A DNA stretch of 64,000 bases from Candidatus Marinacidobacterales bacterium. GTDB taxonomy: Bacteria > Acidobacteriota > Vicinamibacteria > Marinacidobacterales > SMYC01. Of the stretch, positions 1 through 64,000 are shown piece by piece. The notes under the pieces are model-generated. The model worked only from the letters and a program-made list of their open reading frames with translations, was not told the origin of the DNA and did not search any database. Within the stretch, counting starts at the first letter, position 1. Each line of letters opens with the position of its first letter. The position numbers and the translations under genes were made by a program. The stretch covers positions 704,001-768,000 of the forward strand of contig CBDCYI010000005.1 of the NCBI GenBank assembly GCA_965224085.1, read 5' to 3'.

Positions 1-207
1 CTGCCCTCACCGTTGTTGGGGTTCTGTCACTGAAGCACTTTGAGGCAGTGTGTCCGCGGGAATATGCTGGTGGAAAAGGTCTTCATCACCTAGTTGATCA
101 AGTTCGCGAATCCTACTCATAGGTTTGTCGGATCTTACCTATGCGGCTGTGTCGCCTGGCGCTACTCCTCTCAGATTCGTCGGCCGGCCGATAAGGTGAT
201 GTCTTAA

Positions 208-583
208 GATTCCTGTCAAAGAAAAACGATGTATGGTTCCCCAAGCTCAAACCCGTCCCCGTCATGGGGACAGAAAAGGAGAACCATACATCATGGGAAA
301 GGTACTACCGAGTCAGCGATTGCTCAAGCAGTTCGAGGAACAACTGGTATTTGGGGAGATGAATCTCTCGGAGATCGTCCGGTCGGGAGCTCAGATGATG
401 CTTCAATATGCGTTGGAGCGCGAGGTGACGGAGGCGTTGGGTCGAAACTACTATGAGAACGCTCCGGCAACGACGAAGGAGAAGGGACGACGCAACGGGT
501 ATGAGTCGCATCGGGTCCTCACGGGCGAGGGAGCGGTAACGGTGCAAGTGCCGCGGGTACGAGAAACAGAGAAGGTGTTTCAA
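208..583 (+). mobile_element. IS256-family element (IS256a) left end and 5' transposase fragment (ATG 293)
   Basis: MGKVLPS...LEREVTEALGR...RRNGY...VQVPRVR is the Mutator/IS256 N-terminus. Near-identical copy at 3926-4236. Hairpin gatgtatggttc (228-239)/gaaccatacatc (281-292) flanks the SD. Left-end position is approximate. Confidence 0.8.
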
Positions 584-915
584 CTGCAGTAAGGGAGAAC
601 GCGCGGTAGCGTCGAGCACGCGAAAGCGCGTGAGCGACATCGTTTTGTGCGTAGGTCGCGAGTAAGCCGAGCAGCCGATGAGCCTCGTCCTTGCCGTAGC
701 GTCGCGTGCGCACGAGCTGTTCGAAAAATACGGGTCCATCAGGGCCGAGCTCGGCAAAGCGTGCGGCGAGAAGTTCTACCCGACGTTGCTCGTCACGGCT
801 CGGCCTGTGCTCGGGCGTCGTGAGCTTTTGCTGCGCCCCGGGAGACGCCAACGTGTGACGAGCAAGCTCGGTGAGCTGGGGAGCGTAGACGATGAGCTCG
901 GAGTCGGTGACCCGA
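583..915 (-). pseudogene. IS21-family istA C-terminal fragment (piece 1)
   Basis: Reads ...VTDSELIVYAPQLTELARHTL...RFAELGPDGPVFFEQL...ALSRARRYRAFSLTAVE, which resembles an IstA C-terminus. Confidence 0.6.
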
Positions 916-1020
916 CGTCGAGCACTAACTCGCCATCGCGGTCCTCGATTCGGAATGTGGAAAGCGCGTTCGAGATGATCTTCTGGCGCGTTCCGCCATG
1001 AAGATCCTTCTCATCGATGT

Positions 1021-1199
1021 TCGAGCGCATCCTTTCGGCGCAGGCTCAGCCCAAGTCCGTGATGGACTCGCTCCTAGCCGAAGCCCAGCCACATCTTCGC
1101 CTCCTTGTCGGTGACGAGCCCGTCCTACCGCGCTCCACCGCGGATTATCTTTCTCTGCTGAAGCCTCATGACGGACCCAATGACGAAGAGCCTTCGTGA
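1021..1199 (+). pseudogene. IS21-family istA extreme C-terminus (piece 2, opposite strand)
   Basis: ERILSAQAQPKS...PRSTADYLSLL appears to continue directly from AFSLTAVE of piece 1. Confidence 0.55.
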
Positions 1200-1680
1200 G
1201 AACAGAGAATCGATTCATCGATCCGCAATCCTCGCTCGAGAAGGTCCTGCAACATCGCGGTGCACACCTGAGAGTTCTCCGTCGAGCCCAGCCATATACC
1301 CAGGGGCACCTTCGTTCCATCTATTGTGATACCGAGAGTTACGACGACGGTCTGTCCGGCCACCTCAAGGCCATCCATCATCAGTGCCGCAAGCTCGTAC
1401 TCCTCTAGCCGTCAAGACAGGTATTGCTCGAGCTTCTTAGTCGTCTGGCTCACGAGGTGACGGCTGGCGGCACTCTTGCTCGTGTCACGAGACTTCAACT
1501 TGGCCGCGGGTTTGTCCAGACTCGATTCGTAATTTCGGGTCGATACCCCCACCAAAATCTGATTCAACACTCGCTCTGGAAGCGGGTCTTCTTCGCGGAA
1601 GGCTTTGAAGTGTGGGAGCGACGCCTCCTCGCCAGACTTCGAACGCACTTGAGGTCGCGACACTTGGATTCGACGTGTCC
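1200..1680 (-). pseudogene. IS256-family transposase (IS256b) internal fragment with in-frame stop
   Basis: RPQVRSKSGEE...GVSTRNY...SKSAASR...*...LMMDGLEVAG...LGITIDGTKVPLGIWLGSTEN carries the IS256 DDE region. TAG at 1412-1414. Confidence 0.8.
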
Positions 1681-1717
1681 ACGGAGTTGAGAAAAGCCAG
1701 GAACTTGGGAGGTTTCA

Positions 1718-2007
1718 ATGAAAGACAATAGAATGATTGCCGAGTTGATATCGGAGTTTGTAGCACAGTTGGAGAAGCAGCTGCATGAGCTAAATTCACG
1801 AATTACTACTGTTCTTGCTGAGCCGGAGGCTTCTGAACCGGAGGTTGCTGAGCCAGAGGTTGCTGAGCCAGAGGTTGCTAGCCAGAGGCTTCTGAGTCAG
1901 AGGCTGCCGAACCGGAGGCTGCTGAGCCGGAGGCTTCTGAGCCGGAGACTTCTGAGCCAGAGGTAGACGATGGCGATTCGCAATCCCAGGAAGACCGCGC
2001 AAAGTAA
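1718..2007 (+). pseudogene. small acidic protein with (A/S)EPE(A/V) repeats, frameshifted in repeat 5
   Basis: SD GGAGG precedes ATG 1718. Restoring 1 nt at about 1880 gives an in-frame repeat tail ending at TAA 2005-2007. Confidence 0.5.
1817..1965 (+). repeat. 15-bp tandem repeat x10 (gctgagccrgaggyt)
   Basis: Ten units counted directly; unit 5 (1877-1890) is 14 bp. Confidence 0.9.
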
Positions 2008-2139
2008 TGGACGGCAATAGAACTGAGACAGGGGATAGGCGTTAGTGCATGAAACCTGTGATCCGCAAAAAAGAAGATCGCGTACCGCCTGGATCGACTT
2101 TTTGCGGAGCACAGGAGGTGCCAACGGGCGAGGGAGATG

Positions 2140-2267
2140 TTGGCGAACGGGTTGCTATCTTGTGGTCCTTTCCTTCATGGCGGTGTCTCCTTCCGTAGGT
2201 CCCTTCAGGCCGTGTTTCGACGACGCGGAAGGTTATACTTCCACCTTTACTCTATTTCCACACCTTC
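2140..2267 (-). mobile_element. probable IS256-family left end (pointing leftwards)
   Basis: Minus strand reads gaaggtgtggaaatagagt..., then TGGAAA-N17-TATAAC, a hairpin ccttccg/cggaagg over SD aaggag, and ATG at 2178. Same strand as the IS256b fragment. Confidence 0.45.
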
Positions 2268-2279
2268 TGAGGTAGCTCT

Positions 2280-3650
2280 ATGGACATCGTCCTTGCCTTT
2301 AGCGCGTTGTGCATCTTGCTGGTGGTCGGCAAGATCCTGCGAGTCGAGATCCGCCTGTTCCAGAAGCTTTACCTGCCAGCATCGGTGATCGGGGGTCTGC
2401 TCGGGCTGATCCTCGTCCAGACGATCGGCGGCTTCCTACCCGAAGCGACGACGGCGGGCTGGACTCGGCTGCCAGGATTCCTCATCAACATCGTCTTTGC
2501 GGCCCTCTTCCTGGGAGTCTTCATTCCACCGATCAGACGCATCTGGGGGCTCGCCGGGCCGCAGTTGGCGTACGGTCAAATCGTGGCCTGGGGCCAGTAC
2601 GTCGTCGGCCTTGGGGTGGCGGTCGTGCTTCTAACACCGGTTTTTGACATCCCGGGGGCCATCGGCACCATCATTCCGGTCGGCTTCGAGGGTGGGCACG
2701 GCACGGCCGCTGGTCTGGAGCTGGTCTTCGATGCCTATGCCTGGCCCGAGGGCAGGGACCTAGCCCTCACGTCGGCGACCTGCGGCGTCCTGTTTGCCAT
2801 CATCGTCGGGATGGCGCTCGTCAACTGGGCGGCGCGCCGGGGCTACACCCAGCAACTGAAGCGCATTGAGGACATGCCCGAGAGCAGTATCGTAGGCGTC
2901 TACGACCCAGCCGAACGGCCGAGCGCCGGGAGCCAGACCGTGTCGGCGGCGTCAATCGACAGCCTCAGCTTCCATCTCGCCATCATCGGTCTCGGTGTCT
3001 TCATTGGCTATCTGATCCACAGCGGCTTGGTGCGCGTTGAGCTCCTGGTGCGGTCTCCAAGCGCCGACGGTCGCGCCTTTTTCGACAGTTTCCCGCTCTT
3101 TCCGCTGTGCATGATCGGTGGTCTGGTGGTGCAGGTCTTTTTCGCCAACTTCACCAAGCGCAATCCGCTCGACCATCGTCTCATGCAGCGCCTCTCGGGC
3201 ACCGCCATGGATTTCCTGGTGGTGGCTGCGATCTCGACCATCAATGTGGAGGTGGTGCTGGGGGGGCTCGTGCCCTTGGCGATCCTGGTTGCCGCCGGGG
3301 TGCTGTGGAACGTCTTCTGCGTGGTGTGGCTGGCGCGTCGCCTCTTGCCAGCGGATTCGTGGTTCGAGCGCTCGATCGCCGAGATGGGGCAATCGATGGG
3401 CGTCACCGCCACCGGCCTCTTGCTGTTGCGCGTTGTCGATCCCGAGGGCGACACGGACGCCACCTCGGCCTTCGGTTACAAGCAGCTCATGCACGAGCCG
3501 TTCATGGGCGGCGGGCTGTGGACCAGCGCCGCCATTCCGCTGGCGCTCGCCTACAATCCGGTGTTGGTTCTAGGCATCAGCGCCGGGGCGGTAGCGCTCT
3601 GGTTGCTGGTGTGGGCGCTGTTGTTTCGCGGTCGGCTCGGCCTCGGCTGA
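2280..3650 (+). CDS. sodium/glutamate symporter (GltS family)
   Basis: 456 aa multi-TM protein with GFEGGHGTAA, LPASVIGG and GVTATGLLLLRVVDP motifs. Confidence 0.9.
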   Translation: MDIVLAFSALCILLVVGKILRVEIRLFQKLYLPASVIGGLLGLILVQTIGGFLPEATTAGWTRLPGFLINIVFAALFLGVFIPPIRRIWGLAGPQLAYGQIVAWGQYVVGLGVAVVLLTPVFDIPGAIGTIIPVGFEGGHGTAAGLELVFDAYAWPEGRDLALTSATCGVLFAIIVGMALVNWAARRGYTQQLKRIEDMPESSIVGVYDPAERPSAGSQTVSAASIDSLSFHLAIIGLGVFIGYLIHSGLVRVELLVRSPSADGRAFFDSFPLFPLCMIGGLVVQVFFANFTKRNPLDHRLMQRLSGTAMDFLVVAAISTINVEVVLGGLVPLAILVAAGVLWNVFCVVWLARRLLPADSWFERSIAEMGQSMGVTATGLLLLRVVDPEGDTDATSAFGYKQLMHEPFMGGGLWTSAAIPLALAYNPVLVLGISAGAVALWLLVWALLFRGRLGLG

Positions 3651-3742
3651 ATCGGCACCGGCGGGCGTGGGGTAGGTGCCTGATGGGGTGCTTCCGCCAT
3701 TAAGTGTTGGTGAGATGACGCTAAGATTTTACGGTGCATTAG

Positions 3743-3912
3743 CCCTAATCGAACAATAATTCATGACGCTAGCGCGAGTTCGATTCTTTCAAAGAGTGTC
3801 TGAGTGGAGGAGTTTGTGGCCATTCGGAGCGCGTTTCGACCACTAACGCGAACGAGGCGGCCGGCTTTGTTGATGATGCGGAAGCGGATGGTGCAGATGG
3901 TGTTCAGCAGAT
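3743..3912 (-). mobile_element. IS1380-family transposase C-terminal fragment and right end
   Basis: Minus frame reads ICTIRFRIINKAGRLVRVSGRNALRM...ALAS*; stop at 3761-3763. Confidence 0.6.
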
Positions 3913-3925
3913 GGGTGCATGTACG

Positions 3926-4585
3926 AGAAAAGGAGAACCATACATCATGGGAAAGGTACTACCGAGTCAGCGATTGCTCAAGCAGTTCGAGGAACAACTG
4001 GTATTTGGGGAGATGAATTTCTCGGAGATCGTCCGGTCGGGAGCTCAGATGATGCTTCAATATGCGTTGGAGCGCGCGGTGACGGAGGCGTTGGGTCGAA
4101 ACTACTATGAGAACGCTCCGGCAACGACGAAGGAGAAGGGACGACGCAACGGGTATGAGTCGCATCGGGTCCTCACGGGCGAGGGAGCGGTAACGGTGCA
4201 AGTGCCGCGGGTACGAGAAACAGAGAAGGTGTTTCAGTCAAAGATTCTCGACGCCTACGTGAGCCGGACCGAGAAACTCGATGAACTGATCGCGCGGATG
4301 TACGTCCACGGGATGTCGACGCGTGACATTGAGGCGACGTTCGCGGACGTGCTGAGCGGCACGGGTGTCTCGAAGTCGGTGGTGAGCCGGGTCACACGGT
4401 GTCTGTCGGAGGATTTCGAGGCGTTTCGAAAACGGGATCTCTCGAACGAGAAGCTGTTGTATCTCGAGCTCGACGGCACGTACCTGCGCTACCACCAAGG
4501 AGCGGAGAGGAAAGAGCCCATCCTCGTTGCTACCGGCTATCGCGCTGATGGGACGCGAGATCTTCTTCATATCGGTGTCGGCAAC
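3926..4585 (+). pseudogene. IS256a transposase 5' half (second copy, ATG 3947), 3'-truncated
   Basis: GMSTRDI, SKSVVSR and LDGTY...ILVATG motifs; ends at GN where recombinase DNA begins. Confidence 0.85.
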
Positions 4586-5289
4586 AGACCGGGGACCGGC
4601 TGACGCCGAGCCACACCAAAAAGAAAAACGGGCAACGGCTCCGCTACTACGTCTCCCGGCGCCTCATCCAGCACAGTGGCCAAAAGGAGACCTCTCCGGC
4701 TGGCGCCTGCCCGCCCCGATGCTGGAACAGACCGTCGTGCATCTCATCCGACAGCATGTGGATGCCACGACCTTCTCGGCCTCGCTGACCCATACTCCGA
4801 CGATGCAAGAGCTCGCCTCGGTGCGTCGCTTTTTAGACGGGCTGTGTTCCGGCAGTAACAATGATAGTGCCTCGGTAGCCCCCCTGCTCCGTCTTATCCG
4901 GCGGGTCGATATCAGCCCCGGCTCTGTGTCCATCCTGCTCGACCGCAATGCGTTCGCTGCTTGCCTGTCTATGGGGCCCCCGACCGCATTCGCGAGGATG
5001 CACTCCGCATCCACGCACCGTTCCGCTTGCGTCGACGCGGCGTCGAGACCAAGCTCGTTCTGGGCAACCCCACGAAATCCGTCGACCGCACACTCCTGCG
5101 CAATATCAGAAACGCCCTCTCCTGGCTCGACCGAATCAAAGCAGGCAAAACCTATGAGCAGATTGCCACCGAAAACGCCATCCCAACGGACCGCGTGCGC
5201 AAGGCAATCCGCTATGCCTTCCTGGCCCCCGACATTGTCCGCGCCATTGTCGAAGGTCGCCAGCCCGTTGGGCTGACCTCGAGCTACCT
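4586..5289 (+). pseudogene. 3' half of large serine recombinase (diverged, frameshifted duplicate of about 12390-13089)
   Basis: Near-identical DNA to the intact gene, with indels at about 4688 and 4975-4980. Confidence 0.9.
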
Positions 5290-5461
5290 GTGCCTTCTAT
5301 TTATTCAGACGCGCGCCCCGAACTTGATTAGTTTCCAGTCTACCGGCACCCAATGCCTGCACGATTTAGTCATTTGTTCGCGCTCTCATCCCTGCTTTCA
5401 AGACTCGTCGCGAGCACCCGGCCGTCTCGCGCTTCTTAGGCCGTCCTGTGCCAAAACTCGG

Positions 5462-6064
5462 AGCTGGTAGTCATCAAGATGGACGCCGACATTGGCGAGG
5501 ATATCGTCCGTAGCAAAATGCGGACGCTTGGCATTTCCCGTAATCGATTCGACGAGCTCTGTAAAAAGCGAAGAGCAGCACGATTTGTGGCGAATAGCGC
5601 GCACCTTCCCGCTGATAGAAAAGAAACTCTTGATCGGTGCTGTATCCGGCAGTGCCTCCGTTGATCACTTCCACCGGACATGTGCCTTACCGGTTCAGCG
5701 TAGTTTCTAGCACCTGGGTCACCGTTCGCTCGATCGGCACCGTATAGGCTTCGAGGAACGAATCACCGAGCGCCAGAATCCGCGTAGTGCCGGCAGGCAC
5801 TGCATACCCCCGGTTCGGATCGCGCAACCCGAGCGAATTGATCGCCACCTCGACTGTGTATTCACGACGCCGATAGGTGACGCGGGTGTTGGGTGTGTGC
5901 CTCCAGCCGAGCACCGGATCGAATTCGTGGTATCGCGTGACCTCCGCGGCTTCCTTCCCCGCCCCTCGAAACATGCGCTCCACCCGCGCCACGCCTTCCA
6001 TTGCGAGCAGGGTGATGGCGACCGACGCGACAGCGAGCAACAGCTTGAAGAACAGCGATTTCAT
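5462..6064 (-). pseudogene. SGNH/GDSL hydrolase-family membrane-anchored protein, internal stop and 3' truncation
   Basis: N-terminal TM, DPVLGW, INSLGLRD, ILALGDSF, then TAA 5687-5689, then EVINGGTAGYSTDQE. Confidence 0.8.
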
Positions 6065-6339
6065 GAATTCCGGTCTCTCGAGCTTCAGCGGATTATAGAT
6101 GAGCCCGGCGAGTTGTGCTTGGCCTGACTTGCCGTTTGCCGGTCCGCTGCCGCCCGGCCCCCGGTTCAGCACCCGGCTCCCCTATTTGGCGCAAATGTGT
6201 CCCTCGGAAATCGAGATTAGAGACCAAATCCGAAAATGAGGCCCGTTCCGCCCTTCTAGCGCGTCTCTGGTGCCACCTAATCCTGGAAAACCCCGCCAAC
6301 CGCGCGGAAAATCTCACCCGTCTCTGCAGGGCCACAATC

Positions 6340-6586
6340 GGCCAGACTGGGTGGCGGATGGGGCAGTTTGGAGCTATCCGGTCTCGGCTGAAAACCATCA
6401 ATAACAGGGAATTAACAGGGAATTTGGGCCATTTTTTGCCGATTCGGCCGTTTTTCACGTGATAACTCTCTATATTTCAAATGGTTAGATGGCAATTCCC
6501 TGTTCCGAAAGAACAGGGAATTTGAAATAGGCGAACAGCGAATTGCTCTGGGAAAACAGGGAATTGAGATGAGCGAACAGGGAAAT
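6340..6586 (+). repeat. tRNA-3'-like remnant followed by AACAGGGAA(TT) repeat array (element end)
   Basis: TGGCGGA at 6352. AACAGGGAA at 6403, 6414, 6512, 6555, 6576; variant AACAGCGAA at 6534; inverted copy at 6496. Confidence 0.75.
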
Positions 6587-6761
6587 ATCACGAGCAGCAC
6601 GTGAGGGGTTCAATTCAAAAGAGTTCCATCTCCGACCTGGGGCAAGAATGTCCGGGTCGTCGTTCCGAACGCTGTTCACTCCGGTGCTAACGGCACGTTT
6701 CTCGTATGAGCCGCCATAGGGTTCACGCGTGTGTCTGCCCGCTGCCGACGTGACTGATACA

Positions 6762-7055
6762 ATGGGGCTTCGGGGCAAGCGTCTCAGGCTTTCTGACGAC
6801 GATTGGCGCAGGCTCGCCGTCAAGGCCCAGGCTTTGGGGCCGCGAGGCGCTGGCCCCGATTGCGTCCGTTGCCACATCCGCTACGCTTCTGCGCTGGTAC
6901 CGCTACCTCATCGCAGCCCCAAGTACGATGGCAGCAAGAACCGGAGCCCAGGCCGACCTCCGACGGCGAAGGACATCCGTGAGCTCATTGTACGCGTGGC
7001 GCAGGCGAACCCGACATGGGAATATACGCGCCTGCGGGGCGCACTCAAGAACCTC
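6762..7055 (+). pseudogene. rve-integrase (IS481/IS3-like) transposase N-terminal fragment
   Basis: GKRLRLSDDDWRRLAVKAQALG, (T)LLRWYR, KYDGS...PGRPP...ANPTWEYTRLRGALKNL; frameshifted. Confidence 0.75.
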
Positions 7056-7120
7056 AAACACAGACACTAAGCTGCTGATTTATAGTCTATTTCAAAAGGG
7101 CCGAGTTTTGGCACAGGACG

Positions 7121-8084
7121 CCGTGGCCCGTTGGCATCGCGACCGATTCCGACGGTACTGGGCAAAGATCTCGCAGCGCCGCCACCCCGGTCGACCTCGG
7201 ATTGATGCCGAGATTCGTCGCCTCGTCCGCACGATGGCGCAAGACGGCTGGGGGGCGCCACGCATCCATGCTGAGCTCACCAAGCTCGGTTTCATCATCT
7301 CCGAGAGCACGGTGTCGCGATACCTGCCGCGGCGTCCCGCGGAGCCCGACCAGCTGAAGCGATGGATGGCTTTCTTGCGCAACCATAAAGACGATATCGT
7401 CGCCATGGATCTGTTCACCGTGCCCACCGCATCGCTCCGGCTGCTGTACGGCTTCTTCGTCATCGAGCACGGCCGTCGGCACATCGTTCACTTCAACGCC
7501 ACGTTCCACCCGACGTCTGCTTGGGTTATTCAGCAACTGCGTGAGGCGTTTCCCTACGACACCGCTCCGAAATATCTCATCTTAGATCGCGACTTTATCT
7601 TTAGCGCTACGGTCATCGAGTTCATCAAGGCAACGGGCACAAAACCCGTTCGCACTTCGTTTCGCAGCCCATGGCAAAACGGAACCGCGGAGCGGTGGGT
7701 CGGCAGTTGCCGTCGCGAGCTCCTTGAGCACGTCGTGGTTCTCAGCGCATGTCATCTCATCCGGCTCGTGCGAGCTTACATCAGCTACTATCATGAGGAC
7801 CGTTGCCACTTGGGGCTGAACAAGGACACACCGAGCTTGAGAGCGGTCACGCACCGACCGTCTCCTACGGCGAAAGTCGTCGTACTGCCGCGAGTCGGTG
7901 GACTGCACCACCGATACGAGTGGCGAGAGGCAGCCTGAGTCAGCTTGGTCGCTCGCGTTACTCGGCTGGTCGCCGAGAAGTTCGTCCTCAGCACCTTCCC
8001 TCGCGCGCTGACCACGCTCTCCAGCATGGGTTTGAGGGCGGTCCGGGCCTAGATCCAGTCCCGGACTAATAATGATGATGGACA
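7121..8084 (+). mobile_element. rve-integrase IS, 5'-truncated transposase (stop 7938) plus right end
   Basis: WGAPRIHAEL, MDLFTV, ILDRD, SPWQNGTAERWVGSCRRE and GGLHHRY motifs; ends ataatgatgatggaca. Confidence 0.85.
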
Positions 8085-8127
8085 GACGGAAGAAACCTAT
8101 CGCTCCGCTCAACGCGTTGCAGAACAG

Positions 8128-8690
8128 TTGGAAGAGTCGGGCTTGACCGAGCCTGTGAAGCGAGCGAGTACGGAGAGGATCGCCGCGGATTTTGCGCACT
8201 TTCTCGTCCTCACCAAGAAAGTCATCAACCAAACCCAACGCCGAGTGATCGACGAAGAGCGTGTGCCTGCAGAGGAAAAGGTCGTTTCTGTCTTCGAAGA
8301 ACACACCGACATTATTCGCAAAGACCGGCGCGAGACCCTCTACGGTCACAAGGTGTGTCTGACTGGTGGTTCGTCCTCGATGATTTTGGATTGCGTGATC
8401 TTGGATGGGAATCCGGCCGATTCAACTCTCGCGGAAACCATGATCGACCGTCAAGTCGAACTCTACGAGCGGGCCCCGCGCCAGGTCGCCTACGATGGCG
8501 CGTTTTCTTCAAAGGCAAACTTGGAAGCCATCAAAGGCAAGGGAGTTGAAGATGTTGCCTTTACCAAGGCTCAAGGTTTCGCCGTGACCGATATGGTCAA
8601 GAGTTCCTGGGTCTATCAACGCCTGCGGCGATTTCGCTGCGGGATCGAAGGCGTCATTTCGTTCTTGAAACGAGTCTTTGGTCTCGACCG
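8128..8690 (+). pseudogene. ISNCY/IS5-like DDE transposase internal fragment
   Basis: EKVVSVFEEHTDIIRK...YGHK, GNPADS, VAYDGAF and RFRCGIEGVISFLKR motifs. Confidence 0.8.
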
Positions 8691-8693
8691 ATC

Positions 8694-8933
8694 GTCACGC
8701 CCCGACCATCACCGACCGCAAAAGTCGTCGCGTTGCCGCGAGTGGGTGGGCTCCACCACCGCTACGAATGGCGCGACGCCGCCTGAGCCAGTTTAGTCGC
8801 TCGCGTTACTCGGCTGGTCGCCGAGAAGTTCGTCCTCAGCAGCTTCCCTCGCACGCTGACCACGCTCTCCAGCATGTGCTCGAGGGAGGTCCGGGCATGG
8901 AGTCCAGTCCCGGATTAATAATGATGATGGACA
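8694..8933 (+). mobile_element. second, diverged 3' end of the rve-integrase IS
   Basis: VTPRPSPTAKVVALPRVGGLHHRYEWRDAA* plus a tail of about 146 bp matching 7939-8084. Confidence 0.9.
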
Positions 8934-9034
8934 ACCGACTCGACCCTCAAAACGTCCTACATGAAGACGACCAAAGCATCCTGGTTGCAGGCAGTTCGCC
9001 GATCTCCTGCAACTCGAGTTTATGGAAAGGACAC

Positions 9035-10075
9035 CTATGATGGAGTACCTACTCCCAGACAGCAACGGTGGAACTCCCCCAAGTTGACTGGCTCAACCGG
9101 ATCAGCCAGGCTCAAGTCCGAGCGAAATCGCAGTTGTGACACCCCTGGGGGACAGTCCCCCGACGGACGCGGAATGTCCGCTACCTGGTAGAACGCGAGC
9201 GACTCGACGGCAACGTTCCAATCACCGGAAAATGTTCGACCCGCGCCAAGATCCTGACCGAGGGACTGGGCGCAAACCCGTTCAACCTTTAGGCGGGCCT
9301 CTGCGCTTGGAGCTGCATCGACCACTCTGTCCCATAGGTATCCAAGGGATTTTCCATTCGTCTGTTCCTCGACATGTACCGAGGCAATGAGAACGGATGC
9401 CCTGCTGGGCGGATACACTTGTTCGAAACTGAACATGTGCTCACGTGACCGCATGGACGACGACTTGACCTCAAGTCGCTCGCTTCCTAGACTGAAGTCG
9501 AAGTGCTCCATTGACTGGCTGTGCCACGCGCCGATCATTGCACCAAACATTGACTGGCTGTGCCACGCGCCGATCATTGTAGCCGGATCGCTCGTGGAAA
9601 GGATAACGAAAAGCTCTGCCCACAGCCCATGAATAGTCCGTTCCCGTGGTTTTCCAACAAGCCTGAAAAGCACAACTAGTCGATCAACAAGGTCAACCAA
9701 ATCCTTCGCTTTTACGTGCCCGTCCAATCCCACCAACACACCGCCAATTGTGCGCAGAAAGCACGCCTGCACGGCCGAATCGCTACTAAGACACTGGATA
9801 ATCGAGTACCTTGCGATCTCTACGCCACCGCCTTGTCGAGAAACACTGCAGCGCACGTTGTGCTCCACTCGCAAGTTTGCCAAATCTACCCCCAGCGGTT
9901 TGTCGCGCCCCACCGGCGCATCCACGGCAACAAGTACGGCGGGCAGCCCGCTCTCGCTTTTCGCAATTCGCCATTGATCTCGACCTGGAACCGGTCGCGC
10001 GTCGAACGTGTCCTCACAAGCTGAATCGGCCTGCGGCGCGTTTAGCTGCTCGAAGATCGCTGGCAAGTCCTCCAT
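9035..10075 (-). CDS. PD-(D/E)XK nuclease-motif protein (DUF4420-like)
   Basis: GLWAEL, W...HFDF...LEVKSS...H.FSFEQ motifs; lies directly downstream of a Z1 gene. Confidence 0.8.
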   Translation of the reverse strand: MEDLPAIFEQLNAPQADSACEDTFDARPVPGRDQWRIAKSESGLPAVLVAVDAPVGRDKPLGVDLANLRVEHNVRCSVSRQGGGVEIARYSIIQCLSSDSAVQACFLRTIGGVLVGLDGHVKAKDLVDLVDRLVVLFRLVGKPRERTIHGLWAELFVILSTSDPATMIGAWHSQSMFGAMIGAWHSQSMEHFDFSLGSERLEVKSSSMRSREHMFSFEQVYPPSRASVLIASVHVEEQTNGKSLGYLWDRVVDAAPSAEARLKVERVCAQSLGQDLGAGRTFSGDWNVAVESLAFYQVADIPRPSGDCPPGVSQLRFRSDLSLADPVEPVNLGEFHRCCLGVGTPS

Positions 10076-10090
10076 GGCATAGAACTCCGG

Positions 10091-11074
10091 TCAGTCCGTG
10101 TCTTGCGGCTGCACAATTAAATCCTGCCGCACTTGCGGCGCCATCCATATAGTTGCGAACTTCACCTCCTCGGCGACGATTGGGCTGCCTGCCTCGCGGC
10201 CCGCGCGAAGCGTGACCGTGTGAAGTTGCACTGTCACCGCTGCGTCTCGCAACTCGCGATCTCCGGGATACACATCCCGTGTATCCACAGGGTAGGCCCC
10301 CTGAAACAAGTTCACGATCCGACCGTCCCGCACTAGCCGCCGCGTCGCTGCGCCCGGACGCATTCGGTATACCGTACAGCACGCCCCATCTTGGTTCTCC
10401 GCAACATAGCGGTCAATCAGAATAAGCGCCAACGTCCAAGTCTCGCCATCCTCTACGTTAACCTTGAGATGGGTAAGGAGTTCGTCGTATACCACACTGA
10501 GCGGAACTCCGCGCGCGACCAAATGCCTCTGGTGGTCCTGCCGATCAGCGTGGCCCTCGTCGGGCACAAACCTGGCTTCATGGCGTTTCACAAAGGCCTC
10601 GACAATACCTCGGTTCGCTGCGACATCCGCGTCATGCGGCTCACGTGGCATGCACCAGCCAGAGCCAAAAGTTGTTCGCATATAGTCGATATCAATAACG
10701 GACTGCCGTGTTGGTCGGAACGCTTGGTCGAGCAAGAACACGCGCCTGAATTCCGACAGTGGCCGTCTGCTGCCGATGTGGGCTATCAACCGCGCGCGCA
10801 TGTCCTCCTCGTGACGCACATAGCTCCTGTATAGGTGCACAACGCCCGGTTCAAGAAAAACCCGGCAATACCCCAGATACGGTCGCTTGTATCCCAAGAA
10901 TCTCGCGCGCTGCTGGATCGTGTCCGCGTTTCCCACGCCCGGGCCGCGCGGCATGTACGTCACTGTCAGTCCTTCAATGGTAAAACCGCGGTCGAGAACT
11001 TGCCCACCGACCAAGATCCATGAGTAGTTTCGCCTCCAGTGAATGTTGCGGTCCGCGTCCGCAAGCGAGTTCAC
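10091..11074 (-). pseudogene. Z1-domain protein, C-terminal part only (5' truncated)
   Basis: ILVGGQVLDRGFTIEGLTVTYMPR...ADTIQQRARFLGY is the Z1 signature; N-terminal part absent. Confidence 0.85.
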
Positions 11075-11091
11075 CAGCCCGAAACGTCGGT

Positions 11092-11487
11092 TTGGACGGT
11101 TTGGACTTCGCCAGCTTACGGCGGGTCTGGGAGCAAACCTTTGGGGCTACTCCTCCAAGCTCGCTCTCGTGCGTTTTCCTGCGCCGTGTTCTGGCGTACG
11201 AACGCCAGTGCCGGACCCATGGCGGGCTTTCGGCCGCAACCCGGCGCGCTCTGGCTGCCATGGCGAACGAGACACCAAGCCCCGGCGCTCCCGCAGAATC
11301 CGTTTCTGCCGGCACCCATCTCGTCCGCGAGTGGAATGGCCGTACCTACCAGGTCGAGGTAATCGACAACGGCTATCGGTTCGATGGCAAAACCTATCCG
11401 TCCCTCACGGCCATCACAAAGCAAATCACCGGCACCCACTGGTCAGGACCACGCTTTTTCGGTCTGACGCCCAAGCGCAAGGCCTAA
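11092..11487 (+). CDS. DUF2924 domain protein (native start possibly lost)
   Basis: LAYERQ...GGLS, GTHLVREWNG and YPSLTAITKQITGTHWSGPRFFGL motifs; stop 1 nt before the recombinase ATG. Confidence 0.85.
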   Translation: MDGLDFASLRRVWEQTFGATPPSSLSCVFLRRVLAYERQCRTHGGLSAATRRALAAMANETPSPGAPAESVSAGTHLVREWNGRTYQVEVIDNGYRFDGKTYPSLTAITKQITGTHWSGPRFFGLTPKRKA

Positions 11488-11488
11488 C

Positions 11489-13150
11489 ATGAAGAAAATC
11501 CGCTGTGCCATCTATACGCGAAAGAGCGCGGAAGAAGGTCTCGAGCAGGAGTTCAACTCCCTCGATGCGCAGCGAGAAGCCTGCGCCGCGTATGTCGCGA
11601 GCCAGAAAGCAGAGGGCTGGGTGCTGCTGCCAACCGTCTACGAGGACGCGGGGCTCTCGGGAGGAACCCTGGAGCGCCCAGGCCTGCAGCGCTTGCTCGC
11701 CGACATCGACGCAGGTCTCGTCGAGCAGATCGTGGTCTACAAGGTCGACCGGCTGACCCGTTCCCTCTCCAACTTTGCGAAGCTCGTCGAGCGGCTCGAG
11801 GTGGCCGGCGCGGTTTTCGTCTCGGTGACTCAGTCCTTCAACACCGCGACCAGCATGGGACGACTGACGCTGCATATGCTGCTGTCCTTCGCACAATTCG
11901 AACGCGAGGTCACGGCCGAGCGGATCCGCGATAAGGTCGCTGCCTCCAAGCGCAAGGGACTATGGATGGGCGGCCGCGTACCGCTCGGCTATGAGAAGGA
12001 CGAGCGCACGCTGCGCATCAACGAGGCTGAGGCCGAAACGGTCCGGACGCTCTATGCGCTGTACCGGAAGCACGGAACGCTCCGGCAGGTGAAGGCCGAC
12101 GCGGACCGTCTGAGACTGCGTACCAAGCAACGCTTCGCCGCTGATGGAACCCGGACAGGCGGGCTGCCGTTCCGTCGCGGACACCTCCACTGCCTGCTGA
12201 CCAATCCTCTCTACGCCGGCCGCATCCGGCACCAGAGGCGTGTCTACGAGGGCCAGCATCCATCGATCATTGCTCCGGAGCTCTGGGACGCGGTCCAAAC
12301 GCAGCTGCAGGCAGGGGCTGCCAAACCAAGGAGACGCACGACGAAGGGCCGCGTAGCCCGTTCCCCACTGGCAGGCAAGCTCTTCGACGAGACCGGGGAC
12401 CGGCTGACGCCGAGCCACACCAAAAAGAAAAACGGGCAACGGCTCCGCTACTACGTCTCCCGGCGCCTCATCCAGCACAGTGGCCAAAAGGACCTCTCCG
12501 GCTGGCGCCTGCCCGCCCCGATGCTGGAACAAACCGTCGTGCATCTCATCCGACAGCATGTGGATGCCACGACCTTCCCGGCCTCGCTGATCCACACTCC
12601 GACGATGCAAGAGCTCGCCTCGGTGCGTCGCTTTTTAGACGGGCTGTGTTCCGGTAGTAATGATGATAGTGCCTCGGCAGCCCCCCTGCTCCGTCTTATC
12701 CGGCGGGTCGACATCAGCCCCGGCTCTGTGTCCATCCTGCTCGACCGCAATACGTTCGCTGCTTGCCTCTCTATGGGACCTGACCGCATTTGCGAGGATG
12801 CACTCCGCATCCACGCACCGTTCCGCTTGCGCCGACGCGGCGTCGAGACCAAGCTCGTTCTGGGCAACCCCACGAAATCCGTCGACCGCACACTCCTGCG
12901 CAATATCAGAAACGCCCTCTCCTGGCTCGACCGAATCAAAGCAGGCAAAACCTATGAGCAGATTGCCACCGAAGACGCCATCCCAACGGACCGCGTGCGC
13001 AAGGCAATCCGCTATGCCTTCCTGGCTCCCGACATCGTCCGCGCCATTGTCGAAGGCCGCCAGCCCGTTGGGCTGACCTCGAGCTACCTCTTGCATCATC
13101 CGCTTCCCGACGATTGGGAGAAACAGCGAGTGCTCGTCGCAACGCTGTGA
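11489..13150 (+). CDS. large serine recombinase (resolvase + recombinase domains)
   Basis: CAIYTRKS catalytic Ser, FNSLDAQRE, VYKVDRLTRS, FAQFERE and NPLYAG motifs. Confidence 0.95.
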   Translation: MKKIRCAIYTRKSAEEGLEQEFNSLDAQREACAAYVASQKAEGWVLLPTVYEDAGLSGGTLERPGLQRLLADIDAGLVEQIVVYKVDRLTRSLSNFAKLVERLEVAGAVFVSVTQSFNTATSMGRLTLHMLLSFAQFEREVTAERIRDKVAASKRKGLWMGGRVPLGYEKDERTLRINEAEAETVRTLYALYRKHGTLRQVKADADRLRLRTKQRFAADGTRTGGLPFRRGHLHCLLTNPLYAGRIRHQRRVYEGQHPSIIAPELWDAVQTQLQAGAAKPRRRTTKGRVARSPLAGKLFDETGDRLTPSHTKKKNGQRLRYYVSRRLIQHSGQKDLSGWRLPAPMLEQTVVHLIRQHVDATTFPASLIHTPTMQELASVRRFLDGLCSGSNDDSASAAPLLRLIRRVDISPGSVSILLDRNTFAACLSMGPDRICEDALRIHAPFRLRRRGVETKLVLGNPTKSVDRTLLRNIRNALSWLDRIKAGKTYEQIATEDAIPTDRVRKAIRYAFLAPDIVRAIVEGRQPVGLTSSYLLHHPLPDDWEKQRVLVATL

Positions 13151-13199
13151 GCCTGCCAGCTGCATCTGCCAGCGCCCACTCCGTGAATGGGCTCGGTTA

Positions 13200-13975
13200 G
13201 CAGCAAGCTGCTCTCCGAGGGGACGTACTTGTCGGGCGTGAATAGCCGCGGGATCCGCAAAGCGCTGAAACCACTGCTCGGTGAGGAGCACCTATCGAAG
13301 ACCGCGGTGTCTCGCGTGGTTAGCCGGCTGAAGGAGCGCTTCGAGGAATGGCAGAACCGTACTCTCAGCGAGGAGGTCTACGCGATCGTTTACCTGGACG
13401 GCTTCCACCTGAAAGTGCGGATGGCGAAACGTGTGATCAGCGTACCCGTACTGGCCGCGCTCGGGGTCGCGCCAGACGGGCAGAAACGTCTGTTGTCATT
13501 GCGTCTGGCGGTGAGCGAAGCCTCGACGCATTGGGGCTCCGTGCTGGAGGGACTCCAGGCTCGAGGACTCCGGGCTCCCAAGCTAGTGATCAGCGACGGC
13601 CACAAGGGGCTGATGAAAGCGCTGGAGAAGTGGCCGGGGTGCCGGTTGCAGCGATGTACCGAGCACAAGCGCGCCAACTTGCTCGAACATTGCCCGGCGC
13701 ACGCACGCCGTGAGTTCCGGCGTGACTACAACCGGGTCGTCTACGCCAAGAACGGGATCGCTGCTCGCAAAGCTATGACGAGCTCGTCGCCAAGTGGACG
13801 CCTCTCGCGCCGGCCGTCGTCCGAAGCCTAGAGGAGGCCGGTAATCAGCTGCTGACCTTCTACGAATTCCCTCGTGCCATGTGGAAATCGATTCGAACGA
13901 CCAATGCTCTGGAGAATCTCAACCGCGAGTTTCGACGCCGGACGAAAACCCAAGCGTCGTTCTCCAGCGAGGAGA
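13200..13975 (+). pseudogene. IS256-family transposase (IS256c) fragment, frameshifted about 13778
   Basis: VYLDG, ISDGHKGL, QRCTEH and IRTTNALENLNREFRRRT motifs. Confidence 0.85.
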
Positions 13976-14145
13976 GCAGCAAGGTCACGCCCTTGGCGGC
14001 CAGGATGCGCAGGATGGCGTTGACGATGGTCGTCTTGCCCACACCCGGCCCGCCGGTGATGACCAATGCCTTGGAGGTCAGGGCCAGGCGAACCGCATCG
14101 GCCTGGCTTGCCGCCAGCGACAGGCCCGTCTTCCCCTCGACGGTA
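13973..14145 (-). pseudogene. RecD2-like helicase fragment
   Basis: LAASQADAVRLAL...VITGGPGVGKTT (Q motif and Walker A). Confidence 0.8.
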
Positions 14146-14249
14146 TTGTCAAGTTGAGGTCTCAAGCTCGAAGCGGGCCGCTAGATGATGGGGCTTGAGC
14201 GCATGGCGTTGCCAATATCTTGGGGTCGGATCGGCCCTGAATGCCTCAA

Positions 14250-14790
14250 GTGAACAAACCGCCTAGAAGGCGGTGGCTTCAAGGGCTGTCAATTGGAAAT
14301 TGACTGTCGTCGTGAAGAGGCTCGCCATCCTGGGAGTCTAACTCCTACCATCTCGTCCGTTATGCTTCCTGAACTCACCGCCAGATATCCTCGGGCCCAG
14401 AAGTGCCGGCCCCAAAACTTCTTCCTCAGGTGAGCAAACTCCTGAAGGAGTACTCGGGAGCTTATTCCTTTTAGCCACTGCACGATCGTACTCAAGGTCC
14501 TGGTGTGGTCGGTAGGATACGAACACGTGGACGTGGTCGCGTGCAACCTTACCCGAGATTATGTGCAGCTCATGTTCCATCGCGATCTGACGAATCAGAT
14601 CGCGCACACGAACCGCTACTGGACCGATCAAAACCTTTTTACGATATTTCGGTATCCAAACGATGTGCGCTTTTAGGTCCGTTTTCGTGTGCGCTCCGTG
14701 CCTGTAGTGACGCACGCGACCACAATACCACGATCTTCTCTTCGCCTAAAGGCGAGGGGTTTCGACCATCCCCGGAAGAGACACTAATAA
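14250..14790 (-). mobile_element. tnpA: IS200/IS605-family element, tnpA pseudogene (about 14279-14715), no tnpB
   Basis: HIVWIPKYR, DHVH (HUH), LKGISSR and FWARGY motifs with frameshifts. Subterminal hairpins at 14259-14275 and 14738-14759. Confidence 0.9.
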
Positions 14791-14814
14791 GAAACTCAGG
14801 GTGTAGCGTTTGGG

Positions 14815-15901
14815 TGCCTTGGTGCACAACTCGCGATCTCGGTCCACAATTGTCCTGTACTCGCGGATACGAGGTTCCCCATGAGCATTTTCAAACGCAC
14901 TCAGCGGAAGTATGTGAAGAAGGCCTATCGCGTGAGGAATTGGCGTGAATATGAGGCGGGTCTACGCAACCGTGGGAGCCTGACCGTCTGGATCTCGCTC
15001 ACCGCCGGCAAGCTTGTGAACTGGGACGCGCCCCGGCCAAGGAGGAGGAAACCGGGCCGTCAACGCAAGTACTCGAACCACGCCATCGAGACGGCTGTCA
15101 CCCTGGGCATGGTGTTTCATCTGTCGTCTAGGCAGAGCGAGGGATTGCTGCGATCGTTGTTCGCTCTGATGAAGCTAGACAATGATGTGCCCGATCACAC
15201 CACGATCTCGAGGCGCAAGGCGAAGCTGGGTAAGGTCCCCTTCTACCAAGACAAGCAGAAGACGCCGTTGCACATCTTGATCGACAGCAGCGGTCTCGCT
15301 GTCCACGCCGGCCAGCTGCGCAGAGCACCAAATAGCAGGGACTATCGCAAGCTCCATCTGTGTGTCGACGAGCAGACTGGCGAAGTCGTCGCCTGCGAGC
15401 TGACGAGCAAAAGAGCCCGCGATTCATCGCGGGTAGCATCGCTTGTCGGACAGATCGACAGTCCCATCTCATCGGCCAGAGCTGACACCGCATACGACGC
15501 CAGCGGCGTCTATGAGGCCATCGAGAATCACAGCGCTCATCGCTCGCCGAGGGTGCTGATACCGCCGCGCAAGGGCGCCCTGCTCGCATCGGGGCCGGCG
15601 AGCAGCCGACAGCGCAATCGCAACATTGCAGCACAAGCTCGGCTCGGCAAACGAAAGTGGCACACAGAATCGGGCTACAGCAAACGGAGCAAAGTCGAGA
15701 CAACGTTCCATCGCTACAAGGCTATCGTGGGCTCAGCGATGCGAGCGAGAGGGTTGGCGGCACAGAGAGTCGAGGTAAGGATCGGGTGCAAGATTCTCAA
15801 CACCATGACGGCGCTCGGGATGCCTGATAGCGAGATGATCGGATGATGGGAGTCGGGGCCAAGCGAGCTCTCGGCCTCTATCGGAGTTGTGCACCAAGGC
15901 A
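14815..15901 (+). mobile_element. IS5-family (IS903-group-like) element, 1087 bp
   Basis: 18-bp TIR tgccttggtgcacaactc/gagttgtgcaccaaggca; second copy at 61471-62557. Confidence 0.95.
14881..15846 (+). CDS. IS5-family transposase
   Basis: [43 protein letters not shown] and YSKRSKVET motifs. Confidence 0.95.
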
Positions 15902-16070
15902 GCGAGTTGCTGCAAACGAGCTCGGCAAATCCATCGGTGCGATGGACCGGCGTCAGTTTGTGAGGCCGCATCTCGAAAAGACGCACCGAAACGCCCCGAA
16001 GCGCGGTTTGCCAAGCCGCTTCCGCCCCCTCAAGGCCAGCACCAACGACCGTAACGAACGGAATCTCCAC
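15902..16070 (-). pseudogene. trmFO: TrmFO (Gid) N-terminal fragment truncated by IS5
   Basis: [14 protein letters not shown]...LFEMRP...AELVCSNSL; follows topA. Confidence 0.9.
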
Positions 16071-16126
16071 AAACGCTATTAAAGCGCAAATCGATCAAGA
16101 AAGCAGTCCTGAATGCTGAATGCTAA

Positions 16127-18601
16127 TCAAGCCCTTGCTGGCTCGGGCTCTGGCTCGGGCTCTGGCTCGGGCTCTGTGCTCTTCTTGTACTTGCAGCCTT
16201 CCTGGGTGCACGCGAGATGTGGACCGTCACGCTTGGTTTTCTTCTCGAAGATGACGGGAAAGCCGCATTCGGGGCAAGGCTCCTTAACCGGCATGTACCA
16301 GCTCGTAAAGTCGCAATTTGGGTACTCGCTGCAACCGTAGAAAAGCTTCCCACGGCGCGAGCGGCGCTCGACGACTTGTCCTGGGCAATTCTCCTTCGGG
16401 CAGGCGACGCCGACTTCCTTTTGTTTGATGAACTTGCAGTCGGGATACGCGCTACAGGCGGTGAACTCGCCATAGCGTCCGTGTTTGATGACGAGTGAGT
16501 TCTCGCATTTCGGGCATTTGTCGTCGAGAAGCTGATCTTTCTTTGTCTCGAGCGATCCATCGGCGCCTCTCAAGATGCGCCGCGTATTCTTGCAGTCGGG
16601 ATATCCCGAGCAGGCGAGAAACTGACCGTAACGGCCTTTCTTCAGCACCATCGCGCGTCCGCATTTCTCACACTCTTCGTCCTGGAATGCGTCCGGATCG
16701 GCGGAGTCTTTGTCCTGATAGTTCTGGATCTCACGCGTGTTGCGGCAGTCGGGATAACCAGAGCAGGCGAGGAAGTGGCCGAATCTTCCCCACTTGATCA
16801 CCATCTGCTTCCCGCATTTGTCGCAGATTTCCTCCGTCTCGAGCTCCATGGCTTTGATGTTAGTCATGTTCTCTTTGGCGTCTTCGAGATCCTTCTTGAA
16901 TTTCTCGTAGAAGTCGTCAATCGTCGTGAGATAGTTGGCGCTCCCTTCCTCGATCTTGTCGAGGAGCTCCTCCATCTGTGCCGTGTACTCGATCGCCATG
17001 ATGTCGGCGAAGCTTCCCAGCAGGAGGTCGGTGACGAGAAAGCCGAGCTCGGTCGGCACGAACTTCTTCTCGACTTTGTTGACGTATTCGCGATCGATCA
17101 GAACGGAGAGGATGCTCGCATAGGTGCTCGGACGTCCAATGCCTTTTTCCTCGAGCTCTTTGACGAGCGATGCTTCGGTGAAGCGCGGCGGCGGCTGAGT
17201 GAAATGTTGCTCGGGCTTGACCACGAGTAGTTTGAGCACCTCACCTTCCGTGAGCGCTGGAAGCTGTTTGGGCCCATCCGCTTTGGAGGATCCCTCGGCC
17301 TCTTTCTGGGACTCGGACCGGACCTCGTCCTCGTCCTTGCCTTCCTCGTAGATCTTCAGAAAGCCCCTGAACTTGAGAACGGAGCCACGCGCTCGGAGGC
17401 TGTATCGGCCGGCCTCGATCTCGACGATCGTTTCGTCGAACATCGCTGGCCTGACTTGCGAGGCAACGAACCGGTTCCAGATGAGCCGATATAGCTTGAG
17501 CTCGTCGCGACCGAGATAAGCGGCGATGGATTCCGGGTCCCGCATCACGGAGGTGGGACGGATGGCTTCGTGTGCGTCCTGGGCGCCCTTCTTGCTCTTG
17601 TACACGTTTGGCTTTGCGGGAAGCATCTCCTCGCCATAGCGCTCGCCGATATATTCGCGGACTTCCGCGATGGCTTCGTCCGCAATGCGCGTCGAATCGG
17701 TTCTCATGTAAGTAATGAGGCCGACGGTTTCTTTGCTGAGCTCGATGCCCTCGTAGAGTCTTTGGGCGACCATCATCGTGCGCTTCGCGGTGAAGCCGAG
17801 CTTGCGGGCCCCCTCCTGCTGCAACTTGCTCGTGATGAAAGGCGGGACGGGGTTGCGCCGTCGCTCTTTCGCGGTGATCTTCTTCACCGTGAAATCGTTT
17901 TTCGAGAGCTCGTCGACGACGGATTGGGTCGAGCTCTCGTCTTTGAGCTCGATGGTCTTCCCGTCCATCTTGTTGAGCTTGGCGACGAACGGTGGCGGGT
18001 TCCCGCCCTCGAGATCGGTGTGAATGGACCAGTATTCTTCGGACTCAAAGGCCTGAATCTCGCGCTCGCGCTCGCACACAATGCGAAGCGCGACGGATTG
18101 CACGCGCCCCGCGGAGAGGCCGCGCCGGACCTTCTCCCACAAGAGAGGGGAGATTTGATAGCCCACGAGGCGGTCGAGCACCCGCCGGGCTTGCTGCGCG
18201 TCGACTTTGTACTGGTCGATCTCGAGCGGGTCCTTAATGGCTTCTTGGATCGCCTTTTTCGTGATCTCGTTGAAGAGGATGCGGTGGATTTTGCTGTCTT
18301 TGCCTCCGAGCTCTTCGGCCAGGTGGAAGCTGATGGCTTCGCCTTCGCGGTCGGGATCTGGAGCGAGGTAGATCACTTCGGCCCTACGCGCCTCGCTCTT
18401 GAGCTCCGAGAGGACCTTCTTCTTTTTGGGAATGACGACGTAGTCCGGTACGAAGCCGTGCTCGACGTCGACACCGAGCTTGCTTTTCGGCAAGTCGCGC
18501 ACATGTCCCATGGAAGCGCGGACGATGAAATTCCGCCCTAGAAACTTGTTGATGGTCTTCGCCTTGGCGGGCGATTCCACAATCACGAGTGATTTCGCCA
18601 T
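16127..18601 (-). CDS. topA: DNA topoisomerase I
   Basis: LVIVESPAKAKTI, DPDREGE, SAGRVQS and ITYMRTDS motifs; C-terminal Zn ribbons; EP-repeat tail. Confidence 0.97.
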   Translation of the reverse strand: MAKSLVIVESPAKAKTINKFLGRNFIVRASMGHVRDLPKSKLGVDVEHGFVPDYVVIPKKKKVLSELKSEARRAEVIYLAPDPDREGEAISFHLAEELGGKDSKIHRILFNEITKKAIQEAIKDPLEIDQYKVDAQQARRVLDRLVGYQISPLLWEKVRRGLSAGRVQSVALRIVCEREREIQAFESEEYWSIHTDLEGGNPPPFVAKLNKMDGKTIELKDESSTQSVVDELSKNDFTVKKITAKERRRNPVPPFITSKLQQEGARKLGFTAKRTMMVAQRLYEGIELSKETVGLITYMRTDSTRIADEAIAEVREYIGERYGEEMLPAKPNVYKSKKGAQDAHEAIRPTSVMRDPESIAAYLGRDELKLYRLIWNRFVASQVRPAMFDETIVEIEAGRYSLRARGSVLKFRGFLKIYEEGKDEDEVRSESQKEAEGSSKADGPKQLPALTEGEVLKLLVVKPEQHFTQPPPRFTEASLVKELEEKGIGRPSTYASILSVLIDREYVNKVEKKFVPTELGFLVTDLLLGSFADIMAIEYTAQMEELLDKIEEGSANYLTTIDDFYEKFKKDLEDAKENMTNIKAMELETEEICDKCGKQMVIKWGRFGHFLACSGYPDCRNTREIQNYQDKDSADPDAFQDEECEKCGRAMVLKKGRYGQFLACSGYPDCKNTRRILRGADGSLETKKDQLLDDKCPKCENSLVIKHGRYGEFTACSAYPDCKFIKQKEVGVACPKENCPGQVVERRSRRGKLFYGCSEYPNCDFTSWYMPVKEPCPECGFPVIFEKKTKRDGPHLACTQEGCKYKKSTEPEPEPEPEPEPARA

Positions 18602-18703
18602 GGGAATAGTGTAGCTAAAGACGGGAGATCTGCAAACTCGTGCCAGTTTCGGTGCCCGCGGCTCGCTCATGTGTCAGGCAAGGGGATGTGCGGGCAACGA
18701 GCG

Positions 18704-19789
18704 TCACGGCTTCACCTGGTAGAGACCGGAGCCGAGCCTCCAGATCCATCCTTTGACTTCGAGGCCGCACAAAACGGACAAAGCGCGCTCGGTCGGCATA
18801 TCGACGCGCAGAAGCAGCGCGTCGACATCCACCGCGTTCTGCGCTCGGCGGAGCTCGGTGAAAACAGCGCGCTCGTGCTCGTCGAGCTCGGGCCGCGCCG
18901 ATGCGGCAGCGGGGCGTCTTTCGCGAAGCAGCGCGCGTATCTCAGGCCGCAGCTCATCGACGACGTCTCGAGCTTCTGTCACCAGCGTGGCGCCGTCACG
19001 GATCAATGCGTGCGCGCCAGCGCTGTTCTCGGCCCGGGCCGGGCCGGGCACGGCGAAGACTTCGCGGTTTTGTTCGAGAGCGTGTCGCGCGGAAACGAGC
19101 GACCCACTCTTCTGGGCGGCTTCGACGACGATCGTACCCAGTGTCATCCCTGTAAGGATACGATTGCGCCGCGGAAAGTTTCGAGCGCGTGGGGGCTCGG
19201 CCATCGCGAATTCCGAGACAACGGCACCGTTTTCGGCAATTTGCTCGGCGAGCCGTCGATGCTCGCTCGGGTAAATATCTCTCAAGCCAGAGCCGAGTAT
19301 CGCGATGGTCCGACCGCGCGCGTCCAGAGCTCCACGGTGTGCCGCGCCGTCGATCCCGCGTGCGAGCCCGCTAACGATCGTGAGACCCGTGTGAGCGAGC
19401 TCGCGCGCGAGCCGTGCTGCCATCTCGAGCCCGTAGCGGGTCGCGCGCCGCGAGCCCACGATTGCGAGCGAAAGCCCGTCGCTCGGATCGAGCTGACCCC
19501 AGAGGGTCAGAGCCAATGGAGGGTCCGGCACCATCTTCAGCAGGCGAGGGTAGCGCGCATCGGTGAGCGCCAGGGCCTCGAAGCCGTCGGCGTGGATAGC
19601 GTCGAGCTCGCGCCGCGCGCGATCGAGCAACGAATCCGGGGTCGAGGTGAGCGCCTGGAGCGCTTTTTCGCAAGAGCCGACACGGCGCACGAGCTCTACG
19701 CGATCCCGGCAGGGCGTATGCTCGGCGCGCGCGAGCGCGAGCGCGGCGATGAGCTCGTAGAAACCAGTTGTGGAGCGTTTCACAGACAT
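18704..19789 (-). CDS. dprA: DNA-processing protein DprA
   Basis: IVGSR, VSGLARGID, FPRRNRI, VVEAAQKSGSL and FAVPG motifs. Confidence 0.95.
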   Translation of the reverse strand: MSVKRSTTGFYELIAALALARAEHTPCRDRVELVRRVGSCEKALQALTSTPDSLLDRARRELDAIHADGFEALALTDARYPRLLKMVPDPPLALTLWGQLDPSDGLSLAIVGSRRATRYGLEMAARLARELAHTGLTIVSGLARGIDGAAHRGALDARGRTIAILGSGLRDIYPSEHRRLAEQIAENGAVVSEFAMAEPPRARNFPRRNRILTGMTLGTIVVEAAQKSGSLVSARHALEQNREVFAVPGPARAENSAGAHALIRDGATLVTEARDVVDELRPEIRALLRERRPAAASARPELDEHERAVFTELRRAQNAVDVDALLLRVDMPTERALSVLCGLEVKGWIWRLGSGLYQVKP

Positions 19790-20010
19790 CTATAGGGTCT
19801 CCGGAGGACAATCGGGTCCATCTTGGCCATTTCGGCCCATTTAGGAATACCGTCCGATACGTTCGAATAGAATGACGAGAAACGCGCTCCAGGCCCTCCC
19901 TCGGCTTGCGAAGTTGCTTGCGCACCTAGGGGGGGTGGGCTACCATAGCCTAGCCGCCGCCATCACAGGGTTGATGGAACCTCGCGATTCTCTGTAAGTT
20001 AGAGGTAGAT

Positions 20011-20388
20011 TTGTCCTTACGTGTTCGGCCTGTCATCACATTCCTAGCTCTTCTTGCGCTTTCTACCTGCCCGCTGCTCGCTGACGATCGCGAGGAGGCA
20101 TCCCGCGCCCAGGTCGCTTTCGGTATCGAAGTCGCCAAAAGGGGTCTTTGGCGGGAGGCGATTTATCGTTGGGAGAAGGCCGTCGAGCTCGACCCTGACA
20201 ACGCCAGCGCTCGGAACAATGTAGCGGTGGCTTTCGAGCAGTCGGGTCAGTTCGACGAAGCGAACGAGGAATACGAAAGGGCGCTCGAGCTCGATTCCGC
20301 TAACTTATACATCCGCCAGAACTATGAGCTCTTCAGAGAAGCGTATGAGAGAAAAAAGCGATCCGACAGGCGGGCGCGCCGGAACTGA
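20011..20388 (+). CDS. secreted TPR protein
   Basis: Signal peptide; TPR motifs (WEKAVELDPDNASARNN, YERALELD). Confidence 0.85.
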   Translation: MSLRVRPVITFLALLALSTCPLLADDREEASRAQVAFGIEVAKRGLWREAIYRWEKAVELDPDNASARNNVAVAFEQSGQFDEANEEYERALELDSANLYIRQNYELFREAYERKKRSDRRARRN

Positions 20389-21184
20389 TCGGCGTCGGTC
20401 CCCGCTTTTTTTGGGTCTAATAGGTCTATCGTTGGGGTTTTTCGTGGCTTCCTGCACCTCGTATTACGAAGTGCCCATCGAAGTTCCCATCGAGGCCAAG
20501 CTCGACGTCTCGCAGTTCAACCGCATCCTCGTCGCGAGCTTCACGACGCAGACTAACGAACGTCTCGACCTCGACTCCGAGACGGTGCGCCTGCTACGGA
20601 ACCAGCTCCGTATGCGCTCCAACCTCCAAGTGCTCGACGCGGAAGTCGAGCCTCTCGGCGACTTCTCGGAAGAGGCGCTTGAGGATGCCGGCCTTCTCAT
20701 TGAGTTCGCAGAGCTCGAGGAGCAGGCACGCGCGGACGGTGAAGAGGAGATTTCTCAGCAAGAGTGGATCGATCTCGAGCAGGACAAGCTTCTCGAAGAT
20801 GAGGATTATTGGATGCAGCTCGGTGAGGAATATCAGAACCCGCTCATCGTAACGGGAAAGCTGAGTTTCGGCTCCGAGTCCCGATCGGGCTTCACCCGGC
20901 GCGATCGCTATACGCGTGACGCGTTCAACCGGCCCCAGCTGCAGCGCAGCCAGCAGTTCCAGGAGCGGACTGGCTTTACCTTGAACGCCGAGTTCTTCTT
21001 TATCGATGGCGAAACGGGTCGCACCATTCACCGCGAGCGCTTCACTGAAGAAGTTATCTACGGCCGTGACGAGCAGACCTCGGCGCTGTCGTCCTATTTC
21101 GAGCTGATGGATCGGCTTTTACCAAATTTCTTGAGCATTCTTTCGCCTCAAACGTTTCGGGGCACGAGGGTTCTCTTGAAATGA
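20345..21184 (+). CDS. putative lipoprotein
   Basis: Hydrophobic stretch then lipobox VASC; overlaps the TPR gene. Start uncertain. Confidence 0.75.
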   Translation: MREKSDPTGGRAGTDRRRSPLFLGLIGLSLGFFVASCTSYYEVPIEVPIEAKLDVSQFNRILVASFTTQTNERLDLDSETVRLLRNQLRMRSNLQVLDAEVEPLGDFSEEALEDAGLLIEFAELEEQARADGEEEISQQEWIDLEQDKLLEDEDYWMQLGEEYQNPLIVTGKLSFGSESRSGFTRRDRYTRDAFNRPQLQRSQQFQERTGFTLNAEFFFIDGETGRTIHRERFTEEVIYGRDEQTSALSSYFELMDRLLPNFLSILSPQTFRGTRVLLK

Positions 21185-21355
21185 ATAATGCCGGAACATG
21201 AATAATGAAAGACGTGGTGGTCGTTACATCCTTATGAATACAACGGGAGAACACTGCGCCTCACGAGCGCCGGGCTTTTTTCGCCGCTGAGCTTTGCGTC
21301 GTCGGGCAACACTGAAGCGATAGCTTCGGGAACTGATAACGATACGAGGTAACCG

Positions 21356-24300
21356 ATGAGGAAAAGCTACAAGGGAATTATGGGAAGAGCGGCGCTCGTT
21401 GTTATTGCCCTCTTTTTGTCCACGGTCGTCGCCTTCGGCCAATCCTTCACCCCGTTCTACGGCAAGAACAAAGTCAAGTACGACAAGCATCGCTGGGAGG
21501 TCTATCGGTCTCCGCATTTCGAGGTCTATTACTATCCCGAGTTCGAACAGGAGCTCGGCCGACTCGTCAGCTATGCCGAGAGCGCCTACGAGAAGGTCTC
21601 GAACGAGCTCAAGCACGAAATCTCTTTCGCCATTCCGCTCATCCTCTATAAGACGTTCACCGAGTTCGCTCAGACGAACCTGTTGCCGATCGAGATTCCC
21701 GAGGGCGTGGGCGCCTTTGCCGAGCCGGCGCGTGACCGGATGGTGATCCCCATCGACAATCCTCCGGACGAGCTCCAAGAACTGTTCATCCACGAACTGA
21801 CCCATATTTTTCAGTTCGACATCATCCCGCGCTCGCTCGTCCGCCGCTCTGTTCCCGTATGGATCGACGAGGGGATGGCGACCTATATGGAGGACGAGTG
21901 GGATCCTCTCGACCTCATGGTCATTCGCGACGCGGCCGTGACGGATCAAATCCCGAGCTTCGAGGCACTGAATGTCGGCTTTGCCCGCGCTGCCTATAGT
22001 TTCGGAGCGTCGGTTTTCACCTTCATGGAAGAACGCTTCGGTAAAGAGGGCGTACGGCAGTTCATCTTTGCTTTGCGCCGGGCTGTCGTCGGAGGTGTCG
22101 GGGAGGAAGTCTATCAACAAGCCTTTCGCTTGACGCCGGAAGAGTTCTATCGCGAATGGAAGCGATGGCTCGTCGACAAGTACAAGCCCTTCCGCGACAA
22201 AGAAATCCCGGACGATTACAGCTTGGACATGTCACCCGACCCGCGCCGCGGGAACTTCGTTGCCGCCTTATCGGCCGCGCCGTCGCCTTCGAAAGAGATC
22301 ATCGCGGTCATGAGCGTCAACCGCAAAGAGGGCGAGTTCGACATTATTCTTCTTTCGGCCGCGGATGGCTCCATCATCAAGAACTTGACGCCGGGATATA
22401 CCCGTTCTTTCGAGACCATCGTGGGTTTGGTTGGCGAGGACTCACTTATCGGACGGAACATCGCCTGGACGCCGGACGGTGATCACATCGTGTTCTTCGG
22501 CCGCTATCGGAAACGGCGCGCGCTCATCGTCGTCGACGTGCTCACAGAAAAAGTCGTGAAGCGCATTCAAGTCCCGGTCGACAGAGCCTATTTTCCACAT
22601 GTCGGGCCAAAGGGCCAGTACGCCTACTTCACGGCGCTTCGAGACGGCATTAGCGACGTTTGGCGTGTCAACATGGATACGGAGGAGTTCGAAAACGTCA
22701 CCGACGACAATTTCTTCGACAAATTTCCGACCGTCACGCCGGATGGCGAATGGCTCTATTACAGCCGGCGTATCAGTGGCTACGACAAGATCTACCGTCT
22801 CAATCTCAACGACACCTCGAAAAAAGAACAAATCACATTCGGAACCCATGACGATGCCTCACCCGTTTTTTCGGACGACGGGCGTGTCATGTTCTACACC
22901 TCGAACGAGGACGATGACATCTACAACCTGCGCTCGATGGATGTCGAGACGGGCGACATCATTCAGTATACCGATGTGCTCGGGGGCAATTTCTCACCGG
23001 CGGTCATCAAGGGTGGCCCACGCTCGAACGACGACATCCTCTTGTTCACGAGCTATTACAAAGGGAATTACGGCCTGTACAAGCTGCCGATGGACGAGCC
23101 CGTCAAGGAGCTTTCTTCGGATCTCGTCGTGCGCACCGAAGGACCCGTGATCGATTTCGTGCCGCCGGTGAACCACCAGATCATTTCCGAGAACAAGCGC
23201 CGAAAAGGAACGTTCGAGAAATTCTACATCGACGGCGCGCCGCCGATTAACGTCGGTGTCACCTCCGGTGGCGATTTCTTCGGCGGCACGGGCATCAGCT
23301 TCTCCGATGTGCTCGGCGATCAAAACTTCACGTTTTTCGCTTTGTCGGTGCGGGAGTTCCGGAGCTATCTCGGGAGCTATACCAACCGAGCTGGAAGGCT
23401 TCAATACTCGCTTAGAGGCTTCGATACAACGAGCTTCTTTTTTGCGAATCCTTTCGGTTTCGCTGGGATCAACCAATTCTCGCGGCAGGATGCTCTTTCC
23501 ACCATCCGGCAATACGGCGCTACGATCTCGGCCGTTTATCCGTTGAGCCGCTTCCGTCGTTTAGAGATGTCCACCGGTGTCATCCGCCAACGCACGCAGT
23601 TCGAAGACCCGGTTCTGAACCCGTTCCTCAATCCGGGCGGCGCCGGCTTCGGCGGTGGCAACTTCGATCAATTCCAGACAGCGATCGCTCAACGCTACCC
23701 GAACGGCACCGCTTTACCAATATCGGCGACTTTCGTTCAAGAAACGACGCGGTTTCGAAATTTTGGCCCTATCGCGGGCAGCACAATATCGGCGGGTGTG
23801 TCCATCTCGCCGTCCGGCCCGTTTCTCTCGCGGCAGACGTTCAACCTCGACGCGCGAAAATATCTTCAGATCGGCGGCGGGAGCTTGCTCGCCCTCAGGA
23901 TGCGGGGTCTTTGGAGTGACGGGGAGAATCCGGACTTGTTCTGGTTCGGCGGCAACGGTGATATGCGCGGTTTCGATTACCAGTCCTTTGTCGGCAACAA
24001 AGGCTTTTTCGCCAATGCGGAGCTTCGCTTCCCTATCATCGACGCCGCGATTACGCCGATAGGCTTTTTCGGTCCGCTACGGGGGCTCTTCTTTGTGGAT
24101 ATGGGCGGGGCCCACTTCATCGACCAGTCGTTCAACATCTTCTCGAGCGAGAGGCGGTTTTCCTCGCTCGGAGCCCGCTGCGGCCCGGGCGGCAACGCCC
24201 CTTGTATCTCCGAGGGATTCGGGCTCGGCGATGCTGTGGCCTCTTACGGAATCGGCCTCTCGTTCAATTTCTTCGGCATGCCGATGAACGTCAACTGGTC

Positions 24301-24370
24301 GAAGCTCACAGACTTCGCGACCACCGCAGACGGCTGGAAGACGGATTTCTGGATAGGATTCAACTTCTGA
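21356..24370 (+). CDS. peptidase MA-like + TolB/PD40 beta-propeller + Omp85/BamA-type barrel protein
   Basis: HELTH...WIDEG gluzincin motif, PD40-like repeats, MRGF motif, ELRFP and C-terminal F (IGFNF). Confidence 0.85.
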   Translation: MRKSYKGIMGRAALVVIALFLSTVVAFGQSFTPFYGKNKVKYDKHRWEVYRSPHFEVYYYPEFEQELGRLVSYAESAYEKVSNELKHEISFAIPLILYKTFTEFAQTNLLPIEIPEGVGAFAEPARDRMVIPIDNPPDELQELFIHELTHIFQFDIIPRSLVRRSVPVWIDEGMATYMEDEWDPLDLMVIRDAAVTDQIPSFEALNVGFARAAYSFGASVFTFMEERFGKEGVRQFIFALRRAVVGGVGEEVYQQAFRLTPEEFYREWKRWLVDKYKPFRDKEIPDDYSLDMSPDPRRGNFVAALSAAPSPSKEIIAVMSVNRKEGEFDIILLSAADGSIIKNLTPGYTRSFETIVGLVGEDSLIGRNIAWTPDGDHIVFFGRYRKRRALIVVDVLTEKVVKRIQVPVDRAYFPHVGPKGQYAYFTALRDGISDVWRVNMDTEEFENVTDDNFFDKFPTVTPDGEWLYYSRRISGYDKIYRLNLNDTSKKEQITFGTHDDASPVFSDDGRVMFYTSNEDDDIYNLRSMDVETGDIIQYTDVLGGNFSPAVIKGGPRSNDDILLFTSYYKGNYGLYKLPMDEPVKELSSDLVVRTEGPVIDFVPPVNHQIISENKRRKGTFEKFYIDGAPPINVGVTSGGDFFGGTGISFSDVLGDQNFTFFALSVREFRSYLGSYTNRAGRLQYSLRGFDTTSFFFANPFGFAGINQFSRQDALSTIRQYGATISAVYPLSRFRRLEMSTGVIRQRTQFEDPVLNPFLNPGGAGFGGGNFDQFQTAIAQRYPNGTALPISATFVQETTRFRNFGPIAGSTISAGVSISPSGPFLSRQTFNLDARKYLQIGGGSLLALRMRGLWSDGENPDLFWFGGNGDMRGFDYQSFVGNKGFFANAELRFPIIDAAITPIGFFGPLRGLFFVDMGGAHFIDQSFNIFSSERRFSSLGARCGPGGNAPCISEGFGLGDAVASYGIGLSFNFFGMPMNVNWSKLTDFATTADGWKTDFWIGFNF

Positions 24371-24419
24371 GGCGTAGCGTATTTCACATAGCGCCACCGA
24401 TGCTGAATGCGTGTCAATC

Positions 24420-24448
24420 TTGACGCAGAAGTTTTTGATCGCTACAAT
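24420..24448 (+). promoter_or_regulatory. sigma70-type promoter of rplU-rpmA
   Basis: TTGACG-N17-TACAAT. Confidence 0.7.
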
Positions 24449-24482
24449 GGGTGGATATACATAGGTAGAATCGGAGCAACAA

Positions 24483-24794
24483 TTGTACGCAATCATCGAA
24501 ACGGGCGGGAAGCAGCAGAAGGTGACTCCCGGTGAGCAGCTCAGAATCGAGAAGCTCGAAGCCGAAGTTGGGGATACCGTTCGCTTCGACAAAGTCATGC
24601 TCGTGAATCGCGATGGCGAGGTCGCGCTCGGCAAGCCTTATGTCGATGGCGCCTCGGTGACTGCCGAGGTAGCGGAGCAAGGGCGCGCCAAGAAGATTCT
24701 CGTTTTCAAGAAAAAGCGCCGCAAGCAGTATCGGCGCACGCGCGGCCACCGGCAATCGTTTACCGCGGTGAAGGTCGAGGCGATCGAAGGATAG
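24483..24794 (+). CDS. rplU: 50S ribosomal protein L21
   Basis: [11 protein letters not shown]...KKKRRK...GHRQ; TTG start. Confidence 0.97.
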
Positions 24795-24808
24795 CCGGAC
24801 TTGCAGAA

Positions 24809-25072
24809 ATGGCGCACAAAAAGGGTCAAGGAAGCTCACGCAACGGACGCGACAGCAACGCGCAGAGGCTCGGGGTCAAGGCGTTTGCTGGCGAGAGCGT
24901 GAGCGGCGGCTCCATCCTCGTTCGGCAGCGTGGCACGCGATTCAAGCCGGGTCGCAATGTCGGCCGCGGCAAGGACGACACGCTTTTCGCCAAGATCACG
25001 GGCATCGTCGATTTTCAGACCCGCGGTCAGAAGGGGCGATTCATTCACGTCGACCCTGCGGGTGCCAGCTAA
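24809..25072 (+). CDS. rpmA: 50S ribosomal protein L27
   Basis: [16 protein letters not shown]. Confidence 0.98.
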
Positions 25073-25287
25073 GCCCAGTCAAGGATGGTTCTGAGGGCGC
25101 GATGGCAGTTCAATTTGCGCCCGCGGAGGCTAGTTGCTGCCCGGTTCTTGCTGCGGCCTTTTATGGGGCGGCATTGTTCTAGGTGCGTGGTTAGCAGGCA
25201 GCAAAGTCGAGCCGGTAGAGCCAAGAGACAGACGTCCTCGAAACGTCGCACTCCGAAATCGACCTGCTTCGTTCATATAATGGATTG

Positions 25288-26295
25288 ATGTGGATTGACG
25301 AGGCTGTTCTCGAGCTCGAGGCGGGGCGGGGCGGCGACGGTGTCATCAGCTTTCGCAGAGAAAAGTACGTTCCCCGCGGCGGGCCCGATGGCGGCCACGG
25401 TGGCGGAGGCGGCTCCATCTGGCTTCTGGCGAGCACGGCCCAGAACACGCTCGCCGGCTACCGCTATCGCCCGCACTACCGTTCCGAGCGTGGCAGAAAC
25501 GGCGAAGGCGCTAAGCGGGCTGGGCGCCGAGGTGAGGATATGGAGCTTTCGGTTCCCCTCGGCACTCTCGTGCACGATAAGGAAACGGGAGAGCTCCTTG
25601 GAGATTTGACCGACGAGAATCAGAAACTGCTCGTCGCTCGAGGCGGGCGTGGGGGACGAGGGAACGTGTCGTTCGCGTCTGCGACGAATCGGGCGCCTCG
25701 AAAATGCGAAACGGGGAGCCCGGGCGAACAACGTCGCGTTCGGCTCGAGCTGCGGCTGCTCGCGGATGTCGGCCTCGTCGGCTTTCCGAATGCCGGGAAG
25801 TCCACGTTCATCTCGGCTGTCAGCGCGGCGCGACCCAAGATCGCGGATTATCCGTTCACGACCCTCGTGCCGCATCTTGGCGTCGTCGAGATCACCGAGG
25901 AGAGCTCCTTCGTCTTGGCCGATGTACCCGGTCTGATCCCGGGAGCGAGCGATGGTGCTGGGCTCGGCGATCGTTTCCTGCGGCACTTGAGCCGAACGGC
26001 TTGTCTCATGTACTTCATCGATGTATCCGAAGGCTCGGGAAGAGAGCCCGTCGACGACCTCAAAGCGCTGCGGCAGGAGATAGAAGCTTATGGTAAAGGC
26101 ATGGATGGAAAGCCGGGAGCCGTGGCTGCCAACAAAATGGACGTGCTCGAAAATCCGACGCGGCTCGCTGCTCTCGAAGATGCGACGGCGGGCTTTGGGC
26201 TTCCGTTCTTCACGGTCTCGGCAGCGACCGGCGACGGTTGTCAGAAGATGGTTCGCGAGATCTACGGCCTCGTACAGAAGGAGCGGGTGACGTGA
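25288..26295 (+). CDS. obgE: GTPase ObgE/CgtA
   Basis: Gly-rich Obg fold, GFPNAGKST, YPFTT, DVPG and NKMD motifs. Confidence 0.97.
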   Translation: MWIDEAVLELEAGRGGDGVISFRREKYVPRGGPDGGHGGGGGSIWLLASTAQNTLAGYRYRPHYRSERGRNGEGAKRAGRRGEDMELSVPLGTLVHDKETGELLGDLTDENQKLLVARGGRGGRGNVSFASATNRAPRKCETGSPGEQRRVRLELRLLADVGLVGFPNAGKSTFISAVSAARPKIADYPFTTLVPHLGVVEITEESSFVLADVPGLIPGASDGAGLGDRFLRHLSRTACLMYFIDVSEGSGREPVDDLKALRQEIEAYGKGMDGKPGAVAANKMDVLENPTRLAALEDATAGFGLPFFTVSAATGDGCQKMVREIYGLVQKERVT

Positions 26296-26356
26296 AACAT
26301 CAGGAGTCGTTTCGGTGCCACTCGTTATCATCTAAGTTCAAAGAGGTTCGAGAAAC

Positions 26357-26725
26357 TTGACCGAGACTAAGTTGACCTTGAACTCGCTGGACCCCGAGCT
26401 CAAGAGCGCGGTTTTGGCGGCGCAGGAAAAAAAGGCTGTCGATATCCTGGTTCTCGATCTGCGCGGGTTGGCGAGCTTTACCGATTACTTTCTGATTCTC
26501 ACGGGCGCGAGCCACCGCCAAATCAAGTCCATCGCGGACGAGGTGGAGAAGTCGCTCCGATCGATGAAACGGCGGCCCTCGCACGTCGAGTCCTATCCGC
26601 GTGGAGAATGGATCTTGATGGACTATGCGGATTTTGTCGTACACGTCTTCACGCCGACGAGCCGCGAATATTACGATCTCGAACGCCTCTGGGGCGACGC
26701 GCAAAAGCTCGCTGTCGCCAGTTGA
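26357..26725 (+). CDS. rsfS: ribosome silencing factor
   Basis: KKAVDI...DYF...WILMDY..VVHVF...YYDLERLWGDA. Confidence 0.95.
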   Translation: MTETKLTLNSLDPELKSAVLAAQEKKAVDILVLDLRGLASFTDYFLILTGASHRQIKSIADEVEKSLRSMKRRPSHVESYPRGEWILMDYADFVVHVFTPTSREYYDLERLWGDAQKLAVAS

Positions 26726-26729
26726 CCTC

Positions 26730-27665
26730 ATGCCCGTTACGAAGGTGGGTCTAGATGCCACGATCATCGCCCACGATCCGCAGATGGTGGAGATCGTCCG
26801 GCTTCTCGAGCGTCTCGCGATCGCGTCCAGCAATGTCGTTCTGAGCGGGGAGAGCGGTACAGGAAAAGACCTCGCGGCGCATGCGCTGCACTTGTGGGGA
26901 GAGCGGTCCGGACTTCCCATGGTCACGGTCGACCTTTCGAGCATTCCCGAGAGCTTGCTCGAGAGCGAGCTCTTCGGCTACGAGCGTGGCGCGTTTACCG
27001 GCGCGGCTCAGCGAAAAGCAGGAAAATTTGAGCTTGCCGGCAAGGGCACGTTGCTTCTGGACCAGATTGGCGAACTTTCTCCGCTCCACCAGGCCAAGCT
27101 CTTGCGTGCGGTCGAGGAGCGTCGATTCGAGCGGCTCGGCGGGACAGAGTCCGTCGAGCTCGAGGCGCGCCTCATCGCCTCCGCGAGCGCCGATCTCGAA
27201 CAGGCCGTGGAGCGAGGGCTCTTTCGCCGCGACCTGTTCCATCGTCTCGGTGTTTTCTGGATTCGGCTTCCATCTCTTCGGGAGCGGCCCGACGACATCG
27301 TTCCTCTCGCGGAACTCTTCCTTGAAAAAGAGGTTGCGCGCAGAGGCCGCGCCCCGCGTCGATTCTCCCCCGATGCGCTCCAGGTATTCACGACTTACGC
27401 GTGGCCGGGAAACGTGCGGGAGCTCAAGGGCGTCGTCGAGCACGGCGCGATTTTGTCGAGAGGTGAGACTTTCGAGAGGACCGATATCCCCGCACACGTT
27501 CTCGACGCGTGGGGCGTCACGCTGGACAAGCGCCCTACCCTCGGCGCGGTCGAGAAGAGCTATATCGAGCGGGTTCTGCGCGATGTAAGCGGGAACACGA
27601 CCCGCGCCGCAGAGATACTTGGGATCAGTCGCAAGTCGCTTTGGCAGCGCCGCAAGAGGTTTTAA
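26730..27665 (+). CDS. sigma54-dependent enhancer-binding protein without N-terminal regulatory domain
   Basis: GESGTGKD, ESELFG, GAFTGA, WPGNVREL and a C-terminal Fis HTH. Confidence 0.9.
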   Translation: MPVTKVGLDATIIAHDPQMVEIVRLLERLAIASSNVVLSGESGTGKDLAAHALHLWGERSGLPMVTVDLSSIPESLLESELFGYERGAFTGAAQRKAGKFELAGKGTLLLDQIGELSPLHQAKLLRAVEERRFERLGGTESVELEARLIASASADLEQAVERGLFRRDLFHRLGVFWIRLPSLRERPDDIVPLAELFLEKEVARRGRAPRRFSPDALQVFTTYAWPGNVRELKGVVEHGAILSRGETFERTDIPAHVLDAWGVTLDKRPTLGAVEKSYIERVLRDVSGNTTRAAEILGISRKSLWQRRKRF

Positions 27666-27794
27666 ATTGACTAAATCAGCTTTGTTCGCGCTTCGCACTC
27701 ACATCTGACTCCTTCGAAGGAGCCCGAGCGGGGACGATTCAGCATCTGTTCTCGGCTTTCGGGGTGGAGCTTCAGGAGGTAGACTACGTCAATC

Positions 27795-28793
27795 ATGCGG
27801 GCTCGGACTTTTCTCACGATGCTTGTTGTTTTTGCGTTCGTCGGGTTCGTGGTTTGGACGATTCGCTTGAACGAGGCGCTCGTGACGGTTCAGTTTGCGT
27901 TTTTCCAGCCGGTCGTGCTCGAGCTTTGGATGGTCATGCTCGCAGCTTTCGGGATCGGTGCGGGCGTTATCTTGTTCTTCGACCTCGCGGGAGGCGTTCG
28001 GCGTTTTGCTCACGCCCGCCGCCGGCGTCGTTTGCACGAGGCCCATCAAGCGGTCGAGGAGCTCTACATGGCCGGGCTGGACATGGTCTCTTCCGTCGAA
28101 GAGCGCGCGCTCGAGCAGGACATGCCGAAAGGCGTCCAGCTTGGCTTTGGCGTCGCGCAGCTTTCTGCCGGAGGAGCTAAGGAGGCGATCGCCGCCTTTC
28201 GGTTGATACTTGCCGACGATGAGAGCTTCGTTCCCGCCTACATTCGCTTGGGAGAGGCGCTCGCTGCGAACGACCAGACTGAAGAAGCGATACGCACGTG
28301 GCACCGCGGCTACGAGCTCACGGGCTCGACGGAGCCCCTCTCTTCGCTCCAAAATTTTTATTTGCGCGCCGAGCAGCCGGAAGCAGCGATAGGTGTGTGG
28401 AAGCAGGCCCTGATTCTCAGCGAGAACGAGGTTCCGCTCCGCTACTCTTTGGGAAAGCTTCACTACCGCTTATACATGCTCGATGAGGCGCTTCGCGAGT
28501 TTCAGATGATCGAGGATCGTGTGAGCGGCCTGCCCGCGCTCCATCTCTATGTGGCTCGAATCCTGGAGAGTAAGAACGAGCTCTCCGCCGCGCTCAGAAA
28601 GACCAAGTTGCTCGTCGCCGAGGTCGAAGGGCTGATGATGGACTATGTGTGCGAAAGCTGCGAGTGGCGCACGTCGGAATGGACGGAGCGCTGCTCACGT
28701 TGTGGGCACTGGGACACGGTGGGCCTGCATCTTCCCGCTGTCGACGCGCCCGAAGCCGTGATCGCGCCCTCGCCGACCTGGTCGACCCCGTAA
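27795..28793 (+). CDS. LapA-LapB-like fusion (2 TM, TPRs, rubredoxin-type CxxC..CxxC)
   Basis: N-terminal LapA-like TM pair, TPRs, and CESCEW...W..RCSRCGHWDT. Confidence 0.75.
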   Translation: MRARTFLTMLVVFAFVGFVVWTIRLNEALVTVQFAFFQPVVLELWMVMLAAFGIGAGVILFFDLAGGVRRFAHARRRRRLHEAHQAVEELYMAGLDMVSSVEERALEQDMPKGVQLGFGVAQLSAGGAKEAIAAFRLILADDESFVPAYIRLGEALAANDQTEEAIRTWHRGYELTGSTEPLSSLQNFYLRAEQPEAAIGVWKQALILSENEVPLRYSLGKLHYRLYMLDEALREFQMIEDRVSGLPALHLYVARILESKNELSAALRKTKLLVAEVEGLMMDYVCESCEWRTSEWTERCSRCGHWDTVGLHLPAVDAPEAVIAPSPTWSTP

Positions 28794-28844
28794 AGCCCGC
28801 GACTTGATGGATAGAGGCGCGAGCTTTCTGTCGTGCTGTCTGCA

Positions 28845-29597
28845 ATGACTGCTAGATACGATCGCCTGGAGCGGCTCGTGCGCGCCTGTATCCACGGGCT
28901 CGGCGCGCTTGCGTTCCCGGCCGAATGTCTCTTGTGCCACGAGCTCTTGCGGCGGCCGCTTTTGGGCCCGCTCTGCGAGCGCTGCATTGAGGCGCTGCCT
29001 CGTATCGAGCCACCATTTTGCGGATCCTGTGGTCTTCCCTACGCTCGGAGCGTTGCCCCCGGGCTATGCGGGCCGTGTCGCGGAGGCGAGCGGGTCTTCC
29101 GCAAGGCGCGCGCTGCGCTCCTCTACGATGATCGCGTGCAGCGTGTCCTGCATGCGTTGAAATTCGGCGGACGGGCGCGCCTCGGGACGCTTTTCGGGGG
29201 GCTGGCCGCCGAACGTTGGTGTCGGGCGGGAGAGCTCGAGGGCTACGCTGCCGTCGTCCCTTTGCCGCTTTCTTCGAGGCGGCGGCGTGCACGCGGATTC
29301 AATCAAGCGGCGATCGCGGCCCGCGCAGTGGCGACGATCGCGGGTGCTCCGATGCGCCCGCGCCTGCTCGTGAAGACGAGAGACAACCCCCCGCAAGCAG
29401 GGCTTTCGGCATCCGCGCGAAAGACCAACGTGTCAGGCGCCTATCGCGGCCGCATTCCGCAGAAGCTGGCCGGCTGCAGACTATTGTTGGTCGATGATGT
29501 TCTGACAACGGGCGCCACGGCGAGCGCTGCCGCTCGAGCGCTCCTTCGAGCCGGCGCTGGCACGGTGGATGTTCTTACGATCGCGCGGGTTCCGTGA
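28845..29597 (+). CDS. comF: ComF family protein
   Basis: Double Zn ribbon, RGFNQA and LLVDDVLTTGAT motifs. Confidence 0.92.
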   Translation: MTARYDRLERLVRACIHGLGALAFPAECLLCHELLRRPLLGPLCERCIEALPRIEPPFCGSCGLPYARSVAPGLCGPCRGGERVFRKARAALLYDDRVQRVLHALKFGGRARLGTLFGGLAAERWCRAGELEGYAAVVPLPLSSRRRRARGFNQAAIAARAVATIAGAPMRPRLLVKTRDNPPQAGLSASARKTNVSGAYRGRIPQKLAGCRLLLVDDVLTTGATASAAARALLRAGAGTVDVLTIARVP

Positions 29598-29659
29598 CCC
29601 GCCTTCGCCCTTCGGGCTACGGCGGGGCACGCCCCCTGCCTTTCGGGCTACGGCGGGGC
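29598..29659. repeat. REP-like tandem hairpins
   Basis: ttcgggctacggcggggc at 29611 and 29642; the first unit folds with a C(UUCG)G loop. Confidence 0.7.
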
Positions 29660-29755
29660 TTGCCGCCGCCGTTTTATACTAGCCAGACCAGCTGCTAGAA
29701 TGGAGAACCTGCTGAGGTCTCTCTACGCAGCTGATTTCAGACCGAGGAGTAGTTA

Positions 29756-30571
29756 ATGGCAACACGTATACTCGCGCTGACGGCGACGGCATGGCTCGTT
29801 TTCGGCAGCCTTGACACCGGGCTCCCTTGGAGCGAGGAGGGCGTCAAGCTCTTCTTGGAGAAAGCCATCGACAGCCTCGACGGACCCCTTAAAGGGTTCT
29901 ATGAGGATCGAGAAGTTTCTATCGTGGAGACCGCGAGCGATCCGACGATCTTCCCTCCACGCCTGCTCTTCGAAGTGGACCGCCTGGAGCCGTTTCCGTT
30001 TGCAGATCTCCCCGCCGACCGCAAGCGCGCGGTTCGCAAATACGGTGAGGAAGCGCTCGAGGAATCCGGGGATTTGCCGTGGCGCCTGATCGAAAGCTAC
30101 CACGCGCTCACGGAAGCGTTCAGGAGCTCGGATTATGAAGCCGCCATTCTACACTCCGCCGAGATCGCTCACTATGTCGGCGCCATGTATGTCCCGGTCA
30201 ATGTCTCGCGTGACGGTGATGGCGAGCCGACGGGGCAGCACGGATTGCGGGAGCGATTCGATTCACGCCTGGTCGAGGTGTACAGCAACAAGATCGATGT
30301 GCACACGCCCTCCGCTCTTTATCTCGACTATCCGGAGGAATATGCGATCTCGATACCTCGCAAGAGCTATATCTGGGTCGACAACCTTCTCTATTTCGAT
30401 TACTTGTCACGATTGGGCGTAAAAAGCTACGACCGCTTCTATTACGAGGGTATGTTTCTTCGCGCCGAGCCTTTGTTGGAAGAGCTTCTCGAGGGCGCCG
30501 CGCTCGATACCGGATGTTTCTGGTACACCGCATGGGTCGCCGCGCGCCGGCCTGAGCTCCCAGACAAATAG
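29756..30571 (+). CDS. secreted S1/P1 nuclease / Zn-phospholipase C-fold protein, degenerate metal ligands
   Basis: Signal peptide then W25; G.LPW, AHYV, DG..TGQ.G...RF.S and WYTAW..A.RP motifs. Confidence 0.75.
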   Translation: MATRILALTATAWLVFGSLDTGLPWSEEGVKLFLEKAIDSLDGPLKGFYEDREVSIVETASDPTIFPPRLLFEVDRLEPFPFADLPADRKRAVRKYGEEALEESGDLPWRLIESYHALTEAFRSSDYEAAILHSAEIAHYVGAMYVPVNVSRDGDGEPTGQHGLRERFDSRLVEVYSNKIDVHTPSALYLDYPEEYAISIPRKSYIWVDNLLYFDYLSRLGVKSYDRFYYEGMFLRAEPLLEELLEGAALDTGCFWYTAWVAARRPELPDK

Positions 30572-30616
30572 GCGGACGCTCGGCCAAAAAGACGAGCAGT
30601 AAGTACTAAGAGGGTA

Positions 30617-31255
30617 TTGGGATTGCCAGATAACGGCGAGTCTGTTTCTGTCAGCGAGCTCGAGGATCGGGAGTTGATCAAACGCTGCCGCGGCAACGGA
30701 AGTGTCAAAGAGCAGGCCTGGGAGGAAGTGGTCCGGCGTTTCCGGCGCCGCGTCTTCGGGATCGCGTACAAATTCACGGGACGCTACGAGGAGTCTCAGG
30801 ATCTGACCCAGGAAATATTTCTGCGTGTCTTCCGCTCGCTGGACAAGTTCGACGCCAATGCTGATTTCGGAACGTGGCTCTATTCCGTCAGCCGCAACCA
30901 CTGCATCGACCACTATCGCAGCGGTCGCCGCGAAAGAGAGTCCCTCGTCCAGCACGAGGTCCATCTCGAGGAGTTGGCGTCTGTGCGTTTCGACCCTCAT
31001 CGCGCGGTCGAGGTGCGCGACAAGCGAGAAATGCTCCTCGAGGCGCTCTCCGGTCTACCCGATAAGCTGGGGGAGGCGGTGGTGCTGCGCGACATCAAAG
31101 GACTGTCGTATCAAGAGATTGTGGAACAATTGGAGCTTCCGGAAGGTACCGTGAAGAGCCGGATCAATCGTGGACGACTCGAGCTCGGTCGAGCTCTCGT
31201 CGTGATACGAAACCGTTCGAAAGGGCGAACGGAATCAACGGGTAACGTATTATGA
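30617..31255 (+). CDS. ECF sigma-70 factor
   Basis: QDLTQEIF, FGTWLYSVSRN, LSYQEI and GTVKSRINRGR motifs. Confidence 0.95.
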   Translation: MGLPDNGESVSVSELEDRELIKRCRGNGSVKEQAWEEVVRRFRRRVFGIAYKFTGRYEESQDLTQEIFLRVFRSLDKFDANADFGTWLYSVSRNHCIDHYRSGRRERESLVQHEVHLEELASVRFDPHRAVEVRDKREMLLEALSGLPDKLGEAVVLRDIKGLSYQEIVEQLELPEGTVKSRINRGRLELGRALVVIRNRSKGRTESTGNVL

Positions 31256-31587
31256 ATCTTCGAATCGACACTCAAGATGACATCAAAATCGTTCGTGTCA
31301 AGGAGGAGCGGCTCGTCTACGCCATGCTGAGCTCTTTTTTCTCGGAGGTCTCGGCGGTCGTCGAATCGGGCGCCAAAAAGCTCGTGATCGACTTGAGCGA
31401 TGTCAACTATATCGACAGCGCCTCCGTGGGCTGCCTGATGGATATCTACCGTTCCGTTGCCGAAGGCTCCGGCACGATCAAGCTCGTAGGGCTTCAAGAG
31501 CGCGTCGAGACCATGGTGAGCATGACGGGTCTTCACAATTTCATGGAAATCTTCCGGGACGAAAAAACCGCCCTCGAGAGTTTCTGA
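31252..31587 (+). CDS. STAS domain anti-sigma antagonist
   Basis: LVIDLSDVNYIDSASVGCL; ATGA overlap with the ECF gene. Confidence 0.92.
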   Translation: MNLRIDTQDDIKIVRVKEERLVYAMLSSFFSEVSAVVESGAKKLVIDLSDVNYIDSASVGCLMDIYRSVAEGSGTIKLVGLQERVETMVSMTGLHNFMEIFRDEKTALESF

Positions 31588-31613
31588 GGGATGGCGAGCA
31601 CGGGGCGGAAGCT

Positions 31614-31907
31614 ATGAAGAAAGTCAAAATGTTGACGGGACAAGAGATTCCTCTCGATGGGGATCTTCTCTTTGTGTTGGAATCGCTCTATCGCGAAGTC
31701 GCGCTCAAACGCGAGCTCAGAGCGACGTTTGATGACATGATGAGCGAGATCGTAAACATCGTGGAGGGCATGGACGAAGAGACGCGCAAGCAGTACCTCA
31801 TCGAAAGCCTCTTCTTGAATACGGTGACATACGAGAACGAACGACTTGGAGCTTACATGAAAAAGCTGAGCGGTCAGGCGGGCGAGGACAAAGGATCGAA
31901 GCTATGA
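31614..31907 (+). CDS. hypothetical 97-aa helical protein
   Basis: Operon position; ATGA overlap with the next gene. Confidence 0.75.
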   Translation: MKKVKMLTGQEIPLDGDLLFVLESLYREVALKRELRATFDDMMSEIVNIVEGMDEETRKQYLIESLFLNTVTYENERLGAYMKKLSGQAGEDKGSKL

Positions 31908-32323
31908 AACGCGACCGAGCCCTGCACGTCGTCGGGATTCTGATGCTCGTCGCAGCGGGAGCGACGGCCTTTGCCGGGACGGCGCAGATTAACAAGAGCG
32001 GCCCGCGTATGGAAATCGAACCGAGCGATCACGACTTTGGCGGCGTCAAACCGAATCAAGAGCTGCTGCACGTATTCACCGTGTCGAACGTAGGTACCGA
32101 GCCTCTCGAGATCCGTCGCATCTCCACATCCTGCGGCTGCACCGCCGCGATCGCGAAAACCCGTGTTTTGGACCCCGGTGAATCCACGACGCTCGAAGTG
32201 GCGCTCGAGACGCGGAAGTACAAGGGCGTCATCGAAAAGAGCGTTTCCGTGGCGTCGAACGACCCTGCCCGCGTGCACACGGTACGCGTGAAAGCCTTCG
32301 TGGAAGTGCCCGAGGTGCACTAG
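31904..32323 (+). CDS. DUF1573 Ig-like secreted protein
   Basis: Signal peptide; HDFG, NVGTEPL.I, SCGCT and SNDP motifs. Confidence 0.88.
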   Translation: MKRDRALHVVGILMLVAAGATAFAGTAQINKSGPRMEIEPSDHDFGGVKPNQELLHVFTVSNVGTEPLEIRRISTSCGCTAAIAKTRVLDPGESTTLEVALETRKYKGVIEKSVSVASNDPARVHTVRVKAFVEVPEVH

Positions 32324-32516
32324 CCTGCCCGGACACGGGGGAGCGATTCTGACGGGTTGCAGCTAGATCAATACTCAGAAAAGCGTAACGCAAAGCCGCA
32401 AAGGAAAGACAAGAAAAGGAACGAAGATGAGAGGAAACGCTCTTGTCGCTAAATTTTGCCGCGGCCTGGCCTATCAGGGGGGTAGCTGGAAGCCGGTAGC
32501 AACTCGGATTGCGGGA

Positions 32517-33443
32517 CTAGCGGGACGTTCGGGCGAGTAGTGGCTGGGCGACTTTGGCGGCGATCGGTGTTGGCGTCGGCTCCGTGACGAGCTCCCAGTT
32601 TTCCGGCGTTCCGAGGATGGCCTGGACAAGCCTCGTGTGCAGCTCGTGGCCGGCGCGCATCGCGACGACATGGGCGTGGAGCGGTCTTCCGAGCAATACG
32701 AGATCGCCGAGCAAATCGAGAACCTTGTGGCGTACGAACTCGTCCGGGAAACGCAAGGGGTTGTTCAAAACACCGGTTTCACCGAGAACGACGGCGTTAT
32801 CGAGCGAGCCGCCTAGGGCGAGGCCGCTCTGCCGCATGAGCTCGACGTCTTTCAGGAATCCGAAGGTCCGCGCGGGAGCAATTTCTTCGACGAAGCTGGT
32901 CTCATCGATCTCCGCCGAATATTCCTGGTGCCGGAGAAGAGGGTGCGCGAAGTTGATGGTGTAGCTGAGCTTCAATCTATCCGAAGGATAGGCCGTGACG
33001 GACCGTCCTCCATCCGTCACGGAGATAGGGCTTGTTAGCTTGATGACGGAACGGGCCGTCGTGAGCTTGCGAATGCCCGCCTCATGAATGAGGTAAATAA
33101 ACGCTGCTGCGCTTCCGTCCATGATAGGCACTTCGGCGCCATCGAGCTCTACGATCACGTTGTCGACGCCGAGCGAGCGAAACGCGGCTAGCAGGTGCTC
33201 GACGGTCTCGATGCGCACGTTATCCCGCGCCAGGCACGTGGCGTGATTGATGTGGGAAAGATGTTCCACCGTGGCAGGGATGTCCCTATCGGACCCGGCA
33301 GCTATGGCAGGTAAATCCACGCGTCGAAAAACGATACCATGATCGGCGGGTGCGGGCTTGAGCGTCAGTTCGACTCTTCGGCCAGAATGAAGGCCAATCC
33401 CGACGCAGCTGGTGACTTCTTTGAGGGTTGTTTGCTTCTGCAT
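32517..33443 (-). CDS. lpxC: UDP-3-O-acyl-N-acetylglucosamine deacetylase
   Basis: GIGLHSG, TVEHL, PIMDGSA, ARTFG and RHKVLD motifs. Confidence 0.97.
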   Translation of the reverse strand: MQKQTTLKEVTSCVGIGLHSGRRVELTLKPAPADHGIVFRRVDLPAIAAGSDRDIPATVEHLSHINHATCLARDNVRIETVEHLLAAFRSLGVDNVIVELDGAEVPIMDGSAAAFIYLIHEAGIRKLTTARSVIKLTSPISVTDGGRSVTAYPSDRLKLSYTINFAHPLLRHQEYSAEIDETSFVEEIAPARTFGFLKDVELMRQSGLALGGSLDNAVVLGETGVLNNPLRFPDEFVRHKVLDLLGDLVLLGRPLHAHVVAMRAGHELHTRLVQAILGTPENWELVTEPTPTPIAAKVAQPLLARTSR

Positions 33444-33470
33444 GCGTCTGACGTTCCGGGGCCTGATTAA

Positions 33471-33486
33471 AGCAACTATCATGCCA
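33471..33486 (-). promoter_or_regulatory. sigma54 -24/-12 promoter upstream of lpxC
   Basis: Minus strand TGGCATGATAGTTGCT (GG-N10-GC). Confidence 0.7.
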
Positions 33487-33683
33487 GGCGATGAGCCGGC
33501 CGTGCACGCTCAAATAGTGGCTGGGGCGCAGTTTAGAAGCCTATCGCATCTTCGCGTTGAGAGGGTGTATCGCGTGAGACACACCTCATCGCTGCCGGGT
33601 GTATCTTTTACGCACTTTTCGGGAGCTCCCGACGTTTCTGATAGGATAGGGCTTCCCCCAAATTTGGAGGCCGATTTTCGGAC

Positions 33684-33930
33684 ATGCGACTTGTGGGCAA
33701 GACGGCCTTGATAACGGGTGCGGCTTCCGGGTATCGGCCGCGCGGCGGCCCTGTTGTTTGCGGCAAAGGGCGCGAAGCTTGCGTTGAACGACGTGCACGG
33801 CCCGTCGGCTTGGCAGCTCGATCGCGACGTCTATTCCGAGCATATCTTCCCAGCGACGAAGCGAGCTATATTACAGGGCAGGTACTGTTCTTCGATAGCG
33901 GCGTGAGTGTGGGCCTCCTGAAGATTGTGA
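33684..33930 (+). pseudogene. SDR oxidoreductase relic
   Basis: GKTALITGAASG-IGRAAALLFA (frameshift) joined to SDEASYITGQVLFFDSG. Confidence 0.85.
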
Positions 33931-33952
33931 CGGGTCGGAGGAACACGGGCCT

Positions 33953-34516
33953 ATGATCGCTGAACAGACGCCGTCGGAATCGGAGCAAGGCGATCGCATG
34001 GATTTTGGTAGTTACCTTCAGCAAAGTATCCAAATCCTACAGCTTGATACCGACGCCATTCGGGACGTCTCTAAAGACGAAGATGCGCTCCTCCCAGCGC
34101 TGATTTTCTTTGCCGTGTCGGGACTTGCGATCGGTGCAGGCCGCCATAGTTTCGAAACTCTCATCTTCGGACCGATCCTTGCAGCGCTACTTTCTTTCGT
34201 CTTCGTCGGTCTTCTGAATATCCTCTCGCGACTCTTCGGTGGCTCGGCGAGTTTTCTCGATCTCTATCGTCCGCTCGGGCTGGCTGCACCGGTCCAGTGG
34301 GTGCAAGCCGTTCCTATCATCGGACCTTTTCTAGGATTCTTTGCGCTCGTCTACCTGGCGGTGATTGCCGGGCTGACGCTCGAATGTGTCGGCGCCCTCT
34401 CACGCCCAAGAGCCGCAGCCGTCATAGCACTTCTCGCCGGCATCAGCTTGTTTCTCTTTCTCGTGTTCTTTGCAATGGTCGGCTCGCTCCTGCTCTTCCG
34501 TGCGCTCTTCTCCTGA
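33953..34516 (+). CDS. Yip1-like membrane protein
   Basis: Five hydrophobic segments; LFGG and PIIG motifs. Confidence 0.7.
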   Translation: MIAEQTPSESEQGDRMDFGSYLQQSIQILQLDTDAIRDVSKDEDALLPALIFFAVSGLAIGAGRHSFETLIFGPILAALLSFVFVGLLNILSRLFGGSASFLDLYRPLGLAAPVQWVQAVPIIGPFLGFFALVYLAVIAGLTLECVGALSRPRAAAVIALLAGISLFLFLVFFAMVGSLLLFRALFS

Positions 34517-34598
34517 CGACAGAGCTCGAAAGAGAACTACTTGCGTCTTCGCCTTCTTTTCTCTACCTTAGTGTTGGAAATAGGAGGCAACGGGCCCG

Positions 34599-37144
<2,546 letters not shown>

Positions 37145-37145
<1 letters not shown>

Positions 37146-39055
37146 TGGCGTCTTACACCGCGAAGGACATCACCGTTCTTCAAGGCCTCGAGCCGGTGCG
37201 GAAGCGCCCCGGCATGTACATTGGGGGCGTTTCATCGCACGGCCTTCACCATCTCATCTGGGAGGTGCTCGACAATAGCGTCGACGAAGCGATGAACGGC
37301 TATGCGAGCGCGATTCAGCTCACGCTCCACGCTGACGGCTCCTCGGTCACAGTCTCGGATGACGGACGCGGCATTCCCGTCGACAAACACCCGCGCGCGA
37401 AAAAGTCGGCGCTCGAGATCATCCTCACGACGCTGCATGCGGGCGGCAAGTTCGAAGGTCAGAACTACAAGACGGCGGGAGGGCTCCACGGTGTCGGTGC
37501 CTCCGTCGTGAACGCGCTCTCATCGCATCTCGTCGCGACCGTGAAGCGGAACGGAAGCGTCTACGAGATGAAGTTCAAGGCGGGAAAGCCCATTACCAAG
37601 CTCCGAAAAAATGGCGCGGGGCGCGGCACGGGGACGAAGATCACTTTTCATCCCGACCCGAAGATCTTTCCGAAGACTCGCTTCAACCCGAACACCATCC
37701 GCGAGCGGCTCGAGACGACGAGCTATCTGCACAAAGGCCTCCGCATCACGTTCATCGACGAGGTCAACAAGACAAAGACGGTGTTCGAGCATTCGGAGGG
37801 GATCAGCGCCTATCTTGCCCGCATCCTCTCTGACCGACGAGCGAAGCCGGTGCACGAGGCGCCTTTTGTGCTCGAGCGTGCGCAGAATGGGGAAGGCACG
37901 CGGATCGAGCTCGTAGGTCAATGGACGGAGTCGACCGACGAGCTCGTTAGAAGTCACGTCAATGGCATCCCGACTGCCTCAGGAGGCTCACACGAAAACG
38001 GCCTCCGCTCCGGCCTTGGAAAGGCGATCCGCAACTACATCGAAACGCACAAGCTCGCGCCGAAAGGCGTCACGCTTTCTTCGGAAGACATACGAGAAGG
38101 TCTCGTCGCGGTGCTGAGCATCTTCGTGACCGATCCGCAGTTCCAGGGCCAGACGAAAGACCGCCTCAACAATCCCGAAGTCCAGCAATATATCGACGGA
38201 GCGGTGCGGCCCGGGCTCGAGCACTGGCTCAACCACAATCGCTCGGCGGCCGAAGCCATCGTCGCGCGCATCATCCTCGCCGGTCGAGCGCGTGAAGCCT
38301 CCCGCGCGGCTTCGGCGGCGGTGACCCGCAAGAGTGCAACGACCGCGCGGCTGATGCTTCCGGGAAAGCTCAGCGACTGCACCGCGACCCGCTCGGCGGA
38401 TACGGAGCTGTTCATTGTCGAGGGCGACTCGGCTGGCGGCTCCGCCAAACAAGGACGGGATCGCGCGCGACAAGCCGTGCTGCCGCTTCGCGGCAAAGTC
38501 TTGAACACCGAGCAAGCATCGCTCGCGAAAGTCCTCGAGAACAAAGAGCTCGCCGATCTCGTTCAAGCGCTCGGGTGCGATCTTGGCAAGAGCTTCGATT
38601 TGTCGAAGCTTCGCTATCAGCGCGTGATTCTGCTGGCCGATGCGGACGCGGACGGCCATCACATCACAACCCTTCTGTTGACCTTCATCTATCGGCACAT
38701 GCCGGAGCTCATCCGCGCCGGGCGCATCTACATCGCGCAGCCGCCCTTGTACCGAATCGATATCGGCAAAGAGACGTTTTGGGCGGCCGACGAAGCGGCG
38801 CGGGCACGCATCATGGAAAGACACGGCAAGGGCAAGAAAGCCGACATCACGCGCTTCAAAGGCCTCGGTGAGATGATGCCTAAAGTGTTGTGGGAGACCA
38901 CGCTCAACCCCAAGACGCGCCGCCTTCAACGCGTCCGCATCGAGGACGCGCTCCGAACGGACCGCATCATCTCAGCTCTGATGGGGAAAGATCCATCGGC
39001 GCGCTTCAACTTCATCATGGAGCGCGCCGTTACGGCCGAGCAGCTCGACGTGTAG
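37145..39055 (+). CDS. parE: type IIA topoisomerase subunit B (Topo IV-like)
   Basis: VRKRPGMYIG, LHAGGKF, VEGDSAGGS, PLRGK, DADADG and RFKGLGEM motifs. Confidence 0.88.
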
Positions 39056-39064
39056 GATCGGCCC

Positions 39065-40303
39065 GTGAAGCATGTGAAGAGAGTTGCTCTCGGGGCCGTT
39101 CTTCTCCTCGTGCTGCTCGTTGTTGTCGTGTGGTCGGTCGACGTCGACGCCACCGCTATGGGGCGAAGCGCGCTCAGGGCGGCTAGCGCCTCCACCGGGA
39201 CACGGTTCAAGGGCTCCCAGTTCCACTTCGATCTGTTCCGAGGCCTTCGGATAGAGGGTATTGATGCCGGCGCGTCTTTTCCGAGCGTGCGGTACGAGCT
39301 TGCGATACCGGAAACGCGGTTCGAACATCGCTTCACGCCGCTTCTGCGTCGCCAGGTCGCCATCGAACGCGTGGTCGTGAAAAAACCGCGTGTTGAGTTC
39401 GTCTACGGCCTTCCCATCGAGAACGAAGCTCCCCCCTCGCCCGTGCGCAGCGACCCTCCGTCGCAGAGGTCCGGCGCTGAAGGCCCCTCGCCCCCGCGGT
39501 CGCCCAATCTATCCCCCAATCTATCCCATAATCTATCGATGACACCGTCGGAGATCGTGATCCAAGACGGAACGATCTACTTGAGGGATGCGAGGCGGCG
39601 AGGCAACGGCATTACGGTGGGCGGACTCGACCTCGCACTGAGCGGTCCGGAAGTCGCGACCGGCGCCCTGACGCTGCTGCACGCGATCACCGGTTCGGGT
39701 GTGCTCGCCGCGCGCGCGCTGCGTTTCGGTGATATGCAGGCGCGAGACGCGTCCGCAGCGCTCTCGATGGCAGGAGGGCGTATCGACTTGGAGGGCGAAG
39801 TGCTCCTGGAAATAGGCGTCGTGCGCGGTAGCGTGCATCTCGATTTCAATTCCTTGCCCTTCCGCCACCGGATCTCGGTCCAGGGCCGGCTCGCCGGCGT
39901 CCCGGGCGTCGTGAGCTTGGACTTGGCGGGGTTTGGGCTCGATCCGAAAAACATCTCGGGCGACGGACACCTCGCGATCCCGGACGGCCGTTTCGATGAC
40001 GCGCCGCTCTGGGAAGCGCTCGGTCTCGTCGGACAGGACCATCACCCCGACGAAGTCTCGATCAAGATCGGGGATGGAAAGATTCTTCTTGACGGCAGCT
40101 GGCTAAAAGGGTCGATCGATTTCGGGGGTGCGCTCGAGCTTCAAGTGCAAGGCGAGTCCGTCTCGGGAACGTGGGAGAGGCCGGTGGGCCATCTCAGTCC
40201 CGATGGGTCTTCTCGAAGCGAAGCGCCGCGATCTGCTCCGAGAGAAGGCCGAACAGAAACAGCCCCGCCGAGCCCGCCAATAGAAGCACCGACGTATTGG
40301 TGA
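39065..40303 (+). CDS. AsmA-like protein
   Basis: N-terminal TM, beta-rich body, VSGTWERP near the C-terminus, and a Pro-rich SPNL x3 insert. Confidence 0.6.
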   Translation: MKHVKRVALGAVLLLVLLVVVVWSVDVDATAMGRSALRAASASTGTRFKGSQFHFDLFRGLRIEGIDAGASFPSVRYELAIPETRFEHRFTPLLRRQVAIERVVVKKPRVEFVYGLPIENEAPPSPVRSDPPSQRSGAEGPSPPRSPNLSPNLSHNLSMTPSEIVIQDGTIYLRDARRRGNGITVGGLDLALSGPEVATGALTLLHAITGSGVLAARALRFGDMQARDASAALSMAGGRIDLEGEVLLEIGVVRGSVHLDFNSLPFRHRISVQGRLAGVPGVVSLDLAGFGLDPKNISGDGHLAIPDGRFDDAPLWEALGLVGQDHHPDEVSIKIGDGKILLDGSWLKGSIDFGGALELQVQGESVSGTWERPVGHLSPDGSSRSEAPRSAPREGRTETAPPSPPIEAPTYW

Positions 40304-41066
40304 CGTGCATCTCGTCGATGATTGTGTAGACCATGTAGCCCGCGCCGACGATGAAGAACGTGAGCGCTACGGGGAAAAAGATCCTGAGCGGGCTGAAGAG
40401 TGTGATCATCCTCAGAATGAGCATGACGAAACGCCAGCCTTCACGGGAGGGACGCATCTTGCTCTTTTCCTTGCCCCCGCGTTTCTTGCCTTCGATGGGG
40501 ACGAAACACACGCTGTAGCCGGCTTTAATGAAAGCGAGCGTGCTCGTGGCCGGATAGCTGAAGCCGTTCGGGAACAAGTGGATGAACTCGCGGATTCGAT
40601 CGCGCCGCGCCGCGCGGAACCCGGAGGTCAAATCCCAAATCTTGAAGCCCGAGAGCATCGTGGCGAAGCGGTTGAGCGCGGCGTTTCCGAGGCCTCTCGA
40701 TAGCGTCGCCTGGTCGCTGAAGGATCGAACTCCGACCGCGAGGTCGTATTCCGGAAGCTTCGCCATCAGTTTTACGATCTCTTTCGGCGGGTGCTGTCCG
40801 TCCGCGTCCATGAGCAGGACGAAATCGCCTTCGGCGGCGCGCAGAGCACTCTTGACAGCCGCGCCGTTGCCCTTGTTGTAGGGGTGGCAGACGACTTTGG
40901 CACCCGTCCCTTTGGCTCGGGCTGCGGTCCCGTCGGACGAGCCGTCATCGACAACAACGATCTCTTTCCAGTTGCCGAGGCTTTGGACCTCGGCGATGAC
41001 GCTGGCGATGCCGCTTTCTTCTTCGAAGGCGGGTATGAGAACACTCGTCCGCTCGACGATCTTCAT
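40194..41066 (-). CDS. GT2 glycosyltransferase (DPM/GtrB-like)
   Basis: VVDDGSSDGT, MDADGQH and DLTSGFR motifs; two C-terminal TMs. Confidence 0.92.
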   Translation of the reverse strand: MKIVERTSVLIPAFEEESGIASVIAEVQSLGNWKEIVVVDDGSSDGTAARAKGTGAKVVCHPYNKGNGAAVKSALRAAEGDFVLLMDADGQHPPKEIVKLMAKLPEYDLAVGVRSFSDQATLSRGLGNAALNRFATMLSGFKIWDLTSGFRAARRDRIREFIHLFPNGFSYPATSTLAFIKAGYSVCFVPIEGKKRGGKEKSKMRPSREGWRFVMLILRMITLFSPLRIFFPVALTFFIVGAGYMVYTIIDEMHVTNTSVLLLAGSAGLFLFGLLSEQIAALRFEKTHRD

Positions 41067-42052
41067 CGATGGGTTTCCTGATGCTCTCGTTCCCTCTTCT
41101 TGGCCTCTGCGGCCATCCGGTCGTCGAGCACGCGCTGGCGATAGAGCACTTCTTCGAGGAGCCGCCTCGACGACACGTTGATATCCGCTACGAGACCGAT
41201 GAGGAAGAACATGAAACCGAGGATCAGAAGAACGCCGGCGAGCACGACGGACTGGACGTGCCCTTGTCCCTCACCGAGGATTTCTCGAAAGTAAAGATAG
41301 CGAAGCCCGAGAGCGGCGCCGGGGACGATTAATGCCGCGCCGGCATAGCTGAAGAACTTGAGCGGCTCGAACATCGCGTAGATGCGGACAATGGTCGAGG
41401 CCGATCGCTTCACGTAGTCCCAGTTCGAGCGAATGAGACGGCTAGGCCGGGTTCGCCGTGCTTCGATGGGGACGTGGGCGATAGCGAGCCTCTTTTTCCC
41501 CGCCTGGATGATCGTCTCGAGCGTATAAGTGTAGTCGGAGACGAGGTTCAAACGCTGCGCCGTCTGTCGCGTAAAAGCGCGGAAGCCGCTCGTCGTGTCG
41601 GGCACATCGGTCCCCGAGACTTGCCGCACGACCCAGCTTCCTAGCGTCTGAAGCTTCTTCTTCGTGAACGAAAAATGTTCGACGCTCGCCACTTGCCGAT
41701 CGCCCACTACCATGTCGGCTTCACCACGAAGTATCGGTCCAACAAGCTCCGCAATGGCGGAACCAGGATATTGGTTGTCCCCGTCGGTATTAACGACGAT
41801 GTCCGCCCCGAGCCCGAGCGCCGCATCGATCCCGGTCTTGAACGTCGCCGCAAGACCCCGACTCCGAGTAGATCGCACCACGTGATCAACACCGTGCTGA
41901 CGCGCAACCTCAGCCGACCCGTCCGTCGACCCATCATCGAGCAGCAATATCTCAATCTCGTCGACACCGTCGATATGCCGCGGAATCTCCGCAAGCGTCT
42001 CCGGAAGCGTACCCGCTTCATTGAGGCAAGGAATCTGAACAATAAGCTTCAT
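41063..42052 (-). CDS. GT2 glycosyltransferase
   Basis: IPCLNE, DDGSTD, TDGDNQY and DTTSGFRA motifs; two C-terminal TMs. Confidence 0.92.
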   Translation of the reverse strand: MKLIVQIPCLNEAGTLPETLAEIPRHIDGVDEIEILLLDDGSTDGSAEVARQHGVDHVVRSTRSRGLAATFKTGIDAALGLGADIVVNTDGDNQYPGSAIAELVGPILRGEADMVVGDRQVASVEHFSFTKKKLQTLGSWVVRQVSGTDVPDTTSGFRAFTRQTAQRLNLVSDYTYTLETIIQAGKKRLAIAHVPIEARRTRPSRLIRSNWDYVKRSASTIVRIYAMFEPLKFFSYAGAALIVPGAALGLRYLYFREILGEGQGHVQSVVLAGVLLILGFMFFLIGLVADINVSSRRLLEEVLYRQRVLDDRMAAEAKKREREHQETHR

Positions 42053-42164
42053 ACTCTAGGCCGGAGGATCAATAATAAGAAAAGCGTGACGCAAAGACGC
42101 AAAGTCCAAAGGCGCAAAGGAAAAAAACGCAAGGACACTCTCTTGGCTTCTCTGCTTTGAGCTC

Positions 42165-43223
42165 TCAAACGTTGAACCGAAAGTAAACCACATCTGCCTC
42201 CGCGATGGGGTATTCTTTTCCTTCGAGGCGCAAGACGCCTTTGTCGCGACAGGCGTTCCAAGAGCCTTCGCGGACGAGAATATCGTAGTGCACCACTTCG
42301 GCTCGAATGTAACCGCGCTCCATATCGCTGTGGATCGTGCCTGCCGCTTTGACCGCTTTGGTATCGCGCGGAATGATCCACGCCCGTGATTCGGTGTCTC
42401 CCGCGGTGTAGAACGTGATGACGTCGAGCAGATCGAAAGCAGCGCGAACGACGCGCTCAGCCATCCCATCGGAGAGGCCGAGATCGTCGCGAAACGTCTT
42501 GGCGTCGACGGGCGGAAGCTCCGCGATCTCGCTCTCGATGCGCGCCGAGACGTAAGTTAGCGCGAAACCGGGGGCCTCTCGCCACGCTGTCAAACCGAGC
42601 TTCTCGGTGAGAGCGGAACCGCTGGCTTCGTCCTCGCCGACATTGACGACCGCGAGTAGGGGCTTCGCTGTCAAGAGCGCGTAGCCCCGGAGCCGGTCGC
42701 GATCCTCGACGGAGAGTGCTGCGCGAAGCGGCCGGCCGTCGGAGAGCGCCTTCACGGCCTGCTCGAGCGCTTTGAGCTCGTGCGCGTCCGTCGGGCGCCC
42801 GTTCTTGTCGTCTGCTTTCATCCGCTCGTAACGTTTCTCCACGACAGCGAGGTCGGCGAGGGTGAGCTCGAGCTCCATGAGTTCGAGGTCGCGCGCGGCG
42901 TCGACGCGGTTTTCGGGGTGGGGCACAGAGGGCTCTTCGAAAGCGCGCACGACGTGGACGAGCACGTCGACGTTGCGCAAGCTGCTCACGTCGAGCTTGT
43001 CCGAGCGACCTTTGACGAGGCTCGGAAGGAGAACGAACTCGATGGTCGCCGCCGTCGTCTTCTTCGACTCATGGAGCCGCGTGAGCTCTTCGAGCCTTGG
43101 GTCGGGGATGCGGAGGATGCCCATTTGCTCCGCGCGCGACGTGGCCGCACCCGTGACTTGGGTCAGGAGCGCAAAGAGCGTGCGCTTTCCTACTCCATCG
43201 AAGCCGACGATGCCTGCTTTCAT
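42165..43223 (-). CDS. ychF: YchF/Ola1-family ATPase (divergent motifs)
   Basis: PDPRL, HVVRAF, LLTAKP, AAGTIHSD.ERGYIRAE and LEGKEY...FRFNV motifs. Confidence 0.88.
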   Translation of the reverse strand: MKAGIVGFDGVGKRTLFALLTQVTGAATSRAEQMGILRIPDPRLEELTRLHESKKTTAATIEFVLLPSLVKGRSDKLDVSSLRNVDVLVHVVRAFEEPSVPHPENRVDAARDLELMELELTLADLAVVEKRYERMKADDKNGRPTDAHELKALEQAVKALSDGRPLRAALSVEDRDRLRGYALLTAKPLLAVVNVGEDEASGSALTEKLGLTAWREAPGFALTYVSARIESEIAELPPVDAKTFRDDLGLSDGMAERVVRAAFDLLDVITFYTAGDTESRAWIIPRDTKAVKAAGTIHSDMERGYIRAEVVHYDILVREGSWNACRDKGVLRLEGKEYPIAEADVVYFRFNV

Positions 43224-43337
43224 GGAACTTCGCGCATCTTACTACAACACGATTAGAGTCCGTGTGACGGCCAAATGAGGGGAAAACACTACGCTAGATA
43301 TGGGGCGTCGGTGGACCTGAAGCCCCTTAAATGCTTC

Positions 43338-43395
43338 TTGACATTACGCTAGTGGCTATTTTAGGATCTGAGTGGATCAAGGTGGAACAAAGTGG
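43338..43395 (+). promoter_or_regulatory. dcw promoter and MraZ boxes
   Basis: TTGACA 43338 and TAGGAT 43362; GTGG at 43372, 43382 and 43392 (10-bp spacing). Confidence 0.75.
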
Positions 43396-43454
43396 TCTGA
43401 AACCTGAAAATCTGGCCTGTCGTCGGTGGAAGTTTCGACTAGGGCCGGGGAGAG

Positions 43455-43904
43455 GTGTTTACATTGCTCCGGGGTAATCATCCTGCTCGGGTCGATGAAA
43501 AGGGTCGTCTCAAAATTCCGACGAGCTTCTTGCAGCTCATCGAGACGAATTTTGGATTGGATGTTTTCATCACCAGTTTGGGCGGGGACAACGTTCGGGT
43601 TTACCCCATTGAGTCCTGGGCCGAGTTCGAGAGAAAGCTCGGCGGGATGCCCGATTTCCACCCCACAAAACAGAAGCTTTTGAAACGCGTGCATTTCTTT
43701 GGACAGGCTACCACACTTGACAAGCAAGGCCGGCTCGTCATTCCCGCGCAACTGCGAGAATCCGCCCAGATGAAGGGAAGTGTCGACGTGTTGGGAATGC
43801 AGGACCATTTGGAGGTTTGGAATCACGACTATCTGGCGGATCAGATTCACGGTGAGCCGTTCGGTGAGGACGATCAACGTGCCATGGCGGAGTTCGACAT
43901 CTGA
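43455..43904 (+). CDS. mraZ: transcriptional regulator MraZ
   Basis: DEKGRLKIP and DKQGRLVIP motifs. Confidence 0.95.
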   Translation: MFTLLRGNHPARVDEKGRLKIPTSFLQLIETNFGLDVFITSLGGDNVRVYPIESWAEFERKLGGMPDFHPTKQKLLKRVHFFGQATTLDKQGRLVIPAQLRESAQMKGSVDVLGMQDHLEVWNHDYLADQIHGEPFGEDDQRAMAEFDI

Positions 43905-43982
43905 CGTGGAACAGAGAGAGAAGGTTTGGCCGTGGGGAAGCTGGCAGTAGGGGCGTGGTACGCATCCGAGAGCGAATCTGTG

Positions 43983-44870
43983 ATGGAACGAGACGTCTCG
44001 ACACATAGGCCCGTTCTGCTCGGAGAGGTCATCCGTTTTCTCAATCCACGATCCGGCGGCATCTATGTCGATGCGACGCTCGGTGGTGGTGGGCATAGCG
44101 AGGCCATCTTGCGCGCAAGTGCTCCCAACGGACGGCTCCTGGCCTTCGATCGCGATCGGGAAGCGATCTCCCGCAGCTCGAATAAGCTCGCGGACGAGGC
44201 CGAACGTTTGCGGTTCATCTCGGGCTCCTTCGCGGAGCTGGGGGCGCATCTGGATGAAGACGGGACCAAGGAAGTCGATGGCATCGTTGCTGACTTGGGG
44301 CTTTCGAGCGACCAGCTCGGCGATCCAGATCGAGGATTTTCCTTCGCGCTCGAAGGCGCGCTCGACATGCGCTTCGATAACCGTTCAGGACCTACGGCCG
44401 CGGATCTCGTCAACCAGCTCGCCGACGGTCAGCTCGCGGACCTCCTCTACGAATATGGCGAAGAGCGCCACTCGCGAGCCATCGCGCGGCGCATCGTGCA
44501 AAGGCGGCCCATCCACACGACGAAACAGCTCCGCGCCGCCGTCGTCTCGGTTCTCGGTCCCAGGCGCCGGGGGATCGATCCTGCGACGCGCACGTTTCAA
44601 GCGCTTCGTATCGCCGTCAATCAGGAGCTGGCTGCACTCGATGTCTTCTTGGAGCAAGCGCCCACCCGCTTGCGGCCTGACGGACGCGTAGTCGTGATCT
44701 CGTATCATTCGCTCGAGGACCGCGCTGTGAAACATTCGTTCCGTTCGTGGGCCGTCGATATCCGCTATGACGTGCTCACGAGAAAGCCTGTCGTCCCGGA
44801 CGCCGCCGCGATAGCGGACAATCCCCGCGCGAGGAGCGCCAAGCTCCGTGCGCTCATGAGGGTCTCATGA
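43983..44870 (+). CDS. rsmH: 16S rRNA m4C1402 methyltransferase
   Basis: DATLGGGGHS, RGFSF, FQALRIAVN and SYHSLEDR motifs. Confidence 0.97.
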   Translation: MERDVSTHRPVLLGEVIRFLNPRSGGIYVDATLGGGGHSEAILRASAPNGRLLAFDRDREAISRSSNKLADEAERLRFISGSFAELGAHLDEDGTKEVDGIVADLGLSSDQLGDPDRGFSFALEGALDMRFDNRSGPTAADLVNQLADGQLADLLYEYGEERHSRAIARRIVQRRPIHTTKQLRAAVVSVLGPRRRGIDPATRTFQALRIAVNQELAALDVFLEQAPTRLRPDGRVVVISYHSLEDRAVKHSFRSWAVDIRYDVLTRKPVVPDAAAIADNPRARSAKLRALMRVS

Positions 44871-45253
44871 GTCGGGGCGAATTTCGCATGAGCAAGGAAG
44901 TGCGAAACGAGCAGCTCGTGCGTCAGCTCGATCACAAGCGCCATCGCGAGTTCTTCATGGTCGCGCTCACTGGGCTGGCTCTGACGGCCGCCATCATCGC
45001 TTACGCATGGCCTCACTTCGAGATGATCCGGCTCGGCTATCGCATGGAGGAGCTCAGACAGACACGCGAGGACTTGCTCGAGGAAAGACGCCATCTCGAG
45101 CTGCAGCGTGCGACGGAGATGGCGCCGGCGCGGATCGAGGCGATTGCTCGGGAGCAACTCGGTATGGTCTATCCCAATCGGGAGCACACGGCGATATTGG
45201 AGCCCATAGACGGCAGCAAATTCCTCGAGGCGCTGCCGAGGCCGTCCGAGTAA
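44867..45253 (+). CDS. ftsL: cell division protein FtsL
   Basis: Single TM plus coiled coil, RIEAIAREQLGM; dcw position. Confidence 0.85.
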   Translation: MSRGEFRMSKEVRNEQLVRQLDHKRHREFFMVALTGLALTAAIIAYAWPHFEMIRLGYRMEELRQTREDLLEERRHLELQRATEMAPARIEAIAREQLGMVYPNREHTAILEPIDGSKFLEALPRPSE

Positions 45254-45260
45254 AGAGACC

Positions 45261-47417
45261 ATGAGCGACAACCGCCAGACGCCGTTCCAAATGAGGCTCT
45301 TGTTCTTGGGCCTTGTGACGTGCATGTGCGTCTTTTTGGTAGGCGGGCGTTTGTTCTACCTCATGGTGACGATGCGCGAGACGCTTCAAGAGCGCGCCGC
45401 GCTTCAACACCAGCATACGCTGAAAGTGGAGGCGCGCCGCGGCACGATTCGCGATCGCCACGGGCGTCAGCTCGCAACGAGCGTCGAAGTGGAATCGGTC
45501 TACGCGGTCCCGAAAGCTTTCAGCGGTGCGCTCGTCACCGACGCTTCGCTAAAGCTCTCGACCTGTTTTTCCCTTCCTGCGTCGAGAATCTCGGCGCGCC
45601 TTGTGGGTGACAGGAGCTTCGTGTGGCTCGAGCGTAAGGCGAAGCCACGTGTGGTTCGCTGCGTGCGCGAGCTCAACGTCGCTGGTATCGGCTTTCTCAA
45701 CGAGAGCCGGCGCTACTATCCGAAGCGCAGTCTCGCCTCGCACATTCTCGGATATGTCGGCCTCGACAATGCAGGGATGAGCGGGGTCGAGTATGGGCTC
45801 GAAGACGAAATCCGGGGTGAGCCTGGACGCCGCATCATCTGGATGGATGCGCTCAACCGGCGCGCGGCTAGCCGCGTTGATACCAAGCCGCGGCCGGGCC
45901 GCGCGGCCTTTCTCACCATCGACGAGAACCTACAACACATCGCGGAGTCGGAGCTCGAGCAAGCCATCCGCGAGAGCAACTCGAAGAGCGGTATCGCGAT
46001 CATGATGCGCCCGGAGACGGGTGAGCTTCTCGCTATCGCGTCGTTTCCGAGCTTCAACCCCAATCGTTACGGCGACTACCCCGAAGGACATTGGCGAAAC
46101 CGTGCGGTCACGGATGTCTATGAGCCCGGCTCGACGTTCAAATTCGTCGCCGCGGCGGCCGCGCTTCAAGAAGGCGTCACGACCGAGGACGAACGCATCG
46201 ATTGCGGCCGCGGGATGATTCGCGTGGGCGGCAGCGTCATCACGGACGCGCACTTTTTCGATGTCTTGACGTTTAGGGAAGTCGTCGAACAATCCTCGAA
46301 TGTGGGGATGATCCGGATCGGCCAACGTCTCGGCAAAGAGCGGTTCGAGAAGTACATCCGCGCCTTTGGTTTCGGAGAAACGACCGGCATCGAGCTTCCC
46401 GCAGAAAGCCGGGGTATCCTTCGCCCGTCGAAAGTTTGGGGGCCGCTGACGCTAGCGTCGATCTCTTTCGGCCAAGAGATCGGAGTGACGCCGCTCCAGA
46501 TGGTCACGGCGACCAACGTAATCGCAGCCGGCGGCTACTTGATGCGTCCGCGTCTCTTGCTTGGGCAGAGAGGCGCGGATGGCAGTCTCGAAGCGCGAGT
46601 TTCTCCCGAGCCAGTTCGTCGGGTCATCGACACCGAGACGGCGCGCCGATTGACCGACGTGCTCGTTGGCGTAGTGGAACGCGGCACGGGACAACGTGCC
46701 AACCTCCCCGGCTACCGCGTGGCGGGCAAAACGGGGACGGCTCAAAAGGCCGTCCGAGGTGGCTATTCCAAGACCGACTACATCGCGTCTTTCGTTGGTT
46801 TCGCTCCGGCGGATCGGCCCGCTTTGACGACGCTCGTCATCCTCGATTCGCCCGAAGGGAATCACTCGGGCTCGAGGGCCGCGGGAGTTTTCGCGCGGAT
46901 CATGCGGCGCGCGCTCCGATATCTCGCGGTGCCACTCAGTGACGAGGCGCCCATCCGCATCGCCAAAGTTTGGCCACAAATGCGGCCTATGCTGGGAGGG
47001 ACCGACTCCGGCGCACCGGGCGCGCCCCCGCCGAGGCGCGCGGGAAGGAAGGCGAGAAGTTTTGGCCAGCGGGCCTGGACGCCCAAAGAGATACCGAGCG
47101 ACGTCGTGGTGGGCGCTCCAGATGTCATTGGGCTTCCGGCGCGAGACGCTCTCGTCAGATTCGTGGCGCACGGCATTGTGCCGGAGATCCTCGGCGAGGG
47201 TCGGGTGCTCGAGCAGATCCCGCGGGCCGGCTTCCCCGTCGCGCCTGGGACAAAGGCGCGACTCGTTCTTGATCCGGTTCCGCTTGAGCCTGGTGTGTTT
47301 GAGCTTCAGCGGCAGGACGCGGTCACGGTGGAGACTTTTTTCTACGAAGGACATCGAATAGCAAACGGAAGCGCGCGGAGAGACGGTCCGGTACGACGGA
47401 ATGAAACCGCTGATTGA
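45261..47417 (+). CDS. ftsI: penicillin-binding protein FtsI with PASTA domain
   Basis: EPGSTFK, SSN and KTGTAQ motifs. Confidence 0.93.
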   Translation: MSDNRQTPFQMRLLFLGLVTCMCVFLVGGRLFYLMVTMRETLQERAALQHQHTLKVEARRGTIRDRHGRQLATSVEVESVYAVPKAFSGALVTDASLKLSTCFSLPASRISARLVGDRSFVWLERKAKPRVVRCVRELNVAGIGFLNESRRYYPKRSLASHILGYVGLDNAGMSGVEYGLEDEIRGEPGRRIIWMDALNRRAASRVDTKPRPGRAAFLTIDENLQHIAESELEQAIRESNSKSGIAIMMRPETGELLAIASFPSFNPNRYGDYPEGHWRNRAVTDVYEPGSTFKFVAAAAALQEGVTTEDERIDCGRGMIRVGGSVITDAHFFDVLTFREVVEQSSNVGMIRIGQRLGKERFEKYIRAFGFGETTGIELPAESRGILRPSKVWGPLTLASISFGQEIGVTPLQMVTATNVIAAGGYLMRPRLLLGQRGADGSLEARVSPEPVRRVIDTETARRLTDVLVGVVERGTGQRANLPGYRVAGKTGTAQKAVRGGYSKTDYIASFVGFAPADRPALTTLVILDSPEGNHSGSRAAGVFARIMRRALRYLAVPLSDEAPIRIAKVWPQMRPMLGGTDSGAPGAPPPRRAGRKARSFGQRAWTPKEIPSDVVVGAPDVIGLPARDALVRFVAHGIVPEILGEGRVLEQIPRAGFPVAPGTKARLVLDPVPLEPGVFELQRQDAVTVETFFYEGHRIANGSARRDGPVRRNETAD

Positions 47418-48936
47418 TATCGAAACGACTTCAGGGAGTTTTCCCGTGGGCAAGAGGCGGCAGGAGAAAAAGGTCGAGCTCGCGGAGCTTCTGCGCCTCA
47501 TTCCTCTTCAGACCGTGAAAGGTCCCAGGGAGCTCGTGGTCAAAGGCGTTACAGCGGACTCGCGCGGTGTTCTAGAAGGCTTCGTCTTCGTCGCGATTCG
47601 GGGTGAGACGACGGACGGGCACCTCTTTCTCGACGACGCGATCGGGCGCGGCGCCGTGGCGGTAGTGAGCGAGCAGAAGCCCGAGCGAGACGACGTCACC
47701 TGGATCCAGACACCGGACGCTCGGCAGGCGGCCGGTGTTCTCGCCGCCAAGACGGCCGGCAACCCATCGTCCAGCATGAACCTCGTGGGCATTACGGGAA
47801 CCAACGGAAAAACGACAATCGCCTATCTCGTGGATGGGATCCTCTCGCGCCTATCGCCCCCCTCGGCAATGAGGGGGACGGTCGTCGCGAAAATCGGTGT
47901 ACGTAGTCGGCCGACGCGTCATACGACGCCCGAAGCTCCCGTGATTCAGGCGTTCCTCGAGGAGGCGGCTCGGGAGCGTTGTGAACATGGGGCTCTCGAA
48001 GTTTCGTCTCATGGGCTCGCGCTCTCGCGTCTCGAAGGCACGGAGTTTCAAGTCGCGGTCTTCACGAACCTGTCGCGCGATCACCTTGATTTCCACCGCG
48101 ACATGGAAGACTACTTCCAGGCCAAGCGCCGGCTCTTCAATCGCTATCTGCGCCCTGGTGGGACCGCGGTGATTTGTATCGACGACGCCTATGGCGAGCG
48201 TTTGGCGGCGGAGCTTCCGATGGAAGTTGTGACTTACGGGCGTTCGGAAACGGCCGATCTCTCGATCCGAGACATCGAAGCGTCGCTTGCAGGCATTCAT
48301 GTGCGCTTTCAAGAAGGCGACACAGCGCACGCCATCGAAAGTCCTCTTCTCGGGCGCTATAACGGGTTGAACCTCGTGGCTGCGTTCGCGGCGTTGCGCT
48401 CTCTCGGCTTCGAGACCGCACGCGTGCTCGAGACGTTGAACGAGGTGAGCGGAGCCCCCGGGCGATTCGAGAGGGTCGCTGTTCAAAAACCCTTCGATGT
48501 CGTTGTCGACTACGCCCATACCGATGACGCTCTGCGCAAGCTTCTCGAAGCGGCACGCCCTTTGACCGACGCGAAGCTCACAATCGTTTTTGGTTGCGGT
48601 GGCGAGAGGGATCGCACAAAACGTCCTTTGATGGGCGACGTGGCCGCCCGGCTCGCCGATCGAGTCGTTTTGACGTCGGACAACCCGCGCGGCGAAGACC
48701 CGCTCGCCATCATCAACGAAATTCAACTCGGCACCAAGGGTGCCGATATCGAAGTGGAGCCCGATCGTCGCCGCGCCATCGAGTTGGCGATGACAGGGGC
48801 TCGTTCCGGCGACTTGGTCGTGATCGCGGGTAAGGGGCACGAGCCTTATCAGATCGTCAAAGACGAGGCGTTGTCTTTCGATGATCGCGAGGTGGCTCGA
48901 CAAATTGCGAGTGGTGTCGAGGATTTCGAATCGTGA
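47401..48936 (+). CDS. murE: UDP-MurNAc-tripeptide synthetase (mDAP-type)
   Basis: GITGTNGKTT, DYAHT and DNPR motifs. Start uncertain. Confidence 0.96.
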   Translation: MKPLIDIETTSGSFPVGKRRQEKKVELAELLRLIPLQTVKGPRELVVKGVTADSRGVLEGFVFVAIRGETTDGHLFLDDAIGRGAVAVVSEQKPERDDVTWIQTPDARQAAGVLAAKTAGNPSSSMNLVGITGTNGKTTIAYLVDGILSRLSPPSAMRGTVVAKIGVRSRPTRHTTPEAPVIQAFLEEAARERCEHGALEVSSHGLALSRLEGTEFQVAVFTNLSRDHLDFHRDMEDYFQAKRRLFNRYLRPGGTAVICIDDAYGERLAAELPMEVVTYGRSETADLSIRDIEASLAGIHVRFQEGDTAHAIESPLLGRYNGLNLVAAFAALRSLGFETARVLETLNEVSGAPGRFERVAVQKPFDVVVDYAHTDDALRKLLEAARPLTDAKLTIVFGCGGERDRTKRPLMGDVAARLADRVVLTSDNPRGEDPLAIINEIQLGTKGADIEVEPDRRRAIELAMTGARSGDLVVIAGKGHEPYQIVKDEALSFDDREVARQIASGVEDFES

Positions 48937-50333
48937 AACTTTCGGCGAAAGAGGTGGCGCGCTTGACCCGAGGTGAGCTCCTCTCGGGGGCGGGCGACGC
49001 AGATATTTCCGGTGTCTCCATCGACAGCCGGACGGTTTCGCCGGGCGAGCTGTTCATCGCGATCCGCGGTCCCCATCATGACGGTCACCGATTCGTCGCG
49101 AGCGCGCTCGAACGCGGCGCGAGCGGCGTCGTCGTCTCCGAGCCAGTGGCGTGGGGTGACGCGCCGGGTGACATGTTGTGCGCGTTTTGTGTCCGCGTCG
49201 CTGATACGTCGAAAGCGCTCCAAGAGCTTGCTCATGGCGTGCGTAAAAGCTCCGGCGTGCGGATCGTGGCCATTACCGGGAGCATGGGGAAGACGACGAC
49301 GAAAGATGCGGCCGCCACGGCCATCGGGGCCGCGCACAGCGTTCTCAAGTCCGAGGGGAACTTGAACAATCTCTTCGGGCTTCCGCTCTCTTTGCTGAAG
49401 CTACAAGACGAGGACGTCGCGGTGCTCGAGATGGGGATGTCGGAGCCCGGCGAGATCGCGAGGCTCACCGAGATCGCCGAGCCCGACGTGGGGGTGCTCA
49501 CGAATGTGGACGCCGTCCATCTCGAGTTCTTCTCGTCAACCGCAGCGATTGCCGAAGCCAAAGGCGAGCTTCTGGTCGGCCTTGCCGAGGATGCGGTGGC
49601 CGTCGTCAATGCCGACGATCCCCTCGTGCTCGAGCAGGCCCGGAAGTTCGCCGGGGTGAAGCTTTCCTTCGCCATCGACGCCTCCGCCGATCTCGAAGCG
49701 AGCGAGATTCGAACGACCGCCGCTGGGCTTCGCTTCCTCGCTCGTGAAGGTGAGCGTGTCGTCGAAGTCGCGTCGCCGCTCCATGGACGACACAACATCT
49801 ACAACTTGCTCGCCGGGCTCGCGGCGGCGCGTGCTCTCGACGTTCCTCTCGATCGTGCCGCGTCCGCGCTTCACACGCTCGCACCTGCGCGGCATCGCGG
49901 CGAGCGCCTGTCGCTCCCGGGCGGCGTGCTCGTCATCGACGAAACCTACAATTCGAGCCCACGGGCGCTCGCCTGTGCCATCGCGGCACTGGCCGAGGAG
50001 GCTGGGGGGCGCCTTGTCGCGGTTGTCGGCGACATGCTGGAGCTCGGACCGCAGGCGGAAGCTTTTCATCGCGAGATCGGTCGTGACGTCGCCGCGCGGA
50101 GGCTCGGCCTCGTTGTGGGTGTGGGCCCCCTCGGCCGCACCATCGTGGACGCGGCGCGTGAGGCTGGGATGGCCGACGCGAATCTCTTGGTTTATGCGGA
50201 CGCCGCGGCGGCCGGCCGCGAGCTCGCGGCTCATCTGCGCGAGAATGACGTCGTCTTGTTCAAGGCCTCGCGCGGAATGGGTCTCGAAAACGCCATCGAG
50301 AGTGTTCAGAAAAAGATGGAGGAGACGCGCTGA
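48933..50333 (+). CDS. murF: UDP-MurNAc-pentapeptide synthetase
   Basis: [21 protein letters not shown] and GDMLELG motifs. Confidence 0.96.
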
Positions 50334-51418
50334 TGCTCTACCATCTCCTTTATCCCCTTCACACGGAGTACTCGTTCTTCAACGTTTTTCGATACGTTAC
50401 GTTCCGCACGGCGTCGGCGACGTTGACGGCGCTCGCGATCTCTTTTTTGCTCGGGCCGTGGCTCATTGCGCGACTCCGGCAGTTCCAGATCGGCCAGCAC
50501 ATTCGCCAAGAAGGCCCCGAGGCGCATCGTTCCAAGGCGGGGACCCCTACTATGGGCGGCGCGCTCATTCTCACCGCTATCGTTGTGCCGACGCTTCTGT
50601 GGGCGAACTTGACCAACGTGTTCGTTTGGATCGCGCTCGGAACGACGATCGCCTTCGGGCTCATCGGCTTCTCGGACGACTATCTCAAGATCGTGCGCAA
50701 GCAGTCCAAAGGATTGTCGGCGCGCGCCAAGCTTCTGCTGCAGACTGGTTGTGCCTTCGTGATCGGGTTCGCGCTCTTCGACATGTCGCGTCAAGGGGAC
50801 TACAGCACGGCGCTTCTCTTTCCCTTCTTCAAAGAGGTGCGTCCCGATCTGTCGTGGCTGTTCGTTCCCTTCGCGATACTCGTCATCGTCGGCGCCTCGA
50901 ACGCAGTGAATCTGACCGACGGGCTCGACGGGCTCGCCATCGGGACCGTGCTCATCGCCGCGGCCGCCTTTACCGTTCTGACTTATGTCACCGGGCACGC
51001 GCAGTTTTCTGCTTATCTCGATCTGATCCAGATCCCGCGCATCTGGGAGCTCACCATCTTCGGCGGCGCGATGGTCGGCGCGAGCCTCGGCTTCTTGTGG
51101 TTCAACTGCTATCCCGCTCAGATGTTCATGGGCGATGTTGGCTCGCTAGCACTCGGAAGCGCGATCGGAACGGTCGCGCTTCTCATCAAGCAAGAGCTTC
51201 TGCTCGTGCTCGTGGGCGGGGTTTTCGTGCTCGAAGCGCTCTCGGTGATGATCCAAGTCGCCTCGTTCAAGCTCACCGGCAAGCGTGTGTTTCGCATGGC
51301 GCCTCTTCATCACCACTTCGAGCTCGCAGGCTGGAGCGAGCCCAAGATCATCATCCGGTTCTGGATTCTCGCGATGATGTTCGCTCTCGCGAGCTTGACG
51401 ACGTTGAAACTGAGGTGA
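50333..51418 (+). CDS. mraY: phospho-MurNAc-pentapeptide transferase
   Basis: [22 protein letters not shown] and LHHHFE motifs. Confidence 0.98.
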
Positions 51419-51439
51419 GGAGGAACGGGTTGACCTCTC

Positions 51440-52810
51440 ATGAGCGAAGACTACCGAAATCGACGGGTCCTGGTCATCGGGCTCGGCCGGAGTGGTCTCG
51501 CCGCCTGCGCCTTTTTGAGCTCGAAAGGCTCCACGATCGTGGCCAACGATCGACGTCGTCGCGGGGAGCTCGATTCCGATGTAGTTGCGCTCGAGAAGAT
51601 CGGCGTGAAGCTCGTTCTCGGCGCGCATCCTCCCGAGCTCGCAACGGATGTCGACCTGGTCGTTCTCAGCCCGGGAGTTCCGTTGGATTTAGCGGTCCTC
51701 GTCGAAGCGCGGCGGCAATCGATCCCGATATGGGGAGAGCTCGAGCTCGGGTTTCGGGAGGTGTCAGGATCGGTCGTCGCGGTCACGGGCACGAAAGGAA
51801 AATCCACGACCGCAACCTTGTTGCATGCGATGCTTTCGGCTTCAGGACGAGACGTGAGGCTCGCGGGGAATATCGGTGCTCCTCTCACCGCCGAGCTCGA
51901 GACGGCCACCGATGCGACTGTCTTCGTCATCGAAGTCTCGAGCTTTCAGCTTGCGACGATCAGAAGCTTTCGACCGGACGTCGCCGTGCTGCTCGACATA
52001 AGCCCCGACCATCTCGATTGGCATCCGAGCTTTCTAGATTACGTGAAGGCGAAGGCGCGCATTTTCGAGAACCAGCGCGAAGACGACTGGGCCGTCGTCT
52101 TCGGAGGAAATCCGTTGACGGTTGATATGGCGCGAAGAGCGAAGTCCAAGAAGTTGTATTTCGACCTTGATTGTCTCGGTGAAGTCTATCCGCACGTGCA
52201 CAAAGAAGGGCCTTGGATCGTCCGACACGAGAACGGTGAGACGAGAGCTCTCGCTTCGCTAGAAGAGTTCACGGTGCCAGGTGCGCATAACCGCTCGAAC
52301 GCGATGGCCGCCTCGGCGGCAGCGTCGCTGCTCGGGGTCTCGGGCGACGCTCTCGAAGACGCTCTCGAACATTTCGAGGGACTCCCGCATGCGCTCGAGA
52401 AGGTCGGCGAGCTGGGCGGTGTCAGCTTTTACAACGACTCCAAAGCGACCAACATCGAGGCGGTGCGAGCCGCGCTCGAAAGCTTCGATCGGCCGATCGC
52501 GCTGATTCTCGGTGGACGCTTCAAAGGTGGAGATTTTCGCGATCTGCGCGACCTAGTTTCGCGACGCGTCAAGCTCGCCTTCGCCATCGGAGAGAGTCGG
52601 GAGCTCGTGAGAGACGCGCTCGATGAGGTGACCACGGTGCAACTCTGCCAGGACTTGGAATCGGCGGTGCGCGACGCCCACCGCCAAACCGAGGAGGGAG
52701 ACGTCGTGCTGCTCTCACCCGCGAGCTCGAGCTTCGATATGTTTGTCGATTACCGGGAGCGCGGAGAGCGATTCCGCGAGATCGTAAGGGGACTGGTCGC
52801 GGAATCGTGA
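51440..52810 (+). CDS. murD: UDP-MurNAc-L-Ala-D-Glu ligase
   Basis: GLGRSG, GTKGKSTT, EVSSFQL and NDSKATN motifs. Confidence 0.97.
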   Translation: MSEDYRNRRVLVIGLGRSGLAACAFLSSKGSTIVANDRRRRGELDSDVVALEKIGVKLVLGAHPPELATDVDLVVLSPGVPLDLAVLVEARRQSIPIWGELELGFREVSGSVVAVTGTKGKSTTATLLHAMLSASGRDVRLAGNIGAPLTAELETATDATVFVIEVSSFQLATIRSFRPDVAVLLDISPDHLDWHPSFLDYVKAKARIFENQREDDWAVVFGGNPLTVDMARRAKSKKLYFDLDCLGEVYPHVHKEGPWIVRHENGETRALASLEEFTVPGAHNRSNAMAASAAASLLGVSGDALEDALEHFEGLPHALEKVGELGGVSFYNDSKATNIEAVRAALESFDRPIALILGGRFKGGDFRDLRDLVSRRVKLAFAIGESRELVRDALDEVTTVQLCQDLESAVRDAHRQTEEGDVVLLSPASSSFDMFVDYRERGERFREIVRGLVAES

Positions 52811-52865
52811 TGGCGCTCGTTGACGCTAACTGCTGCCGGCTACCGGCTACCTGGCGAGGTTTCCC

Positions 52866-53957
52866 TTGGCTGTAAAGCTTTCGCCGGATCGGACGCTTTT
52901 TGTGGCGACCGTTTGTCTTGTTTCGTTTGGGCTTGTCATGCTTTACAGCGCGTCGGCGGTTGTGGCGCATGATGCGCATCGGAGTTCGCATTTTTTTCTC
53001 GTCAAGCAGTCGGCGTGGGCTTTCGTTGGACTTGTTTTGATGCTCGCGCTGACGCGATTCGACTATCGGAGGCTCAAACATCCGATCGTCATCTACGGTT
53101 TGCTCGCGATAACGGTGGCGCTTCTCGTCGGGGTGCTGTTTGCGCCGCCCCTCAAGAATGCCCATCGCTGGATTCGCGTCGGGCTCCTGTCGTTCCAGCC
53201 GTCGGAGTTCGCGAAGCTCACGCTCGTTGTTGCTCTCGCCTATCAACTCGACCGCCGCTACGAGCGTTTGTCCGAGCTCGCCTCCGGCTGGCTGCCCTCA
53301 CTCATGACCATGGGCTTTCTCGCTTTTCTTGTCTTGATCGAGCCCGATTACAGCACCTCGTTCTGTCTCGTCTTCATCGGAGCGTGTCTTTTCTACGCGG
53401 CCGGGGTTCCTATTCGACAGCTCGCCTGGCTCGCGGTCGGATCGGCGCCCGTGCTTCTCTGGCTCGTGGTGAGCGAGGATTATCGGCGCGAGCGGCTTCT
53501 GATTTTCCTCGACCCGTTTCGCGATCCGCTCGGGAAGGGCTTTCAGATCATCCAATCACTCATTGCGGTGGGCTCTGGCGGGCTTTTCGGAACGGGCTTC
53601 ATGAGAAGCCAGCAGAAGCTCTTCTATCTCCCGGAGCCTCATTCGGATTTTATCTTCGCCGTGATTGGTGAGGAACTCGGCCTCATCGGCGCGCTCGGCG
53701 TCGTCGGCGCGTTTTGCGTGCTTCTCTGGCGTGGTCTCGTCATCGCGGGCCGTGCGACGGATCGATTCGGCTCGCTCGTCGCGACCGGCCTCACGATGCT
53801 TCTAGTCGGGCAAGCGCTCATCAACATGGGCGTGACGCTCGGCATGCTCCCGACGACCGGGCTTCCTCTTCCGTTCATTTCCTCCGGCGGCACTTCACTC
53901 GTGACGAGCATGATCGCCGTCGGGCTTCTCTTGTCGGTGTCTCAGCATGCGCGATGA
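52866..53957 (+). CDS. ftsW: peptidoglycan polymerase FtsW
   Basis: FQPSEFAK, LPEPHSDFIF and LPFISSGG motifs. Confidence 0.96.
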   Translation: MAVKLSPDRTLFVATVCLVSFGLVMLYSASAVVAHDAHRSSHFFLVKQSAWAFVGLVLMLALTRFDYRRLKHPIVIYGLLAITVALLVGVLFAPPLKNAHRWIRVGLLSFQPSEFAKLTLVVALAYQLDRRYERLSELASGWLPSLMTMGFLAFLVLIEPDYSTSFCLVFIGACLFYAAGVPIRQLAWLAVGSAPVLLWLVVSEDYRRERLLIFLDPFRDPLGKGFQIIQSLIAVGSGGLFGTGFMRSQQKLFYLPEPHSDFIFAVIGEELGLIGALGVVGAFCVLLWRGLVIAGRATDRFGSLVATGLTMLLVGQALINMGVTLGMLPTTGLPLPFISSGGTSLVTSMIAVGLLLSVSQHAR

Positions 53958-55041
53958 GCATTTGGTCGTCGCGGCAGGAGGCACCGGTGGCCATCTCTAT
54001 CCGGCCCTCGCGGTCGCGGAGCGCTTTCGCGACTTGCTCGAAGGCGCCCGCGTCACGTTCATCGGCACCGAACGAGGGCTCGAATCGCGGATCGTACCGA
54101 AGGCGGGATTTCCGCTCGAATATGTGCGCGCACAGCCGCTCCGTGGCGGCTCTCTTTTGAAAAAGATGAAGGGAGTCCTCGCCGTTTTACCGGGAATGAT
54201 CGACGCGAGACGGATCTTGAAGAAGCTGCGGCCGAGCGTCGTCATGGGCCTCGGCGCTTATGTCTCGGGAACCGTGCTCTTCACGGCGGCGCTTCGCGGG
54301 ATTCCTACGTTAATCCTTGAGCCGAATGCCGAGCCCGGGCTCGCGAATAAGTGGCTCGGCCCGTTCATCGACGAAGCGGCGCTCGCGTGGGAGCAAACGT
54401 CCCGCTACTTCGGCGCGAAGGCTGTCGTCACCGGAAACCCCGTGCGGCAAGCGATCGTCGACGTCCCGCCGCTCACCGAACAAGCACAAGGGCCGGTTAT
54501 GCGCGTGCTTCTTTTTGGCGGTAGCCAAGGCTCGTCGATATTGAATCGCGCCATGACCGACAGCTTGCCGCTTCTCGCGGACGTTTCCGAGCGGCTGCAA
54601 ATTCTTCACCAGACGGGATCGAGCGATTTCGAGCGCGTGCAAAGAGCCTATGACGAGAGTTCGGTGAATGGACGTGTGATTCCCTATATCGACGCGATGG
54701 ACGAAGCTTATGCCGGGAGTAATCTCGTTGTCTCCCGCGCGGGCGCGACGACTTGCGCTGAGCTCGCGGCCTCTGGTCGTCCCGCGTTGCTCGTGCCGCT
54801 GCCTCTCGCCGGCGACCATCAAGAGGCGAATGCGAACTTGCTCGAGCATGCCGGCGCTGCGCACAGCATCCGGCAAAGCGAGCTCACGCCGGAGAGGCTG
54901 GCGCAAGAGCTCGTGAGCCTTCTGGGTGCTCCGGAAAAGCGCCTCGTGATGGCGGCCGCGGCGCGGGCGCTAGCGAGGCCGGACGCCGGCAAGAAAGTCG
55001 CCGAGCGGCTTGTCGCTCTTTCCGAAGGAGCGGCGTCGTGA
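53947..55041 (+). CDS. murG: MurG glycosyltransferase
   Basis: GGTGGH, GNPVR, GGSQG and RAGATT motifs. Confidence 0.97.
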
Positions 55042-56423
55042 GCGCTCTTTTCTCGAAAAAGACGCGGGTTCACTTCGTGGGCATCGGTGGGATCGGCATG
55101 AGCGGTATTGCCGAAGTGCTTCTGAACCTCGGCTATACCGTGAGCGGTAGTGATCTGAAGACCACGACGTTGACCGAGCGGCTCGCGAAGCTCGGAGCGA
55201 AAGTGGATGCCGGTCACCGTGTCGAGCACGTGCAAGATGTTGACGTCGTCGTCGTTTCCTCTGCGGTGCGTGACGACAACCCTGAAGTAGTGGAAGCGAA
55301 CAGGCGGCAAGTACCGCTCATTCCTCGGGCGGAAATGCTTGCGGAGCTCATGCGGCTCAAATACGGTATCGCGGTCGCGGGCTCGCACGGGAAGACGACG
55401 ACCACGTCGATGATTGCCGTACTTCTCGACGACGCGGGCCTCGACCCGACGATGGTCATCGGCGGGCGCATCGCGGCGCTCGGCGGGAACGCGAAACTCG
55501 GGGGCTCCGATCTCATGGTGGTCGAGGCGGACGAATCGGACCGGAGCTTCCTGCAATTGTCTCCCGTTCTTGCCATCGTCACCGGGATCGACTACGAGCA
55601 CATGGAAGCCTATCGGGACATGGACGATCTCGAGACCGCTTTTGTCGACTTCGTGAACAAAGTGCCTTTTTACGGCACGTCCATTCTCTGCCTCGACGAA
55701 GAGCGGGTACAGGACATCTTGCCAAGAATCCGCCGCCGTCACGTGACCTATGGATTTTCTTCTCAGGCCGATATCTCGGCACAAGACGTGCGACTCGAAG
55801 GCGCGGGCTCGCGTTTCGAGCTGAGGCTCTCCGGCGAGTCCGTCGGTGAAGTGCGCCTTCTGATTCCGGGACGCGTGAGTGTCCTGAACAGTCTGGCCGC
55901 GATCGGCGTCGGTCTCGAGCTCGGCCTCGAGCTCGACCAAATCCGCTCCGGTCTCGAGTCTTTTTCGGGCGTGGACCGTCGTTTTCAAGTGAAGGTTGAC
56001 GCGGCGGGGATTATCGTCGTCGATGATTACGGGCATCATCCCACGGAGATTCGCGCGACGCTCGCGACGGCAAAGGACGCCTTCGCGCGGCGCACCGTCG
56101 TCATCTTTCAGCCTCACCGCTATTCGCGTGTCGAGGCTCTCTTCGAGGAGTTTTGCCGAGCTTTTCATCAGGCGGACTTACTCGTCGTCACGGATATCTA
56201 TCCGGCGGGGGAGGAGCCTCGGCCGGGCGTGAGCGGTGAGCAGCTTGCGGAAGGAATCAAGAAGCACGGGCACCGGCACGTGCGCTTCGTTTCCGAGATC
56301 GACGATGTGCCGGAGGCGCTCCGCGACACGCTCGAGGAGGGCGATCTCGTCTTGACGCTCGGAGCGGGAAGTGTGACGACGGTCTCGGACAAGCTTGCGG
56401 AGGTTGTGCGTGAGCGGCCCTGA
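55038..56423 (+). CDS. murC: UDP-MurNAc-L-Ala ligase
   Basis: [23 protein letters not shown] and DDYGHHPTE motifs. Confidence 0.98.
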
Positions 56424-57354
56424 TATATCTGACACGCCTGTCACGCCTGACAGAATTTCCGCGATCACGCGGGAACTCGAAAAACGGGAGATCCCTTTCT
56501 TCCGTGAAGAAAAGCTGGCGCGCTATACCACCATCCGGATCGGCGGGCCCGCTGAGCTATTCGTTCGTCCCCGCACGGTGGAGGAGTTGAGCGCGGTCAT
56601 CGACTTAGCGCAGTCGGAGGCCGTGCCCGTACGTGTTCTCGGCGCGGGTAGCAACGTGCTCGTGAGTGACGAAGGGGTCCGCGGCATCGTGCTGCACACG
56701 CGAGCGCTCGACGAGGTTCGCTTCGAGGAAGGTGGCGTGGTGCAAGCCGGGGCCGGCGTGCATTTTCCGACGCTTGTGCGCAAAGCCACCGCCAAAGGCT
56801 TGCGTGGGCTCGAAGCTGGGGTGGGCATACCAGGCTCGCTCGGCGGTGTCTTGACGATGAATGCCGGGGCCTATCAATTCTCGATTGGGCCCCTCGTCGA
56901 AGAGGTTGACGTTATCGCTGTTTCACCCAGTCGGGGACTTTTGACGCTCGCCGGGGACGCGATCGATTTTCGCTACCGCGCATCGTCCTTCGGCCGAGAC
57001 TTGATCGTCGCGCGTTCGCGGCTCGTGCTGGCCGAGGACGATCCGCGGGCCGTCCGCACCGACATGGATCAGCACATGCGCTTCCGCAAGGAGACGCAGC
57101 CCGTCGGTGTCAAGAGCTCTGGATGCATTTTCAAGAACCCGGAAGGCGGCTCGGCGGGAAAGCTCCTCGACGAGCTCGGGCTCAAAGGATTCCGCCTCGG
57201 GAAAGCGCGCATCTCGGACGTGCATGCGAACTTCATCGTGCATGACGGCGTGGCCCAAGCGTCGGAGATTCTCGATCTTATCGATGTCGTAAGAACACGT
57301 GTCCGAAAAGAGATGTCGATCGAGCTTGAGCGGGAGATCATGACGTGGAACTGA
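56410..57354 (+). CDS. murB: UDP-N-acetylenolpyruvoylglucosamine reductase
   Basis: IGGPA, GSN, GIPGS..G...MNAGA, GCIFKNP and HANF motifs; SD GGAGGT before GTG 56410. Confidence 0.96.
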
Positions 57355-58220
57355 AAAAGACGTCGACCCCGCGCGAGCGCTTTCTCCGCGGCAAGATGCA
57401 ACGTGTCCGGCCGGGTCGGCGGGTCGGCGGCGTGCTCCGTTGGTTCGGTTTGCTCGCGGCGCTTACCGGGCTCGCCGCCGTTTTCGTCTGGACGGTGGCG
57501 ACCGCGGGACAGGCACCGGAGCTCGCAGTGGCCCGTGTGCTCGTGGAAGGCAACGAGCAGCTTTCGGATGGCGAGATCCTGGAGCTGCTCGAGTTCTCCG
57601 AAGGTGCCAATATTCTGACGCTCGATCTCGAAGTCGTACGAGAGAGACTTCTACGTTCTGCTTGGGTGCGCGATGTCGAGCTCGAGCGGGTATTGCCGCG
57701 CACGCTGACGCTAAGGATCGCGGAGCGCTCACCGGTCGCGATCGCGGTCTTGGGCGAGCTCTATTTGTTGGCTGCGGACGGCACGATGCTCGACGAATTA
57801 GCACCGCATTACGACATCGAGAAGTTCGTGCTGATACGCGGTCTGCGGGATGAGGATGGTGTCGTCCCCGCACGTGCCGCGCTCGCAGGACGAATAGCTG
57901 CGGCGCTAATGGCGCGGGAATCGCTTGCGGCTCTGGTTTCGGAGCTCGACGTCTCCGAGGGCGACGGCTCGGTGACCGTTCGACTTCGGGAGCCGGCGAT
58001 CACGTTCCTCGTGCACAGCGCGACGATGGTCGTGCGCCTCGAGAAGCTTGTCCCGCTCTTGGACGGGTTACAGAAGCGCTACAGGGCGCTCGATGTCGTC
58101 GATTTGAGATTCGATGGCAGGATCTATTTGCGGCTGAGAGACGTCGCAGGAGCCAAAACATTCAAAGGACGCGAGATCTATACCGCGGCCACATTCGTCC
58201 CCGGAGGTGCGTCATTCTGA
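57345..58220 (+). CDS. ftsQ: cell division protein FtsQ
   Basis: TM, POTRA domain and DLRF motif. Confidence 0.9.
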   Translation: MELKKTSTPRERFLRGKMQRVRPGRRVGGVLRWFGLLAALTGLAAVFVWTVATAGQAPELAVARVLVEGNEQLSDGEILELLEFSEGANILTLDLEVVRERLLRSAWVRDVELERVLPRTLTLRIAERSPVAIAVLGELYLLAADGTMLDELAPHYDIEKFVLIRGLRDEDGVVPARAALAGRIAAALMARESLAALVSELDVSEGDGSVTVRLREPAITFLVHSATMVVRLEKLVPLLDGLQKRYRALDVVDLRFDGRIYLRLRDVAGAKTFKGREIYTAATFVPGGASF

Positions 58221-59461
58221 GCAAAAGAGACAAATACATCGTAGGCCTTGACATCGGCACGACGAAGGTCACGGCTATCGTCGCCGAATTTGCGGAAGCA
58301 GGGCGCATCGATATCATCGGTATCGGCTCCACCGGGTCCAAGGGACTGCGCAAAGGAATGGTGATAAACCTCGAGCAGACTGTGGATTCCATCAAGCGGG
58401 TGGTGGACGAGGCCGAGCTCATGGCCGGTGTCGAGATCGAGCACGCGCATGTGGGCCTGGCGGGCAGTCACATCAAAGGATTCAACAGCCGAGCGGTGGT
58501 CGCGATAACGAACGAGAATCGAGAGATCACCCGGGAAGACGTCTTTCGTGCCATCGACGCTGCGAAAGCGATTTCTCTTCCTAACGATCGCGAAATCGTT
58601 CACGTGCTCCCACAGGAATTCGTGGTCGACGGCCATGACGGTATCAATGATCCAACGGGGATGACGGGATCGCGTCTCGAGGCGAACGTCCACATCATCA
58701 CGTCCGGGGCGACGGCGACTCAGAATATCGTGACTTGCGTTAACCGCGCCGGGATGGAGGTCACGGAGACCGTCCTCGAGCAGCTCGCGGCTGCGGAAGC
58801 GGTACTGACGCCGGACGAGAAGGAGCTGGGGGTGGCGCTCGTCGACATTGGCGGCGGCACGACGGATCTCGCGATCTTCGACAAAGGCACGATTTGGCAC
58901 ACATCGGTTCTCCCGACGGGCGGCGACCACTTCACAAACGATGTCGCCGTGGGTCTGAGGACGCCCATCGCCGAGGCCGAGAAGATCAAGAGGAAATACG
59001 GGTGCTGTCTCTCCACGATGGTCTCGGACGAGGACACGATCGAAGTGCCGAGCGTCGGCGGGCGCAAAGCCCGCATTCTCGGGCGGCAGCTTCTCTCCGA
59101 CATCCTGCAGCCGCGGGCGGAGGAAGTTTGCCACCTCGTCTACGAAGAAATCCGACGTGCGGGATATGAGCGTGTCTTGAACTCGGGCATCGTTTTCACG
59201 GGAGGGAGCGCGGCCCTCGAGGGTCTCGCCGAAGTCGCCGATCGTATTTTCGACATGCCGATCCGCTGCGGCACGCCGAGCGGTGTTGGAGGCCTCGTCG
59301 ATGTCGTGGCCAATCCGTCCTACGCCACCGCGGTAGGGCTTGTCCTCTACGCGCACCATATCCGGAGCAACAAGCTGATCCCGTCGAGCACTTCGGGTCC
59401 GTGGTGGAAATTTTGGGAACGGTTTCGCCGTCTGGTGAATGTTTCCATTTCAGGAGGTTGA
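58217..59461 (+). CDS. ftsA: cell division protein FtsA (probable CTG start)
   Basis: In-frame VGLDIGTTK lies upstream of the first ATG; VDIGGGTT and FTGG motifs. Confidence 0.95.
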   Translation: MSKRDKYIVGLDIGTTKVTAIVAEFAEAGRIDIIGIGSTGSKGLRKGMVINLEQTVDSIKRVVDEAELMAGVEIEHAHVGLAGSHIKGFNSRAVVAITNENREITREDVFRAIDAAKAISLPNDREIVHVLPQEFVVDGHDGINDPTGMTGSRLEANVHIITSGATATQNIVTCVNRAGMEVTETVLEQLAAAEAVLTPDEKELGVALVDIGGGTTDLAIFDKGTIWHTSVLPTGGDHFTNDVAVGLRTPIAEAEKIKRKYGCCLSTMVSDEDTIEVPSVGGRKARILGRQLLSDILQPRAEEVCHLVYEEIRRAGYERVLNSGIVFTGGSAALEGLAEVADRIFDMPIRCGTPSGVGGLVDVVANPSYATAVGLVLYAHHIRSNKLIPSSTSGPWWKFWERFRRLVNVSISGG

Positions 59462-59491
59462 AGCAGTGACAGAGCAAGGGAGGGTACAGGG

Positions 59492-60679
59492 ATGATTCGT
59501 TTCGAAGACGACAACCCCGCTTCGAGGGTGTCTTTCGATGACGGCACCGAGACCAAAGCCCGCATCAAAGTCATCGGGGTCGGAGGCGGCGGGAGCAACG
59601 CCGTGAATCGAATGATCGCATCCAGAATTGCGGGCGTCGAGTTTCTGGCGGCGAACACCGATCAGCAATCGCTTTCGGCGAGCCATGCGCCCGACAAGAT
59701 CACGCTCGGTGCGAAGCTCACCAAAGGACTCGGCTGCGGTGCGGATCCGGAGATCGGCCAGCAGGCCGCGCTCGAGGATACCGAGAAAATTCTCGAATCC
59801 ATTGAGGGCGCGGATATGGTGTTCATCACCGCGGGACTCGGCGGCGGAACGGGCACGGGGGGGGCTCCGATCGTGGCCTCTCTCGCAACCGAGCTCGGGG
59901 CGCTCACGGTGGCCGTTGTCACCAAGCCCTTCACCTTCGAGGGGCGCCGCCGGCAGCAGCAAGCGGAAGAAGGTGCGCGTGAGCTACGGGATCAGGTCGA
60001 TACGCTCATTTCGATCCCGAACGATCGTTTGCTGCAGACGGTCGAGCGCACAACATCGCTCTCGGAAGCGTTCAGCACCGCGGACGATGTGCTACGTCAA
60101 GCTGTTCAAGGTATTTCCGATCTGATCACGGTGCCGGGTCTCATCAATCTGGACTTCGCCGATGTGCGCACCATCATGCGCGGTATGGGCGATGCCGTGA
60201 TGGGGACGGGTATCGCGGAAGGCGAGAAGCGTGCGGAAGATGCCGCCAAGATGGCCATCAGCAGCCCGCTCCTCGAGGACGCTTCGGTCGACGGAGCGAA
60301 GGGCGTCATCATCAACATCACCGGAGGCGAAGATATGGGCCTTCTCGAAGTGAACGATGCATCTTCGATTATCTACGAAGCGGCTGACGTCGAGGCGAAC
60401 ATCATCTTCGGTGCTGTCGTCGATCCAAAGATGACGGGCAAGATGAAGGTAACCGTCATCGCGACAGGCTTCAACCGTTTCGAAGGTAGCGGTCGGCGCC
60501 AGACGGTGACGCCGGTCGATATCCAAAACTACAAGCCGCCGAAGGAAATGGCCGCGGGAAGCGAGGAGTTCTATCGGAAAGGCGAGGACAACCTCGCTGC
60601 CGACCTCGATTTCGACACCGTCGAGACGGAGAATGGAGAAGACCTCGACGTCCCGACTTTTCTGAGAAGGAAAACTTAA
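59492..60679 (+). CDS. ftsZ: cell division protein FtsZ
   Basis: GGGTGTG, NLDFAD and the C-terminal LDVPTFLR. Confidence 0.99.
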
Positions 60680-60707
60680 TCACCCATCAGCTATCGGCTT
60701 TCAGTTG

Positions 60708-60755
60708 CGGTCGGTCGGGATCCACCCTCCCCCCCTCTCGACCGACCGTCTCTTT
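60708..60755 (+). terminator. GC hairpin with C-rich loop and U-rich tail after ftsZ
   Basis: cggtcggtcggga / tctcgaccgaccg stem followed by tctcttt. Confidence 0.7.
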
Positions 60756-60788
60756 CGGCAGAGCGTTCTCCTCCTCGAAATCTTTTAG

Positions 60789-61470
60789 ATGAATGACCAA
60801 CCGCGAGCGGGCGAGCGAAGATGGAGGCGCTTCGTCGAGCGCGTCCAAGGCGGCGAGAGCCTGCCTTTTTCAGAACATTGGAGAACGTTCAAAGGCGCTT
60901 ATCGTGATTGGCCAGCTGACGATGGGCCGCCTCCCGCATGGTGGCCGAGTGCGGCGACCCTGGAACGTTCGAACCTATCGTCTTTTGCGGCCGAGATGGG
61001 TCTCGACGATTACGAAGCGCTCCATCGCTATACCCTCGAACATCGAGGGGAGTTTTGGGAGCGGGTCGTCGCCCGGCTCGGAATTCTCTTTGAGAAAAAC
61101 GCGGACATGGTCCTCGACCTTTCGGACGACCCCGAGCATCCTCGTTGGTTTGCGGGCGCGACGCTCGAGATCACGCGGAGTTGCTTCCAAGCTCCGGGAG
61201 AGATTTCCGCGATCGTCTACGGGCGTGAGGAGGACGGAGCCGTCGAGCGTTTCAGCTACCAGGAGCTCGAAGATCGTGTGAACCAGTTTGCCCACGGACT
61301 CGCCGAGCGCGGGCTCGAGCCCGGCGACAGCGTGGCCCTCTACATGCCGATGACACCGGAATGCGTGGTTGCCTATCTCGGCACGGTCAGGTCGGGCTGC
61401 CGCGTCGTTTCGATCGCGGATAGTTTCTCGTCCGAGGAGCTCGCGAGCCGAATGGATATCGCCGCTGCCC
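60789..61470 (+). pseudogene. acyl-CoA synthetase (acetate-CoA ligase-like) N-terminal part, truncated by IS5
   Basis: YEALH...FW, WFAGA.L, GDSVALYMPM and SIADSFS motifs; the AMP-binding loop is absent. Confidence 0.85.
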
Positions 61471-62557
61471 TGCCTTGGTGCACAACTCCGATAGAGGCCG
61501 ATAGCTCGCTTGGCCCCGACTCCCATCATCCGATCATCTCGCTATCAGGCATCCCGAGCGCCGTCATGGTGTTGAGAATCTTGCACCCGATCCTTGCCTC
61601 GACTCTCTGTGCCGCCAACCCTCTCGCTCGCATCGCTGAGCCCACGATAGCCTTGTAGCGATGGAACGTTGTCTCGACTTTGCTCCGTTTGCTGTAGCCC
61701 GATTCTGTGTGCCACTTTCGTTTGCCGAGCCGAGCTTGTGCTGCAATGTTGCGATTGCGCTGTCGGCTGCTCGCCGGCCCCGATGCGAGCAGGGCGCCCT
61801 TGCGCGGCGGTATCAGCACCCTCGGCGAGCGATGAGCGCTGTGATTCTCGATTGCCTCATAGACGCCGCTGGCGTCGTATGCGGTGTCAGCTCTGGCCGA
61901 TGAGATGGGACTGTCGCTCTGTCTGACAAGCGATGCAACCCGCGATGAATCGCGGGCTCTTTTGCTCGTCAGCTCGCCGGCGACGACTTCGCCACTCTGC
62001 TCGTCGACACACAGATGGAGCTTGCGATAGTCCCTGCTATTTGGTGCTCTGCGCAGCTGGCCGGCGTGGACAGCGAGACCGCTGCTGTCGATCAAGATGT
62101 GCAACGGCGTCTTCTGCTTGTCTTGGTAGAAGGGGACCTTACCCAGCTTCGCCTTGCGCCTCGAGATCGTGGTGTGATCGGGCACATCATTGTCTAGCTT
62201 CATCAGAGCGAACAACGACCGCAGCAATCCCTCGCTCTGTCTAGATGACAGATGAAACACCATGCCCAGGGTGACAGCCGTCTCGATGGCGTGGTTCGAG
62301 TACTTGCGTTGACGGCCCGGTTTCCTCCTCCTCGGCCGGGGCGCGTCCCAGTTCACAAGCTTGCCGGCGGTGAGCGAGATCCAGACGGTCAGGCTCCCAC
62401 GGTTGCGTAGACCCGCCTCATATTCACGCCAATTCCTCACGCGATAGGCCTTCTTCACATACTTCCGCTGAGTGCGTTTGAAAATGCTCATGGGGAACCT
62501 CGAATCCGTGAGTAAAGGACAATTGTGGACCGAGATCGCGAGTTGTGCACCAAGGCA
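61471..62557 (-). mobile_element. IS5-family element copy 2 (1087 bp)
   Basis: Same TIRs as 14815-15901, in inverted orientation. Confidence 0.95.
61526..62491 (-). CDS. IS5-family transposase
   Basis: 321 aa; five amino-acid differences from copy 1. Confidence 0.95.
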   Translation of the reverse strand: MSIFKRTQRKYVKKAYRVRNWREYEAGLRNRGSLTVWISLTAGKLVNWDAPRPRRRKPGRQRKYSNHAIETAVTLGMVFHLSSRQSEGLLRSLFALMKLDNDVPDHTTISRRKAKLGKVPFYQDKQKTPLHILIDSSGLAVHAGQLRRAPNSRDYRKLHLCVDEQSGEVVAGELTSKRARDSSRVASLVRQSDSPISSARADTAYDASGVYEAIENHSAHRSPRVLIPPRKGALLASGPASSRQRNRNIAAQARLGKRKWHTESGYSKRSKVETTFHRYKAIVGSAMRARGLAAQRVEARIGCKILNTMTALGMPDSEMIG

Positions 62558-62585
62558 GGCAGCCGATAGCAAACCCGAATACGAG

Positions 62586-64000
62586 CTACCGTATCATCGC
62601 CCTCCTGGACTCCCCCGAGTAGTTGATGAAGACCGTCTTGAGCTCGGTAAAGAAGTGCAACCCTTCTTCCGACATCTCGCGGTCTCCGACGCCCGTCGAT
62701 TTCACGCCTCCGAAAGGAAGCTGCGCTTCCCCGCCAATCGTCGGCTCGTTGATGTGGACCATACCCGTCTCGACCTCGTCGATGAACTTCATGACGTGGT
62801 TTATGTCTCGGGTGAAGATGGAAGTCGTGAGACCGAACTCGACCGAGTTCGCCACCTGCAGGGCTTGTTCGAGGTTGTTCGCGCTCGCCACGGAGAGCAC
62901 CGGCCCGAAGACCTCTTCCTGAAAGATTCGCATCTCGGGTTTCACGTTGTCGAAAATCGTTGGCTCGACAAAATAACCGTCCCCGAGCCCTGCCGGCTTG
63001 CCGCCGCCGGTCACGAGCGTGGCGCCTTCGCTCTTTGCAATCTCGATATATTCGAGATTGGTACTGAACTGACCTTCGTCGACAGCCGGCCCCATATCGA
63101 CACTTTCATCGAGCCCGGAACCGACTCTGATGTCTTTTGCGAAGGCCGCAAGCCGCTCGACGAGCTCCGCTTTCACGGACTGGGCGGCGATGACGCGAGA
63201 GGTCGCGGTGCAACGCTGACCCGTCGAGCCAAAAGCACCGTCACGAATCGCAACGGCCGCCTTTTCCAGATCGGCATCCGCCATGACGATGACGGCGTTC
63301 TTTCCGCCCATCTCGCACGTGACTTTGGCACCGCGCGACGCCGCTTTGACATGAAGAGCGCTGCCGATCTCGTTTGAGCCGGTGAACGAGATGATGGGGA
63401 TGTGCGGTGAACTCACCATGACCTCACCGACTTCGGAGCCCGAGCCGATCACGAGGTTGAAGACACCGGCTGGCAAGCCTGCTTCCTCGTAGATCGCGGC
63501 AAGTACCGCCGCGGTTGCCGGCGTAAGCGATGCGGGCTTGAAGACGACGGCGTTTCCTGCGACGAGCGCGGGCGCGGACTTCCAGACCGGGATCGCCCAG
63601 GGAAAGTTCCATGGGGAGATGAGCCCTACGACGCCGACAGGCTGCCGGATGGTATAGGTGAAGGTGTCCCTCACTTCCGAGGGGAGCGTCTTGCCGCCCA
63701 TGCGAAACCCGGCACCCGCGTAATATTCGATGAGCGAGATACCTTTCATGACTTCGCCCCGCGCTTCGCGGAAGATCTTCCCTTCTTCGCGCGTCATCAG
63801 ACGGGCAATCTCGTCGACTCGTTGGCGCGCGATATCCGCCGCGCGCCAGAGAACGCGGCCCCGCTCCGGAGCCGGCGTCTTCTTCCACCCAGCGAAAGCC
63901 CGCCGCGCAGCGTCGATGGCACGCTCTGTATCGGCGGCCGTCGCCATGGGAAACTCACCGATCACGTCCTGGGTATTCGCGGGGTTGATGTTCTTGACGA
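62586..64000 (-). CDS. aldehyde dehydrogenase (5' end outside the window)
   Basis: PWNFP, FTGS, EMGGKN, GQRCT and EEVFGP motifs. Confidence 0.95.
   Translation of the reverse strand, partial: VKNINPANTQDVIGEFPMATAADTERAIDAARRAFAGWKKTPAPERGRVLWRAADIARQRVDEIARLMTREEGKIFREARGEVMKGISLIEYYAGAGFRMGGKTLPSEVRDTFTYTIRQPVGVVGLISPWNFPWAIPVWKSAPALVAGNAVVFKPASLTPATAAVLAAIYEEAGLPAGVFNLVIGSGSEVGEVMVSSPHIPIISFTGSNEIGSALHVKAASRGAKVTCEMGGKNAVIVMADADLEKAAVAIRDGAFGSTGQRCTATSRVIAAQSVKAELVERLAAFAKDIRVGSGLDESVDMGPAVDEGQFSTNLEYIEIAKSEGATLVTGGGKPAGLGDGYFVEPTIFDNVKPEMRIFQEEVFGPVLSVASANNLEQALQVANSVEFGLTTSIFTRDINHVMKFIDEVETGMVHINEPTIGGEAQLPFGGVKSTGVGDREMSEEGLHFFTELKTVFINYSGESRRAMIR

What the first reader, a model, noticed from the sequence alone, without database searches (positions are those of the whole stretch)
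208..15901. 16-kb mosaic of spliced mobile-element fragments (possible MGE archive)
About 20 pieces of 0.1-1 kb are butted together in mixed orientation, mostly cut inside genes rather than at IS ends. They include three IS256 types, istA, IS1380, two rve-type IS, ISNCY, IS200, a serine recombinase, recD2, SGNH and Z1. One junction shows a short microhomology against the intact copy (aga at about 4585); another is inferred (agagc at about 13975). Frameshifts and stops are frequent here but almost absent from the adjacent 45-kb core, which argues against uniform sequencing error. Ordinary nested insertion leaves IS ends at junctions, and most junctions here lack them. Inference: either a microhomology-joined graveyard or a locus that collects invader fragments, loosely like a piRNA cluster or silencing memory.
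Basis: partly seen in the sequence, partly recalled or inferred. Interest (0 to 1): 0.7.

Follow-up and report, generated by a model that had tools for sequence, protein, structure and literature searches.

The report
Decayed mobile-element graveyard, sponge acidobacterium
This 16-kb stretch really is a patchwork of broken mobile-element pieces, but it is ordinary genomic debris from elements jumping into each other and then being trimmed by deletions, and it is one of many such patches in this sponge-associated bacterium.

Summary
Window 195-15905 is a patchwork of about 28 segments from at least 12 mobile-element families, plus remnants of host and defence genes. It is the right end of a roughly 42-kb repeat-rich block.

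I counted 29 junctions. Fourteen carry a natural element end. Eight join two internal points. Seven cannot be classified. So "most junctions lack IS ends" is overstated; about half do.

At the eight internal joins the overlaps are 3, 0, 0, 1, 0, 1, 0 and 2 bp, which is chance level.

Deletion is shown directly:
- One internal join is an 836-bp deletion inside a single IS481-like copy.
- A Dcm-HATPase-Z1-DUF4420 cassette that is intact in a relative is cut here.
- One dead junction recurs at 7 loci of a sister genome, with differing outer truncations.
- The right border is an IS5 that split trmFO; the other half lies 931 kb away.

The locus is not special. 180 of 693 10-kb bins are similarly broken. 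Fragment strand is unbiased (150 + / 141 -). There is no Piwi gene. Ku and LigD are intact.

Verdict: an ordinary mobile-element fossil bed made by nested insertion, deletion and IS-IS recombination. No evidence points to an archive function. Most junctions lack direct read support.

The parts
195..582 (+). IS256 type B, 5' end. Natural left terminus at 195, cut internally at 582.
   Evidence: Pfam and NCBIfam IS256. 99.5% identical to a G003 copy that is contiguous and carries a 447-aa open frame. Flanks of the two hits starting at 195 differ.
583..1201 (.). Unique sequence of unknown origin.
   Evidence: No other copy in the genome. No family hit. All four laid runs carry a different left neighbour at 583 (table 5).
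1202..1675 (-). IS256 type A, internal fragment, both ends cut.
   Evidence: NCBIfam IS256 profile positions 35-192. At both ends the 4-6 other copies continue with shared sequence.
1676..2157 (+). Fragment of a repeat-containing gene family (15/30-bp tandem array at 1816-1963), both ends cut.
   Evidence: The join at 1675|1676 shares 3 bp exactly (8 of 9 imperfectly) between the two parents.
2158..3686 (+). Module with an intact 459-aa gltS-like membrane protein gene (2271-3647).
   Evidence: Weak Glt_symporter/gltS hits, well below the NCBIfam cut-off. Unique in this genome. 98% identical copies exist in G002 (1) and G003 (2), with other neighbours.
3687..3738 (+). Terminal stub of a 6-copy repeat.
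   Evidence: Six hits start at 3687 with unrelated flanks.
3739..3925 (-). Terminal 187 bp of a 1517-bp IS1380-family element. Natural terminus at 3739, cut at 3925.
   Evidence: 98.4% identical to four copies. The full copy C11:714662-716178 encodes an IS1380 transposase on the opposite strand.
3926..4582 (+). IS256 type B, internal fragment, both ends cut. Overlaps the first copy (3926-4236 = 272-582).
   Evidence: Blunt joins at 3925|3926 and 4582|4583.
4583..5289 (+). Internal 0.7-kb piece of the large serine recombinase gene, both ends cut.
   Evidence: 96.7% identical to 12390-13089. The other 4-5 copies continue on both sides.
5288..5415 (+). 5'-terminal 128 bp of an IS481-like element (type a).
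   Evidence: 25 hits start here with unrelated flanks. Maps to the 5' end of C2:4115-5743.
5560..6135 (-). Complete 576-bp two-copy element of unknown family.
   Evidence: 100% identical to C11:978355-978930, which lies in reverse orientation; the flanks differ. A contig of run X12 spans exactly 5560-6135.
6143..6764 (.). Fragment of a 10-17-copy repeat (6143-6409), then low-copy sequence.
   Evidence: No family hit.
6765..7120 (+). One IS481-like copy (type b). It lacks its first 239 bp and carries an 836-bp internal deletion at 7054|7055. Natural right inverted repeat ends at 7120.
   Evidence: 6765-7054 and 7055-7120 map collinearly to positions 464-750 and 1587-1652 of the reference copy L049. 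59 hits end at 7120 with unrelated flanks.
7116..8084 (+). IS3/IS481-type rve element, 5' cut, natural 3' end.
   Evidence: 96.3% identical to contig C8:340-1328. rve_3 and IS481/IS3 hits.
8087..8692 (+). ISNCY internal 606-bp fragment, both ends cut.
   Evidence: NCBIfam ISNCY profile positions 217-419 of 444. 72-74 copies continue on both sides. 94.7% identical to copies that are 99.7% alike among themselves.
8693..9033 (+). Two stubs. 8693-8939 is the 3' end of a second rve element. 8941-9033 is the 3' piece of an IS481-like element ending in a natural terminus.
9034..11078 (-). Remnant of a defence cassette: DUF4420 (9038-10090, open) and the C-terminal half of a Z1-domain protein, cut at 11078.
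   Evidence: Pfam. In G003 the homologue (92% identity) is an intact Dcm-HATPase-Z1(734 aa)-DUF4420 row. Contigs of runs X9 and X12 run through both borders as one record each (8971-11120); in X14 two overlapping records do.
11079..13218 (+). DUF2924 plus large serine recombinase element. Both frames are open. It lacks 68 bp on the left and at least about 106 bp on the right.
   Evidence: Pfam and NCBIfam. Boundaries taken from full copies.
13219..13974 (+). IS256 type C internal fragment (about positions 423-1179 of 1328).
   Evidence: The join 13218|13219 is also present at 7 listed loci of G002.
13975..14141 (-). Internal piece of a RecD2-like helicase gene.
   Evidence: NCBIfam RecD2 profile positions 307-364 of 713. 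96% identical to part of a 532-aa frame in G002.
14142..14814 (-). Low-copy element (14142-14249 and 14788-14814) split cleanly by a full-length but frameshifted IS200 (14248-14787).
   Evidence: A parent copy reads straight through the insertion point. Y1 transposase lies in two frames. Indels relative to contigs of other runs (table 4).
14815..15905 (+). Full-length IS5-family element with an open 351-aa frame. It forms the right border.
   Evidence: 40 full copies at a median 98.9%. The 9-bp duplication GCGAGTTGC is shared with C5:1651275-1651283, next to another IS5 copy.
15906..16094 (-). 5' end of trmFO, cut off by the IS5.
   Evidence: NCBIfam TrmFO profile positions 6-57 of 441. In four relatives the gene runs on into the homologue of C5:1651289-1650947.

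Best explanation
This is a fossil bed of mobile elements in the chromosome of an uncultured, sponge-associated acidobacterium. I see no sign of a device. It formed in three ordinary ways.

1. Elements inserted into DNA that was already dead, including into each other. This leaves natural element ends at junctions.
2. Deletions of tens to thousands of bases then removed element ends and neighbouring genes. This leaves blunt or nearly blunt joins between two internal points. The likely route is end joining of broken DNA (the genome has intact Ku and LigD genes) or another kind of illegitimate recombination. That route is inferred.
3. Homologous recombination between dispersed copies of the same IS moved whole flanks. 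This is shown for the right border.

Older blocks, dead junctions included, were also duplicated or exchanged as parts of larger pieces. Selection does not remove such debris quickly in this lineage, so it piles up in many places.
For: SHOWN
- Nested insertion. IS200 sits cleanly inside a low-copy element whose other copy reads through the insertion point. IS5 carries a 9-bp target duplication. 14 of 29 junctions carry a natural terminus.
- Deletion inside one element. 6765-7054 and 7055-7120 are collinear parts of one IS481-like copy that lacks 836 bp.
- Deletion into genes. The Z1 gene is cut at 11078, whereas G003 keeps the whole Dcm-HATPase-Z1-DUF4420 row. A RecD2-like gene survives as 167 bp, against a 532-aa frame in G002.
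- Progressive erosion. The composite with the 13218|13219 join occurs at 7 listed G002 loci that end at 13317, 13396, 13806, 13916 or 13974, and it extends further on both sides in G002 than here.
- IS-IS recombination. trmFO is split by IS5. Its halves now lie 931 kb apart, each beside an IS5 copy, while the gene is continuous in G001-G004.
- Age structure. Young families are mostly intact: ISNCY has 62 full copies and 23 fragments at 99.7% identity. Old families are almost only fragments: IS481a has 1 full copy and 130 fragments at a median 91.8% identity and 95 bp.
- The pattern is genome-wide. 15.3% of bases are repeated, and 180 of 693 10-kb bins have 20 or more break points.
- The sequence exists in other samples. 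The unique middle part has the depth of the neighbouring core in three runs of three studies, and contigs cross two junctions.
- Ku, a neighbouring ATP-dependent ligase and two LigD polymerase-domain genes are intact.

INFERRED
- That end joining made the blunt joins.
- The order of events.
Against: - Only two of the 29 junctions (about 9034 and 11078|11079) are crossed by independent contigs. At 583 all four laid runs show a different left neighbour. Raw long reads were not available.
- Seven junctions could not be classified because one partner is unique.
- Terminus calls rest on whether flanks of other copies agree. This can mislead for families with only 2-6 copies or for copies that are segmental duplicates.
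- Microhomology was read by eye from eight alignments.
- The breakpoint-rich territories used were defined by break-point density, so the concentration of old fragments in them is partly circular.
- In this block fragments lean to the + strand (15 to 6). That is not significant among eight territories, but it is not nil.
- Deletion cannot be told apart from capture of loose fragments at breaks for pieces whose neighbours are unrelated on both sides.
Confidence: 0.82

Rival explanations
1. Fragment capture. The short internal pieces were never whole elements here. They were loose DNA pieces (excised or broken element copies) ligated into chromosome breaks by Ku/LigD end joining, so the block grows by capture rather than shrinking by deletion.
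For: - Ku and LigD genes are intact.
- Seven of the eight internal joins share 0-2 bp.
- Several pieces (4583-5289, 8087-8692, 13975-14141) are internal on both sides and sit between unrelated neighbours.
Against: - Where history can be read, it is deletion: the 836-bp loss inside one IS481-like copy, truncation of a cassette that is whole in G003, and differing outer truncations of one shared composite in G002.
- Captured pieces of active elements should be near-identical to them. The ISNCY piece is 94.7% identical to copies that are 99.7% alike.
- The one 100%-identical piece (5560-6135) is a complete small element with its own ends.
Confidence: 0.08
2. Assembly or amplification artefact. 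The joins are chimeras made while assembling a repeat-rich metagenome, or by chimeric reads.
For: - The genome is a 12-contig assembly whose small contigs are almost pure repeat, and several mosaic blocks sit at contig ends.
- Only two junctions are crossed by independent contigs, and at 583 four runs show another arrangement.
Against: - Contigs of runs from three other studies cross about 9034 and 11078|11079 at single-copy depth.
- The 13218|13219 join is present in an independently assembled closed genome, G002, at 7 listed loci.
- The same kind of patchwork is seen in G002.
- Contigs of about 2 Mb in a genome that is 15% repeat suggest long reads, each of which would span several junctions. 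This is inference; the read type is not known to me.
Confidence: 0.05
3. Functional archive. The block is a dedicated locus that stores invader fragments and yields guide or antisense RNAs that restrain the matching elements, loosely like a piRNA cluster.
For: - Many families are represented by fragments in one place.
- There is a mild + strand excess in this block (15 to 6).
- RNA output is untested.
Against: - No Piwi-domain gene in a genome that is 95% complete.
- No Rfam family in 1-17000.
- No strand bias over 291 fragments (150/141).
- There are dozens of such blocks, not one.
- Content is dominated by old, nearly extinct families, while the active ISNCY, IS5 and IS200 families have 34-62 intact copies and so are evidently not restrained.
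- Host genes in the block are eroded in the same way.
Confidence: 0.03

Closest known systems
Degraded IS 'fossil record' of host-associated bacteria, as described for Wolbachia (Cerveau et al. 2011, PMC3205602; abstract and matched passages read)
   Same: - Most copies are non-functional. That paper reports 71% of IS copies as pseudogenised or truncated.
- IS copies are split by nested IS insertions (18 cases there).
- Copies are degraded by substitutions and deletions.
- Ages are bimodal: old eroded families beside recent bursts.
- The organism is host-associated.
   Different: - This is a 6.9-Mb (or larger) acidobacterium from sponges, not a reduced intracellular genome.
- The debris is packed into dense blocks where pieces of about 100-700 bp abut directly.
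- Large serine recombinase elements and group II introns take part.
- Blocks, including a dead junction, are shared with sister species at higher identity than core genes.
Deletional bias and pseudogene decay in bacteria (Mira, Ochman and Moran 2001; Kuo and Ochman 2009/2010). Recalled, not read here; the latter is cited within PMC3205602.
   Same: Neutral DNA is lost through deletions of many sizes. Host genes and elements are truncated alike.
   Different: Here decay is slow enough, or input high enough, that a thick layer of debris persists.
Bacterial Ku/LigD non-homologous end joining, as studied in mycobacteria (recalled, not read here)
   Same: The genes are present and intact. The joins have 0-3 bp of overlap, as such repair gives.
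   Different: No experiment or polymorphism links these particular joins to that pathway. The overlaps are also what chance gives.
Eukaryotic piRNA clusters
   Same: A dense mix of fragments from many transposon families lies in a few regions.
   Different: There is no Piwi or Argonaute gene, no strand bias and many loci. Content is old rather than active families, and RNA output is unknown.

Membership tests
Mobile-element fossil bed (nested insertion plus deletional decay) | Pieces are homologous to complete elements found elsewhere. | tested here: met
   Full copies exist for IS1380, ISNCY, IS256 types A and C, IS481 types a and b, IS5, IS200 and the recombinase element. An intact IS256 type B exists in G003.
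Mobile-element fossil bed (nested insertion plus deletional decay) | Clean nested insertions, where the host element continues on the far side. | tested here: met
   IS200 lies inside the 14142-14814 element. IS5 lies in trmFO with a 9-bp duplication.
Mobile-element fossil bed (nested insertion plus deletional decay) | Internal joins explained by deletion. | tested here: met
   An 836-bp intra-element deletion at 7054|7055. The Z1 cassette and the RecD2-like gene are truncated relative to relatives. For five of the eight internal joins, deletion is inferred only.
Mobile-element fossil bed (nested insertion plus deletional decay) | Fragment-only families are older than intact ones. | tested here: met
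   IS481a fragments have a median 91.8% identity and IS481b 93.9%, against 98.5-99.7% for ISNCY, IS5 and IS200 full copies.
piRNA-cluster-like guide archive | An Argonaute/Piwi-type effector is present. | tested here: not met
   PF02171 finds nothing in the genome (95% complete); the control genomes respond.
piRNA-cluster-like guide archive | Fragments are oriented on one strand. | tested here: not met
   150 + against 141 - over 291 fragments. In this block 15 against 6, which is not significant among eight blocks.
piRNA-cluster-like guide archive | Long precursor transcript and small RNAs. | not testable with these tools
No Rfam hit.
piRNA-cluster-like guide archive | One or a few dedicated loci. 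| tested here: not met
   180 of 693 10-kb bins have 20 or more repeat break points. Larger blocks lie at C5:1.84-1.99 Mb and C9:0.49-0.59 Mb.
Ku/LigD end-joining products | The pathway genes are present and intact. | tested here: met
   Ku at C4:72726-73268 with a ligase next to it, and two LigD polymerase-domain genes, all without stops.
Ku/LigD end-joining products | Junction signature (0-4 bp overlap, occasional filler). | tested here: inconclusive
   Overlaps are 3, 0, 0, 1, 0, 1, 0 and 2 bp, with 2-bp and 7-bp fillers at 8085-8086 and 6136-6142. This is compatible, but equal to the chance expectation of about 0.7 bp.
   The mean is 0.9 bp over eight joins. Only 1675|1676 has more (3 bp exact, 8 of 9 imperfect).

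The most novel reading that the evidence does not exclude
These dense debris blocks, which in two closed sister genomes appear concentrated in territories of one to a few megabases, are not passive. They could act as transposon sinks or as sources of antisense RNA that damp transposition. Their blunt internal joins could record repeated capture of invader fragments by Ku/LigD repair, which would make them a primitive, effector-independent memory of mobile DNA.
Probability: 0.04. Interest if true: 0.8.

Novelty: already known. Interest (0 to 1): 0.22.

Why it matters
As a mechanism it is ordinary. It shows that a free-standing, large-genome sponge symbiont keeps a thick and readable fossil record of mobile elements, which most bacteria purge.

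That record can be used to date bursts of transposition. It can also be used to measure the size spectrum and junction signature of spontaneous deletions in an uncultured organism.

It also explains why such genomes break into contigs at these blocks, and why annotation there is full of gene fragments. Assembly and annotation pipelines should expect this pattern in sponge-associated Acidobacteria.

Tried and rejected
- Family searches on short frames (40 aa or more) of the unexplained stretches 560-1230, 1650-2200, 3660-3960, 5270-5580, 6120-7130 and 8680-9050 gave nothing with NCBIfam. Only a weak IS21 side-hit lies under the rve element.\n- I tested whether 5288-5415 and 7055-7120 are the two ends of a transposon carrying the gltS-like gene, as the arrangement in relatives first suggested. 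The ends share only 8 bp. Mapping on reference elements shows they belong to IS481-like elements, and in the relatives the second one is the start of a different copy. Rejected.\n- I first read the 576-bp piece at 5560-6135, which is 100% identical to C11, as a captured gene fragment. It has its own ends in both places and assembles as a separate 576-bp contig in run X12, so it is a small complete element.\n- My first estimate that the recombinase element is about 5 kb was wrong. The shared flanks are segmental duplicates, and the unit is about 2.3 kb.\n- No tRNA gene lies in 1-20000 and no Rfam family in 1-17000.\n- Tandem Repeats Finder missed the 39-bp duplication in DUF4420. It was seen in the read table and in the sequence.\n- Parts of the stretch without listed long contigs say nothing about the other 27 junctions.\n- Literature searches for a description of this pattern in sponge Acidobacteria and for DUF2924 with serine recombinases found nothing specific. 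One search found the Wolbachia study.

Full report
WHERE AND WHAT. The window is G000:C5:704001-768000 of a 6.87-Mb, 12-contig genome with 60% G+C. Earlier notes of this scan call the organism an uncultured marine acidobacterium with real gene decay. The public runs that hold the stretch are mostly sponge metagenomes. 15.3% of the genome is repeated.

THE OBSERVATION. BLAST of window 1-17000 against the genome gave 465 non-self hits. Their end points pile up at about 30 sharp positions. Pfam and NCBIfam name the pieces. Where a piece is too short to name, its full-length relative elsewhere does. The pieces are:
- three IS256 types;
- an IS1380 end;
- IS481/IS3-type rve elements of at least three kinds;
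- an internal ISNCY piece;
- a frameshifted IS200 and a whole IS5;
- a DUF2924 plus large serine recombinase unit, and a second internal piece of it;
- a 167-bp RecD2-like piece;
- DUF4420 plus half of a Z1-domain gene;
- the first 60 codons of trmFO.

An intact gltS-like gene (2271-3647) and a few unique stretches lie between them. istA and SGNH were not found. Repeat-rich sequence continues to about 26 kb left of the window, interspersed with intact cellular genes that have paralogues elsewhere. The neighbouring core is well preserved: 92.6% lies in long open frames, against 68% of the mosaic.

JUNCTIONS. For each fragment end I asked whether the other copies of that family continue with sequence they share with one another (the end is cut) or with unrelated sequence (the end is a natural terminus). 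I refined this by mapping pieces onto reference copies and onto relatives.

Of 29 junctions between 194 and 15906:
- 14 have a natural terminus on at least one side.
- 8 join two internal points: 1675|1676, 3925|3926, 4582|4583, 7054|7055, 8692|8693, 11078|11079, 13218|13219 and 13974|13975.
- 7 are undetermined because a partner is unique. In 6 of these the known side is cut.

So roughly half of the junctions lack an element end, not most. For families with only a few copies the call is weaker.

OVERLAPS AT THE INTERNAL JOINS. I read these from the parent alignments. They are 3 (8 of 9 imperfect), 0, 0, 1, 0, 1, 0 and 2 bp, a mean of 0.9. Random sequence would give about 0.7, so there is no excess of microhomology.

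The intact IS256 of this type in G003, and a contig of run X1, read CGA there, while the recombinase parent reads AGA. The join is therefore blunt at 4582|4583.

EVIDENCE FOR INSERTION, DELETION AND RECOMBINATION.
- Insertion. IS200 sits inside a low-copy element whose sister copy reads straight across the site.
- Insertion and recombination. IS5 is flanked on the right by GCGAGTTGC, and the same 9 bp precede another IS5 copy at C5:1651284. In G001-G004 the sequence right of window 15899 continues directly into the homologue of C5:1651289-1650947. So IS5 inserted into trmFO, and later recombination between IS5 copies separated the halves by 931 kb. The mosaic's present right neighbour is therefore not its original one.
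- Deletion within an element. 6765-7054 and 7055-7120 are collinear parts of one IS481-like copy that has lost 836 bp.
- Deletion into genes. G003 keeps a complete Dcm-HATPase-Z1(734 aa)-DUF4420 row at 92% identity, and here it is cut within Z1. G002 keeps a 532-aa helicase frame, of which 167 bp remain here.
- Erosion in steps. The blunt join 13218|13219 is present at 7 listed G002 loci whose right ends differ (13317 to 13974). One G002 copy extends further than the window on both sides. A dead junction has thus been copied or transferred and then trimmed independently.

THE LOCUS IS NOT SPECIAL.
- 180 of 693 10-kb bins have 20 or more repeat break points. Larger blocks lie at C5:1.84-1.99 Mb and C9:0.49-0.59 Mb.
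- Ten families give 291 fragments, 150 on one strand and 141 on the other.
- Young families are mostly whole: ISNCY has 62 full copies at 99.7%, IS5 has 40 and IS200 has 34.
- Old families are nearly all debris: IS481a has 1 full copy and 130 fragments at a median 91.8% identity and 95 bp; IS481b has 1 full copy and 61 fragments.
- 101 of 130 and 51 of 61 of those fragments lie in eight blocks. Those blocks were chosen by break-point density, so this last figure is partly circular.

IS IT REAL? Only contigs of short-read runs could be laid. In X9 and X12 (two studies) one contig covers 8971-11120, crossing the joins at about 9034 and 11078|11079. In X14 (a third study) two overlapping contigs do the same. 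Their depth (17-30) is close to that of the core (35-46). At 583 all four runs have a different left neighbour, an inverted copy of 1022 onward. The other junctions are neither supported nor contradicted.

The occurrence of 13218|13219, and of the same style of patchwork, in the independently assembled G002 argues against chimeras. Raw long reads were not available.

THE ARCHIVE IDEA.
- There is no Piwi-domain gene.
- There is no Rfam family and no tRNA gene.
- There is no strand bias, and there are many loci.
- The content is old families, while the active ones thrive.
- Host genes are eroded in the same way.
- RNA output is untested.

Ku, an adjacent ligase and two LigD polymerase-domain genes are intact. 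End joining is therefore a plausible maker of the blunt joins, but this is inference.

COMPARISON AND VERDICT. The closest description in print that I read is the degraded IS record of Wolbachia: 71% non-functional copies, nested insertions, bimodal ages (PMC3205602; abstract and matched passages). Searches for the same in sponge Acidobacteria found nothing specific.

The finding is a real, well-preserved but ordinary mobile-element graveyard. The microhomology and collector readings are not supported.

Noticed in passing
window 15897-16094 and G000:C5:1650947-1652390: trmFO is split by an IS5-family insertion with a 9-bp target duplication. The two halves now lie 931 kb apart, each next to an IS5 copy. 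The gene is continuous in four relatives.
   Followed up: yes
window 11079-13218; G002 and G003: The roughly 2.3-kb DUF2924 plus large serine recombinase unit has only a few copies here but dozens of listed matches in each of the closed sister genomes G002 and G003. It behaves like a compact transposon-like element. Its ends and target site were not worked out.
   Followed up: partly
G003:C1 7.49-10.20 Mb; G002:C1 0.29-1.30 and 8.63-9.11 Mb: Matches to the mosaic cluster in megabase-scale territories of the closed sister genomes: 65 of the 72 G003 rows that I counted by hand in the listing lie in 7.49-10.20 Mb. The list shows only the best matches and is dominated by one family. This assembly (6.9 Mb against 9.2 and 10.2 Mb) probably lacks much of the equivalent territory.
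   Followed up: partly
window 195-582, 2158-3686, 8085-8692, 11079-13974 versus 15899-18462: Mobile modules, including the dead junction 13218|13219, are 96-99% identical to G002 and G003, while syntenic core DNA is about 88-92% identical. This suggests recent exchange of such blocks between species.
   Followed up: partly
window 9509-9547: A 39-bp in-frame tandem duplication (32-bp repeat plus 7 bp) inside the DUF4420 gene. It is absent from contigs of runs X9, X12 and X14.
   Followed up: partly
window 5560-6135 and G000:C11:978355-978930: A 576-bp element of unknown family in two 100% identical copies. One end lies next to a hairpin-like inverted repeat in the C11 copy. No protein family hit.
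   Followed up: partly
G000:C5:2148284-2155234 (L053): A full IS256 type A copy is flanked and invaded by group II introns (three reverse transcriptase/maturase frames). The '1121-bp repeat' with about 10 copies is a group II intron piece.
   Followed up: partly
G003:C1:7628552-7634771 (L042:4552-10771): An intact four-gene defence-type row: C-5 cytosine methylase, HATPase_c_3 protein, Z1-domain protein and DUF4420. Only the last one and a half genes survive in the window.
   Followed up: yes
window 583 and 1022: In all four laid runs a contig joins 583 to 1022 on opposite strands. In those populations 583-1021 would be bracketed by an inverted repeat that the window lacks on the left.
   Followed up: no
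G000:C5:682099-682554 (L001:8099-8554): A lone Cas2 (type I-E kind) frame among IS fragments in the left part of the same repeat-rich block.
   Followed up: no

Follow-up and report, generated by a model that had tools for sequence, protein, structure and literature searches.

The PLC/P1-nuclease superfamily is known for its trinuclear-zinc hydrolases, which include toxins, phospholipases and laboratory nucleases. We take the trinuclear zinc cluster of these enzymes to be held by nine ligands, namely a Trp, five His and three Asp/Glu. This list is supported in part by a study of S1 nuclease (PMC5201275), according to which the backbone of the N-terminal Trp and several His and Asp side chains coordinate zinc, the trinuclear cluster is 'obligatory' for catalysis, and the substitution D65N abolishes activity. 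Two described branches are the zinc-dependent phospholipases C (Pfam PF00882), represented by B. cereus PC-PLC (1AH7) and Listeria PlcB (8CQM), and the S1/P1 nucleases (PF02265), represented by S1 from Aspergillus (5FB9), SmNuc1 from Stenotrophomonas (8QJL), the plant enzyme AtBFN2 (3W52) and P1 (1AK0). A third group consists of proteins labelled 'zinc dependent phospholipase C family protein' (P0118-P0269 in our collection) from Acidobacteriota, Bacteroidota-like and other metagenomic bacteria, mostly ~270-330 aa long with some longer fusions. Long forms of 740-920 aa also occur among the representatives, and at one locus (L030, 3162-6191, genome G051) a 1009-aa open frame begins with the intact-ligand relative and continues into a long C-terminal extension.

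The gene considered here lies in a 64-kb stretch of DNA, hereafter the window, and encodes a 271-aa protein of the same predicted fold in which most of the zinc ligands are replaced. Its coding sequence occupies 29756..30571 on the + strand (the end coordinate includes the stop) with an ATG start, and a putative ribosome-binding site, GAGGAG, can be read 7 nt 5' of the ATG at 29744..29749 (+). This agrees exactly with the intact open reading frame described in the initial annotation, and the motifs quoted there are all found: PWSEEGV at residue 24, SDPT at 61, RLLFEVD at 69, HYVGAMYVPVN at 139 and GLRERFD at 163. The protein was also said to be secreted, and export is indeed predicted from a hydrophobic presequence of 24 residues (29756..29827, +), which may be a signal peptide or an uncleaved anchor, from the alignment of W25 with residue 1 of mature PLC, and from the small residue that precedes this Trp in relatives (90/105 family members). 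W25 itself is conserved in 108/112 ungapped homologues. The window protein carries Pro24 at -1 of W25, and since Pro at this position disfavours cleavage by signal peptidase, exact cleavage ahead of W25 is doubtful. A predicted AlphaFold2 structure places a helix at residues 2-17, with low pLDDT at 15-20. There is weak RNA evidence for expression of the gene: a 215-nt Logan contig from an RNA-Seq metatranscriptome, a type of library in which DNA carry-over is possible, maps to 29770-29984 with 4 differences, and a second metatranscriptome contig of 696 nt maps to 30257-30950 with 48 differences and 5 gaps. The latter covers the end of the gene and the start of the downstream sigma gene, although such a contig need not stem from one transcript.

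The window protein was matched by neither Pfam nor NCBIfam at E<=1, and a sequence search of the PDB returned no meaningful match, so its earlier assignment to a family could not be taken as given. A homologue search with the window protein returned 121 proteins, the first 117 of them ~270 aa long; the few named ones among these are called 'hypothetical protein' and come from Vicinamibacteria or Acidobacteriota MAGs. The weakest three of the 121 (P0118-P0120; ~322 aa, E 1e-17 to 1e-19) have intact ligands; they were also the three intact-ligand proteins among seven homologues scanned against domain families, and they match both PF02265 and PF00882 weakly. An exhaustive HMMER search extended the collection to 994 representative clusters at E<=1e-3, and phmmer connects the window protein to intact-ligand relatives at E 1e-17 to 1e-36. 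These are thus true sequence homologues, and they share the scaffold motifs PF, G-LPW, DGQ-T-Q-G and WYTAW with the window protein. While a profile dominated by degenerate members (A1) yielded chance matches only in a PDB search, a profile of 34 intact relatives together with the window protein found both S1 nuclease (E 3e-6) and B. cereus PLC (E 2.5e-5). Neither PF02265 nor PF00882 matched the window protein or any of 34 orthologues; ESM Atlas returned only Acidobacteriota 'hypothetical protein' clusters, with PF02265/PF00882 present on a minority of members.

Structure prediction points the same way. The AlphaFold2 model, built from alignment A1, is all-helical with a pLDDT of 90.8 and a pTM of 0.87, and every Foldseek match in the PDB with E <0.3 has the PLC/P1-nuclease fold (B. 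cereus PLC, Listeria PlcB, SmNuc1, AtBFN2, S1, TBN1, the N-domains of clostridial alpha-toxins, and P1). VIA-align, a structure search independent of Foldseek, was run over 48,161 chains and matched all six representative chains of this fold at Z 15.8-18.6 (1ah7 18.6, 8cqm 18.3, 8qjl 17.0, 5fb9 16.9, 3w52 16.1, 1olp 15.8), the next chain scoring 4.3; it aligned model residue 24/25 to residue 1 of the mature enzymes. The model thus confirms a predicted PLC/P1-nuclease fold, shared with P1 nuclease and PLC alike. Of the label 'S1/P1-nuclease fold' given in the initial annotation, the fold stands and the restriction to nucleases does not: B. cereus PLC (Z 18.6) scores slightly above the nucleases (17.0 and 16.9), and the intact relatives match both Pfam families weakly, so that PLC appears at least as close as the nucleases. 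The likeness to the phospholipases spans ~215 residues at an rmsd of 2.9 A for 1AH7 and 8CQM and includes a Trp that aligns with the first residue of the mature enzyme, predicted export and similar size, but sequence identity is only 10%, PF00882 gives no match, the window protein has replaced five or six of the nine zinc ligands, and lipase activity by the canonical mechanism would not be expected. The S1/P1 nucleases likewise share the fold (Z 16.1-17.0) and the N-terminal Trp, and can be reached from the profile of intact relatives, but there is no PF02265 match and the trinuclear cluster appears dismantled in the window protein.

To score the ligands, every retrieved protein was aligned to the A1 profile and the nine ligand columns were read. 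The intact relatives P0118-P0120 read WGxxxH, xPD, HFID, HYxxDxHxPLH and GxHxxxE at these columns. In the window protein, the Trp is kept at position 25 and the following His is replaced by Val at position 30 (29828..29845, +, the equivalent of His6 in the former zinc site B). The catalytic Asp is ambiguous between D62 and T64 and the His of 'HFID' is replaced by Leu at position 70 (29939..29965, +). Further along, a His is kept at position 139, while Asp gives way to Ala at position 143 and His to Asn at position 149 (30170..30202, +). In the former zinc site C (30248..30262, +), His is replaced by Arg at position 165 and Glu by Asp at position 169, which keeps the acid, and R167 between them is invariant in 41 orthologues. 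The protein thus retains 3 (strict) or 4 (lenient) of the nine ligands. H139 is not a constrained ligand, since this residue is H, R or Q within the window's genus.

The earlier count of six replaced ligands holds for five with certainty (V30, L70, A143, N149 and R165), while the sixth, T64, is plausible and depends on the alignment register. In the relatives, the second residue of 'xPD' is an invariant Asp (D in 116/125) with Lys/Arg at +3 in 94/125, an arrangement that resembles Asp65/Lys68 of S1. The degenerate clade has a 7-residue deletion immediately past this motif, and in the window protein T64 is aligned at the Asp column; nearby, D62 is conserved in 104/118 members of the clade, with Arg/Lys at its +3 in 57/118. 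Because the deletion adjoins T64 and D62 is conserved so close by, the status of the Asp is ambiguous, and D62 could be the ancestral catalytic Asp in a shifted register.

The loss of ligands extends well beyond the window protein. Among 115 homologues of >=200 aa, the 112 that are ungapped at the ligand columns, window protein included, retain 0-4 ligands (strict) or 1-5 (lenient). The 'zinc dependent phospholipase C family' relatives differ sharply in this respect: of 120 ungapped full-length representatives at <50% identity, 106 have all nine ligands and another 9 have eight. Across 117 homologues, His is never present at positions 70, 149 or 165, and the replacements are themselves conserved (N149 in 99, R165 in 101 and D169 in 93), an acid (E/D) being found at position 143 in 90/117. 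Positions 30, 70 and 139, which belong to the former sites A and B, vary among homologues. Near the former site C, charged or polar residues are invariant or nearly so, namely D155, R167, D169, D191, D209 and N210. All 41 aligned orthologues (from 40 genomes of the order, G027 left out, and from G099, which belongs to a different order within the class) are degenerate. The substitutions are therefore common to the orthologues, none of which retains the ligand set, and the loss is ancient.

Phylogenetic reconstruction gives a consistent picture. FastTree, run on 166 rows, groups the degenerate proteins in a 45-tip clade with a support of 98. A quick IQ-TREE search was run with the nine ligand columns removed on 67 rows, made up of the query, alternate degenerate rows with five named ones added, and one intact row in three; here, one branch (SH-aLRT 99) split the 24 rows with <=5 ligands from the other 43. 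A single loss of the zinc ligands is the natural reading, unproven since the tree is unrooted. Some proteins outside the degenerate clade have lost ligands too. P0126, P0170 and P0205 retain 6/9, and in P0126 the third site alone is lost (H>N, H>A, E>G), which suggests further independent partial losses. A separately placed degenerate homologue from another class (G054; L026, 4881-5801) may represent an independent loss of the zinc site. An adenosine deaminase gene follows it after 14 nt, it lies between the genes for an amino-acid permease and GlmS, and UvrD is also among the neighbours; this context has no bearing on the window gene.

The window gene is also a core gene of its order, which sets it apart from the intact relatives. 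One copy was found in each of the 41/41 genomes searched in the order, the window's own genome among them, spanning three families and 19 genera, and 40/41 copies lack an internal stop; the remaining one, in the unpublished genome G027, has a single TAG. Part of the 41/41 tally rests on G027, and the claim is unchanged with this genome removed. In a phylum-wide sample, only 26/201 genomes had any match at E<=1e-5, so the relatives are patchy and not core genes. Six of these 26 were fetched: one (G099) is degenerate and lies in the same neighbourhood, one (G054) is degenerate in another context, and four have intact motifs. The comF/ECF sigma neighbourhood is absent from the latter four loci (L027-L030), one of which (L027) comes from the unpublished G192, without which the claim is again unchanged.

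The gene is kept under purifying selection. Pairwise Nei-Gojobori dN/dS was 0.019-0.214 in 35/35 pairs with dS of 0.05-0.5 (more distant pairs were saturated and left out), and 0.13-0.21 inside the window's genus. A recent decay or pseudogene is thus ruled out by the single copy per genome, the low dN/dS and the degeneracy of all aligned orthologues. We also considered that an intact paralogue in the same genome might do the enzymatic job; a search of the window's genome with the intact-relative profile found none, and this option was rejected as there is no second member of the superfamily. Taken together, homology to an enzyme family, lost catalytic residues and purifying selection support the view of the gene as a probable pseudo-enzyme, as had been proposed: most zinc ligands are replaced, while the reading frame and the scaffold motifs are intact.

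Our preferred explanation, to which we assign a probability of about 0.6, is an exported pseudo-enzyme with the PLC/P1 fold, whose zinc cluster was dismantled in an ancestor and which would now bind a phosphate-bearing ligand in the periplasm or envelope. The protein would descend from trinuclear-zinc phosphoesterases, the cluster having been lost in the common ancestor of the degenerate clade. One former metal site would have been rebuilt as the conserved Asn149-Arg165-Asp169, with the invariant Arg167 beside it, and the former active-site cleft would most likely hold its ligand, perhaps a lipid head group or a nucleotide, through arginines that replace the metal. On this view the decay was stepwise: the clade ancestor lost site C and the site-A histidines, and the remaining site B (the N-terminal Trp, His30 and acid 143) was lost later in the window's lineage. 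The gene is nevertheless retained as a single-copy core gene under purifying selection, with a predicted housekeeping-type promoter of its own, and it may act in the envelope functions specified by neighbouring genes (an ECF sigma module, a DUF1573 protein, a lapB-like gene and lpxC). We infer 'non-catalytic' from the lost ligands: with most of them gone, the protein should be unable to carry out the zinc-dependent phosphodiester hydrolysis typical of the family. A non-enzymatic job is most likely for this conserved single-copy gene across an order of soil Acidobacteria.

The most serious alternative is that the protein is still an enzyme, in which a remodelled site (D62, E/D143, N149, D155, D169 and Arg165/167) would hydrolyse or transfer phosphoesters, either without a metal or with a different one (Ca/Mg/Mn or a single zinc). 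The conserved acids and amides (D62, E/D143, N149, D155, D169) could indeed bind another metal, and both the conservation of the replacements at positions 149, 165 and 169 and the strong purifying selection would fit an active site. A further argument comes from the graded state of the clade. In 51 of its members the Trp is preceded by a small residue, position 30 is His and position 143 is an acid, the three together making up the former N-terminal zinc site, whereas Pro, Val and Ala occur jointly at the same three positions in 13 proteins, the window's included; as the proteins are related, these joint counts are a description and not a statistical test. Since those 51 members retain a complete Trp/His/acid site, some may still bind one zinc; about half of the clade may have kept one metal site in this way, the lineage of the window being apparently the most degenerate form. 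The same gradation speaks against an enzyme, because the window's lineage has lost the triad (P24/V30/A143 in the 13 proteins) with no sign of relaxed selection (omega 0.13-0.21). Moreover, positions 70 and 139 vary freely, and in S1 nuclease the single change D65N is enough to kill activity (PMC5201275). We therefore consider continued catalysis unlikely, though it deserves attention, and the graded decay of the metal site within the clade offers natural controls for biochemistry.

A second alternative dispenses with a small-molecule ligand altogether and holds that the protein is purely structural, its helical domain serving as a stable module or scaffold that contacts envelope proteins. Such a role would suit a core single-copy gene with a housekeeping-type promoter, as well as the variable positions 30, 70 and 139 in the former zinc sites A and B. 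On the other hand, the invariant or near-invariant charged residues near the former site C suggest a specific polar site, and no partner was identified, which makes this reading distinctly unlikely in our judgement. A complex prediction between the mature protein (25-271) and the neighbouring DUF1573 protein (30-139), both supplied as alignments, scored 0.00 and carries no weight either way.

Genes around the window gene offer less guidance than their proximity might imply. Downstream on the same strand lie an ECF sigma gene (30617-31255, with Sigma70_r2 and r4_2 domains; present in 37/41 loci), a cytoplasmic STAS protein resembling anti-sigma antagonists (31252-31587; 38/41), a 97-aa ORF predicted to be cytoplasmic and of no known family (31614-31907; 38/41) and an exported DUF1573 Ig-like protein (31904-32323; 34/41), all on the + strand. 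Synteny is extensive, with the sigma, STAS and 97-aa genes found in 37-38/41 loci and DUF1573 in 34/41, given that 8/41 loci are only 3.8 kb long and leave the outer genes out of reach. The sigma block is not beside the gene in 4/41 loci (G007, G019, G021 and G023). Upstream, a ComF/GntX-like phosphoribosyltransferase (28833..29597, +; Pfam DZR_2 and PRTase, NF008616 at 5.8e-33) is found on the same strand in 39/41 loci, and the expected side also holds a LapA/LapB-like gene (39/41), which in the window encodes a fused LapA-domain/TPR/LapB zinc-ribbon protein (27795-28793); lpxC follows the block at 32517-33482 (-). The flanks are as first annotated, with ComF/GntX upstream and the ECF sigma downstream. 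The wider window also holds topA, a sigma-54 activator, lapAB, comF, lpxC, topoisomerase subunits, glycosyltransferases and ychF. The region is thus one of core-genome synteny, so that the neighbourhood says little on function.

Within these bounds, a more specific version of ligand binding can be entertained. RseB-type proteins of E. coli are periplasmic lipid-sensing partners of ECF sigma systems, and E. coli LapB controls the turnover of LpxC. The block of ECF sigma, STAS protein, 97-aa ORF and DUF1573 protein may form a partner-switching system, not described before, that controls an ECF sigma, no membrane anti-sigma factor being recognisable next to the sigma gene, and the region, with the LapA/LapB-like gene and lpxC flanking the block, may concern envelope lipid balance. 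By analogy, the dead PLC fold might serve in the periplasm to sense an envelope lipid that bears phosphate, either a phospholipid or a lipid A precursor; the arginines in place of the zinc ions would bind this lipid, and the protein would report on envelope lipid balance to the ECF sigma/STAS/97-aa module and to lapB-like/lpxC. The likeness to RseB consists of an exported protein encoded with an ECF sigma, here with a lipid- or phosphate-binding fold and with lapB-like and lpxC genes nearby; it is an analogy only, as the folds are unrelated and the sigma is followed by STAS and the 97-aa ORF without a membrane anti-sigma. While we regard this proposal as quite improbable, if true, a major class of soil Acidobacteria would universally have a protein that does the job of RseB with an unrelated fold.

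The intergenic region upstream of the gene bears directly on any link with comF. Downstream of comF there is a terminator-like G+C hairpin (29651..29668, +) of 6 pairs, all G-C, followed by a T-run (CCGTTTTATA), and then a sigma-70-type promoter-like site (29673..29701, +) made up of TTTATA, a 17-nt spacer and TG-TAGAAT, with the -10 box at 29696-29701. By eye, most of the 41 orthologous loci, across the three families, show a TAGAAT-like box ahead of the gene; in several genera a second such box, also noted by eye, lies between the gene and the sigma gene. We therefore read the gene as having its own predicted promoter, separated from comF by the terminator-like hairpin. No autoregulated ECF-type promoter was identified upstream, the conserved box being of the sigma-70-type TAGAAT form. 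Between comF and the promoter there is also a two-copy tandem repeat (29610-29659) of a ~31-nt G+C-rich element containing CTTCGGGCTACGGCGGGGC; it overlaps the hairpin and is unique to this spot in the window, and three copies of the element are visible at the G004 locus. The proposal in the initial annotation that the protein is a periplasmic DNA receptor or sensor acting with ComF in DNA uptake draws on the position of comF and on the binding of single-stranded nucleic acid by the nuclease branch of the fold (as judged from PDB titles), but it is very improbable given that the hairpin and a separate conserved promoter part the two genes, that the window gene stays in place where comF is ~3 kb away (G024, G036) or not found (the G010 and G007 loci), that the neighbours are all housekeeping genes of the core genome whose order is conserved, which leaves adjacency with little weight, that no other competence gene is present among the neighbours scanned, and that the fold is no nearer to the nucleases than to PLC.

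Returning to the exported pseudo-enzyme with a dismantled zinc cluster, our literature search, which covered few subscription journals, returned no description of a conserved zinc-less or catalytically dismantled branch of this superfamily. The branch reported here is a universal single-copy gene in every searched genome of one acidobacterial order and is present in one genome of another order of the same class; it belongs to a family that has no Pfam or NCBIfam model and is annotated solely as 'hypothetical protein'. By itself, the finding opens no long-standing question. Identifying the ligand would nevertheless tell what a core gene does in soil bacteria that are abundant but little studied, and would enlarge the list of bacterial pseudo-enzymes by one family.
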